DNA of 64,000 nucleotides, from NCBI GenBank assembly GCA_964362125.1, contig CAYICS010000001.1, positions 18,052 to 82,051 on the forward strand. The letters are read 5' to 3'. The position numbers and the translations under genes were made by a program. Positions 1 through 64,000 of this stretch are shown here, piece by piece. How positions within the stretch are numbered: the first letter of the stretch is position 1; each line of letters starts with the position of its first letter. The stretch comes from an uncultured Candidatus Saccharibacteria bacterium. GTDB lineage: Bacteria > Patescibacteriota > Minisyncoccia > UBA6257 > UBA11618. The notes beneath the pieces were generated by a model, which worked only from the letters and a program-made list of their open reading frames with translations, was not told where the DNA came from and did no database searches.

Positions 1-206
1 TTCCGATTTTCTTTAGTAGGCGGCCTAACGCCGCTATTTTTCAAAGCCGAGCTGACCCGCTCTTTAGCCTCAGAAAGCGCCTTATCAGCTAAGCCAACGA
101 TATTAAAAGCATGAAGACCGACATGCAAGTCGGTCTCCACTTCTACCAGTCTGGCTTCAACTCCTTCCAGCGCCGCGGCATAAACCCGCGAGAAATTAGT
201 GCCCAT
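1..206 (-). CDS. comM: Mg-chelatase-like AAA ATPase ComM/YifB family, N-terminal part only (gene continues beyond window start)
   Basis: Minus-strand translation from the ATG at 204-206 gives MGTNFSRVYAAALEGVEARLVEVETDLHVGLHAFNIVGLADKALSEAKERV, the characteristic ComM/YifB N-terminus. Not in the ORF track because it is a partial, edge-truncated ORF. Confidence 0.6.
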   Translation of the reverse strand, partial: MGTNFSRVYAAALEGVEARLVEVETDLHVGLHAFNIVGLADKALSEAKERVSSALKNSGVRPPTKENR

Positions 207-534
207 TTTTACACTGCTTGCAGTACCAGGACTCGGGATCGGCTTCTAAAACATCCATCCCAATCTCGCCCCGACACTTCTCACAGCGGCCGTAACCACC
301 CTGATCAATTTTCCTCAAAGCGTCATTAACAGCGCCCAGGCGCTGTTTTAAAGAGAGGCGGGTGGCGTTATTAACTGTCAATTCCTCGGCCTGATCAGCT
401 TCTTCATCATAAGAACGACCTTCGACATCAGTGCCCATATTAGTCACCATCGGATGATGACCCAATTCTTCTTCAAGATAGGCCTTAGTTTTAAGCAAAG
501 TTGTTTTAAATTTTTCCAGATCCTGAGGCGTCAT
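196..534 (-). CDS. DksA/TraR-family C4 zinc-finger protein
   Basis: 112 aa with a C-terminal CxxC...CxxC motif (CEKCRGEIGMDVLEADPESWYCKQC) and a DksA-like coiled-coil N-terminus. Confidence 0.6.
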   Translation of the reverse strand: MTPQDLEKFKTTLLKTKAYLEEELGHHPMVTNMGTDVEGRSYDEEADQAEELTVNNATRLSLKQRLGAVNDALRKIDQGGYGRCEKCRGEIGMDVLEADPESWYCKQCKNGH

Positions 535-743
535 AGAGTTATGTCAATAACTTTAATCAAGTAAACGATTTTGTCAATGGTTTGTTACAGTTTTATCGAT
601 AATAATCGACGCTCTTTGCTCCTCACTGGCAAAAATGTAACCTAAAGCAAAAGCCAAAGAGATAATTAAAATTAATAACAAAATTTTATAAAGCCGCGCC
701 TGCTCCAATTTCAGCCATTGCCAGAGTAAGTGGAGGCGCCGCC

Positions 744-1328
744 TCATCGCCAGGCAAAAGGATTGTCGATGCCGCTGGCGCTGAAGTGAACATGGCAACC
801 GGTTTCGCCCGTAACATTGCCAGTCCGCCCCACCAAAGCAATTGGTTCACCAGCTACCACATACTGCCCCACTGCTGCCAAATTTTTCTGATTGTGGGCG
901 TAACTGGTGCCAATACTATGACCGTGATCGATGGCCACCAGATTGCCATAGCCATGATTCCAGCCGATACTGGCTTCACTAACCAAACCACTGGCGGCGG
1001 CGTAGATAGGATTGCCGCAGCGGCTGGCGATATCAACTGCATTGCCATCGTGCAACTCACCCCAATTGCGGCCAGTAGTGGGAATAGCCAAAGCCACCTC
1101 TTTGGTCACAGGATTAATAAATTCTGCCGGGCCGCTGGTGGCTTCAAGGGCTGCCGGCGTGCTCTCTAAAGAAAGAATGGCCTCTGTCTCTCCCGGCCCG
1201 CCCAACTTAACAGCAGTTGCCGGTTGCTGGAAGTATCCAAAAAATAGTAAATTTAAGAAAGAGGCGGCTAAGACAAAAACAGCCACTAAAACGGCTTTCC
1301 TCGCCAAAAAACCTAATTTTCTGATCAA
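744..1328 (-). CDS. M23 family metallopeptidase (murein endopeptidase) with signal/TM anchor
   Basis: Hydrophobic N-terminus; M23 motifs HGHSIGTSYAH and GETGCHVHF (the HxH motif). Confidence 0.65.
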   Translation of the reverse strand: MIRKLGFLARKAVLVAVFVLAASFLNLLFFGYFQQPATAVKLGGPGETEAILSLESTPAALEATSGPAEFINPVTKEVALAIPTTGRNWGELHDGNAVDIASRCGNPIYAAASGLVSEASIGWNHGYGNLVAIDHGHSIGTSYAHNQKNLAAVGQYVVAGEPIALVGRTGNVTGETGCHVHFSASGIDNPFAWR

Positions 1329-1340
1329 CTTACTAATACC

Positions 1341-3278
1341 TTGAAATCTAGCAAATTAAACCCGAAACAGCAAGAAGCGGTCAGCCACGGCTCTGGGCCG
1401 CTTTTGATTGCCGCCGGCGCCGGCTCAGGCAAGACCCAGACCCTCACCAACCGCCTCCAATACCTGATTAATACCCTCAAAATACCACCGGGAAATATTC
1501 TCGCCATTACTTTCACCAATAAAGCCGCTGATGAGATGAGAAAAAGGGTTCACATTGGTCAATTGTCAAATACTAAAGGTCAAATGTCATTTATAGGGAC
1601 TTTTCATTCTTTTGGAGCGAAAGTTCTCCGGGAAAACTGTCATCATTTCAACCGCACGCCCCGGTTCACCATCTTTGATGAAGACGACTCGCTGACGCTC
1701 TGCCGGCAAGTCTGCCGGAATCTTAATCTGGATAAGGAGAAATATAACCCCATCGATCTGGCGGGGCAGATTACTGAATTTAAAAATGAGTTGATCCGGC
1801 CTGACCCGACCACAGTCGAAGGCAAAGTCTTCTACGATTATGAAGCTAGTTTGGAAGAAAATAACGGCTTTGATTTTGATGACCTGATTGAAAAGCCGAT
1901 TAAACTATTGCGGGAGAAAGCCGGGATTTTAAAAAAATATCAGGAGCAGTATCAATATATTTTGATTGATGAATATCAGGATGTGAACGCGGCCCAGTAT
2001 CAGTTGGTGAAATTGCTGGCGGGAGAGCGAGCCAACCTCAGTGTTGTCGGCGATGATCAGCAGGCCATTTACGGCTGGAGAGGCGCCGACTTCCGCAACT
2101 TTCTTAACTTTGACAAAGACTGGCCAGCGGCCAAGGTGGTCCTGCTGGAAGAAAACTACCGCTCCACTCCCAATATTCTCCGGGCAGCCAACGAAATCAT
2201 AAAAAACAATAAATTTCAGCGACCGAAGCGCCTCTGGACGCAAAAACCAGAAGGGGAGCCGATCGTCCTTTTCGCTGCTCAAGAAGAACACGAAGAGGCC
2301 GATTGGCTAGCCGGAAAAATCCGTCAACTTTGGCAAAACCAAGGCCATGCGCTGGAAGGCATCGCCCTTATTTACCGCACCAATGCTCAATCGCGGGCCC
2401 TGGAACAGGCTCTGATTGCTGAAGAAGTCCCCTATCGTATTTTCGGCGGCATCAGATTTTACGAACGCAAAGAAATTAAAGATATCCTCGCCGGCCTGCG
2501 CCTGGCCCAAAACCCCAAAGACCAATTAAGTATCGAGCGGCTAGTCAAAAATTTCCCTCAAAGCAAAACCAAATTGCTGGTGGAACAATTGCCGCGGCTG
2601 GCTCAGGAACTAACCCTGATCCAGTTAATCAACTACTTTCTCAACCACACCGACTATTTTCAATATCTGGAACGCCGCTTCCGCAACTCTGAAGAACGAG
2701 AAGAAAACGTCAAAGAGTTAATCAATTTTGCCGCCAGCTTTGTCGACCGGGGCTTAACCGCTTTCTTGGAGCAGGTAAGTTTGGCTCAGGCCCAAGATGC
2801 TCCGGCCGGGGAGCGGGGAGTGAACTTGATGACCATTCACCTGGCTAAGGGGCTGGAATTTGATACGGTTTTTATCGCCGGCTGCAACGAAGGCACCCTG
2901 CCTCACCATCGCTCTTATAACACCGAAGAAGAATTGGAAGAAGAGCGGCGGCTGATGTATGTGGCCGTCACCCGGGCCAGCCAGCGGCTCTTTCTCTCTT
3001 TTAATAAAATCCCCTCTCGCTTTCTCTATGAAATCCCGCCGGAGCTGGTTCTCTTCATCAACCAAAATGGCCGGGCGCCGGCTCGCGGCCGCGAAGGCTG
3101 GTCAGCCGGCCGAAGCCCTGGCGAAGGTTGGTCAGCCAGCCGAAGCAGTGACGGGGGCTGGCCTGCCAGCCGAAGCGATGACGGGGGCTGGCCTGCCAGC
3201 CGAAGCGATGACGGGGGCTGGCCTGCCAGCCGAAGCCTTGGCGAAGGCTGGGAGGAAGAACTGTGGATTGATTATTAA
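1341..3278 (+). CDS. uvrD: ATP-dependent DNA helicase UvrD/PcrA with a repetitive C-terminal extension
   Basis: TTG start; Walker A GAGSGKTQTLTNR, UvrD motifs (DEYQD, GDDQQAIYGWRGA, YRS, VAVTRA). The C-terminal ~60 aa is built from 30-nt tandem repeats. Confidence 0.85.
   Translation: MKSSKLNPKQQEAVSHGSGPLLIAAGAGSGKTQTLTNRLQYLINTLKIPPGNILAITFTNKAADEMRKRVHIGQLSNTKGQMSFIGTFHSFGAKVLRENCHHFNRTPRFTIFDEDDSLTLCRQVCRNLNLDKEKYNPIDLAGQITEFKNELIRPDPTTVEGKVFYDYEASLEENNGFDFDDLIEKPIKLLREKAGILKKYQEQYQYILIDEYQDVNAAQYQLVKLLAGERANLSVVGDDQQAIYGWRGADFRNFLNFDKDWPAAKVVLLEENYRSTPNILRAANEIIKNNKFQRPKRLWTQKPEGEPIVLFAAQEEHEEADWLAGKIRQLWQNQGHALEGIALIYRTNAQSRALEQALIAEEVPYRIFGGIRFYERKEIKDILAGLRLAQNPKDQLSIERLVKNFPQSKTKLLVEQLPRLAQELTLIQLINYFLNHTDYFQYLERRFRNSEEREENVKELINFAASFVDRGLTAFLEQVSLAQAQDAPAGERGVNLMTIHLAKGLEFDTVFIAGCNEGTLPHHRSYNTEEELEEERRLMYVAVTRASQRLFLSFNKIPSRFLYEIPPELVLFINQNGRAPARGREGWSAGRSPGEGWSASRSSDGGWPASRSDDGGWPASRSDDGGWPASRSLGEGWEEELWIDY
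3091..3250 (+). repeat. About 5 tandem copies of a 30-bp repeat (ggctggcctgccagccgaagcgatgacggg-like) encoding GGWPASRSDD units at the UvrD C-terminus
   Basis: Direct reading: three perfect copies and two degenerate ones. Confidence 0.8.
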
Positions 3279-3293
3279 ATACGCTATAATAAA

Positions 3294-3980
3294 ATGATGC
3301 TCAAAAGAATTCTGATTATTACTCTAATTTTAACAACCACTGTTTTTATCGCCTTTGCTCAACCCGGCAGTCAGATCCAAAAAACGACAATCGAAAAAAA
3401 CATCGAGGAAATACAGTACCTAGGAGATTCTCTAAAAGAAAGAGTTAAATTAGTGGTCGACGGACAAATAACTGAGGCCAGAGAAAGAAAAGAGATGATG
3501 GAGGCCGGACGACCTCAAACTAATATCATTGGTCACGAAAGGGTTTTAGACAACTTCATCAAAAAATTACCCCAACCAAAAACAATCGATCAGCGACTGG
3601 CTTGGTGGAAAAAAGTAAAGGAGAAAATTGATCAATTAACCGAGGATAAATCTTTGGCCAATCACCTCCAAGCCCATGCTAATCGATATCTGCTCAATAA
3701 AGAATTTGATGAGGATGTGGGCCGCTATAACAATCTCCTTCGCGAACTCCAGACAAGGGGTTATCTTAAAGGCCTCTCCCCAATGCTAAAGTCTGATTTA
3801 ATAAAAACTGCTCAAGAGGCAGAAATAGCCCGCCTCCGCGCTGAACAAAGACGGCTGGCCCGACAGCAAGCAATCTCTCCACCAGCTACACCCAATATTT
3901 TCCAAAGATTTTTTAACTTCTTCACCAGACCGCCGGCCTTGCCCGGCGGCGGAGGCGGCCCCCGGCGGATTGGGAGATAA
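3294..3980 (+). CDS. hypothetical secreted coiled-coil protein with C-terminal PALPGGGGGPRRIGR tail
   Basis: N-terminal signal peptide, helical charged body, Gly5 and basic C-terminus. A protein with the same C-terminal motif is at 46423-47205. Confidence 0.4.
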   Translation: MMLKRILIITLILTTTVFIAFAQPGSQIQKTTIEKNIEEIQYLGDSLKERVKLVVDGQITEARERKEMMEAGRPQTNIIGHERVLDNFIKKLPQPKTIDQRLAWWKKVKEKIDQLTEDKSLANHLQAHANRYLLNKEFDEDVGRYNNLLRELQTRGYLKGLSPMLKSDLIKTAQEAEIARLRAEQRRLARQQAISPPATPNIFQRFFNFFTRPPALPGGGGGPRRIGR

Positions 3981-4084
3981 TGCCGCACCGACTTGGTCAA
4001 CATTCCAAAGCTGATTAAATTTGTTAATGAGAAAGGCTTTGATGAAAAACGGGCCTGGAAGACAGAATTTGAAAAAAATGCGGC

Positions 4085-4576
4085 CTAGGAATCTAGACCG
4101 CCTCTCTCTCGAATCTCTGCTATGATCTCAGAACAAGGAGCGAATCCAAGAGAGAGAAAATTCTCTAGACAATCGCCCTCAAAATCTGGCAATCGTCCCT
4201 CTCTATCTAGATCCAGCTTCTGCCGGGCTTCAGAAAAGAATTTCTCCCAAGATTTGAGAAAAAGTTCAGCAATGGCGATTACTTGTTCTTCACCACCACG
4301 ATTGATGATTTCGGGGATTATCCCCTGATCATCTTTCTCAATCTCGGGAATCGGGTCAGTCTCAAACGGCGGCACTCCGCCTAATTTGATAAGCCGACCC
4401 AAGTCAACCCTGTTTTCCTGAGACAGTCCTTCACCTAACGCTATTCTTGGCTTTAGTTCGTTCAAGAAAGAAAGCCAAGAGGCGCACCAGCCGGTCGCGA
4501 GATTAAGCAAAATCTCGTTTCCTTCCCGAAGCACAATGTCAATCTTTCTCTCCCAAACTGTCATGTCAATAGTCAT
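4085..4576 (-). CDS. hypothetical cytoplasmic protein (163 aa)
   Basis: Long ORF with no recognisable motif; divergent promoter-like TTGTCA/TATGAT sequence in 4637-4665. Confidence 0.3.
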   Translation of the reverse strand: MTIDMTVWERKIDIVLREGNEILLNLATGWCASWLSFLNELKPRIALGEGLSQENRVDLGRLIKLGGVPPFETDPIPEIEKDDQGIIPEIINRGGEEQVIAIAELFLKSWEKFFSEARQKLDLDREGRLPDFEGDCLENFLSLGFAPCSEIIAEIRERGGLDS

Positions 4577-4680
4577 AAACGATTCCTCCCTTATTCGAGA
4601 TTGGTTGAGAAGTACTAATTTAATTATAACAGAGAATCTGGCTTTGTCAATTGCAAAACGTGTGGTATGATTAAAATCTA

Positions 4681-5031
4681 ATGAGATGTTATTTCCTCCT
4701 TCTATTGTCTATAACGTTGTTTTTCTTATTATCTATACCACTACCAATTCACTCCCAAGGAAGTAAGCAGACTGAACAACCCGGCCGGCCCCTCAGACCA
4801 AAAGACTCTCTTGACGATATTGAAACAGCCCGGAAGGCACGCCTGCGTCATGAAATTGAATACAAAAAGAAGCTCGCGGAAATTAACGAATTAAAAGATC
4901 GCGAAAAAAATTTAAAGCAAAGTATCGCGGCTCGTATCAGGTATCGTGAGGAATATTTGAAAACGGTGCGCGGTATTTCAGAAAAAGAGAGGGTAAAGCA
5001 AATATCTTTACTTAATAAAGAGATAGGGTAA
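4681..5031 (+). CDS. hypothetical small secreted coiled-coil protein
   Basis: Signal-peptide-like N-terminus (LLLLSITLFFLLSIPLPIHSQG), Lys/Glu/Arg-rich helical remainder. Confidence 0.35.
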   Translation: MRCYFLLLLSITLFFLLSIPLPIHSQGSKQTEQPGRPLRPKDSLDDIETARKARLRHEIEYKKKLAEINELKDREKNLKQSIAARIRYREEYLKTVRGISEKERVKQISLLNKEIG

Positions 5032-5113
5032 TATCAAAAACAGTTTGAGAATCTCACAAGTGATATAGCAGACATTGAAGTTAGGACTGCGCCGCGATTA
5101 AAATCTCTAGAAG

Positions 5114-5143
5114 TTGACAAAAGCTGCCTTTTTTATTATAGTT
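5114..5143 (+). promoter_or_regulatory. sigma70-like promoter (TTGACA, then TATTAT/TATAGT) upstream of the 5180 gene
   Basis: TTGACA at 5114-5119 and AT-rich -10 candidates at 5134-5143; a strong SD (AGGAGG, 5167-5172) precedes the ATG at 5180. Confidence 0.3.
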
Positions 5144-5179
5144 CTGAATAGAACAACCAACAAACTAGGAGGTGATTAG

Positions 5180-5755
5180 ATGACAACCGCTATGATAAAG
5201 TCGCCGGGAGGCTACTACTACGATGCGGCTACCGACGGCAAAGGCGAAACGGGGATTGGTGTTTTGTGGCTGGCGGCATATGCTGATCCGGCTCGCATTA
5301 CCGATCTGCTTATCGAGCTCATTAGCTTGATGACAGAGCCACTGACCGTAACCTTGGAGGCCGAGATCCCTAATCTAAGCCTCAAGGAAAAGTTTACCTG
5401 CCGGAAAACGTCAGGCCAGAAAATCAAAGCCGCCCTAAAGGACCATCGCCAACTTATCGAAGGAGACTTCCATTTCAGTCTTCTTGTAGAAGAAAACAGG
5501 GATGAGGGCCGGGCCGTCTACCTTACCCAAGAAAAGTTCTTCTACATCTGGAGCGACGAAGCCGATTCAAAAAATCCCCTTCCCAGCTATCAGCCTTTTG
5601 AGACGGCGTTTTCCCGAAAAGGATTAGTGCCGAACGAAGTCAATTTTGAACTTTACGATGGCTTCGATGGCCGCCGTCTCCTGCAGAATCAGCCTTGGCT
5701 GTTCTCTGCTGAATTTCACGATCTGGTGCAAAGACTGAAGGCAGAAAAAGTCTGA
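5180..5755 (+). CDS. hypothetical protein (191 aa)
   Basis: Clear RBS aggagg, ATG start, followed by an intrinsic terminator. Confidence 0.5.
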   Translation: MTTAMIKSPGGYYYDAATDGKGETGIGVLWLAAYADPARITDLLIELISLMTEPLTVTLEAEIPNLSLKEKFTCRKTSGQKIKAALKDHRQLIEGDFHFSLLVEENRDEGRAVYLTQEKFFYIWSDEADSKNPLPSYQPFETAFSRKGLVPNEVNFELYDGFDGRRLLQNQPWLFSAEFHDLVQRLKAEKV

Positions 5756-5757
5756 CG

Positions 5758-5798
5758 TCAGTCCATCTCAGAGAAAGGAGGGTGGACTGATTTTTTAT
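5758..5798 (+). terminator. rho-independent terminator
   Basis: tcagtcca ... tggactga stem followed by TTTTTTAT. Confidence 0.5.
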
Positions 5799-5816
5799 AT
5801 TTGTCATAATTAGCTT

Positions 5817-6800
5817 GTGAGACTAAAAGCGGTCTTTTTGTTGGCTCTAATTTTTATATTCTTACTCTCGAACTCTTTTTTTATAGCGGTAGTGAGAGCT
5901 GATGACTATGTTTTCCCCAAAGAGCTGGATATGTGGTTAGAGAGAAAAATTGTTGAATTAGAAAGGGCCAAGCAGCCCTTGCTAAAAAACTATCGGGAAA
6001 ATAGAAGGAGGATCGAGGCTATTAATCAGACAATTAAAGACCTGCGAGAAGCTAAGGGGGTCACCGAATTTCTGCTCGATCCCAGCGCGGCTGCTGGAAT
6101 GGACTTGAAAAATATAAAAGACCCCCAAGAAAGAAAACGACAATTGGACTTACTTCAAGAACGATTGAATAAAGATCTTGCTCAATCAGATAAACAAGAA
6201 AGGAATCTGCTAAGGAGCGACAAAGCCACGTCTCATCAAATAGAGAATCTTCACCGAAGCCGAGCTCAAGCAGATGGTTTAAGAAAATATTTGGAAAAAT
6301 TTAAGTCGGGATTGGCCAGTCTCGATCCAGATCAATGGAAATTTAATGCCAATACTAATTGGATAATTGAGGGTCTGGATGATGCCTTGGGAAGAATTGG
6401 CTCGGGCCCCGGCGGTTTTGTTGAAGGAGTTCGCCATGGTTTAAGAAACTTGGCTTTTGGTGAAGAGGGTTTTATTGATCTTAAAGTGGTCCAAGCTGAA
6501 TTAAAAAAGTTGACTGATGGTCTGAGGAAAGCCGGAGAATATAATGTTGGCAAACCGATTATTAAGGTAATTCGTGTGGGCGGAAGAGCTCTTCTGGTTG
6601 TCGGAGTTATTGCTGACGCCGGCTTTACCATCCTTGATATCTATACCTTTGAAGGAGATTTCCTTCACAAATTGGCCTACGCCGGCGACCAATTTTTCTA
6701 TATTCCTTTTACCCCGAAGATTGGACTGACTGAGAATTTATTTAAAATCAGCGCCGGGGGCGGGATTTGGATTCACTTAGACAAAAAAAAGAGTGGTTGA
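5817..6800 (+). CDS. hypothetical secreted protein: N-terminal TM/signal, long coiled coil, Gly-rich C-terminal domain
   Basis: Hydrophobic N-terminus LLALIFIFLLSNSFFIAVVRA; a charged heptad-like middle; GSGPGGF...GGGIWIH near the C-terminus. Confidence 0.4.
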   Translation: MRLKAVFLLALIFIFLLSNSFFIAVVRADDYVFPKELDMWLERKIVELERAKQPLLKNYRENRRRIEAINQTIKDLREAKGVTEFLLDPSAAAGMDLKNIKDPQERKRQLDLLQERLNKDLAQSDKQERNLLRSDKATSHQIENLHRSRAQADGLRKYLEKFKSGLASLDPDQWKFNANTNWIIEGLDDALGRIGSGPGGFVEGVRHGLRNLAFGEEGFIDLKVVQAELKKLTDGLRKAGEYNVGKPIIKVIRVGGRALLVVGVIADAGFTILDIYTFEGDFLHKLAYAGDQFFYIPFTPKIGLTENLFKISAGGGIWIHLDKKKSG

Positions 6801-7197
6801 GTTATTGAAACAAATCGAAAATTTGGAAAAATGCCTTAAGGCCTATGAAGGCTCGGGCGGCGGCTATTGTGAAACTCCGCCTCTTTTTGGTATTGGCGAA
6901 AAACGAACCAAATTTATTAATACCAAAGAGGAGGCGGCTGAACAAGAAGAATACCTAGACCGCTACTATGAACAATTGCTTAAGGCACTTGACGATTTGA
7001 AAAAACATAATGCTGAAAAAGAAAAGCCGACGTCAGAATCGTCGCGTCAAGAAAAAGAGGACGACCCGCCCTTAAAAGACCAAAACCTGATGCCCCCTAT
7101 TCCAGCTTATCCATCTAAATCACCAGGATTAACAACTTACAATCAAGATCGGCTTGGACGCTGGCTTAACTTCTTTGATCGTCTGTTGTTTAAATGA
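6793..7197 (+). CDS. hypothetical acidic protein
   Basis: ORF overlapping its neighbours by 4-8 nt (operon-like coupling). Confidence 0.3.
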   Translation: MVELLKQIENLEKCLKAYEGSGGGYCETPPLFGIGEKRTKFINTKEEAAEQEEYLDRYYEQLLKALDDLKKHNAEKEKPTSESSRQEKEDDPPLKDQNLMPPIPAYPSKSPGLTTYNQDRLGRWLNFFDRLLFK

Positions 7198-7940
7198 AAC
7201 ATCTCGGTCAGCATTTCCTTAGAAATCACTCTGCTATTAAAAAAATAGCGGCGGCTTTGGAATTAAAAGAAGGTGATGTCGTTGTTGAAATCGGCTCCGG
7301 ACACGGGGAGTTGACCAACGAATTAATAAACCACCCTATCGAAGTCACCGCCATAGAAAGAGATAAAAACTTGGCGAAAACCCTTGAGTCAAATGTCAAA
7401 AGTCAAAGGTTAAAGGTTATTGAAGGCGACATTCTAAAACTCCTCCCGCAACTCACCTACAACCTACAACCTATCACCTACAAGCTTGTCGGCAACATTC
7501 CCTATTACCTCACCGGCTATTTATTGCGCCTAATAGGGGAGCTGGAATACAAGCCGTCGCTCATAGTTTTCACTCTTCAAAAAGAAGTAGCCGAACGGAT
7601 TGCGGCTAAACCGCCCAAGATGAATAAATTAGCCGCCTCGGTTCAATTCTGGGCTGAGCCGGCAATTATTGATTATCTCCAGCCCGCTGATTTTTCCCCG
7701 CCGCCAAAAGTACATTCGGCTATAATCCGTTTACGCCCTAAACCCCATACCCTAAACCCTAAACCCTATTATCAAATGATTAATCTGCTATTCAAACAGC
7801 CAAGAAAAACAATCAAAAACAACCTCCGCGGCACAGGACTGGAAAACCATTTTAAAACACTTAACCTCACCGGCCAAGAAAGACCGCAGGACTTAGATTT
7901 AGAAAAATTAATACAACTATCTCAGTTTATAAAACTCTAA
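7194..7940 (+). CDS. rsmA: 16S rRNA (adenine1518/1519-N6)-dimethyltransferase KsgA/RsmA
   Basis: HFLRNHSAIKKI...VVEIGSGHGELT SAM motif, NIPYY motif, C-terminal RKTIKNNL. Contains in-frame heptamer arrays (cctacaa-like at ~7458-7490; CCCTAAA at 7736-7769). Confidence 0.85.
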   Translation: MKHLGQHFLRNHSAIKKIAAALELKEGDVVVEIGSGHGELTNELINHPIEVTAIERDKNLAKTLESNVKSQRLKVIEGDILKLLPQLTYNLQPITYKLVGNIPYYLTGYLLRLIGELEYKPSLIVFTLQKEVAERIAAKPPKMNKLAASVQFWAEPAIIDYLQPADFSPPPKVHSAIIRLRPKPHTLNPKPYYQMINLLFKQPRKTIKNNLRGTGLENHFKTLNLTGQERPQDLDLEKLIQLSQFIKL

Positions 7941-8160
7941 ACTCTAAATAAAAGATTTAGGGTATAGGGTTTAGGGTTTAGGGTATAGGGTATTTATAAA
8001 GCTCTAAACTCCAAGCCCTAAGCTCTAAACAAACTCAAAACTCAAAAACGTTTTTGGATTTTGGATTTTGGTTTTTGGAATTTGTTTAGGATTTAGAGCT
8101 TTAGTTTATTTAAGGTTATCCACTAACTACTCACTGCTTCTTAACTTATAATTAAGAGTA
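7937..8160. repeat. Intergenic spacer built entirely of degenerate heptamer tandem repeats (ctctaaa, tttaggg/tataggg x5, aaaactc, attttgg x3 ...) arranged as a long imperfect palindrome
   Basis: 7-bp register holds for about 180 bp. Symmetry centre at aaaaacg|tttttgg (~8048). Contains a telomere-like TTTAGGG run. Confidence 0.8.
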
Positions 8161-8904
8161 ATGGGGCTAACAACAAGATTTGGCCTGGTATTTGGTATTG
8201 CCCTAGGACTTTTTGTTGTCTTAGTAATTTTTGGCAACCTCATTGGCCCGCCCACCCGACCCAATTTAGATCGGGTAGCCGGCGCCCCCGGCCTCCAGAC
8301 TGTGTATAACTTCCAGCAGATTGTTGCTCCCAGCCGTTACTTTAATCCTGTTACCAATCAAAACCTGACTAAAAGCTTGGCGGCTGTTATTGGCCGCAAT
8401 ATCGTAGAATTAAACCCGAAGGGGCCGCGGGCCTTCGATAGTCAGGGACAATTTTTAGGGGTGGCGGAAGCTGATGACGTGGCTGAAGCGGCACTGGCTG
8501 AAGCGCTCAAAAATTTTGACCAAAGTTCCTTCCGGCCGGCCATTGACCGGGAGCAAATAAAAATCAGTGATCAGCAGACAAAAGACAGCTACAAAAAATC
8601 CTTAGCCGCCATTCTTGAAAATCACTTCCTCAACTCTCCTTTGCCTTGGCGCAATACTTCTCCGGAAACGGCTGTACAAATCATCGGCACCTATAACGTT
8701 CTCCTCAACCAACTTTATAAATTACCAGCGCCGCCGGAACTGGTTGATTATCATCGGGAATTACTAAGTGTTTTCACTGGCCAGAAATTGGTGCTGGAAG
8801 CTTTTAAAAATTCCGAAGCTGATCCGCTGCGGGCAATTTTGGCAGCTGAAATGGTGAAAAATCTTAATCAGGAACTAAAGAGTCTGCTAAAAAACCGACT
8901 ATGA
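8161..8904 (+). CDS. hypothetical membrane-anchored protein (first gene of the T4SS-like cluster)
   Basis: N-terminal TM helix LVFGIALGLFVVLVIFGNLIG. Confidence 0.4.
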   Translation: MGLTTRFGLVFGIALGLFVVLVIFGNLIGPPTRPNLDRVAGAPGLQTVYNFQQIVAPSRYFNPVTNQNLTKSLAAVIGRNIVELNPKGPRAFDSQGQFLGVAEADDVAEAALAEALKNFDQSSFRPAIDREQIKISDQQTKDSYKKSLAAILENHFLNSPLPWRNTSPETAVQIIGTYNVLLNQLYKLPAPPELVDYHRELLSVFTGQKLVLEAFKNSEADPLRAILAAEMVKNLNQELKSLLKNRL

Positions 8905-10322
8905 TCAAAAAAACCCTGACAATTTTTCTCCTGCTGACGATCTTGATTCCGGGAATCATCCGGCCTCACCCAGCCGAAGCTGGGCTGGATGATGTGGTGG
9001 AAAAACTGGCCAATGCCGCTGATGCCATCACCGGCGGCATGGGATTCTTTGTGGACTTTTTTGTGAAAACAGCGGTGGAGGTGGCTAAAAAACGGCTTTT
9101 AGATGCAGTCGTGGACCAAATTATTGTTTCGATTGAAGGCGGCGGCCAGCCAATGTTTGTTCAGGATTGGAAGGGCTTCTTGGAACAATATGTCAATGTC
9201 GCCACCGGCGATGTAGTAGAGGCCCTGGGTTTAGGGGCTGTCTGTCGGCCCTTCGGCATCCAACTCCAGCTGGCCTTGTTTCAACCACCCCGCTTCAGCA
9301 ACCAGATTACTTGTACCCTTGATCAAATTGTCGGCAACATCGTTAATTTCTATGAAGATTTCCGCCATGGCGGTTTCATCGCCTACCGCGAGATCTGGCA
9401 GCCGCAAAATAACTTCTACGGCGCCCTGCTGATGGCGATGAACGAAAAGAATAAAAGAATCTTTGCCAACATCTACGCCGCCACCCAAGAGGCGGCGGCC
9501 GGCAGTGGTTATCTGGGCATCAGAAAATGTGATGCCACTGGCCGCTTCTGCTACATCCAAACTCCCGGCACCCAAGTGGGCGCTCTATTGGCTAAGGCCT
9601 ATGGCTCTAAAATCGACTGGCTGATTAATACCCGCGACTTGGCTGGCTACACCGCGGCTGTGGCTGATGCCTTAATCATCCGCCTGACCCGCGAAGGCGT
9701 CTTCGCTCTGCGCAGTTACGCCCAAGACCTGCCTTCTTCTCAAGAAATCTACGCCCGGGCCACTGGAGAAATTCCTGACGACCGCGATCGCTGTGCCAAC
9801 TTAACCGGCACCTTCCTTGAAGACTGCCGTGCCGCCCAAATTATTGAAGAAGGTAATCTGCAAAGCAACCGACGCGCTCTCATTAACCAAATTAACCTCA
9901 CTCTCAGACCACTGCAGTCAGCTGAAGAAAGTTTGCGACAGTCTTTAGCTAAACAAGAAAGTCTGGTTAACGGCCTGACTGAATTAAGACAATGCCAACT
10001 GGGACGGGGCCAGCAGCGAGGCGATACAGAAACTGAACTGGAAACAGCCAACAATCAATTGGGCTCTATTACTCTGGAATTAAGTGATATCAACAGCATC
10101 ACTACCAGCATCTTGAACACCCGGCTGGAACTGGAAAACCCGCCCACCCCCAACCCCTATGTCTTAACTCAAATCTTCAGGCAAGCCGAACCCCTGCTTA
10201 ACCCGCCTGAAGCTAATCGTCTCAAAATTGATAAACAAGCCCAACTGACAACTATCACTGCTCAAGTTAACCCCCGTCTTCAGAAGATACCTGTAGAAAT
10301 ACAACGATGCGCCAACAACTAG
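8901..10322 (+). CDS. hypothetical secreted protein (473 aa) of the T4SS-like cluster
   Basis: Signal peptide MIKKTLTIFLLLTILIPGII...AEA; multiple Cys; C-terminal coiled coil; start overlaps the previous stop. Confidence 0.4.
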   Translation: MIKKTLTIFLLLTILIPGIIRPHPAEAGLDDVVEKLANAADAITGGMGFFVDFFVKTAVEVAKKRLLDAVVDQIIVSIEGGGQPMFVQDWKGFLEQYVNVATGDVVEALGLGAVCRPFGIQLQLALFQPPRFSNQITCTLDQIVGNIVNFYEDFRHGGFIAYREIWQPQNNFYGALLMAMNEKNKRIFANIYAATQEAAAGSGYLGIRKCDATGRFCYIQTPGTQVGALLAKAYGSKIDWLINTRDLAGYTAAVADALIIRLTREGVFALRSYAQDLPSSQEIYARATGEIPDDRDRCANLTGTFLEDCRAAQIIEEGNLQSNRRALINQINLTLRPLQSAEESLRQSLAKQESLVNGLTELRQCQLGRGQQRGDTETELETANNQLGSITLELSDINSITTSILNTRLELENPPTPNPYVLTQIFRQAEPLLNPPEANRLKIDKQAQLTTITAQVNPRLQKIPVEIQRCANN

Positions 10323-13264
10323 TTTTCAGTTTAATATTGCTTTTACTGATACCCCTGACAGCCTTGGCCGCTCAAGACAGTGTGGCTAGTTTGGCCAGTG
10401 AAGCGGCCGGCGGCTTGATGGGTATTTTTGGCGGGCTGACACTGGAGATGCTGGAATTTATCCTCTCTTATGTCAATCTGGCCATCAGCTTTATTGGCGG
10501 AGCGGTCTTTGTCCTGGCCGGGCTGTTCATTCAAACAGCTCTCTTACTCAACGCCACCATCCTTGATAACGAATGGGTACTGGTCGGCTGGCGCATTGTC
10601 CGCGATCTGGCCAACCTTGGTTTTGTCATTGCCATCATCATTATTGCCTTTGCCACCATGCTTCAGTTGGAAAACTACGGAGCGAAAAAAATGTTGGTGA
10701 TATTAGTGATGGCGGCGGTCTTGATTAATTTCAGTTTGGCCATCGCCGGCGTCTTTATTGACTTCTCCAATGTCTTTACTGCCTTGTTTGTGAAAAAAGC
10801 CATCGGCGGCGGGTCGGCCGATGCCTTTTCTTTGGATAATCTCAATCGTTTTGCCGGCAATCTGGCCTATGCCTTCTCCCCCCAAAAACTGCTCGAGACC
10901 AATGATAATCCCGATATCTACAAATCTATTGGGACTTCAATGGCAGGGATGATATCGCTTTTTGCCTCAACCTTTTTTCTTTTTCTTTTTACCACCCTGG
11001 CCGCCTTGTCAATGCTGGCAATCGCTTTAATGCTGTTGGTGCGCTATGTCAATCTCAGCCTCCTGCTGATTCTTCTGCCCGGAGCGGTGCTGGCCCTGAC
11101 CCTGCCTAAAATGGAAAAGTACTGGAGTCTTTGGGTTAATAAATTCTTCAGTCAGATCATCTATCTCCCGGCAGCTACTTTCTTTATTTACCTGACTATT
11201 ATCTTTGTTGATCTTAAAGCCCAAGCGGAAAAATCAGGGATGGCGGCTGAGAGTCGCCAACATCTGGCTTTTCTGGTTGATCAGCAGAGCGGCAATGCTT
11301 TTTCTGGTTTTCTCGGCTTAATGGCCCAACCCTTTGCTCACATTGCCCAGATGATTGTGGTGATCTTTATCCTGACTTTGGGAATGAAAACAGCCGCGGC
11401 TGTTGGTGATGGCGGCGCCGCCGCTATTGTTGGTATGTTCAATACTGCCCGGGGCTGGGTGATGGGTCAGGTTAAGGGTCGGGCCAAACAAGCTGGCGGA
11501 CTGGCCGCCCGAGCGGCTCTGCGGACCGGCGGCCCGGAGAAAGGGCTGGGCGCCCGGATGACCAACTTGATGGCCCGCATTCCCGGCTTGCGCCGCCTAG
11601 CAGCGCCCTTACAAGGATTTATCTCCGGCTCTAAAGAAAATATTGATCGCTACGCTAAAGAATACGAACAAATGGGCAAGCAGGGCGCTCTTAATATTGC
11701 CCGCAGTCCGGGATTGTTGGGTGAACAGAATCCGGAGCGGCGAACGGCTCTGGCCCGGGTGATTGCTGAAAAAGGCTGGCTTAGTGAAGAAGGTGGTGGT
11801 AAAGGCCTAACTGCCAAAGAATTTGAGCCGTTCCTGACCACTGCTGAAAAATGGGGGGTGAAGAAAGAAGATTTGCTAAGAGTGGCTCCCCAGCTTTATT
11901 CAGCTTTTGGTTACAAATCTGATCCAGCTGAGCTGGATAAGCTGGTGGCTGAGCTTTATAGAACTGACGAAGATGTTGACAAGATTAGCGCCGGCGCTTT
12001 GGAGAACCTGGAAATTGTCAGTCGCCTCACATCTCAACAAACCAAGCGAATTATTCAGCGCGGCAGTTATGAAAAGAGACGGACTTTAATTAGAACCCTC
12101 AATCGGCTCGATGAGCCGCTAATGCCTGTGGAGATGAGCCGGAAACTAGCCATTATGGTTCAAGGATTCAAAAATCTGAGAACCACCCCTAACTTAAGCG
12201 GGATTAGAGAGGTGCCGGACTTGATTACCAAAGCTGAGGCAGCGGCAGGAGCGGTTTGGCCGGCAACGACAGCGGCAACTCCGCCGCCAACCCTGCCTCT
12301 GCCGCCGGCGCCGCCAGTTCCAACCAGACCAGATACCACGCCGGCGACGCCATTAGCCGGCTGGCCGGCTGGCAGGCCCACAGTCCTGCCTCAACCTGAA
12401 CCAACCCCACCAATCTTGCCTCTACCCCCAACCCCGCCGACTGCAGGCCCGGCGCCGACCCCCCCAGCTCCGCCAACACCACCTCTGCCGCCAATAGCGC
12501 CACCTCTACCACCGGCGCCAACGACGCCGCCAGCCCCTCCCAGCAGACCAATTCTATCAACACCTCCGGCTTCTCCTACTGCGCCGCCGGCAACACCACC
12601 CGGGCCTCCGGCACCGCCACTACCACCAACACCGCCAACACCAACACCACCAGCTCCAACTACTCCACCCACTCCACCGGTCCCGCCAGCTCCGCCTGCC
12701 TCTCCGACACCCTTAAGACCGCCTGCGCCCCCAACTCCACCGACTGCGCCGCCAGCTCCGCCAGTACCACCTACTGGGGGGCCGCCTACTCCTCCAACTC
12801 CGCCGGCTCCAGTAAGGCCGGGACCACCGGCTCCTCCACCAGCGCCGCCAACGCCAACGCCGCCGACACCACCACCCCCACCAGCGCCAATACCGCCGGC
12901 GCCGCCAGTTCCAACCAGACCAGATACCACGCCGGCGACGCCATTAGCCGGCTGGCCGGCTGGCAGGCCCACAGTCCTGCCTCAACCTGAACCAACCCCA
13001 CTCACTCCACCAACCCCACTCACTCCCCCGACTCCACCAGCTCCTCCTCCAGCAGTTAGGCCGGCCGCTACTCTTCAAGAACGAATTGAATATGCTCGCT
13101 GGAAAGTTAACGCCTCGCGTCAAGATCTAGAACACTTGCAAGAAACTGTGCCCAATCCCCAGCACACAGTCATTACCTCAGCCCGCCAAAACCTGCGCCG
13201 GGCAGAAAGAGAATTAGCCCGACTCCAACAACAAACCTCCCCTGATGGTTTACCAATCCAATGA
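10307..13264 (+). CDS. VirB6/TrbL-like polytopic membrane protein with a ~270-aa Pro/Thr/Ala-rich linker and C-terminal coiled coil
   Basis: Signal peptide plus about 7-8 TM helices in the first 400 aa; low-complexity PTPP/PAPP region 12240-13060 containing a perfect 107-bp internal direct repeat. Confidence 0.45.
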   Translation: MRQQLVFSLILLLLIPLTALAAQDSVASLASEAAGGLMGIFGGLTLEMLEFILSYVNLAISFIGGAVFVLAGLFIQTALLLNATILDNEWVLVGWRIVRDLANLGFVIAIIIIAFATMLQLENYGAKKMLVILVMAAVLINFSLAIAGVFIDFSNVFTALFVKKAIGGGSADAFSLDNLNRFAGNLAYAFSPQKLLETNDNPDIYKSIGTSMAGMISLFASTFFLFLFTTLAALSMLAIALMLLVRYVNLSLLLILLPGAVLALTLPKMEKYWSLWVNKFFSQIIYLPAATFFIYLTIIFVDLKAQAEKSGMAAESRQHLAFLVDQQSGNAFSGFLGLMAQPFAHIAQMIVVIFILTLGMKTAAAVGDGGAAAIVGMFNTARGWVMGQVKGRAKQAGGLAARAALRTGGPEKGLGARMTNLMARIPGLRRLAAPLQGFISGSKENIDRYAKEYEQMGKQGALNIARSPGLLGEQNPERRTALARVIAEKGWLSEEGGGKGLTAKEFEPFLTTAEKWGVKKEDLLRVAPQLYSAFGYKSDPAELDKLVAELYRTDEDVDKISAGALENLEIVSRLTSQQTKRIIQRGSYEKRRTLIRTLNRLDEPLMPVEMSRKLAIMVQGFKNLRTTPNLSGIREVPDLITKAEAAAGAVWPATTAATPPPTLPLPPAPPVPTRPDTTPATPLAGWPAGRPTVLPQPEPTPPILPLPPTPPTAGPAPTPPAPPTPPLPPIAPPLPPAPTTPPAPPSRPILSTPPASPTAPPATPPGPPAPPLPPTPPTPTPPAPTTPPTPPVPPAPPASPTPLRPPAPPTPPTAPPAPPVPPTGGPPTPPTPPAPVRPGPPAPPPAPPTPTPPTPPPPPAPIPPAPPVPTRPDTTPATPLAGWPAGRPTVLPQPEPTPLTPPTPLTPPTPPAPPPAVRPAATLQERIEYARWKVNASRQDLEHLQETVPNPQHTVITSARQNLRRAERELARLQQQTSPDGLPIQ
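12304..12410 (+). repeat. 107-bp perfect direct repeat, copy 1 (encodes PAPPVPTRPDTTPATPLAGWPAGRPTVLPQPEPTP)
   Basis: Identical to 12895-13001. Confidence 0.85.
12895..13001 (+). repeat. 107-bp perfect direct repeat, copy 2
   Basis: Identical to 12304-12410, 591 bp downstream, inside the same CDS. Confidence 0.85.
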
Positions 13265-13994
13265 TTACTCTGATTACTCTCCAAAAAAGCAAAAATCAAT
13301 GTTTGGGGGTGAGACCCCCAAACATTCATTCAAACAAATGATTGCTCAAGAGAAAGTAGAAAAACTTCATCTGGTCTTCAGCGCCCTCCCCCAAGAGGCG
13401 CAGGATTGGCTGGGCTCAGAAGAAGCGGCCCGGCTGACTGAAGAAATTAACAGCCGCCATGGCCTGACCAGCGGCCAGGAGTATCTGATCCCGGAATTAT
13501 TATTCCGCTTGGTCACTGATGATTTAGCGCCTTCAGAATTTACCGCTGCCCTAAAAGATGCGCTAAAACTCGACCTTGAAACCAGCCGGGTTGTCACCAA
13601 AGAAATCAGAGAGAAAATTCTTGAACCCATTGCCCAGCCGCTGGGAATTTTAGGCATTGACTTGGGGCAGATGGCTTATGTAAACCTGACCCCGCAACCT
13701 CCCACAGCACCCGCACCGAGCGCCCCACCCCCAACCATCAACCAACCTCCGTCATTTCCGCCCCCTGATCAACCATTCATTATCCACCAAGAAGGCGTGG
13801 TGGCGCCGATTGGACCAATCAGACCCATCAATCCCATTGGTCCAACGGGCCGGACACCGCCCGCCAATCCTCCTAAAGTTATTATTGAACGAGTGGTCCA
13901 TTACAATCCCCACCTCACGCCCCTCACCCGGATGCAACCCCAAATAAAGGTCGGAGGGAAAATAAAAGTTCCTAAGTCGAGATGGTTTGTTTAA
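13245..13994 (+). CDS. hypothetical protein with Pro-rich C-terminal half
   Basis: ORF; likely true start at MFGGETPK (~13299). Confidence 0.35.
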   Translation: MVYQSNDYSDYSPKKQKSMFGGETPKHSFKQMIAQEKVEKLHLVFSALPQEAQDWLGSEEAARLTEEINSRHGLTSGQEYLIPELLFRLVTDDLAPSEFTAALKDALKLDLETSRVVTKEIREKILEPIAQPLGILGIDLGQMAYVNLTPQPPTAPAPSAPPPTINQPPSFPPPDQPFIIHQEGVVAPIGPIRPINPIGPTGRTPPANPPKVIIERVVHYNPHLTPLTRMQPQIKVGGKIKVPKSRWFV

Positions 13995-14010
13995 AAGCGA
14001 CACCAATGCG

Positions 14011-14064
14011 CACACGAATACACACGAATGACACGAAAATTTTCGTGTGTGCCCTTTCGTGTGG
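14011..14064. promoter_or_regulatory. Array of CACACGAA motifs in both orientations, including the perfect palindrome acacgaaaattttcgtgt, upstream of the virB3-like gene
   Basis: cacacgaat acacacgaat gacacgaaaattttcgtgtgtg ccctttcgtgtgg; candidate operator/promoter for the virB3-virB4 operon. Confidence 0.45.
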
Positions 14065-14088
14065 GCTTTAGCCGGGCTATTCGCATAC

Positions 14089-14553
14089 ATGCAGTACCAA
14101 GTTCCCCAATTTATCGATGTTGAAGAAAAAATTGTCGGCCCACTGACCCTGAAACAATTCTTCTACCTGGCCGGCGCCTTCCTCATTCTTTTCTTTCTTT
14201 TCTTCATCTTTAAATTATGGCTGTGGCTGATTTTGGCGGTGATTATCGGCGGCGGCGCCATCGCCTTGGCTTTTGTCAAATACAACGGCCGGCCGTTGAC
14301 GATCATGATCAGGGCGATGCTGAGCTATTTCTGGCGGCCCCGCCGTTACAGCTGGCAGACCACCGGGCGTCCTTTAGGCGGGAAATTGGGGGAATTGGAA
14401 CTACAGCTAAAAACTTCCACTCAACCCATTGCTAAAAGAGAGCGGGGGTGGCTGGGTCGGATTTTTGGCGGCGGCAAAGCCGAAGAAAAATTCGAAATTT
14501 TAAGAAAAATCAGCGGCGAAAAAGAAGTCGCCCGGAGAATAGATTACAGATAG
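14089..14553 (+). CDS. VirB3-like T4SS protein (PrgI family; two TM helices)
   Basis: VPQFIDVEEKIVGPLTLKQFFYLAGAFLILFF matches the PrgI/ConD/VirB3-like signature (kI.GpltlrQf.yl), and it sits immediately upstream of virB4. The ORF-track start at 14047 is probably an over-extension. Confidence 0.5.
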   Translation: MQYQVPQFIDVEEKIVGPLTLKQFFYLAGAFLILFFLFFIFKLWLWLILAVIIGGGAIALAFVKYNGRPLTIMIRAMLSYFWRPRRYSWQTTGRPLGGKLGELELQLKTSTQPIAKRERGWLGRIFGGGKAEEKFEILRKISGEKEVARRIDYR

Positions 14554-14830
14554 ATGTACTAAGCCATAAGCCATAAGCCGTAAGCCATAAATCCTAAACT
14601 CTAAATCCTAAACAAATGACAATCATCCAAACTACAAATTCTAAACCCGAGTTTGGGATTTATGATTTAGATATTAGAATTTGTTTAGAGATTACCTGCC
14701 CGCCATCGGCCTGAGCCGAAGGCACTGGCAGGCGGGGAGATTAGAGCTTAGAGCTTTATAAATACCCTACCCCCTAAACGCTAAACCCTAAACGCTAAAC
14801 CCTAAACCCTAAACCCTAAACCACATACCC
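14554..14830. repeat. Heptamer-periodic spacer between virB3-like and virB4: (TAAGCCA)4, (TAAATCC/TAAACTC), ... (CCCTAAA/CGCTAAA)7, with an embedded 44-nt GC-rich hairpin element
   Basis: 7-bp register maintained. The telomere-like CCCTAAA run at 14786-14825 is the reverse complement of the 7965-8000 run. Confidence 0.8.
14694..14738. repeat. 42-44-nt GC-rich palindromic element, copy 1 (cctgcccgccatcggcctgagccgaaggcactggcaggcgggg), flanked by gagatta direct repeats
   Basis: Near-identical copy at 48027-48068 (2 substitutions plus a compensatory change in the inner stem). Confidence 0.7.
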
Positions 14831-15445
14831 TTGACCAAAGAAACTTTACCCACTCAAGAGCTGATCCCAATTGAAGATATCAAAAACGATACCCTGATTT
14901 TAAACAATGGCGGCCTGCGGAAAATTCTGCTGGTCTCGGGAGTGAATTTAGAATTGAAGTCAGAACAGGAACAGGAACTGACGATTCTCACTTACCAGGA
15001 TTTGATTAACTCCCTTGATTTTCCTATCCAGCAGCTGATTCACACCCGGAAACTTAATATTGAAGACTACCTGCGGAAAATTGGTCTGCGTCAGCAAAAC
15101 GAAAAACAACCCCTCTTGAAAAATCTTATTGAAGACTACCAGAAATTTGTCGGTGATTTTGTCAGCCAAAATCCCATTATGACCAAAAGTTTTTTCCTGG
15201 TTGTCCCTCATCAACCCCTGGCCAGCTTAAAACAAACAGGGAGGGCAGTCCGGAAAGGAGTCCTCGGCATCTTCCGCCGCCAGCCAGGGACTTTGATTGA
15301 AGCCGCTGAAGAAGACTTCCGGCAATTAGAACAAAAAGTTGAAAAAATTATCAATAACTTGGCCCAGATCGGTCTGCGCGCCCTGCCCCTTAATCGCGAA
15401 GAAATTTCCGAACTGCTTTACAATCTCTATAACCCAACTAATTAA
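14831..15445 (+). CDS. VirB4/TraE-like protein, N-terminal domain fragment (204 aa)
   Basis: IEDIKNDTLILNNGGLRKILLVSGVNLELKSEQEQELTILTYQDLINSLDFPIQQLI matches the N-terminus of Gram-positive VirB4 homologues (PrgJ/TrsE/ConE). Ends at TAA 15446-15448, 3 nt before the ATPase ORF. Confidence 0.5.
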   Translation: MTKETLPTQELIPIEDIKNDTLILNNGGLRKILLVSGVNLELKSEQEQELTILTYQDLINSLDFPIQQLIHTRKLNIEDYLRKIGLRQQNEKQPLLKNLIEDYQKFVGDFVSQNPIMTKSFFLVVPHQPLASLKQTGRAVRKGVLGIFRRQPGTLIEAAEEDFRQLEQKVEKIINNLAQIGLRALPLNREEISELLYNLYNPTN

Positions 15446-15448
15446 ACC

Positions 15449-17144
15449 CATGCCTGAACCACAACCCATTAAAGACATCATTGCTCCACCCGAGATTGTC
15501 ATCCAATCCAACCAACTGCAGGTAGGGAAGAAATTGGTGCGGACACTGTTCTTCTTTACTTATCCTCGTTATTTGGCAGCCGGCTGGTTTCTGCCTATCA
15601 TCAACGCTCCAGAATTGATGGATGTCGCCATCTACCTCCACCCCATTGATACCGCCACCGCTCTCAAGAACTTGCGGCGCAAGGCCGCCCACATTGAGGC
15701 CCAGGTTATTGAGCAGGAAGAAAAAGGACTGGTGCGCAGCCCGATGCTGGAAACCGCCCTGCGGGATGTCGAGAGTCTGCGGGACACCTTGCAACAGGCC
15801 ACGGAACATTTGTTTAATGTGGCTGTCTATATCAGTTTCTATGCTGATACAGCCGAAGAATTAGACAAAGTCGAGGCCCGGGTTACCAATCTCCTCGAAA
15901 GCAAGTTGGTGGTGGTAAAAAATGCCCTCTTCCAGGAGAAAGAGGCTTGGCAATCAGTCCTGCCCTTGGCCAACGACCAATTACTAATTCATCACCCGAT
16001 GAACTCCGGGCCGGCCTCCACTTTATTCCCCTTTGTCTCGGCTGATCTAACTGGCGCTGACGGCATCCTTTACGGCATCAACCGCCACAACAACACCCTG
16101 ATTATTTTCGACCGCTTCTCTTTGGAAAATGCCAATATGGTGATTTTTGCCAAATCCGGCGCTGGCAAATCTTACGCCACCAAACTGGAAGCCCTGCGCC
16201 AGTTAATGTTTGGCGTGGATATTCTCATCATCGACCCGGAGGATGAATACCAAAGTCTGGCTGAGGCGGTGGCTGGCAGTTATTTCAAAATTTCCCTGGC
16301 TTCCCAACACCACATTAATCCTTTTGATATTCCGGTTCTGCCTGAAGGCGAAGATCCGGGCGATATTTTAAAATCACATCTGGTCACTTTGGCTGGTCTG
16401 ATCAAAATAATGGTGGGCAAAGTCAAGCCTGAAGAAGAGGGGATTTTAGACCGGGCCCTGATTGAAACCTACGCTCTCCAAGACATTGTTCCGGGAAAAG
16501 ATTTTAGCCGCAAAGAAGCGCCCCGCCTTTCCCAACTCCAGTCAGTTTTGGAAAATATGGAAGGCGGAAAAAGCCTGTCCCAGCGCCTCTACCGCTTTAC
16601 CGAAGGCACCTATGCCGGCTTCACCAACCTCCCCACTAATGTCGATTTGAAAAATCGCTTTATTGTTTTTTCTATTCGCGATTTGGAAAACGAATTGCGG
16701 CCGATCGCTATGTACCTGATCACTCATTATATCTGGAATATTATTAAAGCTCAGCAGAAAAAACGGATTCTCATCATCGATGAGGCCTGGTGGCTGATGC
16801 AGTACCCCGATGGCGCCGCCTTCCTTTTTGGTTTGGTGAAACGGGCGCGTAAATATCTCTTGGGGGTGACCACCATCACCCAAGATGTTGAAGATTTCCT
16901 GCTCTCGGCCTATGGCCGGCCAATTATCACCAACTCTTCTCTGCAATTGTTATTGAAACACTCGCCGGCGATGATGGATGTGGTGGCTAAAACTTTCAAT
17001 CTCACTGAGGGGGAACGGAATTTCCTTTTGGAAACAGCTGTGGGGCAGGGCTTATTCTTCGCCGGCCTCCAGCATGCCGTCATCCAGGTGCTGGCCTCGC
17101 CTTTAGAAAATCAAATTATCACTAAAAAACAAACCAGCCCATGA
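15449..17144 (+). CDS. VirB4-like T4SS ATPase, central and C-terminal domains
   Basis: VRTLFFFTYPRYLAAGWFLPII signature; Walker A FAKSGAGKSYATK; Walker B ILIIDEAWW; C-terminal TTITQDVEDF. Confidence 0.75.
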
Positions 17145-17464
17145 GCAACAATAAAATTTCAGGAATTGAGGCCTTCTTCTTAATCAGTCTCTGCCTGATT
17201 TTTGACCTAATAGATTTAGTGGCCTTAGGCATTGATTTGATACCGGTGGTGGGATTGCCTATAGGAGAAAGTTTGAAATTTATCAATAACTTATTAATCT
17301 CGCTGACGGTGATTTTTTGGCTTACAATTAGAGGAGTTCGCTCTTATTGGTTTTGGGCCGGCAGTCTCGTGGAAACTATCCCGGGCATTAATAGTCTCCC
17401 CACCAGAACTATCACTGTGGTTATTACTCTCTATGCAAATAACAAAGAAGTGGCAACAACTTAG
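17141..17464 (+). CDS. small hydrophobic membrane protein (107 aa)
   Basis: Three predicted TM segments; translationally coupled to virB4 (overlap ATGA). Confidence 0.35.
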   Translation: MSNNKISGIEAFFLISLCLIFDLIDLVALGIDLIPVVGLPIGESLKFINNLLISLTVIFWLTIRGVRSYWFWAGSLVETIPGINSLPTRTITVVITLYANNKEVATT

Positions 17465-17474
17465 TTTAGTTTCT

Positions 17475-17520
17475 CTTATGGCTTATGGCTTATGGCTTAT
17501 CTATGGCTTATGGCTTATAG
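17475..17520 (+). repeat. (TTATGGC) heptamer tandem repeat, 3 perfect and about 3 degenerate copies, covering the start codon and N-terminus of the next gene
   Basis: tcttatggcttatggcttatggcttatctatggcttatggcttatag; each unit contains an ATG. The reverse complement (GCCATAA)4 is present at 14560-14590. Confidence 0.85.
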
Positions 17521-18032
17521 CTTCTGCCGGCGAGCCGCCTGTCTTAATCCTCACCTGGCAGGCTGATAATTATGCTCCCAGCCCCTATCAAGGCAAAAAA
17601 CTGCCCAGCGCCGGCACCCCCATCAAGGTGGCTTTGCAAGTTTTTCAACATCGATTGGTCGGTGACATTACTAATAAAGAAATCCGCTGGTTTTTAAATA
17701 ATCAGCTGGCGGCCGCTGGCATTGGCCGCACCACTTTTACTTTCAATGCCCCCGGCTTAGGTGAAGACGGGGTGGTGGTCAGGGCTCAGGTGCGGGATTA
17801 CCACGGTCAGGAGGAAGATGGTTTTGCGGCTATTCCCATTGTCCAGCCTGAAGTGGTGATTGATCAATCGGCCCTACCCACCCTGCAGGGGCTTTTCTAC
17901 TTTTTTAACATCAACAGCGAAGCAGAACTGGAAACCAGCTGGCAGGACAATAATCATAACATCACTCTCAGAGCCCACCGTCGGACCAATCCCTTAGAGT
18001 CGGCCCAAGCCACCCTTTTGAAAAAACAATGA
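17478..18032 (+). CDS. hypothetical protein with repeat-encoded hydrophobic N-terminus (MAYGLWLIYGLWLIASAG)
   Basis: First in-frame ATG lies inside the heptamer array; the ORF-track start at 17433 overlaps the upstream gene. Confidence 0.4.
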   Translation: MAYGLWLIYGLWLIASAGEPPVLILTWQADNYAPSPYQGKKLPSAGTPIKVALQVFQHRLVGDITNKEIRWFLNNQLAAAGIGRTTFTFNAPGLGEDGVVVRAQVRDYHGQEEDGFAAIPIVQPEVVIDQSALPTLQGLFYFFNINSEAELETSWQDNNHNITLRAHRRTNPLESAQATLLKKQ

Positions 18033-19090
18033 GAACTACCATCGCCGTCATTGTCACTGTCATTGTCATGGTCGTGGTCGTAATCACGCCTGCCTTCGCT
18101 TTGGCTCAAGTGGAAACCTGCGGCCCCACACCTCAAGGCAACTACCGCCTTTGTTCGGCCATCCCGGGCATTGAAGAAGTCACTGGCATAGCTGATTTGA
18201 TTAAACAGTTTTTCAGATTTGCCTTGGTGGCTGGCGGGACAGTGGCTTTTATACTGGTCATCATCGGCGGCATCACTCTGATTTTGGAGAGCGGCAATGT
18301 GGTCAAACAGGGTCAGGCCCGGGCCCGGATTACCAGCGCCATTGTTGGTTTGCTGCTGCTGATGGGCTCAACCTTAATTCTCTACAATCTCAACCCCGAG
18401 TTAATTACCATCGAGGAGCCGGGCCTACCCGAACCTTCAGAAGCCAGGGATTTAGAAGAGATGGCTGGGGCCTTGGGGAAAAATTTGACGGGCAGGGCGG
18501 TGATGATTGAAGCACGGCACCAACAGTTTATTGAAACTCAGCTTACAAAAAGAATGGATGAGGAAAAAAATTTATCAGAACAAGCGACTTTAATGAGACA
18601 GGAGATTACTGTTTTGGAAAATGCCGAGGGACTGACTGCTGACCAAAGACAACGGCTGGCCCAATTAAAAACTGAAGCTCCAGCCGCTGAAAACAAATTA
18701 TTACGACTCAAACAAGATCGTCTTTCTGCCCAATTAACCCAAGTTCAAGATCAAATTAACCAGATGGTGGATAAATCACAGCAGAACTGGAAAGGAAGAT
18801 CAGTGGGTTTCTTTGGTCAGTGGTTAGGTGGCGGGCGCTCTTTCACCCAAGCCGCCCATTATGCTGGTTTGAAAGAAACGGAACGGGCAAAGTTTGATCA
18901 ACTATTGGGAAACAGAGCGAGTTTGGTAAAAGAACTGCGCCAAGTGGAACAACAATTGGGTATTCCCCAAGCCGAGGATTTGGGCAGGCAAGAATCAGAG
19001 CAGGCTGTAGAGCGAGCTCGGGAGTTAATGCGAAGTATCCCACCATCTAAATACGAAGGGGGTCGTCCTGGTAGTAGAAGTCTCTATTAA
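18029..19090 (+). CDS. putative T4SS pilin-like (VirB2/TrbC-like) membrane protein with a long C-terminal coiled coil
   Basis: Long signal peptide; Cys pair CGPTPQGNYRLC; two hydrophobic helices separated by a short charged loop (FALVAGGTVAFILVIIGGITLILESGNVVKQGQARARITSAIVGLLLLMGSTLIL); then about 200 aa Gln/Glu/Arg-rich coiled coil. Confidence 0.35.
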   Translation: MRTTIAVIVTVIVMVVVVITPAFALAQVETCGPTPQGNYRLCSAIPGIEEVTGIADLIKQFFRFALVAGGTVAFILVIIGGITLILESGNVVKQGQARARITSAIVGLLLLMGSTLILYNLNPELITIEEPGLPEPSEARDLEEMAGALGKNLTGRAVMIEARHQQFIETQLTKRMDEEKNLSEQATLMRQEITVLENAEGLTADQRQRLAQLKTEAPAAENKLLRLKQDRLSAQLTQVQDQINQMVDKSQQNWKGRSVGFFGQWLGGGRSFTQAAHYAGLKETERAKFDQLLGNRASLVKELRQVEQQLGIPQAEDLGRQESEQAVERARELMRSIPPSKYEGGRPGSRSLY

Positions 19091-19092
19091 AA

Positions 19093-19872
19093 ATGAGAAA
19101 GTGGTTAATTATTATCGTCATTATTCTGATCCTGATCTTTTTAGGAGTTATTTTTTACCTGGGCTTAAAACAAACCAGGGTAGAGTTGCCGGCGCAAGTG
19201 GTCGGCCAGCCGACACCAGAACCGCCCCTGATCCCAGTAGTGACCAACCTCAAAGAAGCGACGCTAGATGAAAAAAAGACCTATCAAATAGAACTGGCCC
19301 AGAAGGCAGTAGAGCTCCCCCCAACACTGAATCTGCTTGATGTCGCCGCTCGCCCCTATAAAAAGGACCAGTTGTTAATCATTGAAAAACCCTCGGGATT
19401 TTTAGAAACCAACGCTTGGGTTTATCACCAAAAAAACGGGGTTTCAATTCCGCTTTTCCAAGGAATTATTGGTCTGTCCTTAAACTGGTCAACTGATGGC
19501 GAGCAAATGCTTAAGTTTCAAATTGAACCCGAGACGCGGCGGCCTAATTTAACTTTAATTAACCAAAGCGACAACTTAGAATTGGAATTGCCTTGGGTGA
19601 CATTCCCAGAGAAATGTTTAATAGAAAAAGAGGCCCTCTACTGCGCTGTGCCCTTGGAACTGCCGGCTAATCTGAGGTGGCCTGACGATTATTGGAAGCG
19701 CCGCTTTTATCCGCAAGACCGCTTGGTCAAGCTGGTGATCAAAAATTCCTCGATTGAGACACTCGACGACGGCCTTAGCCAACTAATTGACGCTGTTGAT
19801 TTAAAGCTGATTAAAAACGAACTCTACTTCACCAACCGCCGCAACGGCAAGGTTTATAAAATAAATATTTAA
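19093..19872 (+). CDS. hypothetical single-pass membrane protein (last gene of the cluster)
   Basis: N-terminal TM helix WLIIIVIILILIFLGVIFYLGL. Confidence 0.35.
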   Translation: MRKWLIIIVIILILIFLGVIFYLGLKQTRVELPAQVVGQPTPEPPLIPVVTNLKEATLDEKKTYQIELAQKAVELPPTLNLLDVAARPYKKDQLLIIEKPSGFLETNAWVYHQKNGVSIPLFQGIIGLSLNWSTDGEQMLKFQIEPETRRPNLTLINQSDNLELELPWVTFPEKCLIEKEALYCAVPLELPANLRWPDDYWKRRFYPQDRLVKLVIKNSSIETLDDGLSQLIDAVDLKLIKNELYFTNRRNGKVYKINI

Positions 19873-20309
19873 AGCAGTGGTTTCACCACCACACTCCGTT
19901 CTGACCTTTCGCCGGCGCTTTCGGTAGTGACATCGGGTCTGGTGGCTAATTCAGTGTGGATAAGACGGCGCTCGTAAGCATTCATTGCCGGCAACTTGAC
20001 CTCGGTTCTGGTCAGCATCACTTTTCGGGCGGCGGCCCGGGCCAGATCAATAATAATCCGCTCCCGCTCCCGGCGGTAATTGTTGATATCAATAAAAACA
20101 TTCTGCTCTAAACCCTGCTTCCTGCCCGCCAACCGCGCCAAATGAGTCAGGTCACCAATCAGCTTGGGCACCCAGTCTCTGAACCAGTCGCCTTCATTAA
20201 TAAAAATCGCCAAGCGCCGGCTCTCTTTTTCCAAATCAACTTTAAAATCACGAAAACCGGCCAGTGCCAACATCTTTTGAATTGCTTCTTGAATCTGTTC
20301 CATAGCCAT
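19869..20309 (-). CDS. jag: Jag/KhpB RNA-binding protein (KH plus R3H domains)
   Basis: R3H motif MNAYERRLIHTELA; located downstream of yidC as in most bacteria. Confidence 0.7.
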   Translation of the reverse strand: MAMEQIQEAIQKMLALAGFRDFKVDLEKESRRLAIFINEGDWFRDWVPKLIGDLTHLARLAGRKQGLEQNVFIDINNYRRERERIIIDLARAAARKVMLTRTEVKLPAMNAYERRLIHTELATRPDVTTESAGERSERSVVVKPLL

Positions 20310-20934
20310 AAACTATTTTATTGATATACAACTGCTGGCCGATCGAGAATAAGGTGGTGGTTAACCAGTAGAAACCGACAGCTGAAGGCAGGTAGGCAAG
20401 AATAGTCAATGTCAAAACCGGACCGATAAAAACCATATTTTTAGCCATTGGATCAGCCTTTTGTTTGGGGAGACTCAACCGGCCCTGAAAATACTGAGCC
20501 ACAACCGACAAAACCACTACCATTATACTGGTTTCTTTTAAATCTATCAAGCCCAGCGACCAACTGTTTAAATCCGGCGGCGGCTGTAAGAAAACCCGGT
20601 AGAGGGCGATGAGAATCGGCAGTTGAATTAAAAGCAAAAGAAAGGTGGTGAGGGGATTGATTTGGTGACGGCGATAAAGCTCCAGCATAGCCTGGGCCTG
20701 CTTCTCCCGATTGTCTTTATGTTGGTTTTGGATTTTTTCTAACTCCGGCCGCAGTTTCTGGAGGGCGGCCTGACTCTTAAAACTTTTATAAAAAAGCGGG
20801 AAGAGCACAATTCTCACAACCAAGGTTAATAAAATAATCGCCACCCCCAAGTCCTGGAAGGCCAGATTATTATAAAGCCAAACTAAAAGATAAAATAACG
20901 GCTCAACTAGGATTTTGTGAAATAAACCACTCAT
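20248..20934 (-). CDS. yidC: membrane protein insertase YidC/Oxa1 (short form)
   Basis: LLVWLYNNL...VAIILLTLVVRIVLFPL...ELYRRHQINPL conserved YidC core; rnpA-yidC-jag synteny. Confidence 0.8.
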   Translation of the reverse strand: MSGLFHKILVEPLFYLLVWLYNNLAFQDLGVAIILLTLVVRIVLFPLFYKSFKSQAALQKLRPELEKIQNQHKDNREKQAQAMLELYRRHQINPLTTFLLLLIQLPILIALYRVFLQPPPDLNSWSLGLIDLKETSIMVVVLSVVAQYFQGRLSLPKQKADPMAKNMVFIGPVLTLTILAYLPSAVGFYWLTTTLFSIGQQLYINKIVYGYGTDSRSNSKDVGTGRFS

Positions 20935-21208
20935 TGATTTCTTTTTGACTTAAACGATCAGCCCTAGTCTGGGCAATAATGAGATAATCAGCCACCGGCC
21001 ACTGTTTTAATACTAACTCAGCAGCCTGAAATAACCTACGCCGCAGACGATTTCTCTCAACACTATTTTTAGCCGAGACGATGACGCTCAGGCGGCTAAA
21101 AGAGCGGGGGGAAGAGAAGATTTTGATGGTAAAATAAGGGCCGCGAACTACCCGGCCTTTTTGATGAGCAACTTCAAGGATGGGCAAACGAAATTTTTTA
21201 GACAACAT
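20903..21208 (-). CDS. rnpA: ribonuclease P protein component
   Basis: KKFRLP...RNRLRRRL motif; position between rpmH and yidC. Confidence 0.8.
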   Translation of the reverse strand: MLSKKFRLPILEVAHQKGRVVRGPYFTIKIFSSPRSFSRLSVIVSAKNSVERNRLRRRLFQAAELVLKQWPVADYLIIAQTRADRLSQKEINEWFISQNPS

Positions 21209-21221
21209 TTTTTAGACAATA

Positions 21222-21356
21222 TTACAAAGCCAAACGATACCGGCCTTTACGGCGCCGCCTTCTTAAAACCCGCTGGCCGGTGCTTTTCCGCATTCTTTTA
21301 AGAAAGCCGTGACTGCGGCTTCTTTTTCTTTTACTGGGTTTAGTAATTCTAGTCAT
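21222..21356 (-). CDS. rpmH: 50S ribosomal protein L34
   Basis: Translates to MTRITKPSKRKRSRSHGFLKRMRKSTGQRVLRRRRRKGRYRLAL (44 aa). Absent from the ORF track because it is under 60 aa. Confidence 0.85.
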   Translation of the reverse strand: MTRITKPSKRKRSRSHGFLKRMRKSTGQRVLRRRRRKGRYRLAL

Positions 21357-21449
21357 AAAAACGAGCTTAGCAGGTTATCCCCAACTTATCAACATTTTTT
21401 CCCAACCTGTCACTCTTGACCAACTCTTAACCCCATCTAAAATGAACTT
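21357..21449. promoter_or_regulatory. dnaA upstream region with adjacent DnaA-box variants TTATCCCCA (21375-21383) and TTATCAACA (21386-21394)
   Basis: Each is one mismatch from the TTATCCACA consensus. Confidence 0.5.
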
Positions 21450-22811
21450 GTGGATCTTAATCAGCTTTGGCAAAAAGCGTTAGGTGAGATAGAACTGCAA
21501 ATTTCCCGACCAAATTTTGCCACCTGGTTAAAAAACAGCTCTATTATTGATCGACGGGAGGGAACGGTGGTTATTGGTCTGCCTAATAACTTCGCCAAAA
21601 CCTGGGTAGAAGACAAATATCATAAAATTATCTTGGGGACCTTGAGGAATTTAGATGAAAATATCCGCCGGGTAGAGTTCATCCTCATCACCAGCCAAGT
21701 CCAACCAATGATTATCAGTCAAAAATTTAATATTGAAACCGGTCCCCAATTGGCTTTTAACGAATTAAATATCGACCCCAGCACCAATCTGAATCCCCGT
21801 TATAATCTCCAGTCGTTTATTGTTGGCTCTTCCAATGAAATGGCCTTTGCGGCGGTAACAGCAGTGATTAGGGAGGTGGGCAAGAAATACAACCCGCTTT
21901 TTATCTACGGCGGCGTGGGGGTAGGGAAGACTCATCTCATGCAGGGCCTAGGTAATGACATAGTGAAGGTTTATCAAGATAAGATAAAGGTGAAATACAT
22001 CTCATCGGAAAAATTCACCAATGAGGTGATTTGGGCGATTAAAAACAAAAGAATGGAGACAATGAAGGAAAAATACCGCACCGTCGATGTTTTGATTATT
22101 GATGATATTCAATTTATCGGCGGCAAGGCCAGTACCGAACAAGAATTCTTTCACACCTTTAACGCCCTTTATGAAATCAATAAACAAATAGTGATTTCCT
22201 CCGACCGCTCCCCCAAATTTATTCCTATTTTAGAGGATCGTTTGAAATCAAGATTTGAGGGAGGAATGGTGGTGGACGTCGGCTTTCCCGATTTTGAATT
22301 GAAGGTGGCGGTTTTAAAAGAAAAACTAACAGAGAGGGGGACGAGCCTCAATGAAGATGTGGTTAACACCATTGCCCATAAGGTGAAAAAGAGTTTTCGG
22401 GAGTTGGAAGGTATTCTTAATAGAATCCTTTTCTATCAACAAGTGAAAAATTTAGAAATTACCTCCCGGGTAGCGGAACAAATAATGAGTGAGGTGGTAA
22501 AAACCCCCCAACGAAACATCAGTCCGGATTTTATCATCAAAACCGTGGCCGATTATTTCGAAATCTCTGTGGCTGATTTAATCGGCCACTCCCGCAAACG
22601 ACAGGTGGTGGAGCCAAGGCAAATTTCCATTTACCTCTTGCGCGATCTCCTTGATTTGTCGTATCCCTTTATTGGGGAGAAGCTGGGGAAACGTGATCAC
22701 ACCACCATTCTCTACGCTTACGACAAAATGTCCCAAGAATCAGTTAAAAACCAAATTCTTAATCAAAAAATAATGATGATTAAAGATATTTTGGAAAAGT
22801 CTTATATATAA
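21450..22811 (+). CDS. dnaA: chromosomal replication initiator protein DnaA
   Basis: AAA+ Walker A GGVGVGKTHLMQ, box VII, C-terminal DNA-binding helix-turn-helix (HTTILYAYDKM). Confidence 0.9.
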   Translation: MDLNQLWQKALGEIELQISRPNFATWLKNSSIIDRREGTVVIGLPNNFAKTWVEDKYHKIILGTLRNLDENIRRVEFILITSQVQPMIISQKFNIETGPQLAFNELNIDPSTNLNPRYNLQSFIVGSSNEMAFAAVTAVIREVGKKYNPLFIYGGVGVGKTHLMQGLGNDIVKVYQDKIKVKYISSEKFTNEVIWAIKNKRMETMKEKYRTVDVLIIDDIQFIGGKASTEQEFFHTFNALYEINKQIVISSDRSPKFIPILEDRLKSRFEGGMVVDVGFPDFELKVAVLKEKLTERGTSLNEDVVNTIAHKVKKSFRELEGILNRILFYQQVKNLEITSRVAEQIMSEVVKTPQRNISPDFIIKTVADYFEISVADLIGHSRKRQVVEPRQISIYLLRDLLDLSYPFIGEKLGKRDHTTILYAYDKMSQESVKNQILNQKIMMIKDILEKSYI

Positions 22812-22988
22812 CTTAATAAAACTTAATAAAATGTGAATAAAAACTATAACCCACAACCTATAACATAAAGATTATAATTACTTACCCAATTTATCCCCAA
22901 GTTTAAAAATTAAAAAAGCTGAAAAATATAAGAAAAAATAACTTATCAACAAATTCAAGTACTACTACTACGACTACTAATTAAATAT
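22812..22988. promoter_or_regulatory. candidate oriC: AT-rich dnaA-dnaN spacer with DnaA-box-like 9-mers
   Basis: TGTGAATAA (22832-22840), TAACCCACA (~22848), TTATCCCCA (22891-22899), TTATCAACA (22943-22951); AT-rich tracts; gene-strand switch at rpmH|dnaA. Confidence 0.55.
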
Positions 22989-24101
22989 ATGAAAGTAATA
23001 TTGTTTAAAGAAAATTTAAAAAATGGTTTAATGGTGGCGGAGAAGGCTGTGGCCGAAAATGCCAACCTCCCCATTCTTAAAAATATTTTACTAAAAACCA
23101 CTGATAATAAAATTCAGATTGTCAGCACCAATCTTGAATTAGCTATTACCAAATTAATTTCCGGAAAAATTATTGAAAATGGCTCTCTTACCATTCCCTT
23201 TAACACTTTTTATAATATTGTTAATAACACCACTCACGATCGCATTAACTTAGAAAAAAACAATAACAATTTTATTTTTAAAACCGATAACTACCAAGCT
23301 AAAATTCAAGGGGTGGCCGAGGATGAATTTCCCATCATTCCCAAATTAGAAAACACCGATCACTACCTGGAGATGGATCCGGTAATTTTTAAGGACGCTC
23401 TTAGTCGGGTGATTCATGCCGCTCAAATTTCGGAAATCAGACCAGAAATCAGCGGTATCCTCTTCGATTTTCAGATGACCATTTTGAAACTAGTGGCCAC
23501 TGATAGTTTTCGTTTGGCGGAGAAAACTTTAAATAGCAGCCAGTTTAAACATAATCTCACTAAAAATTTTCGGGTGATTGTCCCTCTCAAAACTGTTCAG
23601 GAGTTGGTGCGGGTTTTTCCCAACGACCAAAATATCAAAATTTATCTTGATAGCAACCAAATCCTTTTTCGCAACAATGATATTGAGGTTATTTCCCGGC
23701 TCATTGATGGCACCTATCCCGATTATGAACCAATTCTTCCCAAAGATATTGAGACAGAATTGCTGGTTAATCGTGATCATTTCATTAACGCCATTCGTTT
23801 GGTTAATAATTTTAGCGGTAAAACCAACGATATCCGGTTGGCAGTTAGAGACGATCAAAAGGTTTTGGATGTCTATTCTGTTAATCAGTTTTTGGGAGAA
23901 AATAACTATCTCATTCCCACTAAAACCACCGGCAGTAATTTCCAGGACACCGCCTTTAATTGGCGCTACCTCCTCGATGGTCTGAGGGCGATTGGTGAAG
24001 AAAATGTTTTCTTTGGGGTGAATGGTAATAATCGGCCGGCCATTCTTAAACCAATTGAGGACAAAAGTTTCTTTTATGTCTTAATGCCCATTAGGACTTA
24101 G
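22989..24101 (+). CDS. dnaN: DNA polymerase III beta subunit (sliding clamp)
   Basis: Three-domain clamp; N-terminus MKVILFKENLKNGL...; immediately downstream of dnaA. Confidence 0.85.
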   Translation: MKVILFKENLKNGLMVAEKAVAENANLPILKNILLKTTDNKIQIVSTNLELAITKLISGKIIENGSLTIPFNTFYNIVNNTTHDRINLEKNNNNFIFKTDNYQAKIQGVAEDEFPIIPKLENTDHYLEMDPVIFKDALSRVIHAAQISEIRPEISGILFDFQMTILKLVATDSFRLAEKTLNSSQFKHNLTKNFRVIVPLKTVQELVRVFPNDQNIKIYLDSNQILFRNNDIEVISRLIDGTYPDYEPILPKDIETELLVNRDHFINAIRLVNNFSGKTNDIRLAVRDDQKVLDVYSVNQFLGENNYLIPTKTTGSNFQDTAFNWRYLLDGLRAIGEENVFFGVNGNNRPAILKPIEDKSFFYVLMPIRT

Positions 24102-26416
24102 GATCTAAAGAAGAAAATCACCTCTTTAGTTTGAGAGTTATTACTGCTATCAAAGGCTTTAATTAAAAGTTTATTTTGATTTTCCAGGGGGGCGGCGATG
24201 GTGTTTTGGTAGTGGACTTCTCGTCCCAAGCCCGAGCTTTTTTGCTCAATCAACTGATTGTTAAGATAAATTTCCATTTTAATCAGTTCATTTTGAGTTT
24301 TAATGATGGTGTCGATGTTTAGGTTGCCGCTGACTAAAAATTGTCCGCTTTGCGGCGAGACAATTTCAATACTGATAGGGCCGCCGGGACCAGTGGGGCT
24401 AATCAGTCCGGCGTTTTCCCGCGCCCATTCCAAAACCGGCTTTTCCCAATTTTCAAATTGAGGATCTTTTTTGGGGTCGGCGGGGGCCGCTCCTTGAGGA
24501 TTATTTTTACTGACATGATAAAGGATTTCGTGAATTTCGTTGTTGACCAGATATTGGCCGTTGAGCGCTGGTTTATCAGTTAAAATAATTTCCGGGCGCA
24601 GGAAGGTTTCCTGAGAATAATTTTTTAAAACTTCATTCATAAAAGCCGACCAAATTGGCACTGCCGCCAAAATACTGCCGCCTCGGCGCTGCATGGGGGC
24701 GTTGTCATTGTTGCCGGCCCAAACTCCCGCCACCAAAGATGGGGTGTAGCCAATGGCCCAGGCATCGCGGTAGTCATCGGTGGTGCCGGTTTTTAAAGCC
24801 ACCTCCTGATTGGGGAAGATGGTTAGGGCCAAACTGTTTTGAAAAAGGGGCGACCGGGCTTGGGTGTCACTTAAAATATCGTTGATTAAACGGACTAATT
24901 GCGGTTCCACTACCGGCTCTGGCTGATCTTTAAATTCCTCAATAATCTTTCCCTGCGAATCCATCACTTGAAGAATAATTGATTGTCGACGCCTCACCCC
25001 ATCCTGACTAAAAATTGAATAGGCGCTGACTAATTCGGCTAATTTCACCTCACCTCCGCCTAAAGCCAAAGATAGTCCATAACGGCTTTTTTCAGTGAGG
25101 GTGGTTATTCCCATTTTTTTGACGGCGGCCAAAGTCTCATCAAGGCCAGCTAGGTACAGAGTCTTGACCGAGGGAATGTTAATTGATTGAGCCAGTCCCT
25201 GCCGCATGGTGACTGGCCCCCGGAATTTTTCGTCAAAGTTTTGGGGCTTATAACTTTTCTCGGGTTTTTCCGTGGTGTCAAATTCTGTTTCCAGATCGAA
25301 AAGTACTGTCTCAGGAGTGTAACCCTTACTAAAAGCGGTTAAATAAGCAAAGGGTTTAATGGCTGAGCCGGGCTGGCGCAGGCCTTGAGTAGCCACATTG
25401 AAGTTGCCGTCAATTTCTGTGTCAAAGTAGTTGCGCGAGCCCACCATAGCCAGTACCTGCCCGGTTTTGCCGTCTTCAGCTACCAAAGCGGCGTTGGTGC
25501 CTTGATATAATTCGGTGTTGCGGCTGGCGCCGTCAGCCGCCACCTTTTCTGCCAACTCCTGCAGCGGCCAGTCAAGAGTGGTAGTTACTTTCAAACCAGC
25601 GCCGCGCACATAATCTTCTCCATATTGATTGATTAAATAATCTTGAACAGCAATGACAAAATGGGGCGCCTTAATCCTCACTGCCGGCGGCGCCAGAGGA
25701 ATTTCTTTGTCTTTGTCTGCGGCTAATTGCAATTGGTCCAAAACAAAATCTTTTCTGGTCAGTAATTCGTCCCGGTGGGCGCCCCAAGGTGAATAGTAGC
25801 TGGGGGCTTTAGGCAGACTGACTAATAAAGCAATTTCCTGCGGCTCTAAATCTCTAGCGCTTTTATTAAAATAAGTTTGGGCAGCCGCCTCGATGCCATA
25901 GGCATTACTGCCATAGGGGATCTGGTTGAGGTAGAGTTCTAAAATCTCGTCCTTATTATATTTTTGTTCCAGGCGCCAGGCGAGAACCAGCTCTTTAATT
26001 TTTCTAACCAAAGTCCGCTCTGGTTTGAGAAAGACGTTTTTGGCTAATTGCTGGGTGATAGTCGAGCCGCCTTGGACGACCCGGCCGGAACGAAGGTTGG
26101 CCAAAGTCGCTCGAAACACCGCCCGCCAATCCACCCCGCCGTGTTTATAGAAATTTTGATCTTCGATGGCCAGGGTGGCCTTTTTCACTAGTTCAGGAAT
26201 CCGGTCAAAAGGCACCACCGTCCTTTTTTGCTCGCCATAGAGCTCGTAAAGTAAAATTTCACCAGTGCGATCGTAAATTTTAGTTGATTGAGCGATTTGG
26301 CGTTCATCAAAAATCTCCGGATTAGGGAGGGTCTTAAATAAAAAGGCGGCGTAACCAGCAATCATCAGTCCTGTAAGAATTATTAATCCCGCCAGTCCTA
26401 TGAGAATTTTTTTCAT
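24098..26416 (-). CDS. class A penicillin-binding protein (transglycosylase plus transpeptidase), PBP1A-like
   Basis: N-terminal TM; GT51 motifs EDQNFYKHGGVD, GGSTITQQLAKN; transpeptidase SAIKPF (SxxK), SxN and KTGT motifs. Confidence 0.85.
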   Translation of the reverse strand: MKKILIGLAGLIILTGLMIAGYAAFLFKTLPNPEIFDERQIAQSTKIYDRTGEILLYELYGEQKRTVVPFDRIPELVKKATLAIEDQNFYKHGGVDWRAVFRATLANLRSGRVVQGGSTITQQLAKNVFLKPERTLVRKIKELVLAWRLEQKYNKDEILELYLNQIPYGSNAYGIEAAAQTYFNKSARDLEPQEIALLVSLPKAPSYYSPWGAHRDELLTRKDFVLDQLQLAADKDKEIPLAPPAVRIKAPHFVIAVQDYLINQYGEDYVRGAGLKVTTTLDWPLQELAEKVAADGASRNTELYQGTNAALVAEDGKTGQVLAMVGSRNYFDTEIDGNFNVATQGLRQPGSAIKPFAYLTAFSKGYTPETVLFDLETEFDTTEKPEKSYKPQNFDEKFRGPVTMRQGLAQSINIPSVKTLYLAGLDETLAAVKKMGITTLTEKSRYGLSLALGGGEVKLAELVSAYSIFSQDGVRRRQSIILQVMDSQGKIIEEFKDQPEPVVEPQLVRLINDILSDTQARSPLFQNSLALTIFPNQEVALKTGTTDDYRDAWAIGYTPSLVAGVWAGNNDNAPMQRRGGSILAAVPIWSAFMNEVLKNYSQETFLRPEIILTDKPALNGQYLVNNEIHEILYHVSKNNPQGAAPADPKKDPQFENWEKPVLEWARENAGLISPTGPGGPISIEIVSPQSGQFLVSGNLNIDTIIKTQNELIKMEIYLNNQLIEQKSSGLGREVHYQNTIAAPLENQNKLLIKAFDSSNNSQTKEVIFFFRS

Positions 26417-26424
26417 AATATTTT

Positions 26425-26466
26425 AATTTATAAATCAAAACCCGCCCCGATGTCCATCGGGGCGGG
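26425..26466 (-). terminator. intrinsic terminator for the small acidic ORF (perfect 12-bp stem cccgccccgatg/catcggggcggg, then a T-run on the minus strand)
   Basis: Perfect inverted repeat at 26441-26466; minus strand reads hairpin then TTTTGATTTAT. Confidence 0.55.
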
Positions 26467-26489
26467 TTGGGTGTCAATTTTAGGTGTTG

Positions 26490-26615
26490 TTAGGTACCGT
26501 CGCCATCGCTGTAATCGTCTTCTTGAAAATCATCTTCGTAGGCAGTTTCGTCTTCGAGTTCTTCCTCATTATCAGTTCCCTCCTCCACATCTTCATTGTA
26601 GTAGTTGTAGACCAT
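26490..26615 (-). CDS. very small, highly acidic hypothetical protein (41 aa, MVYNYYNEDVEEGTDNEEELEDETAYEDDFQEDDYSDGDGT)
   Basis: ORF bracketed by a 3x10-bp repeat at its 5' end and an intrinsic terminator at its 3' end. No obvious SD, so it may be non-coding. Confidence 0.25.
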   Translation of the reverse strand: MVYNYYNEDVEEGTDNEEELEDETAYEDDFQEDDYSDGDGT

Positions 26616-26645
26616 ATGACACAGTATGACACAGTATGACACAGT
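26616..26645. repeat. 3 perfect tandem copies of the 10-bp unit ATGACACAGT abutting the small ORF start
   Basis: Direct reading. Confidence 0.85.
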
Positions 26646-26703
26646 TGGTTAACGACCTTTAAAATTTCGAATTATCAGAAGTATAGTAGGATGATTTTGT
26701 TTG

Positions 26704-27180
26704 TCAATACTTCTGTGGATAACCCCCCGCACCAGTGATGGCAATGGCAATAGCGTCCGAGGTATCATCAAGTACTTTTAAACGGGGTTGGCCAAGGATT
26801 AAAGCTGTCATCTTGGCCACCGCTTTTTTGTCAGCGCCGCCATAGTTGGTGACCGCTTGTTTTATTTGTTGGGGAGTGTATTCTAACAGGTCGGCGCCAA
26901 AATTCAAGATGCCGGCAATAATAACCCCCCGGGCCTGGGCCACTTCAATGCCGGTTTTAATATTTTTGGTAAAAAATAGTTTTTCCACCACCACTGCCTC
27001 GGGCCTGGTTTTTTGGAGAAGTTTTTGGAAATCTTTGGCTAAATAAAACAGCTTTTGGTTGGGGTTTTTAGTTTTGATTTCAATGGCGCCGGCCGCCAGT
27101 AATTTTAAATGACTGCCTTGTTTTTCAATCAGCCCCCAACCAGTTCGGGAACTGCCCGGATCAATGCCTAAAATTTTCAT
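26704..27180 (-). CDS. ruvC: crossover junction endodeoxyribonuclease RuvC
   Basis: MKILGIDPGSSRTGWGLIE start; catalytic Asp/Glu spacing typical of RuvC. Confidence 0.85.
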   Translation of the reverse strand: MKILGIDPGSSRTGWGLIEKQGSHLKLLAAGAIEIKTKNPNQKLFYLAKDFQKLLQKTRPEAVVVEKLFFTKNIKTGIEVAQARGVIIAGILNFGADLLEYTPQQIKQAVTNYGGADKKAVAKMTALILGQPRLKVLDDTSDAIAIAITGAGGYPQKY

Positions 27181-27240
27181 ATTAATACCTGATTTGATGC
27201 CGCTTGCTATGTTCGGCCATTGCTATGCTAAAATTATAGT

Positions 27241-28314
27241 ATGCCCAGGAGATCTTTGGCTACCCTTGTTATTTTTATTTTTATTTTTAATCTAGGCAAT
27301 GGTTTTTTATTAGTTAAAGCCCAGACCGCCGCGGTTAAGGAATTTGATAGGAAATTGAGTCGATTCGAAGCTGAGTTGAGTGGAGCTCCAGATATTGAGG
27401 CGGCGAAAAAAATTATTTTTGGTTCAGGGTTAAGTCTTGAAGATTTTCAGCGGGCGCTTGAAGCTGCCAGCTCTGAAGAATTAACTCCGAAGGAAAAGGC
27501 GGCGATTAGGGAATTAGAGAGACTGACTGATGAATATAATAAAAGCCAGATTACTCAACAACAAATTACTCAACAACAATATGAGCAGTCAATTTTTAAT
27601 TTAAAAGATTTGCCTTGGTATATTAAGGCCTATATTGTTTTTTCTGGGATTGTTGTCGCTAGCAAACTTTCCAAGGAGGTTGCCCTGAAATTAATCCCGG
27701 GGCTAAATAATTTTTTTGAAAACCGGAATTTTGCCAGACAATACGAACAGATGAAGCGTTTTTATGATTTTGCCAAAGCGCGGCAGTTAACCGAGATGGT
27801 GAGCGAGGCCGAACGGTCCCGGGCCTTTGTCAGGCCGCCTCGTCGTCTTTCGGGGCCAGCCAAACCTAGTTGGCTCTCAAAATTGGGAAGGTTTGGTAAA
27901 GGCTTAAAATTGTTGGGAAAGGCGGTGGGTGTGGTGGGGGCAGTTACTGCTCCACCGTTAGTGGCGTTGGATCTAAAAAATTGTCAGGAGTTAAATAACG
28001 AAGTAAGGGTTATTAGAAATCGGTGGGGATTAATCTTATTGGATTTAGAAAATTTTCCTGAGAGGCGGGAGGAAATAATAGCCAATCTAAACACAGTTAA
28101 AGAACAAATCAAAAGTCTTGAATTAGATATGTTTTTGACTAGCTGTTTCCTCCAGCCGGGCTTTGATAGAACCAAAGACGATTTCTTTAAAATTCCCAAG
28201 ATTAAATCACCCAAAGAAAGAGAAGCAGAACTTTGGCAAGAAGAACAGAAGAAGATCCAGGAATTTGTAGAATATTTAAGAATAAATGGTTTGAAACCCA
28301 AAACTAGAAGATAG
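27241..28314 (+). CDS. hypothetical secreted/membrane coiled-coil protein
   Basis: Signal-like N-terminus; QITQQQITQQQ encoded by an 18-bp duplicated unit; an internal TM segment. Confidence 0.35.
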   Translation: MPRRSLATLVIFIFIFNLGNGFLLVKAQTAAVKEFDRKLSRFEAELSGAPDIEAAKKIIFGSGLSLEDFQRALEAASSEELTPKEKAAIRELERLTDEYNKSQITQQQITQQQYEQSIFNLKDLPWYIKAYIVFSGIVVASKLSKEVALKLIPGLNNFFENRNFARQYEQMKRFYDFAKARQLTEMVSEAERSRAFVRPPRRLSGPAKPSWLSKLGRFGKGLKLLGKAVGVVGAVTAPPLVALDLKNCQELNNEVRVIRNRWGLILLDLENFPERREEIIANLNTVKEQIKSLELDMFLTSCFLQPGFDRTKDDFFKIPKIKSPKEREAELWQEEQKKIQEFVEYLRINGLKPKTRR

Positions 28315-28370
28315 AATAGAACTATTTTTTTCCACTTCAAATATTTACCAGCCGATGATAGGGTAAAGTT

Positions 28371-29714
28371 GTGTTTCCTATTGAGGGCAAACTTTCCGGT
28401 CTGCAGAAAGAAGCTGAGGAGCGGCAACGGCGGCGCTTGGAAGATCAGCTGGCCGTCCTTCAGCAAAAACTAGTTAATTTGCCTTTAGTTAAAGAAGCTA
28501 TTGCCGCCTTTGATTTTCAAAATCAGCCCATCTCTGCCCTCTTGGACATTACTTTTGCCGGCGCTTTGGCCAACCGCGCCTCAGATGCGCATTTTGAGGT
28601 TGAGGCCGACAGCATCAAAATTCGCTTTCGCATTGATGGTCAGCTTAATGATGTGGCGGCCATCTCTCTGGAGTACTACAAACTTCTTCTTTCTCGAATT
28701 AAAATTCTTTCCAATTTAAAACTCAATGTCACTGATCGGCCCCAAGATGGCCGCTTTAGTTTTCATTTGCCTGATAAAGATGTGGAGATTCGGGTATCAG
28801 TGGTGCCGTCAGAATACGGCGAGACGGTGGTTATGCGGTTGTTGGATCCTGATGCCATTGGGATCAAGTTGGAAGATTTGGGTTTGCGGCCAGACGACCT
28901 GTTGGCGCTTGAGGAAGAATTATTTGCGCCCAACGGCATGATTCTTAACACCGGTCCCACTGGTTCGGGGAAAACCACCACCCTCTACGCCTTTCTTAAA
29001 AAACGGCAGACACCGGAAATCAAAATCATTACCATCGAAGACCCGATTGAATACCATCTGCCGGGCATCGAGCAGACCCAGGTTTTTCCTGATGGTGAAT
29101 ACAGCTTTGCTAATAGTCTGCGTTCAATTATTCGGCAGGACCCGGATGTGATTTTGGTGGGGGAGATTCGCGATCAGGAAACCGCTGAGATCGCCACTCA
29201 GGCCGCTTTAACCGGCCATCTGGTTTTTTCCACTGTCCACGCCAATGAGGCCGCTGGCGCCATTCCCCGACTGCTTGACTTGGGTATAAAAAATACCAGC
29301 ATCGGTCCGGCTCTGAATTTGGTAATGGCTCAGCGCTTGGTGCGGCGGCTTTGTCAGCAGTGCCGGCGGCCAAAAGACCCGGCGCCAGAGCTGAAAATCA
29401 GTTTAGAAAAATTTTTGGCCAGCCTGCCGGCGGCTGTGGATAAGTCTGGATTGGAAATTAAAATTTTTGAGGCTGTTGGTTGTCCTCAATGCAATCACTC
29501 CGGCTACTTAGGCCGGATTGGCGTCTTTGAATTGCTGAAAATTGAGGCCAATATCGAAAGTTTAATTGAAAGACAGGCCAGCGAAACAGAAATTCAGGAG
29601 TTTGCTCTAAAACAGGGGATGATTACCCTCCAAGGCGATGGTCTGATCAAAGCCCTTCGTGGTATAACCACATTAGAGGAGGTGGAGATGGTGACTGGCA
29701 AATTGAAAATTTAA
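28371..29714 (+). CDS. GspE/PilB-family type II/IV secretion ATPase (short, lacks N1 domain)
   Basis: GTG start; Walker A TGPTGSGKTTTLYA; Asp box; Walker B VILVGEIRD; His box; C-terminal tetracysteine CQQCRRP...CPQC. Confidence 0.8.
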   Translation: MFPIEGKLSGLQKEAEERQRRRLEDQLAVLQQKLVNLPLVKEAIAAFDFQNQPISALLDITFAGALANRASDAHFEVEADSIKIRFRIDGQLNDVAAISLEYYKLLLSRIKILSNLKLNVTDRPQDGRFSFHLPDKDVEIRVSVVPSEYGETVVMRLLDPDAIGIKLEDLGLRPDDLLALEEELFAPNGMILNTGPTGSGKTTTLYAFLKKRQTPEIKIITIEDPIEYHLPGIEQTQVFPDGEYSFANSLRSIIRQDPDVILVGEIRDQETAEIATQAALTGHLVFSTVHANEAAGAIPRLLDLGIKNTSIGPALNLVMAQRLVRRLCQQCRRPKDPAPELKISLEKFLASLPAAVDKSGLEIKIFEAVGCPQCNHSGYLGRIGVFELLKIEANIESLIERQASETEIQEFALKQGMITLQGDGLIKALRGITTLEEVEMVTGKLKI

Positions 29715-29721
29715 AAAAATA

Positions 29722-29872
29722 AAAGAGCCATCTCTCTGGGGGCGCGCTCCAGTCTTGGCTGGAGCTTTGGTTCCCTTTTAGATAAAAGAGTTTAGAATTA
29801 TCCCGAGGAGTGACCCAGCCGGAGCCGAGCCATCCAGAAAGCTAAGAATAACTCCTGCCCCCAGAGAGATGA
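29722..29872. other. candidate structured element/ncRNA: perfect 15-bp long-range inverted repeat (catctctctgggggc / gcccccagagagatg) enclosing about 120 nt with internal hairpins
   Basis: Arms at 29725-29739 and 29858-29872; inner stems gctccag/ctggagc and aggagt/actcct. Intergenic between pilB-like and ruvB. Confidence 0.3.
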
Positions 29873-29932
29873 CCCTTTCAAACTATAGGATTATAACATA
29901 CTCATTCCCCAAAAGTCAAGGGGATAATTTTC

Positions 29933-30910
29933 ATGACTGAATTACCCATCGATAGTCTGCTCCGGCCCAGTTATTGGCAAGACTATGTCGGTCAGGAGAA
30001 AATCAAGCAAAATCTCCAGATAATTCTTGAAGCTGCCAAAAAGCGCGGTGAAGCCTGCGACCACCTATTATTTTATGGTCAGGCCGGTCTTGGCAAGACC
30101 ACCCTCGCCTACCTCGCCGCCAAGGAGTTGGACTGCAATCTCAAGGTCACTTCTGGCCCGGCCATTGAGAAAATGGGAGATTTGGCGGCGATTTTAAGCA
30201 ACCTTGAAAATAATGATGTCCTTTTTATTGACGAGGTCCATCGTTTAAATAAGACGATTGAAGAGGTGCTTTATCCGGCGATGGAGAGCCGCAAACTGCA
30301 TCTGGTGATCGGCAAAGGACCGGGGGCGCGCTCAGTAGCCATTGATTTGCCGCCCTTCACTCTCATTGCCGCCACCACCAAGGTTCATTTGATCTCCGGG
30401 CCCCTAAGATCGCGCTTTGGCGCTTCTTTCAAGCTGGATTTCTATGAATTAAATGATATTGAAGCTATTATTCGCCGCTCGGCCAAAATTCTCAATATGC
30501 GTCTGAGCCCAGAAGCAGTGACGATGATTGCCCGGGCGGCTCGTTTCACTCCCCGGGTGGCTAACCGTCTTCTCAAGCGAGTCCGCGACTATGCTGAGGT
30601 TCACAATCAGCCCCAAGTTGATCTGGCGGTAACCAGTAAGACTTTTGATCTCTTGGAGATTGATGAGTTGGGACTGGAGCCGGCTGACCGGCGGCTTTTG
30701 GAAATCATTATCAGAAAATTTAATGGGGGGCCGGTGGGAATTAATTCTCTGGCGGCCGCCCTCAATGATGAGGCGGAGAATATCGAGGAAATTTCCGAGC
30801 CGTATTTAATGTCTCTGGGATTTTTATTACGAACCTCTTCAGGCCGGATGGTGACCCCGGCCGCTTATCAACATCTCAGTCTGCCGCCGCCCTCTAGTGC
30901 CTTGATTTGA
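29933..30910 (+). CDS. ruvB: Holliday junction branch-migration ATPase RuvB
   Basis: Walker A GQAGLGKTTLA, DEVHRL, sensor motifs and winged-helix C-terminus. Confidence 0.9.
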   Translation: MTELPIDSLLRPSYWQDYVGQEKIKQNLQIILEAAKKRGEACDHLLFYGQAGLGKTTLAYLAAKELDCNLKVTSGPAIEKMGDLAAILSNLENNDVLFIDEVHRLNKTIEEVLYPAMESRKLHLVIGKGPGARSVAIDLPPFTLIAATTKVHLISGPLRSRFGASFKLDFYELNDIEAIIRRSAKILNMRLSPEAVTMIARAARFTPRVANRLLKRVRDYAEVHNQPQVDLAVTSKTFDLLEIDELGLEPADRRLLEIIIRKFNGGPVGINSLAAALNDEAENIEEISEPYLMSLGFLLRTSSGRMVTPAAYQHLSLPPPSSALI

Positions 30911-30982
30911 CAAATCCCTTTAATTTACCTATAATATATATAGGACTTCAAACTTAACCAATCAAGAGAAAGGAGCTTAGCC

Positions 30983-31717
30983 GTGTTTGGCAGAAACAAG
31001 GACAGGGGGTTTTACTTGTCTGATCCGGAGTCGGGGAGTTCGCTCAAGTTGATGATGGTTCATGTTCCACCTGAAAAATTGTCTGAACTGTTCTCGGAAA
31101 TGGCCCGCCGGTTGGGTCAAACAGTGGAGGTGGTTTTATATTCCACTCATCATATAGAGCCATACCGTCGCCGCTTCTACGAGTTGCTGGCCGGGTTTCA
31201 TTGTTCTTCTAAGGAACGCCGTCAGGCCCAGAACAAGTTTGGGTCGGTGTTGGAGTATCAGATCTGGCAGCGAGACGCTGTCGACACTGATTTTCTTATG
31301 AAGACCTTGATGCGTTCCCGGCTGTTGTTCCTCAATGACAGTCATTGCGAAATTCAGGTCAGTGGTGTCGCTGAGGGAAATCTCGACGAAAAAACCCCGG
31401 CCTTCATCAAGTTGCTCAGCGAGCGCTATCTCCACGTCTTTGATGTTGACTTTGGCCCTTACTACCCTCTCCTGCGCCGGTTTCGTCTCAAGTCTGATCC
31501 CAACTTCGGTGAGCGGGAGCCTTTCTTGGGGCGAGGTTTCTTGGAGAGAGCTCATGGTTCTTACCAGCAGGAATTCCAGGCGCTAGTGAGACGCCTTGAT
31601 GCTGAGTGGCAGGGAGGACTTAGTCGCCGCACTCTCCTTGGGATGGAGCCGCTCTCGATTAAACAGCTCTTCCGCGAGCCCTCCAGTCTCCACCGGTTCC
31701 TACGGGAAGTCTCGTAG
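30983..31717 (+). CDS. hypothetical protein (244 aa)
   Basis: GTG start after an AAAGGAG RBS and a TATAAT-like box. Confidence 0.4.
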   Translation: MFGRNKDRGFYLSDPESGSSLKLMMVHVPPEKLSELFSEMARRLGQTVEVVLYSTHHIEPYRRRFYELLAGFHCSSKERRQAQNKFGSVLEYQIWQRDAVDTDFLMKTLMRSRLLFLNDSHCEIQVSGVAEGNLDEKTPAFIKLLSERYLHVFDVDFGPYYPLLRRFRLKSDPNFGEREPFLGRGFLERAHGSYQQEFQALVRRLDAEWQGGLSRRTLLGMEPLSIKQLFREPSSLHRFLREVS

Positions 31718-31728
31718 GAGCCTTTTTT

Positions 31729-32184
31729 TTGTTGCTCAATAGTCGGGGTTCTATTAATATATCAAGAATGGTTTCGGAATCAGTTGGTGATACCAAAAAA
31801 TTAGCCCAAAAATTAGCCCGATCTAAAAAAAGGATTTTTGCGCTGGTGGGAGAATTGGGATCGGGCAAAACCACTTTTGTTCAGGCATTTTTGCGCGCCC
31901 AAGGCGTCCGCAGCCGCATCACCAGCCCGACATTCGTGATTATAAAAAGATTTAAGATTTATGATTTAAGATTTAAGAACGCCTACCATATTGATTGCTA
32001 TAGATTAAAAAATTCCAAAGAACTGCTCAAGCTCGGCCTAAAAGAAATTCTCGCTAATAAGCACAACATTGTCTTAATTGAATGGGCGGATAAGATTAAA
32101 AGTTTATTACCCAAACGCGGCGTTCAGTGGATTTATTTTGAGCACAGCAGGATTGCTAAAGAAAGGAGAATTATTATAAAATAA
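31729..32184 (+). CDS. tsaE: tRNA threonylcarbamoyladenosine biosynthesis protein TsaE
   Basis: P-loop GELGSGKTTFVQ, SPTF, IEWAD motifs. Contains an in-frame (GATTTAA)4 heptamer array at 31949-31976. Confidence 0.75.
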   Translation: MLLNSRGSINISRMVSESVGDTKKLAQKLARSKKRIFALVGELGSGKTTFVQAFLRAQGVRSRITSPTFVIIKRFKIYDLRFKNAYHIDCYRLKNSKELLKLGLKEILANKHNIVLIEWADKIKSLLPKRGVQWIYFEHSRIAKERRIIIK

Positions 32185-32188
32185 AGCA

Positions 32189-32449
32189 ATGCCGGTTATC
32201 ACTAAGAAATTTATAAAAGAGGCTGTTTTAGAGGCGGTTGAGCCGTTAGCTAAGTCGGTTCAAAAAGACTTCCATCAAGTTAATCAAAGGCTGGATATCT
32301 TGGAGAATAAATTTACCGATTTACTAACGAAATTAGACGAGATACTGACTCTTTTTAAGAAACTTGACGAAGAAAATACCTTTCTTTCTGTTCAACTGCG
32401 AAGATTAGAAGATCGGGTGGCTCGTCTGGAATCTCAATACCGGAAATAA
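32189..32449 (+). CDS. hypothetical small coiled-coil protein
   Basis: ORF between tsaE and the polA 5'-nuclease; heptad-like Leu spacing. Confidence 0.3.
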   Translation: MPVITKKFIKEAVLEAVEPLAKSVQKDFHQVNQRLDILENKFTDLLTKLDEILTLFKKLDEENTFLSVQLRRLEDRVARLESQYRK

Positions 32450-32451
32450 AA

Positions 32452-33324
32452 GTGAAAACCCTCCTTTTAATAGATGCTCACGCTCTGATTTATCGTTTTT
32501 TTCATGCCTTGCCGGCTCTAACCACGCCCGACAACCAGCCCATCGGCGCTGTTTATGGTTTAGCCAATGTCATTTTAAAAATCCTCCGCGAGCATCAACC
32601 TGATTATCTGGCCGCCTGTTTTGACCGGCCGGAAGAGACTTTTCGGCGAAAAGAATATGCGCAATACAAAGCCACCCGGCAGGCGCCGCCTGATGAGCTG
32701 ATCTCCCAATTTAAGATCAGCCGTGAGCTTTTGGATAAATTCCAGATTCGGGTGGTGGAGATGCCGGGCTTTGAAGCTGATGATTTAATCGGCACTTTGG
32801 CGGAGAAATTTAAAAAGGAACCCAATCTGAAAATTGTGATATTTTCCGGCGACCTCGATCTTCTGCAGTTGGTGGAAAACGATAAAGTAGTGGTGGAATT
32901 TCTCAAAACCGGCATCAGCGACACCATGACCTATGATGAAAAAGCCGTGGCAGCCCGCTATGATTTAAGGCCTGAACAACTGCCCGATCTCAAGGGTTTA
33001 TTGGGCGATGTTTCTGATAATATTCCCGGGGTAAAGGGAGTGGGGCCGAAAACCGCAGGCCCCTTGATTAAAAAATACGGCACGCTGGAAAATCTTTTTG
33101 AAAATCTTTGGCAGGTGTCGGATAAAATTGGTCTGAAATTAACTGATAAAAAAGAGGAGGCGTTGTTTTCTAAAAAACTGGCCACTATTAAAAGAGATGT
33201 GCCGCTGTTTGTCCAGTCGCTTAATGACTTGAAATTAGAAGCGATTGATAGGGGTGGTTTAGTTAAATATTTCGAAAATTTGGGATTTATCAGTTTGATA
33301 AAAAGATTGAACTCAACTAATTAA
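32452..33324 (+). CDS. polA: DNA polymerase I 5'-3' exonuclease (FEN) domain as a stand-alone ORF
   Basis: LLLIDAHALIYRFFHA, GFEADDLIGT, helix-hairpin-helix GVKGVGPKTA motifs of Pol I 5'-nuclease; stop at 33322-33324. Confidence 0.8.
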   Translation: MKTLLLIDAHALIYRFFHALPALTTPDNQPIGAVYGLANVILKILREHQPDYLAACFDRPEETFRRKEYAQYKATRQAPPDELISQFKISRELLDKFQIRVVEMPGFEADDLIGTLAEKFKKEPNLKIVIFSGDLDLLQLVENDKVVVEFLKTGISDTMTYDEKAVAARYDLRPEQLPDLKGLLGDVSDNIPGVKGVGPKTAGPLIKKYGTLENLFENLWQVSDKIGLKLTDKKEEALFSKKLATIKRDVPLFVQSLNDLKLEAIDRGGLVKYFENLGFISLIKRLNSTN

Positions 33325-33345
33325 ACGATCGTCTAATTAGTTGAG
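33309..33345. repeat. palindromic element centred on CGATCG (actcaactaatta-aacgatcgtc-taattagttgagt) overlapping the 5'-nuclease stop codon
   Basis: Perfect 13-bp arms; related CGATCG-core palindromes at 40113, 47552 and 63441. Confidence 0.6.
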
Positions 33346-33398
33346 TAGTTGAGTAATAGTAAGTAATAGTAAAATAATTAGGTAACTAGGCTTCTAGT

Positions 33399-33442
33399 AA
33401 AAATAAAAAACCCCGGGTCGCGGCTCGATAGCCGCGCCCGGG
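33399..33442 (-). terminator. intrinsic terminator for the antisense small gene (ccccgggtcgcggct / agccgcgcccggg stem, then a T-run on the minus strand)
   Basis: Hairpin at 33411-33442 preceded on the plus strand by AAAAATAAAAAA. Confidence 0.55.
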
Positions 33443-33463
33443 ACCGCCGGTGGTCGTCCCGCA

Positions 33464-33670
33464 TCAGGCGCCCCATTTTCTTTTTGTAGGGGCTTCTGCT
33501 TGCAAAAAATCTGCAATCCGGAAGGCCGCTGGGTTGTTATCGGCGATCAATTCCACCGATTCAAAATCCCAATGACCTTCTTTCTCTTCACTTCGACTTA
33601 CATAAACAGTCATTTTGCCCTTTTCCCCGGGCACAGCCGTCAGGATTCTAAGAATCACTGGCGTGTTCAT
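33464..33670 (-). CDS. hypothetical small protein (68 aa) encoded antisense between the two polA halves
   Basis: ORF with its own terminator; no homology recognised. Confidence 0.3.
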   Translation of the reverse strand: MNTPVILRILTAVPGEKGKMTVYVSRSEEKEGHWDFESVELIADNNPAAFRIADFLQAEAPTKRKWGA

Positions 33671-33741
33671 CTCTGTCCTCCAAAGAACTTTGATATCTTG
33701 CCGAAAGTTCCGAATTCCGGCATTATATTAAGACTAGCAAT

Positions 33742-34869
33742 ATGGTTAAAAGTTTGTCAATAGGCCCGGTTTTAGAGGCAATGCGCCGGCGTGGAATCTT
33801 GGTTGACCGCGAAAAGTTAAAAGTCAAAAGTGAAAAGTTAAGAAAAGAAATTAGGAAATTGGCGGCAGAAATTAAGAAATTAGCGGGCGAAGATTTTAAT
33901 CTCAATTCGCCCCGGCAGTTGTCGCGGATTCTTTTTGAGAAATTAAAGTTGGTTAAAGGCGGCCGCCGCACCAAAACCGGCCTCCGCTCCACCAGCGAGG
34001 CGGCTTTGGATAATTTGCGCGGCAGCCATCGGATTATTGACAAGATTCTCCAATACCGCGAGCAATTCAAACTACTTTCCACCTATCTTGAGCCGTGGCT
34101 GAAATATAGTCGGGCCAGCCGCGACGGCCGCATCCACCCCACTTTTCTTCAGGATGCCACCGCTACCGGCCGCCTCACTTGCCAAAATCCCAATCTGCAG
34201 AATGTCCCCTCACAATTACGTGAGGTTCTCGTGGCGGCTGCTGGCCACACTTTGATTTCTGTTGATTATTCCCAGATTGAACTGCGGGTGCTGGCTACTG
34301 TCACCAAAGACCCGGCTTTGCTTGAGGCCTTTGCCAAAGATTTGGATATTCACCAGCTGACAGCCAGTAAGGTTTTTAATGTACCACTGGAGAAGGTCAC
34401 TAAAGAGCAGCGCAATCTGGCCAAGACTTTAAACTTTGGCGTCATCTATGGAATGGGAGCAGCTGCCTTTGCCCGCGTCTCTGGCTTGAGTCGCAAAGAG
34501 GCCGAACAGTTTATCGAAGAGTATTTTCTGGAGTTTAAAAAGGTTCGGCAGTGGCAGGAGAAAGTAAAATGGGAATTGCAACAGAATGGTTATGTTGAGA
34601 ATTTAGAAGGCCAGCGGCGAGAGCTTGGCCCGGGAGAGGAACGAGCGGCTATCAATTTCCCTATTCAGAGTTTGGCAGCTCATATTATCAAGCTAGCGAT
34701 GATCAAAACCGCTAAATATCCTTTATTGCTTTCCATTCACGACCAATTGGTCTTTGAGATAGAAAAAGGTAAAATAAAAGGGAGCAGCGCCGCCATTAAA
34801 GAAATTATGGAATCAGTTTATAAACTGGCAGTGCCGCTCAAGGTTAATGTCACTTTGGGGAGTTGGTAA
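33742..34869 (+). CDS. polA: DNA polymerase I polymerase domain (no 3'-5' exonuclease domain) as a separate ORF
   Basis: Family A polymerase motifs: DYSQIELRVLA (motif A), RNLAKTLNFGVIYGMGA (motif B), SIHDQLVFE (motif C). Confidence 0.8.
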   Translation: MVKSLSIGPVLEAMRRRGILVDREKLKVKSEKLRKEIRKLAAEIKKLAGEDFNLNSPRQLSRILFEKLKLVKGGRRTKTGLRSTSEAALDNLRGSHRIIDKILQYREQFKLLSTYLEPWLKYSRASRDGRIHPTFLQDATATGRLTCQNPNLQNVPSQLREVLVAAAGHTLISVDYSQIELRVLATVTKDPALLEAFAKDLDIHQLTASKVFNVPLEKVTKEQRNLAKTLNFGVIYGMGAAAFARVSGLSRKEAEQFIEEYFLEFKKVRQWQEKVKWELQQNGYVENLEGQRRELGPGEERAAINFPIQSLAAHIIKLAMIKTAKYPLLLSIHDQLVFEIEKGKIKGSSAAIKEIMESVYKLAVPLKVNVTLGSW

Positions 34870-35953
34870 AACAGAAACAGCGCCGGCGGCCGCACTGGAA
34901 AAAGCTTTATTTGGAGCTTTGGTGGCGGTAATGGGCGAGGCGATTGTTGTTTATGACCGGAGTTTTAAGGTGAGTGTTTTCAATCAGCGGGCCGAGGATA
35001 TTTTTCGGATTAAGGCCAGTGAGATAGTCGGCCAGAATTTTACCCTCGAGCGCGCCCAGGAAGCAAAATGGCAGGCTCTGTCACCGGTGATTTATGCGTC
35101 GCTGGCGCCAACCGTAGTGCGATTGTCAGAGGTGGGTGTTTCTCCTGAGGTTTTAAAAATTATTTTAGAAAATCCCCACCGCGAGTTGGAGACGGCCACG
35201 ATTGAGGTGGGCGATCACTTTCTAAAAATTATTAAAGATAAGAGCCGCGAGGCCGAACTTTTAAAAGCCAAAAGCGAGTTTATCACCATTGCCGGGCATC
35301 AATTACGGACACCGACGACGGCAGCTAATTGGGCTTTTGAAAATCTTAAAAAAGTTTCTGGATTAGATACTGAGGCCCAACAATTAATTGACACTGGCTA
35401 TAAAGCCGTCCAAGCGGCTTTGAAAATAATTAATGATTTATTAAACGCCGCTCAGATTGAAGAGGGCAGATTTGGTTTTCAGTTTCAAGATGTCAATCTG
35501 GTGGAATTTTTGGATCAGGTTTTAGCCGGGGCTTTGCCAGCGGCCAAAGAGTCCAAAATAAATATTTACTTCGATCGCCCCGAGGAAAATGAAGTAATAA
35601 TTTCAGCTGACTCCAACCGGCTGGCGATGGCGGTTACTAACCTGATTGATAATGCTATTAAATATAATGTTTCTGGGGGTGAGGTGACAGTGAAATTAGA
35701 GGTAAAAGACAGTCAGGCGCAGGTGAGCGTCAAAGACACTGGCGTCGGAGTTAAAGAAGAAGACATTGCTAAACTGTTCAGCAAATTTTTCCGTGGCGAA
35801 AATATTAAGAAAACCGTTCCCACTGGCTCTGGGCTAGGTCTTTACATCGCGAAAAACATTATTGAGGCGCATAAGGGTAAAGTTTGGGTGGAGTCAGTGC
35901 CAAATAGAGGCTCTACTTTTTATTTCTCCATCCCTCTAAAAGTTAAAAGTTGA
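34847..35953 (+). CDS. sensor histidine kinase (PAS-like N-terminus, HisKA plus HATPase_c)
   Basis: H-box ITIAGHQLRTPTT, N-box NLIDNAIKYN, G1 DTGVGV, G2 GSGLGL. Confidence 0.75.
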   Translation: MSLWGVGKTETAPAAALEKALFGALVAVMGEAIVVYDRSFKVSVFNQRAEDIFRIKASEIVGQNFTLERAQEAKWQALSPVIYASLAPTVVRLSEVGVSPEVLKIILENPHRELETATIEVGDHFLKIIKDKSREAELLKAKSEFITIAGHQLRTPTTAANWAFENLKKVSGLDTEAQQLIDTGYKAVQAALKIINDLLNAAQIEEGRFGFQFQDVNLVEFLDQVLAGALPAAKESKINIYFDRPEENEVIISADSNRLAMAVTNLIDNAIKYNVSGGEVTVKLEVKDSQAQVSVKDTGVGVKEEDIAKLFSKFFRGENIKKTVPTGSGLGLYIAKNIIEAHKGKVWVESVPNRGSTFYFSIPLKVKS

Positions 35954-35962
35954 AAGTTTAAA

Positions 35963-36334
35963 GTGAAAAATGACAATTTAAAATTTAAAAATGAGTTTAA
36001 AATCAGGCTTTATAGATGGGTTTTGAGATTAGTTAAATTCATTGACAAATTACCAAGAGATTCTACTTGTGAGATTATGGGCAAACAATTACTTAGGAGT
36101 GGAACGAGTATCCTTGCTAATTATATAGAAGCTCTTTCTGCGAGTTCAAAGCGTGATTTTATCAATTTTTTCACTCATTCCTTGAAATCTGCCAATGAAT
36201 CAAAGCTTTGGCTTACTCTCTTAAGAGATATGATCAAGGGCGACGAGAAAGAATTAGCTTGGTTATTGAAAGAATTGGTAGAGATTGCTAATATTTTAGC
36301 TTCAAGTTTGTTGACCTTGAAAGGCAAGAGGTGA
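35963..36334 (+). CDS. four-helix-bundle protein (TIGR02436 / 23S rRNA intervening-sequence-protein family)
   Basis: Characteristic LRSGTSILANYIEA...SLKSANESKLWLTLL motifs; the gene is flanked by matching 9-10-mers. Confidence 0.6.
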   Translation: MKNDNLKFKNEFKIRLYRWVLRLVKFIDKLPRDSTCEIMGKQLLRSGTSILANYIEALSASSKRDFINFFTHSLKSANESKLWLTLLRDMIKGDEKELAWLLKELVEIANILASSLLTLKGKR

Positions 36335-36391
36335 TTTTTTAACTTTAAACTGTCATTTTTAATTTTAATTTTTCAATTTTTAACTAAATTT

Positions 36392-37243
36392 ATGCCCGAG
36401 CTGCCGGAAGTACAAACAACTGTTGATTTTTTAAATAAAACTGTCCGGGGGAGGAAGATTGTTGCTGCTTGGTATGATTGGAAAAAACTGAAGCCGGTTG
36501 AAAAAGCGGTTGGTTATAAGATTAAAAACGTCCGTCGTGTTGGGAAGAATATATTGTTTTATCTCGGGGATTCGGATCGGGTCCTATTGGTTCATCAGAA
36601 GATGACCGGGCATATTTTGATTGGCAAGTGGAAAGTTGACGGCAAAAAAATCACGCCAATCTCGCCGCTGGCCTTAAAAGAACGCGTCAATGACTATATC
36701 CACTTTATTTTGACTTTAGATAATGGTCAGATGATTGGCTTGTCAGATTTGCGCAAATTCGGCAAAGTGGCTTTTGGTTCGCGCGAGGAAATTGAAAAGT
36801 CTAAAGAATTGCGTCAGCTCGGCCCGGATGTCTTAGCGGTTTCTTTTGAAGAATTTGCCAAGCGAGTCGCCAGCCGCAACAAAACCATTTACCAAGTTTT
36901 AATGGATCAGACAGTTATATCAGGTATCGGCAATATCTATGCCAGCGAAATTTTGTTTGTGGCGCGGATCCATCCTTTCAAATCAGCCCGCCGGTTGAGT
37001 AGGAAAGAATTAAAAGCTCTTTGGCAAGCCAGCAGAAAAATTCTTAAGCTGGCTCTCAAGCTCGGCGGCACTTCCATTGCCGACTATCGTATGCCCTCCG
37101 GCGAGTCCGGTTATTATCAGAAAAAGCGGTTGATCTATCAGCGCGAAGGCGAAAAGTGCTTCAAGGGTTGCGGCGGGGTCATCAAACGCGCTAAAAAAGG
37201 AGGGCGGTCGGCGTTTTATTGTCCTAGATGCCAGAGGTTATGA
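36392..37243 (+). CDS. mutM: formamidopyrimidine-DNA glycosylase (Fpg/MutM)
   Basis: MPELPEV N-terminus (catalytic Pro2, Glu3), H2TH motif, C-terminal zinc finger CPRCQ. Confidence 0.85.
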   Translation: MPELPEVQTTVDFLNKTVRGRKIVAAWYDWKKLKPVEKAVGYKIKNVRRVGKNILFYLGDSDRVLLVHQKMTGHILIGKWKVDGKKITPISPLALKERVNDYIHFILTLDNGQMIGLSDLRKFGKVAFGSREEIEKSKELRQLGPDVLAVSFEEFAKRVASRNKTIYQVLMDQTVISGIGNIYASEILFVARIHPFKSARRLSRKELKALWQASRKILKLALKLGGTSIADYRMPSGESGYYQKKRLIYQREGEKCFKGCGGVIKRAKKGGRSAFYCPRCQRL

Positions 37244-37959
37244 TTATCTTTCTCTATGGCCCCGACAGCTATCGGCGCCAGCAAAAACAGCGGGAAATAA
37301 TAGAAAAATACAAAGCCAAACACTCGGCTTTGACTATTGACAGGTTTGATTTGGACGAGGAAGGCGCCCCTGACCGATTGAAAGAATTTTTAGAAGCTCG
37401 GTCGCTTTTTGGCGGGAAGAAACTAGCTATAATTTCCGGCTGGGATGATCAGGCGGCTGTTTTAGACGATGAAAGTCTGGTTTTATTAGTCTCAACTGAA
37501 AAAGGCGATCCGCCCAAAGGCGCAAAAGCCGAAGAATTCAAAAATTTAGAAGGGGCTGCTTGGGAAAAGTTTATTAATCAACAGGCTGTTAGCCGGCAGT
37601 TAACATTAAGTCCACAGGTTATCAACGGTTTAGTCACAGCTTATCAAGGGGATTCGTGGGGGCTGATTACAGAGCTTGATCAGCTTACTCTGTGCAATTT
37701 TCAATTACCAATTTTCAATTTTCAATTAAGGTATGATTTTATAGATTTAATCAAACAAATTTCTTGGAAAGGCGACTTATCCACAAAAATACCGGCTTTG
37801 GAAATCCTTCTCCACAACGAGGATCCCGGCAAAATCTTTAATCTCTTGGCCGCTTTCACCGGCAGCAGCCAAAAAATCCAGATGGCTGACTATGATGTAG
37901 CGGTAAAATCGGGAAAATTAGATTATGAAGCGGCGCTTATTGATTTTGTATTAAATTAG
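37228..37959 (+). CDS. putative DNA polymerase III delta subunit (HolA-like, short)
   Basis: N-terminus IIFLYGPDSYRRQQ resembles holA (iyllyGed.yl). Contains an in-frame (AATTTTC)5 heptamer array at 37696-37730. Confidence 0.35.
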   Translation: MPEVMIIFLYGPDSYRRQQKQREIIEKYKAKHSALTIDRFDLDEEGAPDRLKEFLEARSLFGGKKLAIISGWDDQAAVLDDESLVLLVSTEKGDPPKGAKAEEFKNLEGAAWEKFINQQAVSRQLTLSPQVINGLVTAYQGDSWGLITELDQLTLCNFQLPIFNFQLRYDFIDLIKQISWKGDLSTKIPALEILLHNEDPGKIFNLLAAFTGSSQKIQMADYDVAVKSGKLDYEAALIDFVLN

Positions 37960-37974
37960 CATTATAATTATAAT

Positions 37975-38187
37975 ATGCCCGCAAAAATAACAACCACTAA
38001 TTTTGTTGAGGCCAAGAGGGCTGTAAATAAAATTAAACAACTATTGCCTAAACTTACAGAGTCAGAAAAGTTGACCCTGGAGTTGCTTCTAGACCAAGAA
38101 GCAATGGATAACTTAGAAAAAAGCCTGAAAGATGCTAAAGCGGGAAGGATTATATCTTTAGATGAGGCCAAGAGGCAGCTGCTTTAA
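37975..38187 (+). CDS. putative antitoxin (70 aa) of a type II TA pair
   Basis: Small helical protein immediately upstream of, and coupled to (ATG overlaps the stop), the RelE/ParE-like ORF. Confidence 0.45.
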   Translation: MPAKITTTNFVEAKRAVNKIKQLLPKLTESEKLTLELLLDQEAMDNLEKSLKDAKAGRIISLDEAKRQLL

Positions 38188-38471
38188 TGGGTTATTTTAT
38201 TGCTTTTACTAAACACGCGATTAGATTTATGAAAAAATTAGACCCGCAGACGCGGGCTTTTTTGTTAAAAGAAGTCGAGAGATTAAAATTCAATCCTCAT
38301 CAATTTCCAAAACTTTCAGGTAGAGCATCATTTCTCCGCTCCTATCATACTAATTTTCGGGGAGTTGCTTACAGAATCGTTTTTGAAATACGAGAATCTG
38401 CGAAGGAGATTTTAGTTTATTTGGCCGCGCCCCGGAGCAGAGTGTATGAGTTGCTTAAAAGGCTTTTTTAA
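38187..38471 (+). CDS. RelE/ParE-family toxin
   Basis: 94 aa; typical RelE/ParE fold signature (FTKHAIRFMKKLDPQTRAFLLKEVERL ... YRIVFEI...EILVYLAAPRSRVY). Confidence 0.6.
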   Translation: MGYFIAFTKHAIRFMKKLDPQTRAFLLKEVERLKFNPHQFPKLSGRASFLRSYHTNFRGVAYRIVFEIRESAKEILVYLAAPRSRVYELLKRLF

Positions 38472-38505
38472 TATAATTTGACAAATTTGTAGCCCCCCCT
38501 CTACG

Positions 38506-38652
38506 CCGCTTTCTCCGGTGAGGCGGCCCGTGATGGCTTTACAATGGCCATTGAGGATGCGGGAATGGATGTGGATTATGTTATAGAGGACTATAATTCC
38601 GATACCAAAACTTCAGTGACGGCCGCGTTGTCGCTCCTGAAGAGATTGTGAT
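38506..38652 (+). pseudogene. remnant fragment of a LivJ-like ABC substrate-binding protein gene
   Basis: Translates to PLYAAFSGEAARDGFTMAIEDAGMDVDYVIEDYNSDTKTSVTAALSLLKRL, resembling the N-terminal region of the intact SBP at 48989-50110; no start codon and only 49 codons. Confidence 0.35.
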
Positions 38653-38668
38653 TAAGAGGGTGGAGTAA

Positions 38669-38911
38669 TTATTTAGCCGCGGCTACTAACTTACTCAGCC
38701 TCGATTTCAATCTGGCAGCTTTGTTGGAGTGGATGATGTGAGTTTTAGCCGCCTTGTCCAATTTTTTGAAAGCCAAAGACAAATCCCCGGGGGAGAGGGA
38801 TTTTTTGAATTTTTTAATGGCTTCCTTCATAGCCTTCTTTTTGGCCAAGTTGCGTTCATAGCGCCGTTGGCTTTGGCGCAAAGCTTTTTGGGCTGATTTA
38901 GTAATCGGCAT
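38669..38911 (-). CDS. rpsT: 30S ribosomal protein S20
   Basis: Lys/Arg-rich 80 aa; KSAQKALRQSQRRYERN signature. Confidence 0.8.
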   Translation of the reverse strand: MPITKSAQKALRQSQRRYERNLAKKKAMKEAIKKFKKSLSPGDLSLAFKKLDKAAKTHIIHSNKAARLKSRLSKLVAAAK

Positions 38912-38925
38912 AAGTTTATATAGGT

Positions 38926-40740
38926 TTATACAATATCAGAAAGATGTGGTTCATGCAACTTCTTAATGATGGAGGCCGGGATGATGCCCAGCTTCTTGTT
39001 ATAGCGAGCCTGAATTTTTCGGCGCCGCTCAGTTTCAGTAATTGTTTTTTTAATGGAGTCAGTGAGGAAGTCGGCGTAGAGGATTACCTCGCCTTTGATG
39101 GAACGTGAAGCTCGGCCAGCCATTTGCATCAAACTGCGGTGATTGCGCAAAAAACCCTCTCGGTCCGCGTCAAGAATCGCAACCAGAGAAACTTCCGGCA
39201 GATCCAGCCCCTCCCGTAAAAGATTGATGCCCACCAACACATCGACATCGCCCCGCCGCAATTGATTGAGAATTTTCGGTCGCTGCAGAGTTTTGATTTC
39301 CGAGTGCATATAATTGGCGCGGATGCCCCGGGCCAAGAGAAATTCTGTGAGGTTTTCCGAGGCGCGTTTGGTGAGAGTGAGAGCCAGGACTCGTTCGTTG
39401 TTGCGGACACGCTTGGTGATTTCTTCAATCAGATTAGCTACTTGAGAAACCGCCGGCCGGACAATAATTTTTGGATCAAGGATGCCGGTGGGGCGAACCA
39501 ATTGTTCCGCCACCCGGCCGCGCTCTAATTCATATGACCCGGGAGTGGCCGAGACACAAATTGTCTGGCCAATGCGTTGGTTGAATTCTTTAAAAGCGAG
39601 CGGCCGGTTATCAAAGGCTGAAGGCAGACGAAAACCATAATTCACTAAAGTCTGCTTGCGGCGCCGGTCGCTTTCCTGCATCGCCCGCAGTTGAGGAATG
39701 GCAATGTGGGATTCGTCAATAAAGAGCAGAAAGGGGCGGGGGAAGTAGTCAAGTAATGTCAGCGGCGGCTCGCCGGGCTGGCGAAAATCTAAATGGCGGG
39801 AGTAATTTTCAATTCCGTGGACATAGCCTTTTTTCTTAAGCATCTGCAGATCAAAAAGAGTACGGCGTTCCAGCCGGTCGGCTTCTTCAAATTTGCCGGC
39901 GGCCTGCAGTTCGTCCATTCTCTCTTCCATTTCAGTCTTAATGTTGCGCAGAGAGAGATTAAAGAGATGCTGGGGAGTGACCCAAAACTTTGCTGGATAA
40001 ATATCCAGCAAAGTTTGACTTTTGACAGTTGACAATTGATCATTGACCAATTGAATTGTTTTAATTCTTCTTTTTTTGATCTCGATTTCTAGTTTTTCAT
40101 CGGTTACCAAATGTACTTTTACTAAAGTAATTCTACGATCGTGGAGATAGTTTAGTAGAGCGAATTGACCGAGCGCGGGTTCTTGGTTGGGGCGAGCTTT
40201 TTCATAACGGAGGAATTGCAGATGGCGCTCAATGTCTTTTTCGTTGATTATTTGCCCGACGCGCATTTTCAAGCGGGCTTTGCGATAGTTTTCCGGACTG
40301 CCGAGGCCGTAGATGCAGGAAACAGAAGCGATCACAATTGCATCCGGCCGCGACAAAACACTTTGAATGGCGGCGTGGCGCAGTTTATCAATATCCAGAT
40401 TAATCCGGGCGTCTTTTTGAATATAGGTTTGAGTCAGCGGTAGATAGGCCTCGGGTTGGTAGTAGTCGTAAAAAGAAACAAAATAGTGGACAGCATTGCT
40501 GGGGAAGAAGTTTTTGAATTCCTGATAGAGCTGGGCGGCGAGAGTCTTGTTGGGAGAAATGATCAGTGTTGGCAGGTCGGTTTTGGCAATCACCGAAGCC
40601 ATGGTGTAGGTTTTGCCTGATCCGGTGACGCCCAAAAGCACCTGGTCTTTCAGGTTTTCGTCGAGGCCGCCAATTAGCTTTTTAATAGCTTGAGGCTGGT
40701 CGCCTTTGGGCTGAAATTGAGAAATTAGATGGAAACTCAT
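38926..40740 (-). CDS. uvrB: excinuclease ABC subunit B (UvrB)
   Basis: Walker A GVTGSGKTYTMA, beta-hairpin region, DESH box (IDESHIAIPQ), helicase C motifs. Contains half of a CGATCG palindromic element in frame at ~40113-40140. Confidence 0.9.
   Translation of the reverse strand: MSFHLISQFQPKGDQPQAIKKLIGGLDENLKDQVLLGVTGSGKTYTMASVIAKTDLPTLIISPNKTLAAQLYQEFKNFFPSNAVHYFVSFYDYYQPEAYLPLTQTYIQKDARINLDIDKLRHAAIQSVLSRPDAIVIASVSCIYGLGSPENYRKARLKMRVGQIINEKDIERHLQFLRYEKARPNQEPALGQFALLNYLHDRRITLVKVHLVTDEKLEIEIKKRRIKTIQLVNDQLSTVKSQTLLDIYPAKFWVTPQHLFNLSLRNIKTEMEERMDELQAAGKFEEADRLERRTLFDLQMLKKKGYVHGIENYSRHLDFRQPGEPPLTLLDYFPRPFLLFIDESHIAIPQLRAMQESDRRRKQTLVNYGFRLPSAFDNRPLAFKEFNQRIGQTICVSATPGSYELERGRVAEQLVRPTGILDPKIIVRPAVSQVANLIEEITKRVRNNERVLALTLTKRASENLTEFLLARGIRANYMHSEIKTLQRPKILNQLRRGDVDVLVGINLLREGLDLPEVSLVAILDADREGFLRNHRSLMQMAGRASRSIKGEVILYADFLTDSIKKTITETERRRKIQARYNKKLGIIPASIIKKLHEPHLSDIV
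40113..40140. repeat. degenerate copy (left arm plus core) of the CGATCG-centred palindromic element (tactaaagtaattctacgatcgt), in frame inside uvrB
   Basis: 22-mer identical to the left half of the 63441-63478 palindrome; followed by tttagtagag as in the other copies. Confidence 0.6.
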
Positions 40741-40780
40741 AGAAATTGAATTTTAAGCGGCGATTTGTTTTACTATTATA

Positions 40781-41365
40781 GTGATTTACAGCCTCAGGGG
40801 CAATCTGGCGGCTAAAAAAGAAGGATTTGTTGTAGTTGACGTAGCTGGCTTGGGGCATAAAGTTTATGTGGCGCCGCGGATTTTAGAGAAACTGCCGGGG
40901 ATCGGGGAGCCGGTACAGCTTTATTCCTATCTTAATGTCAGGGAAGATGCTTTGGATCTCTATGGCTTTCTTCGGGAAACAGAGTTGTATTTTTTTGAAA
41001 AATTATTGACCATCAGCGGTGTCGGTCCCAAGTCGGCTTTGGCAGTGATGGCAGTGGCAACGGTTGACCAGTTGGCGGCGGCCATTAACGAAGGCAAGCC
41101 GGATCTGCTGGTGCGGGCGCCCGGGGTTGGCAAAAAGACGGCCGAGAGGATAGTCTTAGAGCTGCGCGGTAAACTGCCGACTCTGAAATCTGAAGAAACA
41201 GTCCGGCTGATGGAGGCTGATATTGATGTTGAGGAGGCGTTGGTGGGGTTGGGCTACAGCCGTTCTGACGCCCGGAAGGCAATTGAGAAGCTGGATGGGA
41301 AGACGAAGGGATTGGAAAGTCGGCTGAAAGGCGCTCTCCGGCTTTTGCAGACGAGAAACATCTAA
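40781..41365 (+). CDS. ruvA: Holliday junction DNA helicase RuvA
   Basis: OB-fold N-terminus MIYSLRGNL..., two HhH motifs (ISGVGPKSALAV, APGVGKKTAERI), C-terminal domain. Confidence 0.8.
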   Translation: MIYSLRGNLAAKKEGFVVVDVAGLGHKVYVAPRILEKLPGIGEPVQLYSYLNVREDALDLYGFLRETELYFFEKLLTISGVGPKSALAVMAVATVDQLAAAINEGKPDLLVRAPGVGKKTAERIVLELRGKLPTLKSEETVRLMEADIDVEEALVGLGYSRSDARKAIEKLDGKTKGLESRLKGALRLLQTRNI

Positions 41366-41384
41366 ACATTTAAAGATTTAAAAA

Positions 41385-42626
41385 ATGCGCGATTTTTTTA
41401 ATCGTCTTTTAGAGAAATTTAGAGATATTCCCCTCCTAAAAGTTTTGTATAAACTGCCGTTGGCGCCGTGGTTTTATCATACCTTTCTGGCTTTTATCGG
41501 CGCCTGCATTTATGGATTTCCCGCCAGTAAAATTTTTGTGATTGGCGTGACTGGCACCAAAGGCAAATCAACTGTCATTGAGTTGATTAATGCTATTCTT
41601 GAGGCGGCCGGTAAAAAAACCGCTCTCCTTTCTTCGATTTGGGTGAAAGTCGGCGATAGTTCCCAGCTTAATCCTTTTGGCAATACCATGCCCGGCCGTT
41701 TTTTTATTCAAAACTTTTTAAGTGAGGCGGTAGAGGCTGGTTGCCAGTACGCAATTGTGGAAACAACTTCCCAAGGCGTGGCTTTGAACCGCCATCTGTT
41801 TATTTATTGGCGGGCCGGCGTCTTTACTAATCTCTCGGCCGAACATATTGAGGCCCACGGGTCTTTTGAAAAATACCGCGAGCAGAAACTAAAATTTTTC
41901 CGCTATGTCCATTCATTGGGCGGCAGGATTTTTGTTAATCAAGACGACCGCAACCATCGATACTTTAAGGAAGTGGTTGGCAACAAAACTTGGTTGTATG
42001 GTAAAAGTGATTTGGGAAGCACGTTGGTGGGGGATTTTAATAGATATAATGTCGGAGCGGCGGTGACGGTGGGGCAGTGGTTAGGAGTTAGTGAAGAGGT
42101 TATTAAAAAAGCAGTTGCGGAATTCCCGGGCGTGCCGGGACGGATGGAGTTTATTCAAAAAAAGCCCTTTGTGATAGTGGTGGATTATGCCCACACCCCA
42201 GATTCTTTGCGTAAAGTTTATGAAACTCTGCGGGCGATTAGTCATCCGGAAATTCCTACAAAACTAATCTGTGTTTTGGGGTCGGCTGGCGGCGGCCGCG
42301 ATCGGTGGAAGCGACCGGAGCTGGGCAGAATTGCCAGCGAAATGTGCGATCAGATTATTTTAACCAACGAGGATCCTTATGATGAACCACCTAGCCAGAT
42401 TTTATCTGAGATAAAATCTGGAATTTCTAATGTCCAATTTTTAATTTCTAATGTTCACGAAATTTTAGACAGACAGGAGGCGATTAGAAAAGCTATCAGC
42501 TTGGCCCAGCCGCGGGATACAGTGGTGATCACTGGCAAAGGTAGTGAGCAGTTTATTCATTTAGCCAACGGTCAGAAGCTGCCCTGGAGTGATAAAGAAA
42601 CTGTTAAGGCAGTGATTAAGGGATAG
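41385..42626 (+). CDS. Mur ligase family protein (MurE-like UDP-N-acetylmuramoyl-tripeptide synthetase, lacks the N-terminal domain)
   Basis: P-loop VIGVTGTKGKSTV; middle and C-terminal Mur ligase domains (DYAHTPDSL, GSAGGGRDRWKRPELG). Confidence 0.6.
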   Translation: MRDFFNRLLEKFRDIPLLKVLYKLPLAPWFYHTFLAFIGACIYGFPASKIFVIGVTGTKGKSTVIELINAILEAAGKKTALLSSIWVKVGDSSQLNPFGNTMPGRFFIQNFLSEAVEAGCQYAIVETTSQGVALNRHLFIYWRAGVFTNLSAEHIEAHGSFEKYREQKLKFFRYVHSLGGRIFVNQDDRNHRYFKEVVGNKTWLYGKSDLGSTLVGDFNRYNVGAAVTVGQWLGVSEEVIKKAVAEFPGVPGRMEFIQKKPFVIVVDYAHTPDSLRKVYETLRAISHPEIPTKLICVLGSAGGGRDRWKRPELGRIASEMCDQIILTNEDPYDEPPSQILSEIKSGISNVQFLISNVHEILDRQEAIRKAISLAQPRDTVVITGKGSEQFIHLANGQKLPWSDKETVKAVIKG

Positions 42627-42644
42627 TTTTGTTATAATTGAATA

Positions 42645-43970
42645 ATGAAGTTGACTTTCTATGGCGGTGTTAAAGAAGTCACCGGCGCCAATTATTTGCT
42701 GGAGTCCGGAGATACGAAAATTTTAATTGATTGCGGCCTGAAGCAGGGCAGTAATTATGTGGAAAGACAGAACTGGGAGCCGTTTCCTTATAAACCAACA
42801 GAGATCGAGGCGGTTTTTGTGACGCATACCCATATTGATCACATCGGCCGCCTCCCCCTGCTTTCCAAGAGGGGATTTAGAGGGAAAATTTATTCCACCC
42901 CGCCGACTAAAGAGGCCGCCGCCCTACTGTTGCTGGATTCAATTCATGTCTTGGAGCAGGAGGCCAGGAAGCATAATAAACCGCCCCTTTGCACCGAGGG
43001 TGACGCCCGGGTGGTGATGGAGGCTTGGCAGACAATTGATTACTACCAACCGCTGACCATTGGGAATTTAAAAGTTTCCCTATATAACTCCGGCCATATT
43101 CTCGGTTCGGCCAGTATTCTTTTTGACGATGGTAAAACTAAAATTGTTTTTTCCGGCGATCTGGGTAATAGTCCGGCGCCTCTGCTTGGTGATAAAGATA
43201 ATCTGCCGGAATGCGATTATGCGGTGATGGAATCAGCTTATGGCGGCCGGACGCATGAGGATTTGGAACAGCGCCAGGAAATTTTGGAGGATTTAATAGA
43301 GGAAACTGCCAAGGCCGGCGGGGTTTTAATGATTCCGGCTTTTGCCATGGAGCGGACGCAGGAGATGCTTTATGAAATTGACAAGCTGGCTGATGAGGGG
43401 CGGATCCCCCGGGTGCCGATATTTTTGGATAGTCCCTTGGCCATCCGCCTCACTGATGTTTACAACCAATACAAAAATTATCTTAAAGCTGATGGGGAAA
43501 TCCATTTCAAATTTAAAGATTTAAAAATGACGATGACTACCGAAGAGTCAAAGGCCATCGCCCGGACGCCGCCGCCTAAAGTAATCATCGCCGGTTCTGG
43601 TATGTCCAATGCCGGCCGGATTTTATTTCATGAGAAAAATTATCTATCAGACTCCCACAACACTTTATTGATTATCGGCTATCAAGCCACCGGATCGCTG
43701 GGCCGGCAATTACTTGACGGCGCCAAAGAAGTAAAAATTCTTGGCGAAAAAGTGCCGGTGCGGGCGCGGATTAAAGCCATCGGCGGCTATTCAGCTCATG
43801 CTGACCAGCCGCAGTTGCTCGACTGGCTTAAACCCCAACGGCAACTGCTTAAAAAAATTTTCGTGGTGCAGGGCGAAGATGATCAAAGCGCGGCTTTAGT
43901 CCGGAAAGTCAGAGACGATCTGGCTATTGAGGCAATAATTCCTGATATCGGGGTGAAGTATGAATTATGA
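42645..43970 (+). CDS. MBL-fold beta-CASP family hydrolase (RNase J/CPSF-like RNA-metabolising metallo-beta-lactamase)
   Basis: HTHIDHIG (HxHxDH) motif, Asp/His beta-CASP motifs, about 440 aa. Confidence 0.6.
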   Translation: MKLTFYGGVKEVTGANYLLESGDTKILIDCGLKQGSNYVERQNWEPFPYKPTEIEAVFVTHTHIDHIGRLPLLSKRGFRGKIYSTPPTKEAAALLLLDSIHVLEQEARKHNKPPLCTEGDARVVMEAWQTIDYYQPLTIGNLKVSLYNSGHILGSASILFDDGKTKIVFSGDLGNSPAPLLGDKDNLPECDYAVMESAYGGRTHEDLEQRQEILEDLIEETAKAGGVLMIPAFAMERTQEMLYEIDKLADEGRIPRVPIFLDSPLAIRLTDVYNQYKNYLKADGEIHFKFKDLKMTMTTEESKAIARTPPPKVIIAGSGMSNAGRILFHEKNYLSDSHNTLLIIGYQATGSLGRQLLDGAKEVKILGEKVPVRARIKAIGGYSAHADQPQLLDWLKPQRQLLKKIFVVQGEDDQSAALVRKVRDDLAIEAIIPDIGVKYEL

Positions 43971-43995
43971 ATTATGAATTAGGAATTATGGTATA
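43961..43995 (+). repeat. (ATGAATT)3-AGGAATT-ATGGTAT heptamer array spanning the stop codon of the MBL gene and the TGGTATAAT promoter of the next gene
   Basis: Direct reading; an extended -10 TGGTATAAT at ~43988-43996. Confidence 0.7.
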
Positions 43996-44003
43996 ATTTT
44001 TGT

Positions 44004-44576
44004 ATGCCAACGCGGCACAAAATAAAATATAAAATTTGTATTTCCGGAGCGGCGGAAACCGGCTACTGTTCAGCCGACGCTTTAGAAAAAGCTGAAGAGT
44101 TAGGCAAGTTGGTGGCGCAGGCTGATATGGTGCTGGTTACCGGCGCCACCACTGGCACGCCCTATTGGGCAGCCAAGGGCGCCAAGTCAGCTGGCGGCAC
44201 GGTTATTGGTTTTTCACCGGCGGCCTCGGAAACGGCCCACATCAAGACCTATCATCTGCCCATTGATTATCATGACACCATTGTTTTTACCGGCTTTGAA
44301 TACTCCGGCCGCAATCTTCTTTTAACCCGCGCCGCTGACGCAGTGATTATTGTCTGCGGCCGGATGGGCACACTCAATGAATTCACCATTGCCTTTGAAG
44401 ATCAAAAACCAATTGGGGTGCTGGAAGGAACAGGCATTACTGCTGATCATATCCGGGAGATAGTGGAGAGATCGCATCGCGGCCCGGGCAAGATTGTCTA
44501 TTCTCGCAACCCCAAAGAATTACTGAAAGAGGTCGTACAGCTGATTGATAAGGATAAAGCGATTAATCATCGATGA
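44004..44576 (+). CDS. TIGR00725/LOG-like (SLOG) Rossmann-fold protein
   Basis: ICISGAAETG...LVTGATTGTPYWAAKGAKSAGGTVIGFSP pattern typical of TIGR00725/LOG-family proteins. Confidence 0.45.
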   Translation: MPTRHKIKYKICISGAAETGYCSADALEKAEELGKLVAQADMVLVTGATTGTPYWAAKGAKSAGGTVIGFSPAASETAHIKTYHLPIDYHDTIVFTGFEYSGRNLLLTRAADAVIIVCGRMGTLNEFTIAFEDQKPIGVLEGTGITADHIREIVERSHRGPGKIVYSRNPKELLKEVVQLIDKDKAINHR

Positions 44577-45703
44577 GAAGGCAAACATTTTTATCGGCCG
44601 GATTGCTTTCTGGAGCGATGGTGGGCGCCGGAGTTTTTTCTTTGCCTTATGCTTTTTCTCAATTGGGATTGGCGCGGGGTGTGCTGTGGCTTACTTTTTT
44701 TGCTTGGGTGATGATTGTTTTTCACCTGATGTACGCTGATATTTTATTGCGCACTCCCGGAAAACATAATTTTGTTAGCTTGGCCAAAATTTATCTGGGC
44801 GATTTGGGAGAGTGGGTGGGTTTTATCCTGACAGTGATTCAGATGGTGCTGATTATGGTGATTTATTTGATTTTATTTCTGCGCTTTGTCGGGTTGATTA
44901 TCTCTTTTAGCAATCCTCTGGTTGAACTGGCGGCAGTCTTACTTTTCTGGCTGGGCGGTTCTTTGGCTATTTATGCTGGCCTGCGGCAGTTGGCTTTAGT
45001 GGAAGCCGTGACTTCTGGAGCCATCGCTGTTGTTGTGGCTCTAATCTTCCTTTATGGCTTGCCCAATATCGACGTGGCGGCTGGCTTGCAGCCGGTTGTT
45101 GGCGGCTTGGGTTTGGTAGTGGGGCCATTGTTATTCGCCCTCTCCGGCCGGGCGGCGGTGGTGGAGTTGATTAATTACGCCCGCAAGCAGGATGTGAAAA
45201 AAGTCATCGTCGGCACCGTCATTACCGTCGCCATCTTTTATTTCCTGTTCGTGCTGGGAGTTTTGGCGCTGACTGGCGGAGTAGTCAGTGATGATACAGT
45301 TTCTGGTTTGGTGGGGAAACTGCCGCTGGGCTCAATAGTTTTTATCAGTTTAATGGGACTCTTAGCTCTTTGGCATGCCTATATCATTATCGGTTTTGAC
45401 ATTAATAATATCTTGACAGTGGATTTTCGCTGGCCGCGCTGGTTGGGTTTGGTGGTGGTGGTGATTTTACCAATTTTTATTTATTTGAGCGGCTGGCGGG
45501 ATTTTTTTGGTTTGGTGTCCTTGGTGGGCGGTTCGTTTTTGGCAGCCGAAGGGATTTTTGTGGGAACGATGTGGCTGAAGTTGAAGCGTCACGGCCCCAA
45601 AACAATTTTGCTCAAAGGCGTGCCGGCTTGGTGGATTTATTTGCCGATAATTGTTTTTGTTTTGGTTTTTGTTAATCAATTGACGATTCAGTTTTTGAAA
45701 TAA
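44573..45703 (+). CDS. amino-acid permease-like membrane transporter (about 11 TM)
   Basis: N-terminus LSAGLLSGAMVGAGVFSLPYAF typical of aromatic/amino-acid transporter families. Confidence 0.45.
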   Translation: MRRQTFLSAGLLSGAMVGAGVFSLPYAFSQLGLARGVLWLTFFAWVMIVFHLMYADILLRTPGKHNFVSLAKIYLGDLGEWVGFILTVIQMVLIMVIYLILFLRFVGLIISFSNPLVELAAVLLFWLGGSLAIYAGLRQLALVEAVTSGAIAVVVALIFLYGLPNIDVAAGLQPVVGGLGLVVGPLLFALSGRAAVVELINYARKQDVKKVIVGTVITVAIFYFLFVLGVLALTGGVVSDDTVSGLVGKLPLGSIVFISLMGLLALWHAYIIIGFDINNILTVDFRWPRWLGLVVVVILPIFIYLSGWRDFFGLVSLVGGSFLAAEGIFVGTMWLKLKRHGPKTILLKGVPAWWIYLPIIVFVLVFVNQLTIQFLK

Positions 45704-45707
45704 AAAA

Positions 45708-45734
45708 GCGCGGCTAGGCGAGCCTAGCCGCGGC
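45708..45734 (-). terminator. hairpin (cgcggctagg cgag cctagccgcg) followed on the minus strand by a T-run; overlaps the stop of the minus-strand gene
   Basis: Perfect 10-bp stem; minus strand continues CTTTTTTATTTC. Confidence 0.45.
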
Positions 45735-46313
45735 GGTGATCTCTTTGGCGATGGTGCCGGGTCTTTCCTTTGGCACTCGGTCCAGCGCCGGGCGCTTGAT
45801 GCCATTGCGCCAGATGATGGGCGTGAATCGATCCAGGTATTGCGAGCCGGTGAGCAGGAGGTGTTGCTTAATTATCGTTTCCGGGTAATGGGTGACTACT
45901 GCAATACCCTCGTCAACAGTCAGGGGAAGCCGGCAGTTGCCAACCGACTCGAAGGTGACACCGAAAAGAAGATAGACAGTGGTTTTGGGTAATTGGATTT
46001 TCGGGCAGTTGCTGAGACTCTCGATGCTAATCATCATTTCTCCCCGTTCACCATCGAGTACCACCCGCCTCATCTTCTTCGGAATTGACATCAGCCGTTC
46101 AGTAACGACTATTAGCAGCGGAATAGAATTTTTTATTTCTATTCCCTCTGTTTTTCTCAGGTAGTCGTCTATTACTGATCGCAATGGCTCAATGAATTCT
46201 GTCAGGAATTGACTTTGACTGAAACCGGCGGCTCGATGGTAGTTGCGTTCAATCAATGTCTTAGTCTGACGTTCAAAGGCCGAAATAAGGCGCTCTCTGA
46301 TTTCCATCGCCAA
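45714..46313 (-). CDS. hypothetical protein (199 aa)
   Basis: ORF converging on the permease gene; no recognised motif. Confidence 0.35.
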   Translation of the reverse strand: MAMEIRERLISAFERQTKTLIERNYHRAAGFSQSQFLTEFIEPLRSVIDDYLRKTEGIEIKNSIPLLIVVTERLMSIPKKMRRVVLDGERGEMMISIESLSNCPKIQLPKTTVYLLFGVTFESVGNCRLPLTVDEGIAVVTHYPETIIKQHLLLTGSQYLDRFTPIIWRNGIKRPALDRVPKERPGTIAKEITAAARLA

Positions 46314-46422
46314 TCTCCTTGTTTTGTGAGACGTCTACTTGTTAAATTATAAAGATATTTTTTATAAAAGTCAAGTCTTTTGTTTTCTATGATAAAAATA
46401 TATATGCCGCTATAATAAAGGC

Positions 46423-47205
46423 ATGGGTCGCTTCATCCTGATAATTGTTTTGAGTCTGGTTTCTACTTTAGTTTTTACTTTCCGGGTGTTGGGGCAGGAA
46501 AGCGGCCCCAAGCGAACGCCGCCCCATCCAGATTATTTTTTTGAAAAGCTCGAGAAGATATTAGGTATCGCTTTCGAGAGGGGCCAAGTCTCCTACTTTT
46601 TTTATATCGATGATGAGGGCACAATTACCCATATTGAATATAATGATCTAGATTCGGAAATGAGATTTATAATGCCTTTGGAAACTTTTATAGAACGCCG
46701 CTTGTCAACTGAAGAAGATCGGGCAAGCTTCAGGCGGCTGCTTGGTCAATACCGGGACGCTGTTCGCTACCAGAATTTAGTTGAGGCTTATAATCAAGGG
46801 GGACAGCTGTTAAGGAATTTGCAAGGCAGATTAAAAAATATGAGGAAAATGATTATAAGAATTATCGGAATAGAAAATACAGAAAATCTTCAAGAATTAT
46901 TTGATTCGGCCAAGGTAGGTAATAAGGCTTTTGAGAAGTACTTGTCTAAACTGCTGAATCCTCGTACCGATGAGCCGTTGGCAGAGGAGGATAAACAGAG
47001 ACTGCGTGATTATTTTCGGATTTTAGAATTGGGAAATCAAATAGAGGCATCAAGACAGAAGCTCCTACCAAGAATTGACTGGTTAAGAGCAAGAATTCTG
47101 GGATTGCCGCCTCCGCCACCATCCAGAAATCAACCAGCTATTCCTCGACGTCGGCCGCCGAATCTGCCCGGTGGCGGTGGTGGTGGTATACCGAGATTAA
47201 GGTGA
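46423..47205 (+). CDS. hypothetical secreted coiled-coil protein with C-terminal PPNLPGGGGGGIPRLR tail
   Basis: Signal peptide; same unusual C-terminal motif as the 3294-3980 protein; its stop overlaps the start of the downstream Wzy_C-like gene. Confidence 0.4.
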   Translation: MGRFILIIVLSLVSTLVFTFRVLGQESGPKRTPPHPDYFFEKLEKILGIAFERGQVSYFFYIDDEGTITHIEYNDLDSEMRFIMPLETFIERRLSTEEDRASFRRLLGQYRDAVRYQNLVEAYNQGGQLLRNLQGRLKNMRKMIIRIIGIENTENLQELFDSAKVGNKAFEKYLSKLLNPRTDEPLAEEDKQRLRDYFRILELGNQIEASRQKLLPRIDWLRARILGLPPPPPSRNQPAIPRRRPPNLPGGGGGGIPRLR

Positions 47206-48299
47206 TTAAATTACTAGTCTGGATTGGCTTAGCAATTGTTATCGGATTATATATCAGGCCTAAGTGGATTTATGGTTTTTTGGCGATTGGGGGAGTGATT
47301 GAGGCGTTAATTGGTTTTGGCCAATTTCTTCAGCAGAAAAGTTTGGGCTTGCAATTTTTCGGCGAGCCGGTTTTAAGTCCGCTTAATCCAGATGTGGCGC
47401 GGATTTTTATTGACACCGGCGGCTGGCTTGCCAGCCGCGGCCTTGGCGAAGGCTGGGGGAGATTACTGCGCGCCTACGGCACCTTTCCTCACCCTAATAT
47501 CTTGGCGGCATTTCTTGTTCTCGCTATAATTTCTTTTAACTATCTATCTACTAAACTTATTCGACGATCGTCGAATAAGTTTAGTAGCGGTGGATTATTT
47601 TTTGGGACAGCAGGGATTTTTATTTTATGGCTTGGCCTGATTCTCACTTTTTCCCGCGCCGGCTGGCTGGCGGCTTTGATTATCACTTTGTTTTACCTGA
47701 TTGACCGCTGTCCGACAGTGGTCAGATGGCGGCTGGCTGCCATAGTTATTATCACAGTCATTGGTCTTGTTGTTATTTTCCATTGGGCTGTTTTGCCGCG
47801 GCTGGCTTTTACCGACAGTTTTGTTATTCAGGAAAGAATTAGTGATTACCAGCGCGCTTGGCAATTAATTAAAGAAAAGCCGTTCTTTGGTCATGGTTTG
47901 ACTTTGGCAATGGCAGAGAGGCCGATTCATAATTTGTATCTGACTATTGCTGTTGAAATTGGTCTTTTCGGTCTGGCGGTGTTTTTGGTTTTTGTGATTT
48001 TTACATTAATTGAAAATTGGAAATTGCCTGCCCGCCATCGGTCTGAGCCTCAGGCACTGGCAGGCGGGAAAATTGGAAATTCCCCAGCAGCAATAATGCT
48101 CGTGGCATTATTGCTGCTGGGTCTGTTTGATCATTTTCTCTGGACTTTGCGGCCGGGCTTGGCTATGCTGTGGTTGGTAATTGGATTGCTATGGCAGTCT
48201 GATCGCTCTCGTAGTTCAATGGATAGAATATCTCCCTCCGAAGGAGGTGATGCAGGTTCGATTCCTGCCGAGAGCACAAACAAAAATACGGATGTCTGA
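47202..48299 (+). CDS. O-antigen ligase/Wzy_C-family polytopic membrane protein; the 3' part of the ORF reads through two palindromic repeat elements and the tRNA-Arg gene
   Basis: Multiple TM helices; FSRAGWLAALIITLFYLI Wzy_C-type motif. The true stop is uncertain: the ORF covers 48205-48276, which folds as a canonical tRNA. Confidence 0.5.
   Translation: MIKLLVWIGLAIVIGLYIRPKWIYGFLAIGGVIEALIGFGQFLQQKSLGLQFFGEPVLSPLNPDVARIFIDTGGWLASRGLGEGWGRLLRAYGTFPHPNILAAFLVLAIISFNYLSTKLIRRSSNKFSSGGLFFGTAGIFILWLGLILTFSRAGWLAALIITLFYLIDRCPTVVRWRLAAIVIITVIGLVVIFHWAVLPRLAFTDSFVIQERISDYQRAWQLIKEKPFFGHGLTLAMAERPIHNLYLTIAVEIGLFGLAVFLVFVIFTLIENWKLPARHRSEPQALAGGKIGNSPAAIMLVALLLLGLFDHFLWTLRPGLAMLWLVIGLLWQSDRSRSSMDRISPSEGGDAGSIPAESTNKNTDV
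47552..47591. repeat. perfect 40-bp palindrome ctactaaacttattcgacgatcgtcgaataagtttagtag (CGATCG core), in frame inside the Wzy_C-like CDS
   Basis: Variant of the 63441-63478 palindrome with compensatory changes on both arms; encodes STKLIRRSSNKFSS. Confidence 0.8.
48027..48068. repeat. 42-nt GC-rich palindromic element, copy 2 (cctgcccgccatcggtctgagcctcaggcactggcaggcggg), in frame inside the CDS and flanked by a 13-bp direct repeat aaaattggaaatt
   Basis: Copy of 14694-14738; the flanking direct repeat resembles a target-site duplication. Confidence 0.7.
48205..48276 (+). tRNA. tRNA-Arg (anticodon CCG)
   Basis: Manual fold: acceptor gctctcg/cgagagc; D-arm gttc-aatggata-gaat; anticodon stem tctcc/ggagg with loop cTCCGaa; variable loop tgat; T-arm gcagg-TTCGATT-cctgc; discriminator A. 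No encoded CCA. Confidence 0.8.
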
Positions 48300-48318
48300 C
48301 ATCCGTATTTTTGTTTGT
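48277..48318 (+). terminator. perfect 21-bp hairpin (acaaacaaaaatacggatgtc tga catccgtatttttgtttgt) immediately after the tRNA
   Basis: Perfect inverted repeat with T-rich descending arm. Confidence 0.5.
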
Positions 48319-48475
48319 CTAGGAATCGAACGGAAAGGGGTCGGGAAACGGGAGTTTCCCGTGTCGGAAGGCAGCGACCCCGACCGCAGTCGGGGGAGTG
48401 CTGGGAAACCGAGGGTTTCCAGATGGTGAGATAGCGAAGCCCCGCAGGGCGGGGCGAGCGTCCTGCCGAGAGCGC
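48319..48475 (+). other. GC-rich multi-hairpin region ending in a degenerate copy of the tRNA-Arg 3' end (tcctgccgagagcgca); candidate ncRNA or integration-site remnant
   Basis: Stems gggaaa/tttccc, ctgggaaacc/ggtttccag, gccccgc/gcggggc. 14/17 match to the tRNA 3' end at 48456-48472. Confidence 0.25.
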
Positions 48476-48568
48476 ATAATATAAAAAAGCTTGACTTCTG
48501 GCTTAAATTATGCTATACTTATATATAGCAGTAGTTTTGACAGGAAACTCTTTTTGGAGGCTCTGAAG

Positions 48569-48901
48569 ATGAGAAACGTTTTGGCGGTGCTGTTGCTTTT
48601 GGCCGGCAGTGTCGAAGCCCAAGAACGGCGGTTCCGGGATTGGGTCTTGACCAGCGAGGCGCCCCAGCAATTCCGGGTGCGGCGTCCCCAGAGACCGCCG
48701 CGGCTGTTGGGGATTATTCCTCATCGGGCGGAAAAGGGCTGGGGCGGTCTGGGCTGGCATGGCAGCTGGCACAGCTACAACCCTTTCTGGGATACCCGCA
48801 AGTCCTTTGACGGCTACGATGGTCAAGGAGGAAAATGGCGGGAAGTGGTCGAATTCAAAAATGGTTTTCCCCGCCGCAACTTCAGGCGCGTTGCCCGGTA
48901 G
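48569..48901 (+). CDS. small secreted Arg/Gly/Trp-rich hypothetical protein
   Basis: RBS GGAGG, ATG 48569, signal peptide MRNVLAVLLLLAGSVEAQ, terminator right after the stop. The ORF-track minus-strand ORF 48503-48928 is the mirror frame. Confidence 0.45.
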   Translation: MRNVLAVLLLLAGSVEAQERRFRDWVLTSEAPQQFRVRRPQRPPRLLGIIPHRAEKGWGGLGWHGSWHSYNPFWDTRKSFDGYDGQGGKWREVVEFKNGFPRRNFRRVAR

Positions 48902-48907
48902 CAGGTG

Positions 48908-48958
48908 AGGCGTCCCCTCTCCAACCAAGGTCGGAGAAGGGAGCGCCTCTTTTTTTTC
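48908..48958 (+). terminator. rho-independent terminator (aggcgtcccctctcc ... ggagaagggagcgcct then T9)
   Basis: Imperfect 15-bp stem followed by TTTTTTTTT. Confidence 0.55.
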
Positions 48959-48988
48959 TCCGCCGATTCTTTTATATTAAAGCTCATC

Positions 48989-50110
48989 ATGCGTTATCTC
49001 CTAGGCCTGATTGTTTTAGCAGTAATTGCCGCTGGCGCTTACTATCTTTTAACTTTCTCCCCCGCTCTTGAAGCCCCTCCAGAAACTAAAGCGTCATCGC
49101 GTCTGGGCTTTGTCGGCCCGCTTAGCGGCGAGTCAATGCCTTTTGGTCTGCCAATAAAAAATGCTGTCTCTTTGGCAGTTAATGATTTAAAAACTCAAGG
49201 CCGGGACATTGAGGTTTTTTATGAAGATGGTCAGTGCTCTGGCGAAGCGGCTATCCAAGCCATCAATAAATTGATCTCTACTTATCAAGTTAATCTGGTA
49301 ATCGGCGGTGTCTGCAGTGGTGAGACAACCGCTATGGCGCCGCTGGCCGAACAAAACAGATTGATTCTATTTTCTCCTTCAGCTTCCAGCGCCAACATAT
49401 CCCATCTGGGTGATTTTGTTTTTCGCAATGTACCTTCGGATAGTCAGAGCGGCTTCACTATGGCCGAAATACTTGGCCCTCAATACAAAAAAGTCGCCGT
49501 CTTTTCCGATAACAGTGAAGAATCTTTAGTTTTTCGGGGTATTTTTAAAGATCGTTTTACGGAATTGGGCGGGGAGTTGACTATTGATAATGTAATTCCG
49601 CCAGACACTAAAGAAAAAGATTTAAAGAAGTCGATTAAGACCAAGTTCAAAGAAGCCACTACCACCGAAGCCATTATTATTAATCAACATACCGAGCGGC
49701 TGGCGGGATTTTTGGCAAAAGAGATTAGGGCGCAGAAAATTAAGTTGCCGATTTATGGTACACCTATTTTCGCCAGCCCCAAGTTTTTGGAGGCAGTCGG
49801 CAATGCCACCAGTTCCATCGCTTATCTGGCTCTGCCTGAATTAGACCAAGGCAACTTACGCGTTCAAGCTTTTCTTCAGGACTATCAGCGCTTCTACGGC
49901 CCGCCCTTTCAGGAATTTTATATGGCGGCTGCTTATGATGCAGTCAATCTCTTGGTTCAGGCAGTGGCCGTGGCAGGCAATGACAGTTTGAAAATCCGCG
50001 ATTATCTTTATAACCTAGCCCAATATGATGGTCTAATTGGTAAATACTCCTTTGATCTTAATGGCGATGTTGTCGGCATCAAGTTTGTTTTAAAAGAATT
50101 AGGGCAATGA
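48989..50110 (+). CDS. ABC transporter substrate-binding protein, LivJ/branched-chain amino-acid-binding (type 1 periplasmic binding fold) family
   Basis: Signal/TM N-terminus, then GFVGPLSGESMPFGLPIKNAVSLAVNDLKTQG...QVNLVIGGVCSGETTAM pattern of Leu/Ile/Val-binding proteins. No adjacent permease or ATPase genes. Confidence 0.6.
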   Translation: MRYLLGLIVLAVIAAGAYYLLTFSPALEAPPETKASSRLGFVGPLSGESMPFGLPIKNAVSLAVNDLKTQGRDIEVFYEDGQCSGEAAIQAINKLISTYQVNLVIGGVCSGETTAMAPLAEQNRLILFSPSASSANISHLGDFVFRNVPSDSQSGFTMAEILGPQYKKVAVFSDNSEESLVFRGIFKDRFTELGGELTIDNVIPPDTKEKDLKKSIKTKFKEATTTEAIIINQHTERLAGFLAKEIRAQKIKLPIYGTPIFASPKFLEAVGNATSSIAYLALPELDQGNLRVQAFLQDYQRFYGPPFQEFYMAAAYDAVNLLVQAVAVAGNDSLKIRDYLYNLAQYDGLIGKYSFDLNGDVVGIKFVLKELGQ

Positions 50111-50514
50111 CTTTTCGTTTTCTTATCTACCTTCTTATCGTGGCCTTCTTATTGAATTTTGCTTGGGAGTTTTTTCAGGCATCCTTGTTTAGCTTTGGTA
50201 CCCCTAAGAGTTTTTGGTGGTGCGCCCTGCGTGATGCCTTGATGGTGCTGGCGCTTTATTTGGCAGTGGCGGCGGTGGTGAAGAACTGGCGCTGGGGCCG
50301 CCGGTTGTCGCGGCCGCGGCTGATCTTGCTTTGGGTTTTAGGCGCGGTCTGGGCAATTGCTTTAGAGTATTTTTCTTTGGAGTCAGGCCGCTGGGCTTAC
50401 ACCAGCGCTATGCCGCTGATCCCGTTTTTGAAAGTGGGATTACTGCCAGTACTGCAGTTAATTATTTTGCCGATTGCGGCTATTTTATTAACCCGGAGAA
50501 ATTTAGTTGATTAA
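50107..50514 (+). CDS. hypothetical small membrane protein (4 TM)
   Basis: Hydrophobic ORF coupled to the SBP gene (ATGA overlap). Confidence 0.35.
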   Translation: MTFRFLIYLLIVAFLLNFAWEFFQASLFSFGTPKSFWWCALRDALMVLALYLAVAAVVKNWRWGRRLSRPRLILLWVLGAVWAIALEYFSLESGRWAYTSAMPLIPFLKVGLLPVLQLIILPIAAILLTRRNLVD

Positions 50515-50516
50515 CT

Positions 50517-51794
50517 ATGAAATTCATCGCTGACCTGCAAATTCACTCCAAATATTCTCGGGCAGTGTCGCCGGAGATGATTTTGGAAGAATTAGACCGC
50601 TGGGCTGATGATAAGGGGATTTTGGTGATGGGCACCGGTGATTTCACTCATCCTGCCTGGTTCACCGAGTTAAAAGAAAAACTGGAGCCGGCTGAACCCG
50701 GACTTTTTAAGTTAAAGCCGCAGTATAAACGCAAGACCATCAAAGGCACTTTAGCCGAGACTCGTTTTATGCTGACAGCCGAGACCTCTCATATTTATAA
50801 AAGAGGCGGTAAGACACGAAGGGTGCATCAACTGATTTTCGCGCCTGACATCAAAACCGCGGAAAAATTAAATACGCAACTGGGCTGGATTGGCAATCTT
50901 AAGTCAGATGGCCGGCCGATTCTGGGGATGGATTCCGAGGAGTTGGTGAAGGTGGCGGTTGGTATTAATCCGGACATTACTATTATCCCTGCCCATATTT
51001 GGACACCCTGGTTCAGTGTTTTTGGTTCTATGTCCGGCTTTGACACCTTGGAGGAATGTTTTGGTGATCACGCCAAATATATTTTTGCTATTGAAACTGG
51101 TCTCTCCAGCGACCCACCAATGAATTGGCGACTTTCCAAATTAGATAATATCTCCATTGTTTCAAATTCCGATTCCCATTCCCTCCAAAAAATCGGCCGC
51201 GAAGCCAATGTTTTTGATTGCGAGCTGTCATACAAAAACATCATCGATGCTATTAAGAATCGCGATCTTAAAAAATTTTTATACACCATTGAATTTTTTC
51301 CGGAAGAAGGCAAGTATCACTATGACGGTCACCGGCTTTGTGGTATTTGTTTTTCTCCGGAAGAGTCAAAGCAAAATAGCAACAACTGTCCTAAGTGCGG
51401 CCGGCCATTGACTATCGGGGTTTTAAATCGGGTGGAGCAGCTGGCCGATCGGCCTGAAGGTTATCGCGACCCCAACCGCGTCCCCCACAAAAGTCTAATT
51501 CCTCTCGATGAAGTGATTGCCGAAGCTTTGGCTGTTGGGGTTAATACTAAAAGCGTCGAGAAAGAATATGAGAACTTGATTAAAGCCTTCACTTCGGAGT
51601 TTAATACTTTATTAGAGGCGCCGGTTAGTCAGATCGCCGCTGTCTGTGGCCGGGCAGAAATTGCCGAAGCCATTGATCGCCTCCGCCAGGGGCGGGTTAA
51701 GATTAAACCGGGTTTTGATGGTGAGTTTGGTAAAATAAAGATCTTCGATGAATCAGAAAGAAGAGCTATTCAATCACATCAGAGGCTTTTTTAA
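50517..51794 (+). CDS. PHP-domain nuclease, endonuclease Q-like (TIGR00375 family) with C-terminal zinc ribbon
   Basis: N-terminus MKFIADLQIHSKYSRAVSP...GILVMGTGDFTHPAW matches the EndoQ/PHP N-terminus; CGIC...CPKCGRP zinc finger near the C-terminus. Confidence 0.5.
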   Translation: MKFIADLQIHSKYSRAVSPEMILEELDRWADDKGILVMGTGDFTHPAWFTELKEKLEPAEPGLFKLKPQYKRKTIKGTLAETRFMLTAETSHIYKRGGKTRRVHQLIFAPDIKTAEKLNTQLGWIGNLKSDGRPILGMDSEELVKVAVGINPDITIIPAHIWTPWFSVFGSMSGFDTLEECFGDHAKYIFAIETGLSSDPPMNWRLSKLDNISIVSNSDSHSLQKIGREANVFDCELSYKNIIDAIKNRDLKKFLYTIEFFPEEGKYHYDGHRLCGICFSPEESKQNSNNCPKCGRPLTIGVLNRVEQLADRPEGYRDPNRVPHKSLIPLDEVIAEALAVGVNTKSVEKEYENLIKAFTSEFNTLLEAPVSQIAAVCGRAEIAEAIDRLRQGRVKIKPGFDGEFGKIKIFDESERRAIQSHQRLF

Positions 51795-51936
51795 AGATCT
51801 GGCTACTTACGCCGGCTATGGTCTTTTAATTGCCTTGGTGGTGGTCTGGATTTTTTCCGAAACACCTTGGATGCGGATTTTAGCTATCGCCGTACTCTTA
51901 TTTTTATTAGTACAATTTGTTAAGATAAAGAAGTAA
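51748..51936 (+). CDS. hypothetical small membrane protein (62 aa)
   Basis: Two hydrophobic helices; low confidence. Confidence 0.2.
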   Translation: MNQKEELFNHIRGFFKDLATYAGYGLLIALVVVWIFSETPWMRILAIAVLLFLLVQFVKIKK

Positions 51937-52661
51937 TGCGCTTCTTTAATTTTTTCGACTTTCGTTTCCGTCAGATTAAAATCAACCAGATTATTCGGCA
52001 TTTTATTTGGGCGGATTTGGCTTTGCTGGCCGGCTGGGGTTTGATTGAGCCGGTGTTTGCCATTTTTATTTTAGAAAGGATTGCCGGAGCGACGGTGGTG
52101 ACTATTGGTATTGCCGCCGCCATCTACTGGCTCACCAAGTCTGTACTCCAAGTGCCGATTGCGGTGATGCTGGATAAAACTGATGGTGAGAAAGATGAAT
52201 ATTGGGTGTTAACTACTGGTCTTTTGTTGGCTGGCTTAACTGCCTTTAGTTTTGCGTTAATTGACCAGATTTGGCAATTGTATTTAGTGAAGGTGCTGCA
52301 TGCCGCCGCCTTTGCCCTTTATATTCCTTCTTGGTACAGCATCTTTTCCAATCACTTGGATAAAGGCCATCGCTCTCTGGAATTTTCTTTAGACAGTACT
52401 GCCATCGGCATTGCTGCCGGCATCACTGGTTTTTTCGGCAGTATCTTAGTAAAATACTTTGGTTTTGCCACAATTTTCATTATTGCCGGTGTAATGTGCC
52501 TTCTTTCTGCGAGCATCATTTTTTTTAGTCCGGAGATGATTTACCCAAACGCTCATACCAGAGGTAGGGGCAAGCCAGGCGGCAGACGCCGAGTCAGATT
52601 AGGCAGGCGTGGTAATAGCGCCATTCTCGGCGACCACACCCCGAAGAATATTAATAAATAA
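51936..52661 (+). CDS. MFS-like half-transporter/truncated membrane protein (6 TM) with Arg-rich tail
   Basis: Six TM helices with the spacing of an MFS half; possibly a truncated remnant. Confidence 0.3.
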   Translation: MRFFNFFDFRFRQIKINQIIRHFIWADLALLAGWGLIEPVFAIFILERIAGATVVTIGIAAAIYWLTKSVLQVPIAVMLDKTDGEKDEYWVLTTGLLLAGLTAFSFALIDQIWQLYLVKVLHAAAFALYIPSWYSIFSNHLDKGHRSLEFSLDSTAIGIAAGITGFFGSILVKYFGFATIFIIAGVMCLLSASIIFFSPEMIYPNAHTRGRGKPGGRRRVRLGRRGNSAILGDHTPKNINK

Positions 52662-52680
52662 TATAAATAGATTGTTAATA

Positions 52681-54432
52681 ATGGATAACAGCGAGATTGC
52701 TAAAATTTTGAGAGAGATTGCGGGATATCTGGAGATGCAGGAGGAGTTGGTGTTTAAGGTTAAGGCTTACGATAAAGCCGCCCAGACGATTGGTAGCTTG
52801 AAGGAACCGGTGGTCGATATTTACAGCCGGGGCGGCGTTAAAGCTCTGACAGAAATTCCGGGCGTGGGGCAGGGTATTGCCGAAAGAATTGAAGAACTGC
52901 TGAAAACCGGAAAATTAAAATACTACCAACAATTAAAAAAGAAAGCGCCAGTAGATTTATCAGAGCTGTTGGCAGTGGAGGGACTGGGGCCGAAGAATAT
53001 CAAAAAACTTTATCAAAAGCTGGGCATTACCAATCTTAGAGAGTTGGAGAGAAAAGCGCGCAAGGGCCGAATTCGCCAGCTTGAGGGTTTTGGTATAAAA
53101 AGCGAGCAGAAAATTTTGCGAGCTATTGAATTTTTAGAAAAATCCAGCGGCCGGTTTTTACTGGGCAGCATTATCTCGATTATCCGAGATATCGAGGCCA
53201 GGTTGAAGAAGCTGAGATTTGTAAAAAAAGTGGTGGTAGCCGGTTCTTTTCGACGGCGCAAGGAAACAATTGGTGATATTGATTGGTTGGTAACAGCCGC
53301 CTCGGAAAAAGATACTGAGAGGATCTCGGAGTTTTTTGTTAAACTGCCAGAGGTGAAAGCAGTGATAGCTCAAGGGCCTACCAAATCGATGGTGCGTCTA
53401 AAAAACGGTTTGGGTATGGATTTGCGGGTGGTGCCGGAAGAATCTTACGGCGCCGCTCTCAATTATTTTACTGGCTCCAAAGACCATAATGTGGCGATGA
53501 GGCAGATAGCCATTGAAAAAGGGATGAAACTCAACGAGTATGGTTTATTCAGGGGCAAACGCCGGGTAGCGGGAAAAACCGAGGCAGAAATTTATGAAAA
53601 ACTGGGCTTGCGCTATATCGAGCCGGAACTGCGGGAGATGACTGGGGAGATAGAAGCCGCTCGTGAAAATAAATTGCCTAATTTAATCGGATTTAAAGAT
53701 TTAAAAGGCGACCTGCAGGTGCAGACTAATTGGACTGACGGCGCCCATTCGATTGAGGCAATGGCTCAGGCGGCTGTGGCCGCCGGATTAGAGTATATTG
53801 CCATCACTGACCACACCAAGCGGCTGGCTATGACCGGCGGGCTAAATGAGAAACAAGTACTGAAGCAGGGAGAAGAAATAGATAGGATAAATTCCCGCCT
53901 TCGCCAAGGATTCGGCGGGCAAGCAAAATTCCGGATCCTGAAGGGCTCTGAATGCGACATTCTCAAAGACGGCTCAATGGATTTGGAGGATGAGGCGCTG
54001 GCCAAGTTGGATGTGGTGGGTGGCTCGATCCATTCTTATTTTAATTTACCTAAAGCCGAGCAGACCAAACGGCTTATCAGGGCAATGCGTAATCCGCATG
54101 TGGATATTATTTTTCACCCTAACGGCCGGATCATTAACCAGCGGCCGGCTTATGAATTGGATTGGGATGAGATTATTAAAGTGGCTAAAGAAACGGGGAC
54201 GGTGATAGAGATCAATGCCTATCCTGACCGCTTGGATATCTGGGACGAATTGATCCGCAAATGCGTTACAGCTGGCGTGAAAATGGCCATTGATTCTGAT
54301 GGTCACTCTCAGCATCACTTTTCTGTGTTAGAATACGGCATTGCGCAGGCCAGAAGGGGTTGGGCGAGTAAGAACGATATTATCAACGTCTGGCCCGTGG
54401 AAAAGATGCTAAAAATGCTGAAAAATCGGTGA
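52681..54432 (+). CDS. DNA polymerase X family protein with C-terminal PHP (3'-5' exonuclease) domain (PolX)
   Basis: HhH motifs (IPGVGQGIAERI, VEGLGPKNIKK); Pol beta-like nucleotidyltransferase GSFRRRKETIGDIDWLV; PHP motifs (HTKRL..., HPNGRI, DSDGHS). Contains an in-frame copy of the 17-mer atttaaagatttaaaag at 53693-53709. Confidence 0.8.
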   Translation: MDNSEIAKILREIAGYLEMQEELVFKVKAYDKAAQTIGSLKEPVVDIYSRGGVKALTEIPGVGQGIAERIEELLKTGKLKYYQQLKKKAPVDLSELLAVEGLGPKNIKKLYQKLGITNLRELERKARKGRIRQLEGFGIKSEQKILRAIEFLEKSSGRFLLGSIISIIRDIEARLKKLRFVKKVVVAGSFRRRKETIGDIDWLVTAASEKDTERISEFFVKLPEVKAVIAQGPTKSMVRLKNGLGMDLRVVPEESYGAALNYFTGSKDHNVAMRQIAIEKGMKLNEYGLFRGKRRVAGKTEAEIYEKLGLRYIEPELREMTGEIEAARENKLPNLIGFKDLKGDLQVQTNWTDGAHSIEAMAQAAVAAGLEYIAITDHTKRLAMTGGLNEKQVLKQGEEIDRINSRLRQGFGGQAKFRILKGSECDILKDGSMDLEDEALAKLDVVGGSIHSYFNLPKAEQTKRLIRAMRNPHVDIIFHPNGRIINQRPAYELDWDEIIKVAKETGTVIEINAYPDRLDIWDELIRKCVTAGVKMAIDSDGHSQHHFSVLEYGIAQARRGWASKNDIINVWPVEKMLKMLKNR

Positions 54433-54489
54433 AGTGATGGGGACGCCCGTTGCTTTTTGCGATGATCAGGAATAAAATCAAATAGATTA

Positions 54490-54972
54490 ATGATGATTGA
54501 TACTCGGAGATCTGAAAGTTATACCAAAATCATCTCTGCCGGCATTATAGTTTTTCGGCGCACCCAAGAAGGGCCGCGGTTTTTGCTTTTGTATCGGGGT
54601 CGGGGGATTTGGGATTTTGCCCGGGGGCGGATGGAAGGTGGAGAGAGAAGTTGGCAGACCGCTTTCCGCGAAGTGCAGGAGGAAACCGGCCTGTTGCGGT
54701 CGCGGCTGAAAATGCTGCCCAACTTTAAGGTTTATGAAAAATTCCCTTACAAACGCGGCAAGCAGAATGTTTTTAAGATAGTAATTTTTTATTTAGCGGA
54801 AACCAGACAGATGGAAATTAAAGTTTCTTTTGAGCATCAGGGCTATGGCTGGTTTTCTTATAATGAAGCCCGCCGTTTGCTTTCCCGTTATCGCCAGCGT
54901 CAGGAAATTTTACACAAGGCCTTTGATTATATCAGACGAATATTCCCGGAGAGGCCAGAGAAGTTAGTATAG
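54490..54972 (+). CDS. NUDIX hydrolase
   Basis: Nudix box GRMEGGERSWQTAFREVQEETGL. Confidence 0.75.
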   Translation: MMIDTRRSESYTKIISAGIIVFRRTQEGPRFLLLYRGRGIWDFARGRMEGGERSWQTAFREVQEETGLLRSRLKMLPNFKVYEKFPYKRGKQNVFKIVIFYLAETRQMEIKVSFEHQGYGWFSYNEARRLLSRYRQRQEILHKAFDYIRRIFPERPEKLV

Positions 54973-55528
54973 AAATACTGACAAAATTGGAGGTGTAAGA
55001 GATGGCGGTGAAGTACCTATTTTTGATATGGGCCGCGCCTAAAACGCTGATGGCTAATTCATCAGGGATGATGGGGGCGGCAATCATTAAGCCGCCGATG
55101 ATGGCCAAAGAGTAGCGCATCATCCGCGAGCGGAAAACGTGGCGGAGGCGGTGCCAGATAGTTTGGTGCGCCAGCAGTTCCACCACGTCTTCCGAGAGAT
55201 GATTACTGACAAATCGGAAAATCATCAGGTCTCCCAAAACAGCGCCGGCCGCTCCCAAGGCCGCCACTAAAAAAATCGGGTTTGTTTTAGCCAGTTCCAG
55301 AAGGGCGATTAAGGCGGGAAAACCGGTGAAGATGGAAGTAAAAAACATTCCGGCGATAAAAGCCGTAATTAATCCGGCGTTGGGAAAGATAGCCAGTAGT
55401 TTTGAAATCAAGCCCTGCTGCCAGATGAAAATGCCGATGGCAATGCCAAAACCGGCAATGACCAAATCTTTTTTAAGATTAGGATGATGTGACTGTTTGG
55501 ACGATTTTTTTGAACGCTTGCGGCTCAT
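54932..55528 (-). CDS. hypothetical polytopic membrane protein
   Basis: About 5 TM helices; the 5' end overlaps rplT, so the true start is probably an internal Met. Confidence 0.35.
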   Translation of the reverse strand: MSRKRSKKSSKQSHHPNLKKDLVIAGFGIAIGIFIWQQGLISKLLAIFPNAGLITAFIAGMFFTSIFTGFPALIALLELAKTNPIFLVAALGAAGAVLGDLMIFRFVSNHLSEDVVELLAHQTIWHRLRHVFRSRMMRYSLAIIGGLMIAAPIIPDELAISVLGAAHIKNRYFTAISYTSNFVSISILTSLASPGIFV

Positions 55529-55829
55529 TTTGGGCCAGCTCGGCCAGCATCTTCCGGTTGAGTTGGATATTTTTGGCTTTGAGGCCGGCTATCAATTTAT
55601 TATAACTCAAACCTTCAGACCGCGCACCAGCGCCAATCTTCACCTGCCAAAGTCGTCGGAAGTTACGCTTTTTTTCCTTGCGGCCGCGGAAGGCATGAGA
55701 CCAGGCGTGGAGCAGGGCCTCTTTAGCCGCCCGCTCTTTGGATTTGCGGCTCCAGCGAAAACCCTTGACATATCTTAATAGTTTTTCACGTTTCTTAGTG
55801 GCGATTTTTCCCCGTTTGACTCTAGTCAT
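55479..55829 (-). CDS. rplT: 50S ribosomal protein L20
   Basis: MTRVKRGKIATKKREK...FRRLWQVKIGAGAR conserved L20 sequence. Confidence 0.85.
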   Translation of the reverse strand: MTRVKRGKIATKKREKLLRYVKGFRWSRKSKERAAKEALLHAWSHAFRGRKEKKRNFRRLWQVKIGAGARSEGLSYNKLIAGLKAKNIQLNRKMLAELAQNEPQAFKKIVQTVTSS

Positions 55830-55847
55830 GTTGTTAGGGTATAGGGT

Positions 55848-56024
55848 TTAGTTTAGATAGGATAGGATTGCTTTTCGCATTTGGCCCTCAAGGGCGACTG
55901 TGCCCTTTTTTCGATTGAGTTGCTTGCCGGATTTTTTGGCGCGAAAGTGATCTTGCGCCATTTTCCGGCGCAGGATTTTTCCGGTTTTAGTTATTTTAAT
56001 CCGACTACTTACAGATTTACGCAT
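55848..56024 (-). CDS. rpmI: 50S ribosomal protein L35
   Basis: MRKSVSSRIKITKTGKILRRK...; infC-rpmI-rplT operon order. Confidence 0.75.
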   Translation of the reverse strand: MRKSVSSRIKITKTGKILRRKMAQDHFRAKKSGKQLNRKKGTVALEGQMRKAILSYLN

Positions 56025-56526
56025 GTTTATCATTAACAATTTGAATATTGATGCCGCGGCCGCCAAATTTAGGCGACGAGATGACTCGATGGGGGCCGAT
56101 CATTTTGAGAAATTTTGATAATCGTTGATAAGCCCAGTCCCGGTTGTATTTTTCCCGGCCTCGTAAGACTAAGACGATATTGATGGGATGGTGTTCGGCT
56201 AAAAATTTTTTAGTTTGGTTAGCTTTCGTTTCTAAATCATGATGAGCGGCGCGGGCTGTGACCTGAATCTGTTTGATCGCCTGGACCTTATGACCAACCC
56301 GCTGCTTCTTTTCTTTCTTTTCCTGAAGATAACGGAATTTGTCATAGTTCATTATCCGCGCCACCGGCGGCTTGGCCAGGGGCGCGATTTCAATTAAATC
56401 CAGGCGGCGCTCTTTGGCCAGTTGTAAAGCCGCGTCGCGCGGCATTACCCCCAGGCTTTTTCCCGCCTCATCAATGGTCAGCAATTCCGGAGCGGTAATT
56501 TGGTTGTTGATTCTCAGTTGGTGGAT
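56017..56526 (-). CDS. infC: translation initiation factor IF-3, probably initiating at a non-canonical ATC codon
   Basis: Conserved IF-3 N-terminus LRINNQITAPELLTIDEAGKSLGVM lies upstream of the ORF-track start (56484) and in frame back to ATC 56524-56526, just after an in-frame TAA. Confidence 0.7.
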   Translation of the reverse strand: MHQLRINNQITAPELLTIDEAGKSLGVMPRDAALQLAKERRLDLIEIAPLAKPPVARIMNYDKFRYLQEKKEKKQRVGHKVQAIKQIQVTARAAHHDLETKANQTKKFLAEHHPINIVLVLRGREKYNRDWAYQRLSKFLKMIGPHRVISSPKFGGRGINIQIVNDKHA

Positions 56527-56581
56527 AAAGAAAAGTTAGCAGAGATTGATTTTTTAGTCAAGGGCGGTTAAAGTCAGAAGC

Positions 56582-57499
56582 ATGCCTAAGTATGTTTTTC
56601 TTCATTTATTACTGATGGCCGCGCTTTATACCAGCGTCTTTGGCTTTATTTCGCTTTTATTCGGCTTGATTGATTATGCCATTCCCGATCCATTAGTTCA
56701 TTTTTATCAGGGTATCCCCGGGGGCTTCCATTGGGCCTTGGCGTCGCTGTTAATAGTTTTTCCAGTTTATCTGTTGGTTAGTTGGTTGCTGCAGTGGGAG
56801 TTTCGACGTCAGTCCCAATGGCAGCAGGGTCTGTTTCGGCGCTGGCTGATTTATTTCACTTTGTTTCTAGCGGCGTTGGTGATTATCGGCGACCTGATTG
56901 TTCTAATTTCCAACCTTTTGGAAGGGGATTTAACCAGCCGGTTTGTGCTCAAGGCGCTGGTAGTTTTGGCAGTGGCAGCGGTGGTTTTTGTCTATTATAT
57001 TTTTGACCTGCGCCGGCGGGAGACGGCTTTCAGCGCCGGGGTTAAAACTTTTCATTGGCTGGTAATAGCGGCGGCGGTGGTTTCAGTGGCAGGCGGGTTT
57101 CTGGTAGCCGGCTCTCCATTGCAGCAGCGGGCAATGCGCTTTGACGAGCGGCGAGTGAGCGATTTGCAAAACATCCAGTGGCAGATTGTTAATTATTGGC
57201 AGAGGAAAGGGGGATTACCGGCGGCTTTGGAGGACTTGCGTGACGAAATATCCGGCTTTGTGCCGCCAGCCGATCCTCGCAGCGCCGAGGCTTATGAATA
57301 CAAAATTCTTGGAGATTTATCTTTTGAATTTTGCGCGGTCTTTGAAACCGAAGCGATGGGCGGGACGATAAGCGGCGCGGCCAAGCCGTTTCCAGTCAGC
57401 CAGTCTGACGTTTGGAGTCATGGCCGAGGCCGGGTTTGTTTCCAGCGGACTTTGGATCCGGAATTATACCCGCGTGCGCCGAAAAGAGAAAAATTTTAA
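56582..57499 (+). CDS. hypothetical polytopic membrane protein (305 aa)
   Basis: 6-7 TM helices in the first 190 aa, soluble C-terminal domain. Confidence 0.4.
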   Translation: MPKYVFLHLLLMAALYTSVFGFISLLFGLIDYAIPDPLVHFYQGIPGGFHWALASLLIVFPVYLLVSWLLQWEFRRQSQWQQGLFRRWLIYFTLFLAALVIIGDLIVLISNLLEGDLTSRFVLKALVVLAVAAVVFVYYIFDLRRRETAFSAGVKTFHWLVIAAAVVSVAGGFLVAGSPLQQRAMRFDERRVSDLQNIQWQIVNYWQRKGGLPAALEDLRDEISGFVPPADPRSAEAYEYKILGDLSFEFCAVFETEAMGGTISGAAKPFPVSQSDVWSHGRGRVCFQRTLDPELYPRAPKREKF

Positions 57500-57508
57500 T
57501 AAGCGAAG

Positions 57509-57829
57509 TGGTGGAAGTGGGGAGTTTGACCTCCCGTCCGAAACTTTTCCGCCAGATAGTTCTACAAGCTTAGTCCTTCGATAAACTCGGGACAAATTTT
57601 GCCGCTCAACTTCTGTTTTCAGCCACGGCCCTCTGAAAACATAGCTTGATTTATAACACCGCTGAATCGCCTATCAAGCTTCAGCGAGCGATGCCGCTTT
57701 AGGCAAAAGCCAAAGCGGGAGTTCGATTAAATGCGTTGGCAAATAATCTTTTTGCAACGGATTTAGGAGACGTTGCCGCTCCGCTTGCCTATCTGGTTTC
57801 AATGTTCCGTCGAAGCCTTTGCCACTCCC
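57509..57829 (-). ncRNA. ssrA: tmRNA (ssrA)
   Basis: Minus strand: 5' GGGAGUGGCAAAGGCUUCGACGG (canonical GGGG.UGA..GGNUUCGACGG), 3' GGACGGGAGGUCAAACUCCCCACUUCCACCA (T-arm plus acceptor plus encoded CCA; G3:U70 pair). Internal tag frame GCCAACGCAUUUAAUCGAACUCCCGCUUUGGCUUUUGCCUAA gives ANAFNRTPALAFA*. Confidence 0.85.
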
Positions 57830-58232
57830 TTTGTTTGATGGCGGCGCGCTTGTCCTGTTTCTTTCTGCCCCGCCCCAAGCCCAATTCAATTTTGATCAGG
57901 CGGTTCTTATTATACACCCGCAAGGGGAGCAGAGTCAAGCCGGCGCGCTGGATTTTTCCGATCAATTCTTTAATCTCGGATTTTTTCAAAAGCAGGCGGC
58001 GCGATCTCTTGGGGTCATAGTCAGCTGGAGTATTGGCTGGCTGATAAGGCGGGATATCGGCGTTGATCAGCCAAAGCTGATTGTCTTTGACCGCGGCAAA
58101 AGATCCGGCCAGATTGATCCGGCCGGTTTTAACGGCTTTAACCTCAAATCCTTTTAGTTCAATCCCCGCTTCGTAGGTTTCCAGAATCTGATAGTCAAAG
58201 CGTGCCCGTCGGTTTTCAGCGATGACTTTCAT
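57789..58232 (-). CDS. smpB: SsrA-binding protein SmpB
   Basis: Conserved SmpB core (ENRRARFDYQILETYEAGIELKGFEVKA...) and basic C-terminal tail. The last 41 nt overlap the tmRNA 5' end. Confidence 0.85.
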   Translation of the reverse strand: MKVIAENRRARFDYQILETYEAGIELKGFEVKAVKTGRINLAGSFAAVKDNQLWLINADIPPYQPANTPADYDPKRSRRLLLKKSEIKELIGKIQRAGLTLLPLRVYNKNRLIKIELGLGRGRKKQDKRAAIKQREWQRLRRNIETR

Positions 58233-58256
58233 GGTTATTTCGATTATAATGGGAAA

Positions 58257-58988
58257 ATGCGTTTATCGCCATCCACACTCAATCTTTTCTTGGAGTGCCC
58301 CAAGTGTTTTTATATGGAGTTGAAAATGGGCATTCACCGGCCCCAGGGGCCGTTTCCGTCTTTGCCCGGCGGCATGGATGGTTTGATTAAAAAATATTTT
58401 GATAAATATCGGCTCTTGGGTCAAATGCCGCCGGAAATTGAAGGCCGAGTGGAGGGAGCCCAGCTTTTTCCCGATGTGGAGGTTTTGAATCAATGGCGCA
58501 ACTGGCGCACCGGTTTGTCTTATCAAGATAAAGAAACAGGAGCTACTTTAAGCGGCGCCTTGGATGATTGTTTGGTGCAGGATAAAAAGTATATGCCGAT
58601 GGATTATAAAACCCGCGGCTATGATGTAAAAGAAGGCGGGGAGAGATTTTATCAAAATCAGATGGACAGCTATGATCTGCTCCTGCAAAAAAACGGCTTT
58701 AAGACCGCGGGTTGGGCGTGGTTGATATATTGGATTCCAAAAGAAATTCAAAACTCAAAAGGCAAAACTCAAAACTACAACTCAAAGATTAAAAATACGG
58801 CCAGTCTTTTTGAAGAAAATAATAGCAATAGCGCTTGGGTAAGGTTTGTGATTGATCCCAAGAAAATGAAAACCGATGCTGATTCGGCTCTAAAGGTTTT
58901 TCGCGATGCGGTGAAGTTATTGGAGGGGCCGATGCCCAAAGCTCATTCGGTTTGTACATTTTGCTCTTGGGCCAGCGCGCCCAGCTAG
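58257..58988 (+). CDS. PD-(D/E)XK nuclease superfamily protein, Cas4-like with 4 Cys (stand-alone; no CRISPR array nearby)
   Basis: N-terminus SPSTLNLFLECPKCFY; catalytic D...D / MDYKT (D/E-x-K) motifs; C-terminal CTFC. Contains an in-frame (CAAAACT) heptamer array at 58749-58787. Confidence 0.5.
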   Translation: MRLSPSTLNLFLECPKCFYMELKMGIHRPQGPFPSLPGGMDGLIKKYFDKYRLLGQMPPEIEGRVEGAQLFPDVEVLNQWRNWRTGLSYQDKETGATLSGALDDCLVQDKKYMPMDYKTRGYDVKEGGERFYQNQMDSYDLLLQKNGFKTAGWAWLIYWIPKEIQNSKGKTQNYNSKIKNTASLFEENNSNSAWVRFVIDPKKMKTDADSALKVFRDAVKLLEGPMPKAHSVCTFCSWASAPS

Positions 58989-59075
58989 CAAGTTATTGAT
59001 ATAGGTAAGCCGGTATGCTATCCTATTTAAAGTTCTGTATTTCAAGCGTTGCGGCGAATATGAGATGAAATTTAT

Positions 59076-59090
59076 TTGACACGTTGTCAA
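59076..59090. promoter_or_regulatory. perfect palindrome TTGACAcgtTGTCAA (candidate operator overlapping a -35-like TTGACA) upstream of the 59127 gene
   Basis: Direct reading; followed by the RBS AAGGAG at 59113. Confidence 0.4.
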
Positions 59091-59126
59091 TAAATTTAAG
59101 TCCGGCGCCGCAAAAGGAGTTTGGCC

Positions 59127-59756
59127 ATGAGTACAGTTTCTGTGGATCAGCGGTTCGCTTTACTGGCTGCCATTGGCGCCAACGCCCACTGGGACGATCT
59201 TTCAAGAGATGGGGTCCAGTTGGGCATCAAAGAAGCGCAACGGGCAGGAGAGGAATTCACCAGGTTTGTGAAGAATGGTTTTCGGATGCAAATAGTAGGT
59301 GATTTCTTCACCCGAACAGAAGATTTTACCATCTCAATCCCAGCCCTTACCCGCCCCACCCTCGAGGAGATTCGGGCAAGATATGATTGGGTCAGAAAGA
59401 TCACAAGAGACCTGTCGCCAACCGAGGCAATAATGATGGAGTTGGGGACTCTTCTTCGTCCCAACGAAGAAGAGATTAACAGAAAGGAATATCGCCCCCG
59501 TCATATCCCCTTCACTTATTTGGGGCTTCAGCAGGGAATGTGGCTTATTGAGCATCAGGATGACCAAGAATTAGCTCCTGTCAAGGCTCTTTGCGGCAAG
59601 GTTTCTATTGACCTTCTTGGTATAGAAGTGCTTAGCTCAAAAGGCTTTAGTTTCTTCCCGTGCCTCGATGGTAATAGCGGGCCGTGGGAGTTGATTTGGA
59701 GTTATGCTGAGGTTGGTCTGTCCCGCAATATTCGCGTTGCCCGTCCTTGCCAGTAG
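59127..59756 (+). CDS. hypothetical protein (about 210 aa); codon usage appears AGA/AGG-rich relative to neighbouring genes
   Basis: RBS plus ATG, own palindromic operator and terminator; no recognised domain. Confidence 0.4.
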   Translation: MSTVSVDQRFALLAAIGANAHWDDLSRDGVQLGIKEAQRAGEEFTRFVKNGFRMQIVGDFFTRTEDFTISIPALTRPTLEEIRARYDWVRKITRDLSPTEAIMMELGTLLRPNEEEINRKEYRPRHIPFTYLGLQQGMWLIEHQDDQELAPVKALCGKVSIDLLGIEVLSSKGFSFFPCLDGNSGPWELIWSYAEVGLSRNIRVARPCQ

Positions 59757-59774
59757 CTCCTCCTCACGCTCTTT

Positions 59775-59818
59775 CGCCCTCGTCTCCGATCCAGTCGGAG
59801 GCGGGGGCCTATTTTTTA
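59775..59818 (+). terminator. rho-independent terminator (gccctcgtctccga ... tcggaggcgggggc then T6)
   Basis: Stem with one mismatch followed by TATTTTTT. Confidence 0.5.
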
Positions 59819-59837
59819 GTTTGCGCCAGCGGCTGTT

Positions 59838-60173
59838 TTGGGGTATTATTTTTTTATGACAACAGCCATCAAAACTCCGGAACTGGAGGCGGCGATTAAG
59901 AAAATAGTGGAAGAATATCAGCCGGAGAAGATTATTTTATTCGGCTCTCGGGTGCGGGGCGAGGATCGGCCGGACAGCGATTATGATTTTATTATCGTGA
60001 AAGATACCAAGACGCGTTGGATTCAGCGGGCTTTTGAGTTGCCGGATGTGCCGATTCATGCCGATTTTTTCATTTACACGCCAGAGGAATTTGAGCGGAT
60101 GAAGGAAGGAAGTATTTTTATGTTGAACGCTTTAAAAAATTATGTAGTTTTGTACGACAAAAATAAAAAATGA
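59838..60173 (+). CDS. minimal nucleotidyltransferase (MNT, NTP_transf_2)
   Basis: GSxxxG...DxD motif: LFGSRVRGEDRPDSDYDFIIV; overlaps the HEPN gene by 4 nt. Confidence 0.75.
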   Translation: MGYYFFMTTAIKTPELEAAIKKIVEEYQPEKIILFGSRVRGEDRPDSDYDFIIVKDTKTRWIQRAFELPDVPIHADFFIYTPEEFERMKEGSIFMLNALKNYVVLYDKNKK

Positions 60174-60589
60174 TTAACTATAGAGAAATAGCTCATCGTT
60201 GGTTATATCAAGCCCTTTTTGACCTTAATAACGCTAAGAAACTTTTCCCTGAAGGTAATTTTTCCTACACTTGTTTTTTCTCTGAACAATCGGCCCAAAA
60301 AGCTCTTAAGGGGTACTTGATTTTTAATAGAAATATAGATATTAATATTCACGCAATCAGTAAACTTCTGATGAGAGCCAGCCAGCTTGACGGGTCATTT
60401 AAAAATTTTATTGATGAAGGAAAAGGATTAGATAAGCATTATTTAAGCACTCGTTATCCTGATGCGCTTCCTGATCCTTTGGTACCATTTGAGGCTTATA
60501 CTAAAGAAGAAGCGCAGACAGCTATTGCTAGCGCGCAGAAGATTTTTGATCTCTGCCAAAAATTAACCGGCTATGCTAAAGATAAATAA
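60170..60589 (+). CDS. HEPN domain protein (partner of the upstream MNT; HepT/MntA-type module)
   Basis: pfam05168-like pattern CFFSEQSAQKALKGYL...NIHAISKLL and the conserved RY motif (LSTRYPD). Confidence 0.65.
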   Translation: MINYREIAHRWLYQALFDLNNAKKLFPEGNFSYTCFFSEQSAQKALKGYLIFNRNIDINIHAISKLLMRASQLDGSFKNFIDEGKGLDKHYLSTRYPDALPDPLVPFEAYTKEEAQTAIASAQKIFDLCQKLTGYAKDK

Positions 60590-63431
60590 AGATTTTAACC
60601 TGCCCAAAGTTGAGGAAGAGGTTTTAAGTTTTTGGAGAAAAAATAGGGTGTTTGAAAAATCGCTTGCCCTTCGACAGGCTCAGGGCAAAAAACACTACGT
60701 GTTTTTTGAAGGCCCGCCCACGGCCAATGCCAAGCCGGGGATTCATCATGTTCTGGCAAGGGTTTTCAAGGATATAATTCTTCGCTATAAAACGATGAGC
60801 GGTTTTTTTGTGGCGCGCCGCGCCGGCTGGGACACCCATGGCTTGCCGGTGGAAATTGAGATTGAAAAGAAACTGGGTTTTAAAAACAAACAGGATATTG
60901 AAAAATACGGCATTACCAAGTTCAATAAACTGGCGCGAGAGTCGGTCTGGCAATATAAAAAAGATTGGGAGGATTTAACCGAGCGCATCGGCTTTTGGCT
61001 GGATTTGGAACACCCTTATATCACTTACGAAAATCAATACATCGAAAAGCTCTGGGGGATTTTTAAAGAGATTGATAAGCGGGGATTGCTTTATAAAAGC
61101 CATAAGGTGGTGCCGTGGTGCAGCCGTTGCGGCACGGCTTTGTCTTCGCATGAATTGGCGCAAGGGTATGAAGAAACAAAAGACCTGGCGGTCTTTGTTA
61201 AATTTCCAATATCCAATTCCCAATTTCCAAAAACTTATATTTTTTCTTGGACGACGACGCCCTGGACTTTGCCGGGGAATGTGGCCTTGGCCATAAATCC
61301 GAAGCATAAATTTGTGAAGGTTCCTGATCCAGAGGAAAAGGGAAGTTGGTTAATTTTGGAAAAAGAAAGCGTCCACCGTCTCTGGCCCAAAATCGCTTCT
61401 TCGCAAGAAGCGATTATTGGGGTAAAAGAGTTGCTGGGATTAGAGTACGAGCCGTTGTTCAAAATCCCCGCCCTTCAATCCCCCACTTCTTATAAAATTT
61501 ATCCGGCGGATTTTGTGACAGCCGATGAAGGCACGGGCGTGGTCCATACAGCCGTGATGTATGGAGAAGATGACTATGAGTTGGGCAAAAAAGTCGGCTT
61601 GCCGCAATTTCATACTGTTGATGAGCAGGGCCGGTTCATTAAAGAGGTACCGGTTGTCGGGGGAATGTATGTGAAGGCGCCGGAGACGGAAAAGAAAATT
61701 ATTGAACACCTTAAAGCCCAGAGCTTATTGCTTAAGGTCGAACCATACACTCACGATTACCCTTTCTGTTGGCGCTGCGGCACACCCGTGCTTTATTATG
61801 CTCGCGATTCCTGGTTTATCGCGATGAGCAAATTACGCAAGGAGTTGCAGGCGGCCAATAAAAAAATCAACTGGATTCCCGGACATTTGCGCGAGGGTCG
61901 ATTTGGTGAATGGTTGAAAGAAGTGAAAGACTGGGCGATCTCGCGAGAACGATATTGGGCGACCCCGCTGCCAATTTGGATTTGTGTAAAATGTGACAAT
62001 AAAGTTGTAATAAGTAGTAGTAAAGAGATTGAGGAACGCGGCGGCAAGCCGCCCAAAGATTTACACCGTCCGTATATTGATGATGTTGTTTTGAAATGCC
62101 CGGAATGCGGCGGAGAAATGCGGCGGGTAAAAGAAGTGATGGATGTTTGGTTTGATTCGGGAGCAATGCCTTTTGCCAGCGGCGAATATCCGGAAAGATA
62201 TCCAGCTGATTATATTTGTGAAGCTATCGATCAAACCCGCGGCTGGTTTTATACGCTTTTGGCCGTCGGCGTTTTAATGAAAAAAGGGACGCCTTATAAA
62301 AATGTTATTTCTCTTGGGCATGTGCTTGATAAGCAGGGCCGGAAGATGTCTAAGTCGTTGGGCAACACCGTTGATCCTTGGCAGATGATTAATAAATACG
62401 GCATTGATGTTGTCCGTTGGTATTTCTACACCATCAACCCACCGGGGGAGCCAAAAAGATTTGATGAAGGAGATCTAAATTTGGTTTATAGAAGATTTCA
62501 TTCTTTGGTTTACAATTCTTATCTATTTTGGGCGTCTTATAGTATCGATGCTAATCTACGAATGAATGCGAATGATACGAATAGCAATGCGAATGTTTTA
62601 GATCGCTGGATTCTAGCGCGGCTTAACGAGACGACGGCCAAAGTTACAGAGCGGCTTGATGATTATGACATTGGTACAGCGGCTAAGGCGATTGAGCTGC
62701 TGGTAGATGATTTATCCCATTGGTATATTCGCCGCTCGCGGAGGCGACCGGAAGCATTGCCAGTGTTGGGCTATGTTTTACTGGAAATCAGCAAGCTGAT
62801 CGCTCCCTTTACGCCGTTTTTTGCCGAAGCATTATTTCAGTCTCTAAACCCTAAACCCTACACCCTAAACCCTTCTATTCACTTGACCGATTGGCCCAAG
62901 GCCGACAAAAAGCTGATTGATAAAAAACTGCTTGGTCAAATGGCCCAAATCCGGCAGTGGACCAGCCAGGCGTTAGCGGCGCGAGCAGAAGCCGGCATTA
63001 AGGTTCGTCAGCCGCTAGCTAAATTAAAAATTTCCGCCCGAGGCGGATCCCATGCCTACCGGCAGGCAGGCGTCTCTGGCGGAAAAAATGAAAAATTAAA
63101 AATTAATGAGGAGTTATTGAATATCTTAAAAGACGAAGTAAATGTAAAAGAAATTGTTTTTGACAATAAGATCAAAAATGAGATTGAGCTGGATATAAAA
63201 ATCACTCCCGAACTCCGTCAAGAGGGAATTTATCGAGAGCTGGTGCGGCTGATTCAGGATTTCCGCAAAGAGAAAAAACTAAAGCCGCAGGATAAGATTA
63301 AACTGCGCGCTGAATTGCCGGAAGATATGTTAGAAGTGGCGCAAAAGAATGATGAGCAACTACGAAAAGAAGTTAATGCTATTAAAATAGATTATAAGAA
63401 GGCTGGTAAGGTTGACTTAGAGTTGACTTAG
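60573..63431 (+). CDS. ileS: isoleucyl-tRNA synthetase
   Basis: HIGH-type motif PPTANAKPGIHH; KMSKS; CP1 editing domain; C-terminal zinc-binding region. Contains an in-frame CCCTAAA run at 62844-62872. Confidence 0.9.
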   Translation: MLKINKDFNLPKVEEEVLSFWRKNRVFEKSLALRQAQGKKHYVFFEGPPTANAKPGIHHVLARVFKDIILRYKTMSGFFVARRAGWDTHGLPVEIEIEKKLGFKNKQDIEKYGITKFNKLARESVWQYKKDWEDLTERIGFWLDLEHPYITYENQYIEKLWGIFKEIDKRGLLYKSHKVVPWCSRCGTALSSHELAQGYEETKDLAVFVKFPISNSQFPKTYIFSWTTTPWTLPGNVALAINPKHKFVKVPDPEEKGSWLILEKESVHRLWPKIASSQEAIIGVKELLGLEYEPLFKIPALQSPTSYKIYPADFVTADEGTGVVHTAVMYGEDDYELGKKVGLPQFHTVDEQGRFIKEVPVVGGMYVKAPETEKKIIEHLKAQSLLLKVEPYTHDYPFCWRCGTPVLYYARDSWFIAMSKLRKELQAANKKINWIPGHLREGRFGEWLKEVKDWAISRERYWATPLPIWICVKCDNKVVISSSKEIEERGGKPPKDLHRPYIDDVVLKCPECGGEMRRVKEVMDVWFDSGAMPFASGEYPERYPADYICEAIDQTRGWFYTLLAVGVLMKKGTPYKNVISLGHVLDKQGRKMSKSLGNTVDPWQMINKYGIDVVRWYFYTINPPGEPKRFDEGDLNLVYRRFHSLVYNSYLFWASYSIDANLRMNANDTNSNANVLDRWILARLNETTAKVTERLDDYDIGTAAKAIELLVDDLSHWYIRRSRRRPEALPVLGYVLLEISKLIAPFTPFFAEALFQSLNPKPYTLNPSIHLTDWPKADKKLIDKKLLGQMAQIRQWTSQALAARAEAGIKVRQPLAKLKISARGGSHAYRQAGVSGGKNEKLKINEELLNILKDEVNVKEIVFDNKIKNEIELDIKITPELRQEGIYRELVRLIQDFRKEKKLKPQDKIKLRAELPEDMLEVAQKNDEQLRKEVNAIKIDYKKAGKVDLELT

Positions 63432-63440
63432 ATTTGTTGT

Positions 63441-63478
63441 AAGCTTTGCTATTAAATTACTAAAGTAATTCTACGATC
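63441..63478. repeat. perfect 38-bp palindrome tactaaagtaattctacgatcgtagaattactttagta (CGATCG core) between convergent ileS and trpS, followed by tagtaga-type heptamers
   Basis: Direct reading; same family as the 47552 and 40113 copies. Confidence 0.8.
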
Positions 63479-63532
63479 GTAGAATTACTTTAGTAGATTA
63501 GTAGAGATTAGTAGAGTATAGTAGAGTAGTTT

Positions 63533-64000
63533 TTATAACAATCCAAACCTTTCTTTCACAACTTTAATTTTCTCGTTGGCAATTTTATTTGCCAGTTTAC
63601 TGCCGCGCAGGGCGATTTTTTCCAGCTTTTCCGGTTTAGCCAAGAGTCGCGCTTTTTTGCGCCGGAACGGCGCAAAATGTTTAGTAATTAATTTAGCCAG
63701 CGCTTTTTTGAAGCGGACATAAGACTTGCCTTCAAATTCTTTTTCAATCTCCGGGATTTCGCGGCCGGTTAAACCAGAATAGATTGTCAGCAGGTTGCTG
63801 ATCCCCGGCTTGAGTTCCGGGTCAAATTTAATTTCCTTGCCAGAATCAGTAACCGCCGCCTCAATTTTTCCGGCGATGGTTTCTGATTCGTCATCAAGAA
63901 AAAGACAGCCAGCCGAGTCAGACTTGGACATTTTCTTTTCCGGATCGGTTAAGCTCATCAAGCGCGTTACCTTGGTTTGCAGCGGTTGAGGTTCAATAAA
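63533..64000 (-). CDS. trpS: tryptophanyl-tRNA synthetase, C-terminal part (gene continues beyond window end)
   Basis: KMSKS motif (KMSKSDSAG) and the TrpRS C-terminal helical domain. Confidence 0.7.
   Translation of the reverse strand, partial: FIEPQPLQTKVTRLMSLTDPEKKMSKSDSAGCLFLDDESETIAGKIEAAVTDSGKEIKFDPELKPGISNLLTIYSGLTGREIPEIEKEFEGKSYVRFKKALAKLITKHFAPFRRKKARLLAKPEKLEKIALRGSKLANKIANEKIKVVKERFGLL

Follow-up and report, generated by a model that had tools for sequence, protein, structure and literature searches.

The genome studied here, that of a CPR bacterium (Patescibacteria; Paceibacteria) from Hainich groundwater, carries, within the window (the whole stretch of 64,000 nucleotides that was analysed), four palindromes of 36–40 bp centred on ACGATCGT, which by analogy with related genomes are, on balance, most likely the cognate, operator-like recognition sites of a small dimeric PaaX-family protein. 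In other CPR genomes, palindromes of the same architecture lie beside or bracket the gene of such a protein, and two of the copies in the window lie in frame within coding sequences and add peptide to the encoded proteins. From this association we infer that the present genome would encode a PaaX-like protein, that this protein would bind the four sites and that binding would have effects of the kind outlined below.

Four copies of one palindromic pattern

An earlier note on this DNA had proposed a palindromic family with compensated arm differences, and all four of its elements proved to exist, although their coordinates required correction as follows:

Copy A, 47548–47587: 40 bp, perfect palindrome, CTACTAAACTTATTCGACGA followed by TCGTCGAATAAGTTTAGTAG, in frame within a Wzy_C-like CDS.
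Copy B, 63458–63495: 38 bp, perfect palindrome, TACTAAAGTAATTCTACGA followed by TCGTAGAATTACTTTAGTA, between the convergent genes ileS and trpS.
Copy C, 40119–40158: in uvrB, one arm as in B, the other arm edited.
Copy D, 33311–33346: 36 bp, palindromic except for one mismatched pair, ACTCAACTAATTAAACGA followed by TCGTCTAATTAGTTGAGT, over the stop of the 5'-3' exonuclease (FEN) CDS.

Copies A and B are perfect palindromes of the lengths given in the earlier note, with B located between ileS and trpS as described, but neither sits at the position assigned to it (47552–47591 and 63441–63478, respectively). Copy C does comprise a left arm and core within uvrB, together with an edited right arm, but had been assigned the span 40113–40140, and D, properly recognised at the exonuclease stop with its different arms, had been placed at 33309–33345. 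All copies conform to the consensus ACT[A/C]AA-N8-ACGA·TCGT-N8-TT[T/G]AGT. The common pattern ACTNAANTNATTNNACGATCGTNNAATNANTTNAGT, which was built from the four copies themselves, matched A–D in the window (C with two mismatches) and none of 100 shuffles, while a pattern-independent search that required 15 or more of 18 positions to pair returned only five palindromes in the window, three of them being A, B and D. Between A and B there are three differences per arm, all of them compensated, and the arms of D likewise differ from those of A and B at compensated positions. The octamer TTTAGTAG, previously said to follow all copies, turned out to form the outermost part of the arm itself in A, B and C, and D has TTGAGTAG instead. 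Because independent replicate assemblies from the same site (L001, L002, L042, L043) reproduced the palindrome sequences (99.98–100% identity), an assembly artefact was excluded. The 76 kb formed by the window and 11.6 kb of flanking sequence contain four copies, with no further copy in the flanks, and a search of Rfam gave no known RNA family at A–D. The LexA 'Cheo box' (GAAC-N4-GTTC) was considered as a known counterpart and rejected; some foreign copies read GAACGATCGTTC, but the sequences present in the window are CTACGATCGTAG, CGACGATCGTCG and AAACGATCGTCT.

Two of the copies are located inside genes:

47202–48299, plus strand: ORF containing copy A, which encodes a membrane protein resembling O-antigen ligases (Wzy_C).
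38926–40740, minus strand: uvrB (604 aa), the gene that contains copy C.

Both lie in frame, as the earlier note had stated, and comparison with orthologues confirmed the added peptide in each case. The arm of copy A is open in two of the three frames and gives rise to the peptide ..(S)TKLIRRSSNKFS(S).., located in a basic loop that joins predicted transmembrane helices, where the Wzy_C-like protein has 7+4 extra residues relative to its syntenic orthologue in L049. The 3' end of this ORF overlaps a tRNA-Arg (48205–48277). In copy C, the plus-strand left arm and core equal those of B over 24 nt, including the variable spacer, and the right arm carries four substitutions by which 'LLK*FY', as read from a B-type arm, becomes 'LLNYLH' and loses its stop, with LLNYLHDRRITLV(K) as the resulting peptide in the uvrB frame. 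The UvrB loop comprises 26 residues at this point as against 19 in 102 of 120 homologues, a gain of seven, the nearest homologue being only 70% identical. In both coding sequences the net insertion amounts to 21 nt and not to the full 36–40 bp. Across three species, the centre within this same UvrB loop differs yet stays symmetric and of a family type (ACGATCGT, GCGATCGC and ACGGCCGT), which hints that intragenic copies are perhaps kept functional. A comparable case was found in L097, where a 42-bp perfect copy of the palindrome family of another lineage is situated within ArgS.

The remaining two copies mark gene ends. Copy B begins 27 nt past the ileS stop and finishes 38 nt short of the stop of the converging trpS, holds stop codons in all three frames and is unchanged in the replicate assemblies L042 and L043, while the 5'-3' exonuclease (FEN) CDS takes its final codons and its TAA stop from copy D, with the next start codon 414 bp downstream. 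None of the four copies occupies an obvious promoter position, given that B lies between convergent genes, D on a stop, and A and C within genes. A similar placement was observed in other genomes, where copies are found 4–80 nt past stop codons and, when located between same-strand genes, are nearer to the upstream stop than to the downstream start in nine of ten cases. Tandem repeats derived from the palindrome arms adjoin both copies:

63489–63529, plus strand: outer-arm motif of B (TTAGTAG / AGATTAGTAG), repeated in tandem about 3–4 times.
33338–33372, plus strand: outer arm of D repeated in tandem, first as TAGTTGAG x2.2 and next as AGTAATAGTA x2.1.

Duplications of the outer motif next to palindromes were also seen at other loci, e.g. 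L052 and L075.

Association with a PaaX-family gene in related genomes

A relaxed form of the palindrome pattern, leaving 5 of the 14 positions per arm free, was scanned over 185,579 genomes and gave 41 matches in 39 loci, mostly in CPR genomes, 26 of which are perfect palindromes with arms of 14–23 nt (up to 60 nt in one case). Five loci contained two palindromes in close proximity, and in all five a single small gene lies between them that encodes a winged helix-turn-helix (wHTH) and Cas2-like protein with a PF20803 PaaX_M score of 45–71 bits (cutoff 24); at three further loci a PaaX_M-type gene adjoins the palindrome. In the reverse test, PaaX-like genes were collected from metagenomes by protein similarity alone, which provided 62 non-redundant loci. 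When 15 or more of 18 positions had to pair, palindromes occurred at 2.13 per kb within 250 bp of the gene ends, compared with 0.09 per kb elsewhere and none in shuffles, corresponding to a 24-fold enrichment near the PaaX-like gene. Among the 49 loci with adequate flanks, 34 had at least one palindrome and 16 had palindromes on both sides, the latter becoming the arrangement of most loci once the threshold was lowered to 14 of 20 paired positions; the additional independent loci L133–L140 showed the same bracketing. The centre type (ACGATCGT, GCGATCGC, CTGATCAG, GCCATGGC, ACGGCCGT, ACAGCTGT, GCGGCCGC) and the outer motif co-vary with the protein clade. At L118, the PaaX-like gene is flanked by TTTACTCAA-N8-[AG]CGATCG[TC], the same half-site type as in the window copies, and the palindromes around it share the outer motif ACTCAA with copy D. 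Homologues of the L118 protein originate from other samples, and the PaaX-like loci from the same sample as the window (L050, L082, L085, L090, L117) carry other half-site types than the window copies. We found no description in the literature of such palindromes paired with a PaaX/Cas2-like protein in CPR bacteria, so that novelty as claimed in the earlier note stands in this respect only: the palindromes represent a class that is widespread in CPR genomes and apparently undescribed.

The proteins in question, which are common among CPR bacteria, comprise 165–200 aa with an N-terminal winged helix and a Cas2-like domain (PaaX_M), without PaaX_C. For an AlphaFold model (pLDDT 88), the best PDB match was E. 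coli PaaX (8a39, E = 1.3e-4), which the sequence profile matches as well, followed by 3l09, MarR/PadR winged-helix proteins and Cas2, with the winged-helix centromere binders AspA and TubR among the weaker fold matches. The matches to the NCBIfam PaaX and Cas2 models remain below cutoff (15–44 bits vs 264 for the PaaX equivalog).

The position profile of 82 palindromes revealed that the centre (positions 1–4) and the outer part (10–17) are 94–100% symmetric and the spacer (5–9) only 67–87%, making it the least symmetric part, although these symmetry figures are inflated by the selection of the 82 palindromes for symmetry; between copies at one locus, centre and outer part are 70–100% identical. 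A conserved centre and outer motif on either side of a least symmetric spacer looks like the profile of a protein-binding site. It also bears on the earlier note, which had taken compensatory changes as a sign of selection for a hairpin or a dimeric binding site: the changes are present, but with the inner spacer as the least symmetric part they do not prove selection for hairpins, whereas the dimeric site receives strong indirect support from the palindromes that bracket the wHTH/Cas2-like PaaX-family gene in related genomes.

Building on this profile, we propose that each half-site would have NCGA·TCGN as its strictly conserved centre, followed outwards by 6–8 nt of spacer under little constraint and by a lineage-specific outer motif (here ACT[A/C]AA, about 10–17 nt from the centre) that is presumably read by the winged helix, and that two half-sites would create a symmetric footprint of about 36–40 bp resembling the E. 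coli PaaX operator. In related genomes, the upstream site is centred about 25–50 nt ahead of the start codon of the PaaX-like gene, which suggests that a gene placed between two sites would be autorepressed via the upstream one. At the gene-boundary copies, mostly just past stops, a bound dimer may act as a roadblock or insulator, and the RNA could fold there into a hairpin of −16 to −29 kcal/mol. The palindromes are evidently copied between loci, as the identical 24-nt arm of B and C with its nominally free spacer indicates, and a copy that occasionally lands in a permissive protein loop survives only if stop-free. Some observations speak against the operator reading, among them the lack of an obvious promoter at any of the four window copies. 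The placement at 3' ends (nine of ten nearer to the stop) would be unusual for a repressor regulon, and perfect symmetry over 38–40 bp, including the copy-variable spacer, exceeds the need of a dimeric protein. In addition, neither the window nor its 11.6-kb flanks, i.e. the 76 kb available for this genome, contains a PaaX-like ORF, and the link of the protein to this genome is made via analogy.

Alternative explanations and implications

As a possible, if rather unlikely, alternative, the palindromes could be selfish or domesticated miniature mobile elements of the REP/RPE kind that spread by copy-and-paste and are possibly mobilised or maintained by the bracketed wHTH/Cas2-like protein, with insertions in coding loops as tolerated by-products. 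The two readings overlap in part, as binding and mobilisation of the sites could be the work of one protein. The placement of copies after stops and mostly at 3' gene ends instead of promoters, the 7-residue additions within A and C relative to orthologues and the arm shared by B and C all point to such a spread, the four changes in C being exactly those needed to remove the stop. To these may be added the intragenic copy in ArgS (L097), the near-identical copies at separate loci within one genome (e.g. L013/L016 and L019/L026) and the bracketing of a gene by repeats, which is the REP/RAYT layout. The copy density in the window is low, however (about 1 per 16–19 kb), the net insertion into coding sequence is 21 nt and not a whole element, and neither a direct repeat nor a target-site duplication, as would be characteristic of a MITE, is visible at the borders of A, B and D. 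No presence/absence polymorphism was found, and the only structural variant seen, in which a 113-bp unit is missing from between two direct copies, can be explained by homologous recombination. While Cas2 represents a nuclease-type fold, the conserved FDIPE...QKSVW motif of the PaaX-like proteins is also common to bona fide PaaX repressors and hence gives no evidence of catalysis. The PaaX-like gene itself is without signs of mobility, its neighbours varying among lineages but being stable among strains, and IMG/VR viral contigs yielded neither relatives of the protein nor a window-type palindrome, which also led us to reject a phage origin.

Somewhat more doubtful is a combined scenario in which the wHTH/Cas2-like protein and the palindromes would form a new kind of self-maintaining pair similar to REP/RAYT, with the Cas2-fold protein, whose family is not one of transposases, recognising the palindromes and propagating or homogenising them, and the palindromes serving as protein-dependent gene-boundary elements (terminators or insulators) in CPR bacteria that occasionally end up in loops of essential proteins.

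It is improbable that the palindromes act independently of a protein as RNA (or extruded DNA) stem-loops in transcription termination or mRNA 3'-end protection, similar to the REP stem-loops of E. coli. Stable RNA folds are indeed predicted for A (−29.4 kcal/mol, z = −8.5), B (−24.8 kcal/mol) and D (−16.2 kcal/mol), with z-scores between −4 and −9, and the compensated arm differences as well as the location of B between convergent genes, of D on a stop and of copies elsewhere shortly after stops would suit this function. Despite their stability, these folds do not resemble intrinsic (Rho-independent) terminators, since the stems are AT-rich and no U/T tract follows A, B, C or D, and in copy C the fold is lost (−7.1 kcal/mol, z = −1.3). 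The would-be loop at the centre is the most conserved part and self-complementary, while the inner stem (5–9) is the least symmetric, the opposite of what would be expected for a hairpin; moreover, hairpins leave both the 24-fold enrichment at one gene family and the co-variation of motif and protein clade unexplained. A role as sites of a restriction-modification or methylation system recognising CGATCG (PvuI-type), comparable to the proposed link between HIP1 (GCGATCGC) and a methyltransferase, is highly improbable: although the centres are always Type-II-like palindromes of 6–8 bp (CGATCG, TGATCA, CCATGG, CGGCCG, CAGCTG, GCGGCCGC), the window shows neither enrichment nor depletion of CGATCG (13 sites vs 10.5 expected, a count reached in 25 of 100 shuffles, with GCGATCGC occurring once), the core thus not being an over-represented word of the PvuI or HIP1 type, nine other CGATCG sites in the window are without palindromic context, conservation reaches the outer motif 10–17 nt from the centre, and neither a methyltransferase nor an endonuclease gene recurs consistently as a neighbour.

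Specific regulons were also considered. Copy C in uvrB and D at FEN/polA, together with a palindrome 41 bp upstream of uvrB (L047) and another upstream of a 3-methyladenine glycosylase gene (L139), could be taken as cues for an SOS-like DNA-repair regulon, which was rejected as Pfam annotation of 30 neighbouring genes revealed no repair theme. The neighbours further include ThrS, LeuS, SerS, ArgS, IleS/TrpS and RelA; an aaRS/translation regulon was nevertheless dismissed, because the count (8 of 160 genes near palindromes vs 11 of 551 far from them) is not convincing with a query set drawn from the 'near' genes.

CPR/Patescibacteria account for a large share of bacterial diversity, while their gene regulation and the organisation of their small genomes are almost unexplored. 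The small PaaX-family protein and its lineage-specific 36–46 bp palindrome, located at its own gene and at gene boundaries, constitute a testable candidate protein-DNA pair. If binding holds true, the protein may be among the most widespread CPR regulators or architectural proteins, and the co-variation of outer motif and centre with protein clade would offer a ready-made specificity code. If the palindromes are mobile, they would represent a system of the REP/RAYT type that relies on another protein fold, and a second example, next to Rickettsia, of essential coding sequence invaded by palindromes. On the practical side, perfect palindromes can confound assembly, with many short contigs carrying the PaaX-like gene and the L034 contig ending in a fold-back, and the common mis-annotation of the PaaX-like protein as 'Cas2' or 'hypothetical' can yield false CRISPR calls.

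Comparison with known systems

The cyanobacterial HIP1 (GCGATCGC), an 8-mer, is found roughly once per kb. HIP1, as well as small dispersed repeats (SDR) that lie within tandemly repeated heptamers, was reportedly described by Elhai et al. in 2008 and 2015. The present palindromes share the core CGATCG or GCGATCGC with these repeats, heptanucleotide tandem repeats are abundant in this genome (27 arrays), and repeats derived from the palindrome arms abut B and D. In contrast to HIP1, CGATCG occurs at chance frequency, the unit is a palindrome of 36–40 bp and the host belongs to the CPR. A cyanobacterial origin, suggested by the CGATCG core and the heptamer repeats, was rejected, given that the UvrB homologues are from Patescibacteria and CGATCG is not enriched. 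The parS sites of ParB and cre sites of CcpA illustrate that palindromic protein-binding sites can function within coding sequence, but they share no sequence similarity with our palindromes, and no ParA/ParB-type partner is found beside the PaaX-like gene.

Rickettsia palindromic elements (RPEs) are similarly located in frame in essential genes (here uvrB and the Wzy_C-like gene, and ArgS in L097), where they add a short peptide in a permissive loop. The present elements are not relatives of the RPEs, to which the earlier note had likened them, as RPEs measure 100–150 bp and are confined to Rickettsia, in contrast to zero-loop palindromes of 36–40 bp in a CPR host; furthermore, no flanked protein gene is known for RPEs, and the net gain here is 7 residues only. 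REP/REPIN-RAYT systems resemble the present case in their short palindromes of 20–40 bp mainly just downstream of genes, a placement seen here for B, D and most copies in other genomes, in a single-copy gene bracketed by a repeat family found elsewhere in the genome and in the co-variation of repeat type and protein lineage. The bracketed gene, however, encodes a wHTH and PaaX_M/Cas2-like protein and not an IS200/IS605-type HUH tyrosine transposase, with no gene of either type found in the 76 kb of this genome, the copy number, at four in 76 kb as against the tens to hundreds of REPs, would be far lower, A and C lie within genes, and REPs are imperfect hairpins with a 5' GTAG tetranucleotide instead of zero-loop perfect palindromes.

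PaaX, known from the phenylacetate catabolon of E. coli and Pseudomonas, differs from the CPR proteins in its phenylacetyl-CoA-binding PaaX_C domain and in the equivalog score, for which the CPR proteins lie far below the cutoff, and no paa genes are present near the CPR gene. The CPR sites, in turn, have a strictly conserved central octamer, are commonly perfect over 36–46 bp and occur at both ends of the PaaX-like gene, at 3' gene ends and inside coding sequences. What both systems have in common is a winged helix joined to a Cas2-like dimerisation domain, in related CPR genomes a site over the promoter region of the gene itself, and an operator of widely spaced inverted hexamers, which reads TGATTC(N27)GAATCA in E. 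coli (PMC9493321) and ACTAAA-N24-TTTAGT here, with the window sites (ACT[A/C]AA-N24-TT[T/G]AGT) placing the hexamers about 2–2.5 helical turns apart.

Four palindromes of the window

Reading the four places and extending every CGATCG of the window outward set the limits of four CGATCG-centred palindromes, A to D. All four elements of the earlier note exist, while their coordinates had to be shifted: A by 4 nt, B by 17 nt, and C and D each by a few nt.

Palindromes of the window
A, 47548-47587: 20-nt arms, perfect pairing, within the CDS of a Wzy_C-like membrane protein
B, 63458-63495: 19-nt arms, perfect pairing, between convergent ileS and trpS
C, 40119-40158: within uvrB
D, 33311-33346: 18-nt arms, one mismatched pair, over the last codons and stop of the stand-alone 5'-3' exonuclease

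The pattern ACTNAANTNATTNNACGATCGTNNAATNANTTNAGT fits all four copies (C with 2 mismatches) and matched in none of 100 shuffles. As this pattern was derived from the copies themselves, an additional scan was run without a model, which accepted every palindrome pairing at 15 or more of 18 positions and returned five sites in the 64 kb, three of them being A, B and D. The word CGATCG occurs in the window at chance frequency (13 observed versus 10.5 expected). As previously proposed, the arm differences between A and B are compensated, at every one of three positions per arm, and each arm of D departs from both at three or four additional positions, compensated save for the single mismatched pair. 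The octamer TTTAGTAG, formerly described as following the copies, proved to be the outer end of the palindrome arm, and D carries TTGAGTAG. The sequences of A-D recur with 99.98-100% identity in independent replicate assemblies from the same groundwater well (Hainich well H51, 0.1 µm filter fraction), which rules out an assembly artefact.

Palindromes of other genomes and the PaaX-like gene

A scan with AANNNATTNNACGATCGTNNAATNNNTT of one genome per species (185,579 species; the source genome is absent from the collection) afforded 41 matches in 39 loci, 26 of the matches being perfect palindromes whose arms span 14-23 nt (in one case 60 nt, where a contig ends) despite 5 of 14 free positions per arm. 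The host genomes are mostly CPR (Saccharibacteria, Liptonbacteria, Gribaldobacteria, Zambryskibacteria, Parcubacteria and Daviesbacteria), with a few matches in other MAGs, among them a 67% GC 'Verrucomicrobiota' bin with three AT-rich copies. In five loci, palindrome pairs 0.5-0.9 kb apart each bracket one small gene, and all five genes match PF20803 ('PaaX central Cas2-like domain') above the cutoff with a weak N-terminal winged-helix signal. The PaaX-like gene adjoins a palindrome in three further loci.

For the reverse test, 80 metagenomic loci with PaaX-like relatives were retrieved by protein alone and scanned for palindromes of any sequence, which revealed clusters at both gene ends. 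Across 62 non-redundant loci, palindrome density reached 2.13 per kb at up to 250 bp from the gene versus 0.09 per kb elsewhere and 0 in shuffled sequence; at least one palindrome was present in 34 of 49 loci with adequate flanks, and a looser threshold gave one per side in most. The centres, found without being imposed, were ACGATCGT, GCGATCGC, CTGATCAG, GCCATGGC, ACGGCCGT or ACAGCTGT, to which extra loci contributed GCGGCCGC. When the proteins were sorted by similarity, centre and outer motif tracked clades, with half-sites such as TTAACA-N6-[AG]CGA, TGTCAACAAA-N6-ACGA, GTATACTATA..CTGA and TTTACT[CT].. One locus (L118) has TTTACTCAA-N8-[AG]CGATCG[TC] on either side of the gene, and its half-site type is that of the window, ACT[A/C]AA-N8-ACGA. 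The upstream site is usually centred 25-50 nt ahead of the PaaX-like start codon, where an autoregulatory operator would sit.

The PaaX-like proteins of CPR genomes comprise 165-200 aa and share the motif FDIPE..R..R..L..LGF..LQKSVW. An AlphaFold model (pLDDT 88) places a winged helix ahead of a ferredoxin-like beta-alpha-beta-beta-alpha-beta domain; its top PDB match is E. coli PaaX (8a39), also reached by sequence profiles, followed by PaaX-like 3l09, MarR/PadR/RosR winged-helix proteins, Cas2 and winged-helix centromere binders. Matches to the NCBIfam PaaX and Cas2 models fall below the cutoff, PADLOC yields Cas2 and winged-helix domain matches only, and some members are named 'CRISPR-associated endonuclease Cas2' by NCBI. 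Neighbouring genes compared across lineages showed no conservation, and no relatives were found in the viral contigs searched.

Positions were counted outward from the centre of 82 palindromes, whose selection for symmetry inflates the following figures. Symmetry, and identity among copies from the same locus, amount to 96-100% at positions 1-4. At positions 10-17 symmetry is 94-100% and identity among copies 70-95%; the lowest symmetry, 67-87%, is that of positions 5-9, and beyond position 18 symmetry falls to background. This bipartite profile looks protein-like, contrary to the prediction for a hairpin, in which the loop would be free and the stem constrained.

Several further observations concern these loci. 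Many PaaX-like genes (P0121-P0169) lie on short contigs of 1-3 kb, which suggests that flanking perfect palindromes break assemblies, and at one contig end (L034, 1-120) the assembler probably folded back on a family palindrome, giving a perfect palindrome of 120 bp. In one population (L076-L081), the region upstream of the gene holds an array of as many as four CTGATCAG-centred palindromes, two of them with a small GC-rich terminator-like hairpin behind, and one strain lacks exactly one 113-bp palindrome plus hairpin unit. The genes and palindromes often adjoin aminoacyl-tRNA synthetase genes (L014, L050, L052, L054, L079, L083; window 60573-64000), namely ThrS, LeuS and SerS, with ArgS in L097, IleS/TrpS in the window and RelA/SpoT once; the count (8 of 160 genes near palindromes versus 11 of 551 far) is biased by query choice.

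Copies within coding sequences and other repeats

At A, the Wzy_C-like protein has a basic loop flanked by hydrophobic segments, and alignment with the 54% identical orthologue of the syntenic relative L049 (GCA_964363475.1) reads LYNK-------KF----LF in L049 versus LSTKLIRRSSNKFSSGGLF in the window. The UvrB segment with C spans 19 residues in 102 of 120 aligned homologues and 26 in the window protein. Relative to most UvrB homologues and to the L049 orthologue, each coding copy thus comes with 7 net additional residues (21 nt); the outer arms align with AT-rich codons already present.

An A-type arm can be read through in two frames of three; B-type sequence contains stops in every frame. Over 24 nt, comprising arm, variable spacer and core, C is identical to B, and its other arm carries four substitutions, changing LLK*FY to LLNYLH in the uvrB frame. 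Because even the otherwise variable spacer is identical, B and C probably have a recent common origin, through copying or gene conversion, after which selection would have preserved the open uvrB frame at C. Coding copies also occur outside the window, as the L097 family has a 42-bp perfect member within ArgS. The UvrB loop of C holds a degenerate GCGATCGC-centred palindrome in homologue P0003 and a ACGGCCGT-centred one (TTGACGG|CCGTCAA) in P0004, and on the P0003 contig a further good palindrome of the family (ACTAACACCTGACGA|TCGT...) precedes uvrB by 41 bp (P0003/P0004 palindromes: L047, 984 and 1617; L048, 1362). Either palindromes land in this loop repeatedly, or an old intragenic site is being retained.

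Other features of the window
3092-3251: 30-nt unit x5.3 (10-residue repeats), 3' end of a UvrD-like helicase CDS
7387-8084, 14560-14831, 17475-17523, 35937-35990, 40022-40054, 42422-42452, 61201-61230, 62844-62873: heptanucleotide arrays (examples)
32452-34869: split PolA, a 290-aa 5'-3' exonuclease ORF and a separate 375-aa DNA_pol_A ORF
38926-40740: uvrB (the clade's UvrB has ~600 aa)
39985-40016 (uvrB), 42395-42421 (Mur ligase), 48083-48121 (Wzy_C-like), 59449-59474, 61391-61415 (ileS): perfect hairpins
48205-48277: tRNA-Arg(CCG), within the 3' end of the 365-codon Wzy_C-like ORF
48276-48318: 21-bp perfect hairpin, immediately after the tRNA
57509-57829, minus strand: tmRNA gene (125 bits), adjoining smpB; ordinary, a usable landmark

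The window contains 27 period-7 arrays versus 0-2 in shuffles, 14 of them within CDSs (including four in KsgA, three in ileS, and uvrB and the Mur ligase); the uvrB array falls in a length-variable region. Among the other CPR loci fetched, the median density is 1.2 arrays per 10 kb, with up to 12.5 in Liptonbacteria (L003). Perfect hairpins with stems of at least 11 nt number 12 versus ~0.25 expected, and the one in the Mur ligase directly abuts the heptamer array. One arm of the uvrB and Wzy_C-like hairpins codes for the conserved peptides IYPAKFW and ALLLLG, respectively, and the other for a lineage-specific or inserted peptide, which looks like template-switch (quasipalindrome-correction) mutation. 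Similarity of the Wzy_C-like ORF to its orthologue stops at about residue 333, and one replicate contig terminates at 48205-48318. In L049 the exonuclease ORF shares a few bases with the polymerase ORF; in the window they are separated by a 417-bp spacer, which starts with D and contains arm-derived tandem repeats, a GC-rich hairpin and an opposite-strand 68-aa ORF with no Pfam match. The UvrC-interacting UVR domain had no match in UvrB of the whole clade, nor UvrB_inter in the window UvrB.

Interpretation and known systems

In the best-supported reading, A-D are putative cognate sites of a PaaX-family wHTH/Cas2-like protein and belong to a protein/palindrome-pair class widespread in CPR genomes. 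Our literature search returned no description of such pairs. The weakest point of the reading is that the cognate gene was not found in the 76 kb covered of the source genome. A REP/RAYT-like relation between the protein and the palindromes is a live possibility and the more novel option.

A plain repressor does not fit well, as none of the four window copies lies in an obvious promoter, copies occur within CDSs, and in other genomes nine of ten copies between same-strand genes lie closer to the stop of the upstream gene than to the start of the downstream gene, with several more between convergent genes. Spacers vary among copies and yet are perfectly symmetric, which also calls for an extra cause. 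One candidate is within-palindrome correction by template switching, of which the window genome bears many other signs (excess perfect hairpins, one arm sometimes encoding a conserved peptide); a second would be a role of the predicted hairpin itself (-16 to -29 kcal/mol). Of the analogy to Rickettsia palindromic elements drawn in the earlier note, the behaviour holds, namely in-frame colonisation of coding loops, while membership does not.

The cognate-site reading can be set beside further known systems. The heptanucleotide arrays resemble cyanobacterial STRR repeats. The palindromes share the core of cyanobacterial HIP1, whereas their host is a CPR bacterium and no cyanobacterium according to its UvrB homologues, which carry the annotations Patescibacteria, Harrisonbacteria, Liptonbacteria or Paceibacterota, the closest being 70% identical. 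Unlike PaaX, the short CPR proteins lack the ligand-binding PaaX_C domain. The layout of the sites, two inverted hexamers 20-24 bp apart, matches that of the E. coli PaaX operator, TGATTC(N27)GAATCA (PMC9493321).

Follow-up and report, generated by a model that had tools for sequence, protein, structure and literature searches.

The window analysed here, a stretch of 64,000 nt (64 kb), comes from a Patescibacteria (CPR) MAG representing an ultra-small groundwater-type bacterium, and it contains two copies of a GC-rich 42-mer. Our preferred explanation, held with moderate confidence, is that the 42-mer is a very small non-autonomous GC-rich palindromic insertion element, that it forms a dispersed family in some Patescibacteria, and that it is moved as a folded strand by an enzyme acting in trans. 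The element is inserted as exactly 42 nt without a target-site duplication. Its insertion sites are far from random, being tandem arrays of heptamers or other short repeats and the tips of larger hairpins, and the data support a discrete unit that has been mobile recently.

The 42-nt element in the window

The pattern CCTGCCCGCCATCGGYCTGAGCCNNAGGCACTGGCAGGCGGG has exactly two exact matches in the 64-kb window, both on the + strand, and gave no match in 100 dinucleotide-preserving shuffles. Copy 1 is located at 14695-14736 (+; 42 nt, GCCGA subfamily; 68 bits with the covariance model) and copy 2 at 48027-48068 (+; 42 nt, GCCTC subfamily; 63.5 bits). Both copies had been recognised in an earlier, sequence-only reading of this DNA, which placed the first at 14694-14738. 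The copies are identical at 39 of 42 bases and differ by C16T, G24T and A25C. An unfiltered covariance model search detected no third copy in the 64 kb; the density of the element is thus low, about 2 per 64 kb. A role as DNA uptake sequence was rejected on account of this density, approximately 1 per 30 kb. Chance similarity or an assembly artefact deserves practically no credence, as the low copy number in the window is all that speaks for it, whereas no chance matches are expected and the unit is present in independent ENA, JGI, NCBI and Logan assemblies.

The element forms a discrete unit, sharply delimited by its ends CCTGCCCGCC ... GGCAGGCGGG. It starts with CCTG and ends with CGGG, the reverse strand starting with CCCG. 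The G+C content is 74-76%, as compared to about 30% in the 40-nt flanks, in agreement with the sharp contrast to AT-rich surroundings described previously. The length of the element corresponds to 14 codons, and five of the six reading frames are free of stops.

The termini of the element are imperfect 10-nt inverted repeats with eight Watson-Crick pairs, one G.T wobble and one C.A mismatch. Using RNA parameters, the fold energies are -24.7 kcal/mol for copy 1 and -23.7 kcal/mol for copy 2 (z -2.9 and -2.8, respectively). Using DNA parameters, z is -2.3 for copy 1 and -0.6 for copy 2, i.e. the fold of copy 2 is unexceptional. The hairpin is better than expected from composition by a moderate margin only. 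The inner stem is UCGGC/GCCGA in copy 1 and GUCUGA/UCAGGC in copy 2, and complementarity of the ctgag/ctcag kind is found in copy 2 only. As the copies use different inner stems, the three differences switch stems and preserve none. The proposal that a paired change keeps an inner ctgag/ctcag stem must therefore be abandoned; the changes are not compensatory.

At the gathering threshold, Rfam identified only a tmRNA and one tRNA in the window and no family for the element, and permissive Rfam scans over two copies gave chance-level matches only. Small self-cleaving ribozymes and riboswitches were rejected, as there is no Rfam signal and genic copies occur in both orientations.

Copy 1 is located in a heptamer-rich spacer between a PrgI-like gene and a VirB4/TraG-like gene. 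On its 3' side is a GAGATTA/GAGCTTA heptamer array (14737-14756, +), with a lag-7 periodicity reached by 1.0% of control positions, and a further GAGATTA unit is found on its 5' side (14688-14694), so that gagatta is present on both sides of the copy. We counted approximately 30 period-7 tandem arrays in the window, in spacers and in genes, with diverse units (CCCTAAA, TAAGCCA, GAGCTTA, TGAATTA and others). These arrays resemble the heptamer repeats of heterocystous cyanobacteria.

Several other features of the window should be noted. The region 20248-24101 is likely the replication origin region, with yidC and rnpA on the negative strand, dnaA (21450) and dnaN (22989); the cumulative GC skew has its minimum at approximately 22-24 kb, where the skew changes sign. 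The two copies of the element are on opposite replichores and on the same strand. DNA polymerase I is apparently split into a 5'-3' exonuclease ORF (32452-33324) and a PolA domain ORF (33742-34869), and the gap between them (region 32452-34869) consists of about 420 nt of hairpins and heptamer repeats.

Other hairpins are dispersed as well. An AT-rich palindrome of approximately 40 nt, centred on CGATCG, is found beside TAGTAGA heptamers at 63457-63498 and 40118-40159 in the window and at 9455-9497 in locus L008; a diverged copy lies inside the uvrB ORF, and the palindrome is shared with a Hainich contig and thus represents another dispersed family. Arrays of (AAAAATT)n and (GGAAATT)n contain inserted 15-nt mini-hairpins, TCCGCC...GGCGGA, in doubled or nested form (window 63033-63083; L009 5068-5097); those of L009 are separated from the 42-mer by one heptamer. 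A T run follows a GC-rich, terminator-like hairpin that has G.U pairs on the + strand and is found at 59776-59816 in the window and at 1881-1921 in L002. The two sequences are 95% identical, and the one in L002, a Hainich contig, directly adjoins a copy of the 42-mer.

Insertion of exactly 42 nt in a Wzy_C gene without target-site duplication

Copy 2 is located in an ORF (47202-48299, +) encoding an O-antigen-ligase-like (Wzy_C) membrane protein (Pfam E=8e-17; 202 homologues). All named homologues are from Patescibacteria/Parcubacteria MAGs. The copy encodes residues 276-289 (PARHRSEPQALAGG), in frame and just past the Wzy_C domain; the earlier placement of the element in frame within a Wzy_C-like ORF is thereby confirmed, and the ORF truly belongs to this family. 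The last approximately 30 codons of the ORF read through a tRNA-Arg gene and are probably non-native. This gene, tRNA-Arg(CCG) at 48205-48277, is a conserved downstream neighbour through which the Wzy_C ORF merely runs.

The element interrupts a (GRAAATT)n array. The left part of the array (GAAAATT GGAAATT G; 48008-48026, +) has period 7 and codes for ENWKL, and the right part (AAAATT GGAAATT; 48069-48081, +) had been regarded as a target-site duplication. The lag-7 periodicity at this array is reached by 1.8% of control positions, and aaaattggaaatt flanks the copy on both sides. P0002, which is the nearest orthologue and shows 67% identity in the alignment, has the protein sequence TLIENWKL-EIENWPAIIM, with exactly 14 residues missing, and the insert is likewise absent from 23 further homologues.

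An empty-site allele, for which a search had been recommended, was found in the orthologue L018. Here the heptamer array is uninterrupted, TTGAAAATTGGAAATT GGAAATTGAAAATTGG, whereas the window has TTGAAAATTGGAAATTG, the 42 nt and AAAATTGGAAATTCC at the same site. There are four GRAAATT heptamers in each, and the alleles differ by the bare 42 nt. Since the empty allele has the same four heptamers and an exact 42-nt gap, the flanking repeats are not target-site duplications. The direct repeats that had suggested such duplications are real, but they belong to a heptamer array that already exists in the empty L018, which is precisely the alternative that the sequence-only reading had set against its own proposal. 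The length of the loop is similar to that in distant homologues without heptamers, indicating that the array is a native loop and not a duplication.

Another orthologue, L019, carries a different GC hairpin of 33 nt, CCGCCTTTGGCGAGCCTCGCCCCGATGGGCGGG, after the same ATTG and in the same heptamer register, which makes this protein loop a true hot spot. The earlier view of the Wzy_C ORF as a local hot spot for insertions is upheld for the loop, but not for the tRNA and the CGATCG palindrome as insertions: the tRNA is the conserved neighbour mentioned above, and CGATCG sites are not enriched in the window (13 found, 10.5 expected).

Translational bypass of copy 2, as known from T4 gene 60 or from mitochondrial byp elements, was considered and rejected. 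The frame continues through the element into the conserved DHFLWTLRPG, and a hop between the flanking TTG codons would meet a stop.

The ORF and its surroundings harbor further structured sequences. Directly 3' of the interrupted array, the coding sequence forms a hairpin of 17 bp without mismatch (48083-48121, +; DNA fold -21.2 kcal/mol, z=-11). It falls in the sequence coding for a transmembrane helix, and in L018 the hairpin is conserved but built from a different sequence. The ORF has a second, double hairpin, which is GC-rich (47410-47463) and encodes GWLASRGLGEGWG, a segment missing from most homologues; related GCCTTGGCGAAGGC palindromes occur at 3221-3253 and 53888-53926 in the window, and also in L016. 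Following the tRNA-Arg gene and a terminator-like hairpin is a GC-rich stretch of approximately 160 nt (48322-48482, +) with several predicted hairpins. A counterpart with 87% identity exists in another species (L005 5742-5900, -). No Rfam family matched, and we regard the stretch as a candidate conserved non-coding RNA.

Copies in other genomes and variation between strains

The strict pattern gave a single match among 185,579 species genomes (GTDB), locus L001. The MAG in question is titled 'uncultured Pseudomonadales', and its sequence looks CPR-like. A metagenome search gave 16 loci, seven of them from the Hainich groundwater well H51 (0.1 um fraction); the pattern used fixed the outer 28 nt, and conservation of the outer stem is thus not an independent result. 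One more diverged copy was found with a covariance model at L006 3510-3551. A search of a phage collection gave no match. Many further copies are thus present in related uncultured genomes, and the reservation that only two might exist no longer applies.

The same 42-mer can be found between flanks that are unrelated. One sequence is common to L002, L004 and L005 and another to L008, L009 and L016, and within each set identity extends from one end of the element exactly to the other. The L001 variant is similar to copy 1 and that of L008, L009 and L016 to copy 2. They represent two subfamilies, GCCGA and GCCTC, that exist side by side in single genomes and co-occur in the window and in Hainich contigs. 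The first pair of the inner stem is U:A, G:C or A:U in different copies. Covariation of the inner stem is weak and not significant, the observed score being reached by 38 of 500 shuffles.

Long open frames contain 9 of 20 copies. Six of these are in sense orientation, with all three frames used, and three are antisense. The genes hit include those for TsaD (L005), MnmA (L009) and PheS (L006; antisense copy), and relative to the solved structures of MnmA and TsaD the element falls in insertions. The short length, 14 codons, and the five stop-free frames explain how the element survives in frame in protein loops, including those of essential proteins.

The copy in L001 is found at the tip of a candidate hairpin RNA of approximately 115 nt (1296-1424, -; -61 kcal/mol, z -5.1) with a TTGACA-17-TATAAA promoter and a T-run terminator. 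The candidate matches no Rfam family, and no homologue of this host RNA was found in the sequence set examined. The promoter and terminal T run of this hairpin, the z of approximately -2.9 obtained with RNA parameters, the alternative base pairs at the first inner-stem position and the location of copy 1 in an operon spacer would all be in line with a functional cis-element under selection, be it an RNA hairpin acting as stabiliser or terminator, a protein-binding site or a small-RNA domain. We nevertheless consider such a function decidedly unlikely as the explanation of the family: copies reside inside unrelated genes, in all frames and in both orientations, their presence varies among near-identical strains, and neither a matching Rfam family nor a homologue of the L001 host RNA in that set was found. 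A secondary, co-opted role of the element is possible.

Spread via an RNA intermediate, by reverse transcription or a process resembling reverse splicing as once proposed for the small dispersed repeats (SDRs) of Nostoc, is disfavoured by the antisense genic copies. Three of these are well supported, the one in pheS among them. The ends of the element are also fixed, with no poly-A and no variable truncation, and no reverse transcriptase was found among the approximately 50 ORFs scanned in the window. We therefore judge this route very improbable, even if RNA parameters favour the fold more than DNA parameters do, the L001 copy is possibly transcribed, and the element is similar to the SDRs, which also sit in heptamer arrays. 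The idea of a structured RNA copied by a template-driven mechanism likewise gained no direct support, given that no Rfam family matched, that no reverse transcriptase was found in the window and that antisense copies occur in genes.

Two kinds of site recur. Flanks with lag-7 periodicity, at a level reached by at most 2% of control positions, are found at 4 of 18 copies, and L009 is a fifth such copy once the neighbouring 30-nt double mini-hairpin is discounted. Strongly complementary flanks, placing the element at the tip of a larger hairpin, are also found at 4 of 18 copies, at a level reached by at most 1% of controls. The flanking repeats differ in length (7, 13 and 9 nt) and are always part of tandem arrays. 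ATTG or ATTA precedes eight insertions of the element and two other hairpin families, seven of which are the element itself; the other 11 copies of the element lack ATTR, and we found no conserved target motif before the element.

Nested arrangements were observed as well. Comparison of L003 with L014 revealed an 81-nt unit that contains the element and itself lies inside a larger inverted-repeat element with the ends CGTCATTGCGA...TCGCAATGACG. In relatives with the same termini, copies are nested in the loops of other copies (L024/L032 and L025). They came from a looser scan of viral contigs, which retrieved the same 10-nt termini around interiors of 7-28 nt, along with chance matches in GC-rich contigs. 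No inverted pairs of the element were seen in the covariance model scans.

The presence of the element differs between near-identical strains, and its turnover is thus recent. The pheS gene of L006 contains the element, and those of L037 and L038 do not. Over approximately 2.5 kb on each side, the identity of L006 amounts to 99.9% and 99.2% with L037 and to 99.8% and 99.5% with L038. At one and the same codon position, however, the cassettes of the three strains are unrelated: 12-nt repeats and the element in L006 (3487-3601), ACACGAAT-type repeats in L037 (1018-1063) and (AAAATCA)n in L038 (2486-2558). L039, which is 83% identical, has no pheS cassette (about position 2485). A cluster of SNPs surrounds the cassette of L038. 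These observations point to hypervariable loop cassettes in the essential gene pheS.

The TsaD orthologue L036 also lacks the element. It (232-1245) differs from L005 (234-1421) mainly by in-frame cassettes, and in orthologous loops the heptamer units are AAAGCTA in L005 and GTCAAAG in L036, or CCCTAAA and GTCAAAT, respectively. The tsaD of L005 also holds a block of approximately 90 nt of nested GC hairpins.

The exchange of loops bears on an explanation that dispenses with dedicated machinery. The hairpin could have been spread passively by homologous recombination, gene conversion or polymerase template switching, with the tandem repeats serving as homology and whole cassettes being exchanged. 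Whole loop cassettes are indeed swapped between strains that are 99.5-99.9% identical, the SNP cluster around the L038 cassette is as expected of an imported patch, orthologous loops contain different heptamer units, and five copies are found in the same kind of (GRAAATT)n array and in the same register. We still regard passive spread as unlikely. The identical 42-mers of L002, L004 and L005 are located in flanks without shared homology, the window allele is distinguished from that of L018 by nothing but the 42 nt, and copies also occur in plain coding sequence and at hairpin tips without repeats.

Mechanism, related elements and significance

Based on these observations, we suggest that the element is probably transferred as a folded strand by a structure-specific enzyme acting in trans. 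In brief, an enzyme whose gene lies elsewhere in the genome would recognise the unit in the form of a folded single strand, and would cut and join it at the foot of the stem, following the logic of REP/RAYT elements and the 'peel and paste' of IS200/IS605. Repeat arrays and palindromes would be preferred because single strands are presumably exposed there. Both copies in the window are most simply seen as passive passengers, although copy 1 may contribute an RNA hairpin to the transcript of a type-IV-secretion operon, and copy 2 would add a loop of 14 residues, rich in Pro, Ala, Gly and Arg, to the Wzy_C protein.

A Pfam scan of the approximately 50 ORFs in the window gave no transposase, HUH, integrase, reverse transcriptase or PF01797-type match. 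The scanned ORFs neighbouring copies of the element encode type-IV-secretion, DNA repair and housekeeping functions. A rough tblastn search for Y1 transposases, using approximate queries over 328 kb of genome fragments, gave no match either.

Among the known systems we consider the element closest to the intragenic REP and RPE elements and to the small dispersed repeats of Nostoc. REPs and REPINs with their RAYTs, intragenic REPs and the Rickettsia elements RPE-4 and RPE-6 include in-frame copies in known genes, often DNA repair genes (PMC3116915, PMC3733652). The element has in common with these that both are GC-rich imperfect palindromes of 20-40 bp in dispersed families, with several types per genome and some copies in frame in genes, and that mobilisation in trans, as single-strand hairpins, is presumed. 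The palindrome of REPs, 20-40 bp long, carries on one side an unpaired tetranucleotide, either GTAG or CGTC (PMC3733652). The element lacks this tag, the unpaired tetranucleotide on its reverse strand being CCCG. Its copy number is also low, no inverted doublets were seen, no RAYT was found with approximate queries over the 328 kb, and approximately half of its copies (9 of 20) are genic, whereas REPs are mostly extragenic.

SDRs are 21-27 nt long and essentially confined to one cyanobacterial group. Eight of them, SDR1-8, were reportedly described from Nostoc punctiforme and relatives by Elhai et al. in 2008, in Genome Res 18:1484. Both families are tiny, dispersed, hairpin-forming units, often located in tandem heptamer arrays, with nested copies and evidence of recent mobility; both genomes are rich in period-7 repeats, with approximately 30 arrays in the window. 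The element differs in its length (40-42 nt) and in its Patescibacteria host. Frequent in-frame residence in essential genes is, to our knowledge, not a feature of SDRs.

The likeness to other systems is more limited. Palindrome-associated elements derived from IS200/IS605 have one hairpin at the left end and another at the right, and their insertion takes place 3' of a fixed sequence of four or five nucleotides. They share with the element the insertion without duplication and the presumed dependence on hairpins and preference for single-stranded DNA, but the element consists of one hairpin, and no fixed target was apparent. The mobile GC clusters of yeast mitochondrial genomes show short target repeats, and 'byp' elements are skipped by ribosomes. 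Here the likeness lies in short GC-rich palindromes that enter coding regions of AT-rich genomes and in length polymorphisms beside AT-rich repeats. Those systems are, however, organellar, whereas the element keeps the frame and the downstream DHFLWTLRPG is read.

The sequence-only reading had proposed a MITE-like mobile micro-element. The element is indeed dispersed and apparently mobile and resembles MITEs in being non-autonomous and in having inverted-repeat ends, a stable fold and both filled and empty sites. Defining traits of MITEs are missing nonetheless, as it makes no target-site duplication and is only 42 nt long, and no parent IS with matching ends was found in the window or the loci. 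MITEs are usually 100-400 bp (PMC3184786). Our literature searches gave no description of heptamer repeats or of MITE-like elements in Patescibacteria.

We also considered a broader reading, in which the heptamer arrays, the 42-mer and its sister hairpins of high GC content are joint traces of an active, still undescribed process in Patescibacteria. Over the time in which strains diverge, this process would rewrite short cassettes at hot spots with a fixed position, some located in the spacers between genes and others in surface loops encoded by essential genes (pheS, tsaD, mnmA, wzy). This is speculative and, taken as a whole, unlikely. If true, it would represent a new kind of system for writing or inserting repeats and hairpins, as opposed to a REP-like parasite of the ordinary sort.

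The genomes of Patescibacteria are tiny and streamlined and are regarded as poor in selfish DNA. The 42-nt unit is among the smallest discrete insertion units described, and it resides in spacers and in essential genes with the frame kept. It helps to account for the unexplained extra loops in CPR proteins; such inserts are translated filler and not conserved domains, and they are therefore relevant to annotation and structure prediction. It also provides a marker for strain-level dynamics in groundwater communities. After Nostoc, this is a second and phylogenetically remote system that bears on the joint origin of heptamer arrays and mini-hairpins and on the enzyme moving such minimal DNA. 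The hypervariable repeat-and-hairpin cassettes in essential genes form the wider context of the element and are the part most worth pursuing.

Follow-up and report, generated by a model that had tools for sequence, protein, structure and literature searches.

A tRNA-Arg(CCG) gene in a groundwater Patescibacteria genome is followed, in order, by a hairpin, an inverted copy of part of its own T-loop, a structured core, and a direct copy of its own 3' end. This stretch, positions 48276 to 48476 of the window (the whole 64-kb piece of DNA that was analyzed), is tentatively interpreted as a decayed, non-autonomous insertion module that lacks a recombinase gene and targets the T-loop-to-3'-end segment of tRNA genes in Patescibacteria, an interpretation in which our confidence falls a little short of even. 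The same parts recur at other tRNA genes, the structure of the core is conserved, and related genomes differ in whether the site is occupied. The features of the locus are as follows.

47202 to 48299, plus strand: Wzy_C (O-antigen-ligase-like) ORF, 365 aa (PF04932, E=8e-17)
48205 to 48277, plus strand: intact tRNA-Arg(CCG), from ARAGORN and Rfam, with an A73 discriminator and CCA not encoded
48259 to 48278, plus strand: segment S, proximal copy (CGATTCCTGCCGAGAGCACA), from the direct-repeat search; the repeated part is 48263 to 48278
48276 to 48318, no strand assigned: perfect 21-bp hairpin (segment Y), from the repeat search, beginning at the discriminator base
48321 to 48331, plus strand: inverted copy of the T-loop/T-stem 3' start, AGGAATCGAAC, from the inverted-repeat search
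48332 to 48460, plus strand: GC-rich structured core, "type A," from folding and homology to L017 and L098
48461 to 48476, plus strand: distal partial direct copy of the tRNA 3' end, TCCTGCCGAGAGCGCA, from the direct-repeat search, carrying G73
48491 to 48519, plus strand: promoter-like site for the next gene (TTGACT-17-TATACT with extended TG), from the promoter scan, outside the module
48569 to 48901, plus strand: 110-aa ORF, 60% G+C, with a signal-peptide-like N terminus and no family match

The canonical fold claimed for the tRNA in a first-pass annotation was borne out by the ARAGORN call at 48205 to 48277 and by an RF00005 score of 68.9 bits in Rfam, against a gathering score of 29. Its 44-nt 3' half recurs unchanged in other data: 5 genomes of GTDB and 23 contigs from metagenomes contain it. 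The reported passage of a 365-codon Wzy_C-like frame through the gene is also a real overlap, in which the last ~30 codons cross the entire tRNA and the TGA stop (48297 to 48299) falls in the loop of the hairpin. This tail is not conserved: 13 aligned homologues stop at approximately ...GLLL plus 0 to 15 aa, and in relatives L009 and L010 the Wzy_C stop codon lies within the 5' part of the tRNA. If such tRNA genes are recombination hot spots, they can mislead gene callers; in this case the predicted 365-aa ORF crosses a tRNA.

The hairpin after the tRNA is as perfect as first described, with arms of 21 nt each (48276 to 48296 and 48298 to 48318) that are 100% complementary around a 1-nt loop. 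Read directly from the sequence, its inner stem CGGATGTC/GACATCCG leads into TATTTTTGTTTGT, and with its A-tract and T-tract the hairpin looks like a two-way intrinsic terminator. A terminator consensus scan gave no call at 48276 to 48318 because the T-run sits inside the extended perfect stem. Hairpins at the Y position of other units, described below, are analogous but not homologous to this one.

Segment S comprises the 3' part of the T-loop, the 3' strand of the T-stem, the 3' strand of the acceptor stem, and 2 nt of trailer. Its repeated part, TCCTGCCGAGAGCACA (48263 to 48278), agrees with TCCTGCCGAGAGCGCA (48461 to 48476) at 15 of 16 positions, improving on the 14 of 17 originally noticed. 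With up to 2 mismatches allowed, the expectation for the entire window is 0.05 matches; two direct-repeat matches occurred in 0 of 100 shuffles. Another copy, overlooked in the first pass, opens the GC-rich block: AGGAATCGAAC (48321 to 48331, 11 nt) is the perfect reverse complement of the T-loop segment GTTCGATTCCT (48256 to 48266), and is the left boundary of the module. Neither the partial direct repeat nor the inverted 11-mer can reasonably be put down to chance. G73 is the discriminator in the distal copy, as it is in the tRNA of the closest relative, L009, and the working tRNA carries A73; judging from these bases, the distal copy is probably the displaced original 3' end of the tRNA.

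DNA between the two 3'-end copies is compositionally foreign. The GC-rich multi-hairpin region described previously spans 48319 to 48460 and has a G+C content of 65.5%, compared to 46.2% for the window (top 1.6% of 142-nt windows), with fold energy z-scores of −2.3 on the plus strand and −3.6 on the minus strand. It is single-copy within the 64 kb. Hairpins of the type A core are CGGGAAAC/GTTTCCCG, CCCCGAC/GTCGGGG, GGAAACC-GAG-GGTTTCC, and GCCCCGC/GCGGGGC. Downstream of the module, L009 has GCTTGAC at a position comparable to that of the promoter-like site, and the 110-aa ORF, which may or may not belong to the inserted DNA, was also predicted by gene callers in L003 and L094; it gave only sub-threshold matches in Pfam and none in PHROGs.

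The first-pass annotation mainly read the repeat as an ordinary scar of a large integrase island or prophage, which in this instance would have been deleted to ~200 bp. An intact tRNA at one end with a 15/16 repeat of its 3' end at the other is the arrangement of such a scar, the foreign composition and the G73/A73 difference are consistent with it, and we also count in its favor the inoviruses and other elements with tRNA attachment sites reported in candidate phyla radiation (CPR) bacteria (PMC6813254). However, the integrase sought near the tRNA was found neither as a gene nor as a pseudogene: Pfam detected no recombinase or integrase among nine ORFs at 44.0 to 51.8 kb, and a catalytic-motif scan of all window ORFs of at least 120 aa detected no recombinase. 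Among the best 25 of 86 Pfam families for 64 window ORFs, none was recombinase-like, a search in which a distant integrase may remain, and no recombinase was seen at the occupied loci. Deletions that happened independently would not leave different genomes, and different tRNAs, with one and the same small homologous core, and the inverted T-loop copy, which ordinary integrase scars lack, is left unaccounted for. The attachment-site claim therefore survives in part: the repeat, the foreign DNA, the G73/A73 split, and presence or absence among relatives (L015 and L027) agree with it, but the missing integrase, the ~200-bp size, and the inverted T-loop copy make a deleted island very unlikely.

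That tRNA 3' ends are recombination targets in this group is demonstrated by a very widespread large serine recombinase element that abuts the 3' ends of tRNA-Arg(CCG), -Leu, -Tyr, and -Arg(TCT) in Patescibacteria and was found in L031 and L096 to L101. Like the module, it sits at tRNA 3' ends, including that of tRNA-Arg(CCG), is bounded by inverted repeats starting from the tRNA end, and leaves gene-less remnants, one of which occupies the syntenic tRNA-Arg(CCG) site in L010. Unlike the module, which is placed at the T-loop, it inserts after the discriminator (between ...GCA and CCAG...), its inverted repeats measure ~97 nt, and it has a 1.5-kb gene. By eye, these repeats show no similarity to the type A core or to a second, type B core described below. 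Because of the junction after the discriminator and the dissimilar repeats, the element was dropped as the source of the module, and its large serine recombinase is a candidate trans-acting enzyme. The 12-nt match CTGCCGAGAGCG in L010 lies within a HAD-like coding sequence and was dismissed as coincidence.

The order of parts seen in the window recurs at least ten times. It follows tRNA-Arg(CCG) in L017, L022, L027, L028, and L035 (with a degenerate version in L020), tRNA-Arg(GCG) in L033 and L036, and tRNA-Pro(GGG) in L004; an intact unit is found in L036 at 1932 to 2110. The inverted T-loop motif is equally placed in L017, L022, L027 (twice), L028 (twice), L035, L033, L036, and L004, and both L027 and L028 contain two units in tandem. 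Flanks of each unit match the local tRNA, and the type B core is homologous across the three tRNA contexts. The upstream neighbor also differs, being Wzy in the window and tRNA-Ala in L027 and L028, and the closest homologue of the window block lies in a contig of 57% G+C with unrelated neighboring genes. Inserts measure 100 to 250 bp except in L016, where the Y position is a 2.2-kb interval with three ORFs between the repeats (a 2.4-kb unit), from which we conclude that the module can carry cargo; these ORFs gave only sub-threshold Pfam matches and no PHROGs match. The inverted ends of other units are AGGAATCG/CGATTCCT, and those of the window copy are reduced to ~4 bp. Repeats vary in length from 16 to ~50 nt, and every copy examined has the same (sense) orientation relative to its neighboring tRNA.

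Several other kinds of element were considered and set aside. An invertible switch was ruled out by the shared orientation of all copies examined. A retroelement primer-binding site was ruled out because the distal copy, read in antisense, corresponds to the gene (…GCGCA) and not to a CCA-tailed mature tRNA. A MITE or small transposon does not fit a duplication of 16 to ~50 nt with no fixed length and a block that is single-copy in 64 kb.

Empty and occupied sites can be compared directly in relatives, a check that had been proposed for the locus. L015 and L027 share both flanks, and L027 has ~400 additional bases, corresponding to two units, where L015 is empty; L026 and L034 are also empty sites. 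For the window genome itself the comparison was less informative. L009 is without the block, but its flank has diverged and its contig stops 165 nt past the tRNA. No block-less strain variant was found, as all contigs with the flanking proteins were either identical or began inside the block or tRNA. Phage collections had no match to the block and plasmids had one 37-nt match at chance level. Three pattern scans of IMG/VR for the unit or cores gave no match. The 14-mer TTTAGCCGCGGGAG had 56 IMG/VR matches, which were filtered by context, requiring either CCAGGC no more than 70 nt upstream or GGAATCGAA no more than 300 nt upstream; the 1 match that passed was by eye unlike a type B core. Altogether, the IMG/VR, phage, and plasmid collections searched yielded no copy of the module that was free or carried by a phage.

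Some of the same loci raise the question of whether local DNA instability at a tRNA plus palindromic terminator could have built these structures, with a core that has no role of its own. Template switching or fold-back synthesis would account for the inverted copy; the direct copy would result from slippage or unequal crossing-over. L004 contains at least 3.5 tandem 40-nt units of tRNA 3' end plus trailer, L022 has a whole tRNA duplicated relative to L027, and in L029 and L036 the terminator palindrome reaches the acceptor 3' strand with the core absent. Variable repeat length also fits this explanation, as do other GC-rich palindromic inserts with target duplications in the same genome (e.g., 48017 to 48077). 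Quasi-palindrome correction is able to keep palindromes perfect, which we likewise count in its favor. However, the core does not derive from local sequence, being homologous between unrelated loci in three tRNA contexts; its junction and loop sequences are conserved, and the order of parts recurs at least ten times. Instability by itself is consequently judged improbable.

Conservation of the cores bears on the main rival explanation, in which the core is a structured noncoding RNA of tRNA operons, expressed in the tRNA sense and excised by tRNA-processing enzymes. RNase P would set the 3' end where a real tRNA comes next; elsewhere, the inverted and direct copies would pair as an acceptor/T-stem-like minihelix that acts as a signal for processing and CCA addition, like plant mitochondrial t-elements or mascRNA. 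The type A core has relatives in L017 (740 to 879, minus strand) and L098 (~1330 to 1420, minus strand), with compensatory changes in two hairpins and the unpaired motifs GGGGUCGGG, CCCGUNUCGG, and AAACCGAGGGUUU kept. For type B, in an alignment that was fitted to the structure model, 91% of cells were paired compared to 72% in shuffles and 35 to 48% in slid controls, and 25 of 40 pairs were compensatory. In three compact type B copies, 14 of 40 pairs were compensatory, and the tRNA-sense strand had 7 G.U pairs versus 2 A.C pairs. Type B keeps the unpaired motifs GGUGCCCAGGC and AGCCGCGGG. Strong type B covariation, the excess of G.U over A.C on the tRNA-sense strand, the retention of unpaired motifs in both core types, and the sense orientation of all copies argue for an RNA.

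Repeat-free cores point in the same direction. They lie directly 5' of genuine tRNAs in L025 and L030 (type B) and in L098 (type A), and two such cores are probably transcribed as leader or spacer. In several units, moreover, the T-stem strand comes after an acceptor-like 5' strand and a covarying hairpin placed where a D-arm would be, and two of these units retain pairing via a T.G wobble. Other evidence is difficult to reconcile with a needed RNA. Rfam matched none of the cores: across 48150 to 48600, on both strands at the gathering score and E<10, it reported the tRNA only and left the block unmatched, and on eight other unit-bearing loci its meaningful matches were limited to tRNAs. Neither ARAGORN nor Rfam called the block a tRNA, tmRNA, or tRNA-like structure, and both of its strands lack a T-loop hairpin and an anticodon arm. 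A strong terminator-like hairpin stands between tRNA and core in the window, L022, L027 unit 1, and L033, and the promoter scan found no promoter-like site between 48296 and 48340. The copies in the window and in L017 have lost most of the closing stem and have no acceptor 5' strand. Most unit hairpins are perfect Watson-Crick palindromes, and the covariation alignment is model-fitted. The patchy distribution, with empty sites in close relatives, the tandem copies, and the foreign base composition are more typical of selfish DNA than of an RNA that the cell requires. On balance, we regard the noncoding-RNA explanation as rather unlikely. Individual RNA candidates were also dropped: likeness to SRP RNA (GGAA tetraloop plus GCAGC) and to the tmRNA 5' end (GGAUUCGAC) is absent in L017 and was unscored by the Rfam models, and a minus-strand tRNA or pseudo-tRNA was ruled out, as there was no T-stem/acceptor pairing and no ARAGORN or Rfam call.

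The insertion reading is preferred because unit flanks track the local tRNA around a core that is homologous across three contexts, because the repeats are nonrandom, units occur in tandem, and sites are found empty as well as occupied, and because of the foreign G+C, the G73/A73 split, and the proneness of tRNA ends to recombination. We infer that a small circular or folded intermediate would contain a copy of S, the terminator hairpin Y, the inverted S, and the structured core (X), and that it would recombine with the chromosomal tRNA inside S, putatively near the CG of the T-loop sequence TTCGATT. The tRNA would keep its own 5' part and gain the 3' end of the element (A73) with its terminator, and the original 3' end (G73) would be displaced ~200 bp downstream. 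Such a crossover in S would therefore leave the order tRNA, Y, inverted S, X, direct S. The same order would be expected from recombination of a folded single strand in which inverted S pairs with S, as in integron attC or CTX-phage attP. In either case the recombinase would act in trans. As the closing stem of the window copy has shrunk to ~4 bp, this copy is probably immobile.

Several findings weaken the insertion reading. No recombinase and no free or phage-borne copy was seen, and flanks that co-vary with three target tRNAs require extra assumptions. Were X no more than a piece of an attachment site, repeat-free cores 5' of tRNAs would not be expected. Repeat length varies from 16 to ~50 nt. 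For the window genome, no within-population empty site was found and the L009 flank is too diverged.

Patescibacteria (CPR) are uncultured bacteria with tiny genomes, whose mobile DNA and noncoding RNAs are little known. These units could constitute an undescribed, Patescibacteria-specific class, either of miniature cassettes that fold as single strands and target the tRNA T-loop or of tRNA-minihelix-capped structured RNAs matured by tRNA-processing enzymes, a proposal we consider possible but doubtful. If the cassette form is correct, its stem would mimic the double-stranded 3' end of the tRNA it targets, making an integron- or CTX-like site aimed at tRNA genes. Mobile units would be a minimal and harmless way to colonize tRNA genes, since the insert supplies a replacement 3' end and terminator, and tRNA-Arg and tRNA-Pro genes would be recombination hot spots able to break assemblies. 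If the units are RNAs, they add two conserved structured motifs and suggest tRNA-like capping as a bacterial maturation signal. In either form, both core types would represent structured nucleic acid motifs that are new.

Compared with known systems, the units share with tRNA-targeted islands and prophages an intact tRNA plus a partial 3'-end repeat, foreign DNA, variable presence, and a resupplied 3' end. They differ in their size (100 to 250 bp, or 2.4 kb in L016), in having no integrase, and in a conserved, covarying core. Each unit opens with an inverted T-loop/T-stem copy, sometimes including the acceptor strand, and three different tRNAs share one core, with flanks matched to each tRNA. 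Cis-mobilizable elements (CIMEs) of Streptococcus are remnants flanked by attachment sites that are mobilized in trans and accrete in tandem with ICEs. CIMEs and the module are alike in being att-flanked, lacking a recombinase, and building up in tandem at one type of tRNA site, but CIMEs are kilobases long, arise by deletion of ICEs, and have no inverted target copy or structured core.

Plant mitochondrial t-elements and mascRNA/MALAT1 are tRNA-like processing signals, and tmRNA has a tRNA-like domain. As in these, in several units an acceptor-like and T-stem-like stem closes an unrelated RNA body and a hairpin occupies the D-arm position; the module differs in having no T-loop or anticodon arm, and the window copy has no acceptor 5' strand. 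CTX phage integrates through a folded single-stranded attP that mimics dif and is recombined by XerCD. The target of the module is not dif and phage genes are absent; the likeness is one of the order of parts only, the predicted CTX product being a hybrid site, a loop or cargo, an inverted site copy, a remainder, and a second hybrid site.

Integron attC sites are folded single-stranded recombination sites (PMC3458562, PMC5027507). IntI is not adjacent to the module (Pfam at 44.0 to 51.8 kb and the window motif scan), the target is a tRNA, and the structured middle is branched instead of forming a single imperfect hairpin. Against the attC consensus RYYYAAC/GTTRRRY, the left end ATCGAAC fits at 6 of 7 positions, and the distal end (CGATTCC or TCCT) has no GTT. 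Like attC, the module conserves structure more than sequence, folds with a strand bias, and includes some units without ORFs. The array logic is also integron-like, with a fixed site, the tRNA 3' end, followed by units in which cargo, where present, precedes an inverse core, a variable structured middle, and then a core.

The structural claims of the first-pass annotation were borne out in the window, which belongs to a groundwater Patescibacteria (CPR) genome with identical contigs in Hainich aquifer assemblies. An intact tRNA, an open reading frame (ORF) spanning all of it, a perfect hairpin, a GC-rich structured region, and a partial repeat of the tRNA 3' end were all recovered, together with an inverted T-loop copy absent from that annotation.

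Features of the tRNA-Arg(CCG) locus (window positions)
47202-48299: Wzy_C ORF of 365 codons (Wzy_C match, E=8e-17)
48205-48277: tRNA-Arg(CCG), a single call by ARAGORN and by Rfam (68.9 bits)
48276-48296 and 48298-48318: arms of the perfect hairpin, 21 nt each, 100% complementary
48319-48460: GC-rich block of ~140 nt, 65.5% G+C versus 46.2% for the window
48321-48331: AGGAATCGAAC, a perfect inverted T-loop copy (source segment, 48256-48266) that opens the block
48461-48476: TCCTGCCGAGAGCGCA, direct copy of the tRNA 3' end, 15/16 identity

Chance alone would give 0.05 matches to the tRNA 3' end in the window, with up to 2 mismatches allowed. The G+C content of the block is in the top 1.6% of same-size windows, and the block folds more strongly than shuffled sequence (z-scores of -2.3 for the + strand and -3.6 for the - strand). 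Breaks at the tRNA 5' end occur in two independent assemblies (position 1 of contigs L001 and L002 is window 48209 and 48208, respectively), and near-identical tRNA-Arg(CCG) genes among co-occurring Patescibacteria genomes are the likely cause. Elsewhere in the window, a tmRNA that was full-length by Rfam (57509-57829, - strand; 125 bits) and not reported by ARAGORN sits immediately 3' of smpB (57789-58229, - strand), with a slight overlap.

The Wzy_C ORF stops at a TGA in the loop of the hairpin after the tRNA, and its protein has a ~30-residue tail common to none of 13 aligned homologues. L009 and L010, the two nearest relatives sharing this gene order, likewise have Wzy next to tRNA-Arg(CCG), and the gene ends at a stop codon within the 5' part of the tRNA; in L009 this is a TAG at tRNA positions 8 to 10, which is missed in the window because the reading frame differs. 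The overlap therefore results from tight packing and a missed stop, and it is not a conserved coding feature.

Several repeats also lie in this ORF. A 61-nt GC-rich palindromic insert (48017-48077), which lies between the two copies of a 14-nt direct duplication (GAAAATTGGAAATT) and is 85% identical to a copy at 14685-14745, encodes a peptide missing from most homologues and so looks like an in-frame MITE-like insertion. The insertion WLASRGLGEGW, likewise missing from most homologues, is encoded at 47417-47468 by an 83%-identical piece of the 30-nt tandem GC-rich repeats (GGCTGGCCTGCCAGCCGAAGC...) at 3092-3263. The ORF also holds one copy of a ~41-nt near-perfect palindrome family (CTACTAAA..TCGACGATCGTCGA..TTTAGTAG; 47548-47588, 40119-40159, 63457-63497, and 33309-33349) and, within its conserved C-terminal membrane segment, a perfect 18-bp hairpin (48083-48121). 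Telomere-like CCCTAAA/TTTAGGG arrays and related heptamers occur at 7736-8101, 14560-14846, 17475-17500, and 62828-62874; the arrays contain 59-nt inverted repeats (88%) around a 6.7-kb segment (8.0-14.7 kb) that holds a large ORF with abundant proline repeats. Downstream of the tRNA in L010, a HAD-like ORF (3348-3700, + strand) carries a TGA in frame at an expected Trp position and is thus either a pseudogene or recoded; the ORF that gene callers placed there runs on the other strand.

The arrangement in the window recurs at other tRNA 3' ends. A search of GTDB genomes and metagenome contigs with the 44-nt 3' half of the window tRNA yielded 5 and 23 loci, respectively, a substantial fraction of which had an identical order of parts: tRNA, hairpin (Y), inverted T-loop/T-stem copy (in some units including the acceptor strand), structured core (X), and the 3' segment of the tRNA (S; CGATTCCTGCCGGGAGCA) repeated in direct orientation. 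Such units follow tRNA-Arg(CCG) in L017, L022, L027 (two in tandem), L028 (two), and L035, with a degenerate one in L020; tRNA-Arg(GCG) in L033 and L036; and tRNA-Pro(GGG) in L004. At locus L016, 2.4 kb separates two direct copies, three ORFs without a family match occupy the Y position, and the core immediately precedes the distal direct copy. On the - strand of L004 (1-116; JAYOEC010000005.1), tRNA-Arg(CCG) leads into an array of no fewer than 3.5 exact 40-nt repeats in tandem, each joining the final 19 nt of tRNA-Arg to a 21-nt trailer; the array reaches the end of the available stretch. The whole tRNA-Arg(CCG) gene is tandemly duplicated, with a 97-nt period, in one of two near-identical relatives (L022 223-392 versus L027 1567-1639). 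In all units, the inverted and direct copies fit the local tRNA (GCAGG/CCTGC, ACAGG/CCTGT, CGAGG/CCTCG, or CCGG/CCCGG), and since the flanks co-vary with three target tRNAs, reading the units as insertions needs extra assumptions.

Comparison of related sites bears on gain and loss. Both flanks are common to L015 and L027 (tRNA-Ala and tRNA-Arg on one side, a putative ArsR-like gene, recognized by translation alone, on the other), and the ~400 additional bases in L027 are exactly two units. Sites in L026 and L034 are empty, and in genomes with tandem tRNA-Arg(GCG)/tRNA-Arg(CCG) the spacer measures 28 to 213 nt, depending on module presence. The window block far exceeds its own genome in G+C content, and its closest homologue is on a 57% G+C contig with unrelated neighbors. 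The distal copy in the window carries discriminator base G73, as does the tRNA of L009, the closest relative, and the working tRNA carries A73, as expected if an insert brought the current 3' end and displaced the original one.

The window segment may be a decayed insertion module that recombined at the tRNA and supplied its 3' end, which is the reading we favor over the others, with slightly less than even confidence. A small circle bearing Y, inverted S, X, and S would recombine with the chromosomal tRNA within S, so that the product would read tRNA(S), Y, inverted S, X, S; the rebuilt tRNA would take its 3' end and terminator from the element, and the original 3' end would shift to the far side. 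In a variant, the intermediate would be a folded single strand in which inverted S paired with S mimics a duplex target, and one strand exchange would yield exactly the observed order. The attP site of CTX phage acts as a folded single strand. Integron attC sites recombine in this form (PMC3458562, PMC5027507), and the tandem units and the cargo unit of L016 fit a cassette-like logic. The window copy looks decayed because its closing stem is ~4 bp and no acceptor-strand copy is left. If units were instead by-products of local duplication and fold-back synthesis, unstable repeats would be accounted for, but the conserved, transposable core would be left unexplained; this origin is improbable.

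Type A cores, the kind found in the window (48332-48460), are homologous between the window and L017 (42/54 aligned positions at the 5' end, 66% overall), with a third copy in L098. Pairing is kept through changes on both sides of a hairpin (CGGGAAAC/GTTTCCCG to CGGGGAACC/GGTTCCCCG) and from GGAAACC-GAG-GGTTTCC to AAAAACC-GAG-GGTTTTT or AGAAACC-GAG-GGTTTCT in a second hairpin. Conserved motifs are GGGGUCGGG, CCCGUNUCGG, and AAACCGAGGGUUU. Type B cores (L004, L016, L036, L027, L028, L025, and L030) fold into a closing stem enclosing two arms. Of 40 pairs compared across three compact copies, 14 show compensatory change, with 7 G.U versus 2 A.C pairs on the tRNA-sense strand; in a seven-copy alignment fitted to the model, 91% of cells are paired versus 72% in shuffles, with 35-48% in slid controls, and 25 of 40 pairs are altered on both sides. 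No unit had an Rfam match or a match among phage, plasmid, and IMG/VR sequences.

Some cores lack tRNA-derived repeats and lie directly 5' of genuine tRNAs, where transcription as part of a spacer or leader is probable: type B between tRNA-Arg(GCG) and tRNA-Arg(CCG) in L025 and L030, and, in L098, type A 3 nt ahead of a tRNA that is interrupted. These count against insertion and in favor of the main rival, in which the units would be structured RNAs, perhaps with a cap formed by a tRNA-derived minihelix that recruits RNase P, RNase Z, and CCA-adding enzyme. Strand-biased wobble pairs, conserved unpaired motifs, constant sense orientation, and the acceptor-like strand plus covarying hairpin at the D-arm position in several units also suggest RNA. 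This rival, which we consider rather unlikely, is opposed by the patchy distribution, the foreign composition, and a terminator-like hairpin between tRNA and core, seen in the window and in a number of other units; in addition, no promoter-like site was found before the core. The L098 tRNA gene (1040-1310, - strand; acceptor GCCAATG...CATTGGC, D-arm TAGCTCAGTTGGTAGAGCA), overlooked by ARAGORN, has a ~215-nt interruption near the anticodon loop that matched no Rfam intron family at E<0.1.

The first-pass annotation had read the 3'-end repeat as an integrase scar. That interpretation holds in part: the repeat is real and related sites differ in whether they carry units, but no integrase was found near the window segment, and recurrence of the same small core is unexplained by an ordinary island scar, which is very improbable. 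No recombinase gene was found in window 44-52 kb, nor did scanning every window ORF of >=120 aa for catalytic motifs find one; a Pfam survey of 64 window ORFs listed 25 of 86 families, each a housekeeping one. Neither a recombinase, an excised form, nor an autonomous relative was found. Motif scanning did reveal, adjoining tRNA-Arg(CCG) in L031 and L006, a large serine recombinase with Resolvase, Recombinase, and Zn_ribbon domains, between 97-nt inverted repeats starting at the tRNA 3' end.

Large serine recombinase gene in compared loci
L031 9063-10751; L006; L096-L101 4001-5560: inverted repeats of ~97 nt, ending GCACCAG

At three further loci, the recombinase 3' end lies against tRNA-Leu(TAA), tRNA-Tyr(GTA), or tRNA-Arg(TCT), with the junction between GCA and CCAG; at all four tRNAs (Arg CCG included), the gene is oriented 3' end to tRNA 3' end. 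A gene-less remnant of its repeats is at the syntenic tRNA-Arg(CCG) of L010. More than 7,600 database relatives in many Patescibacteria lineages, 79-93% identical among matches listed, suggest a highly successful mobile element targeting tRNA ends. This element is distinct from the window-type unit because its junction falls after the discriminator and not in the T-loop. The element demonstrates that tRNA 3' ends are active recombination targets among Patescibacteria, and this enzyme is one candidate to act in trans on the units.

By their defining tests, the unit is not an integron, a MITE, or a member of an Rfam family, and it has no integrase, the hallmark of a classic island. It might define a previously undescribed kind of recombination site or of RNA, although we consider this rather unlikely. 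The layout of its sites is reminiscent of attC and of folded sites of the CTX type. Functionally, it most resembles a tRNA-targeted integrative element pared down to the attachment region, comparable to CIMEs.
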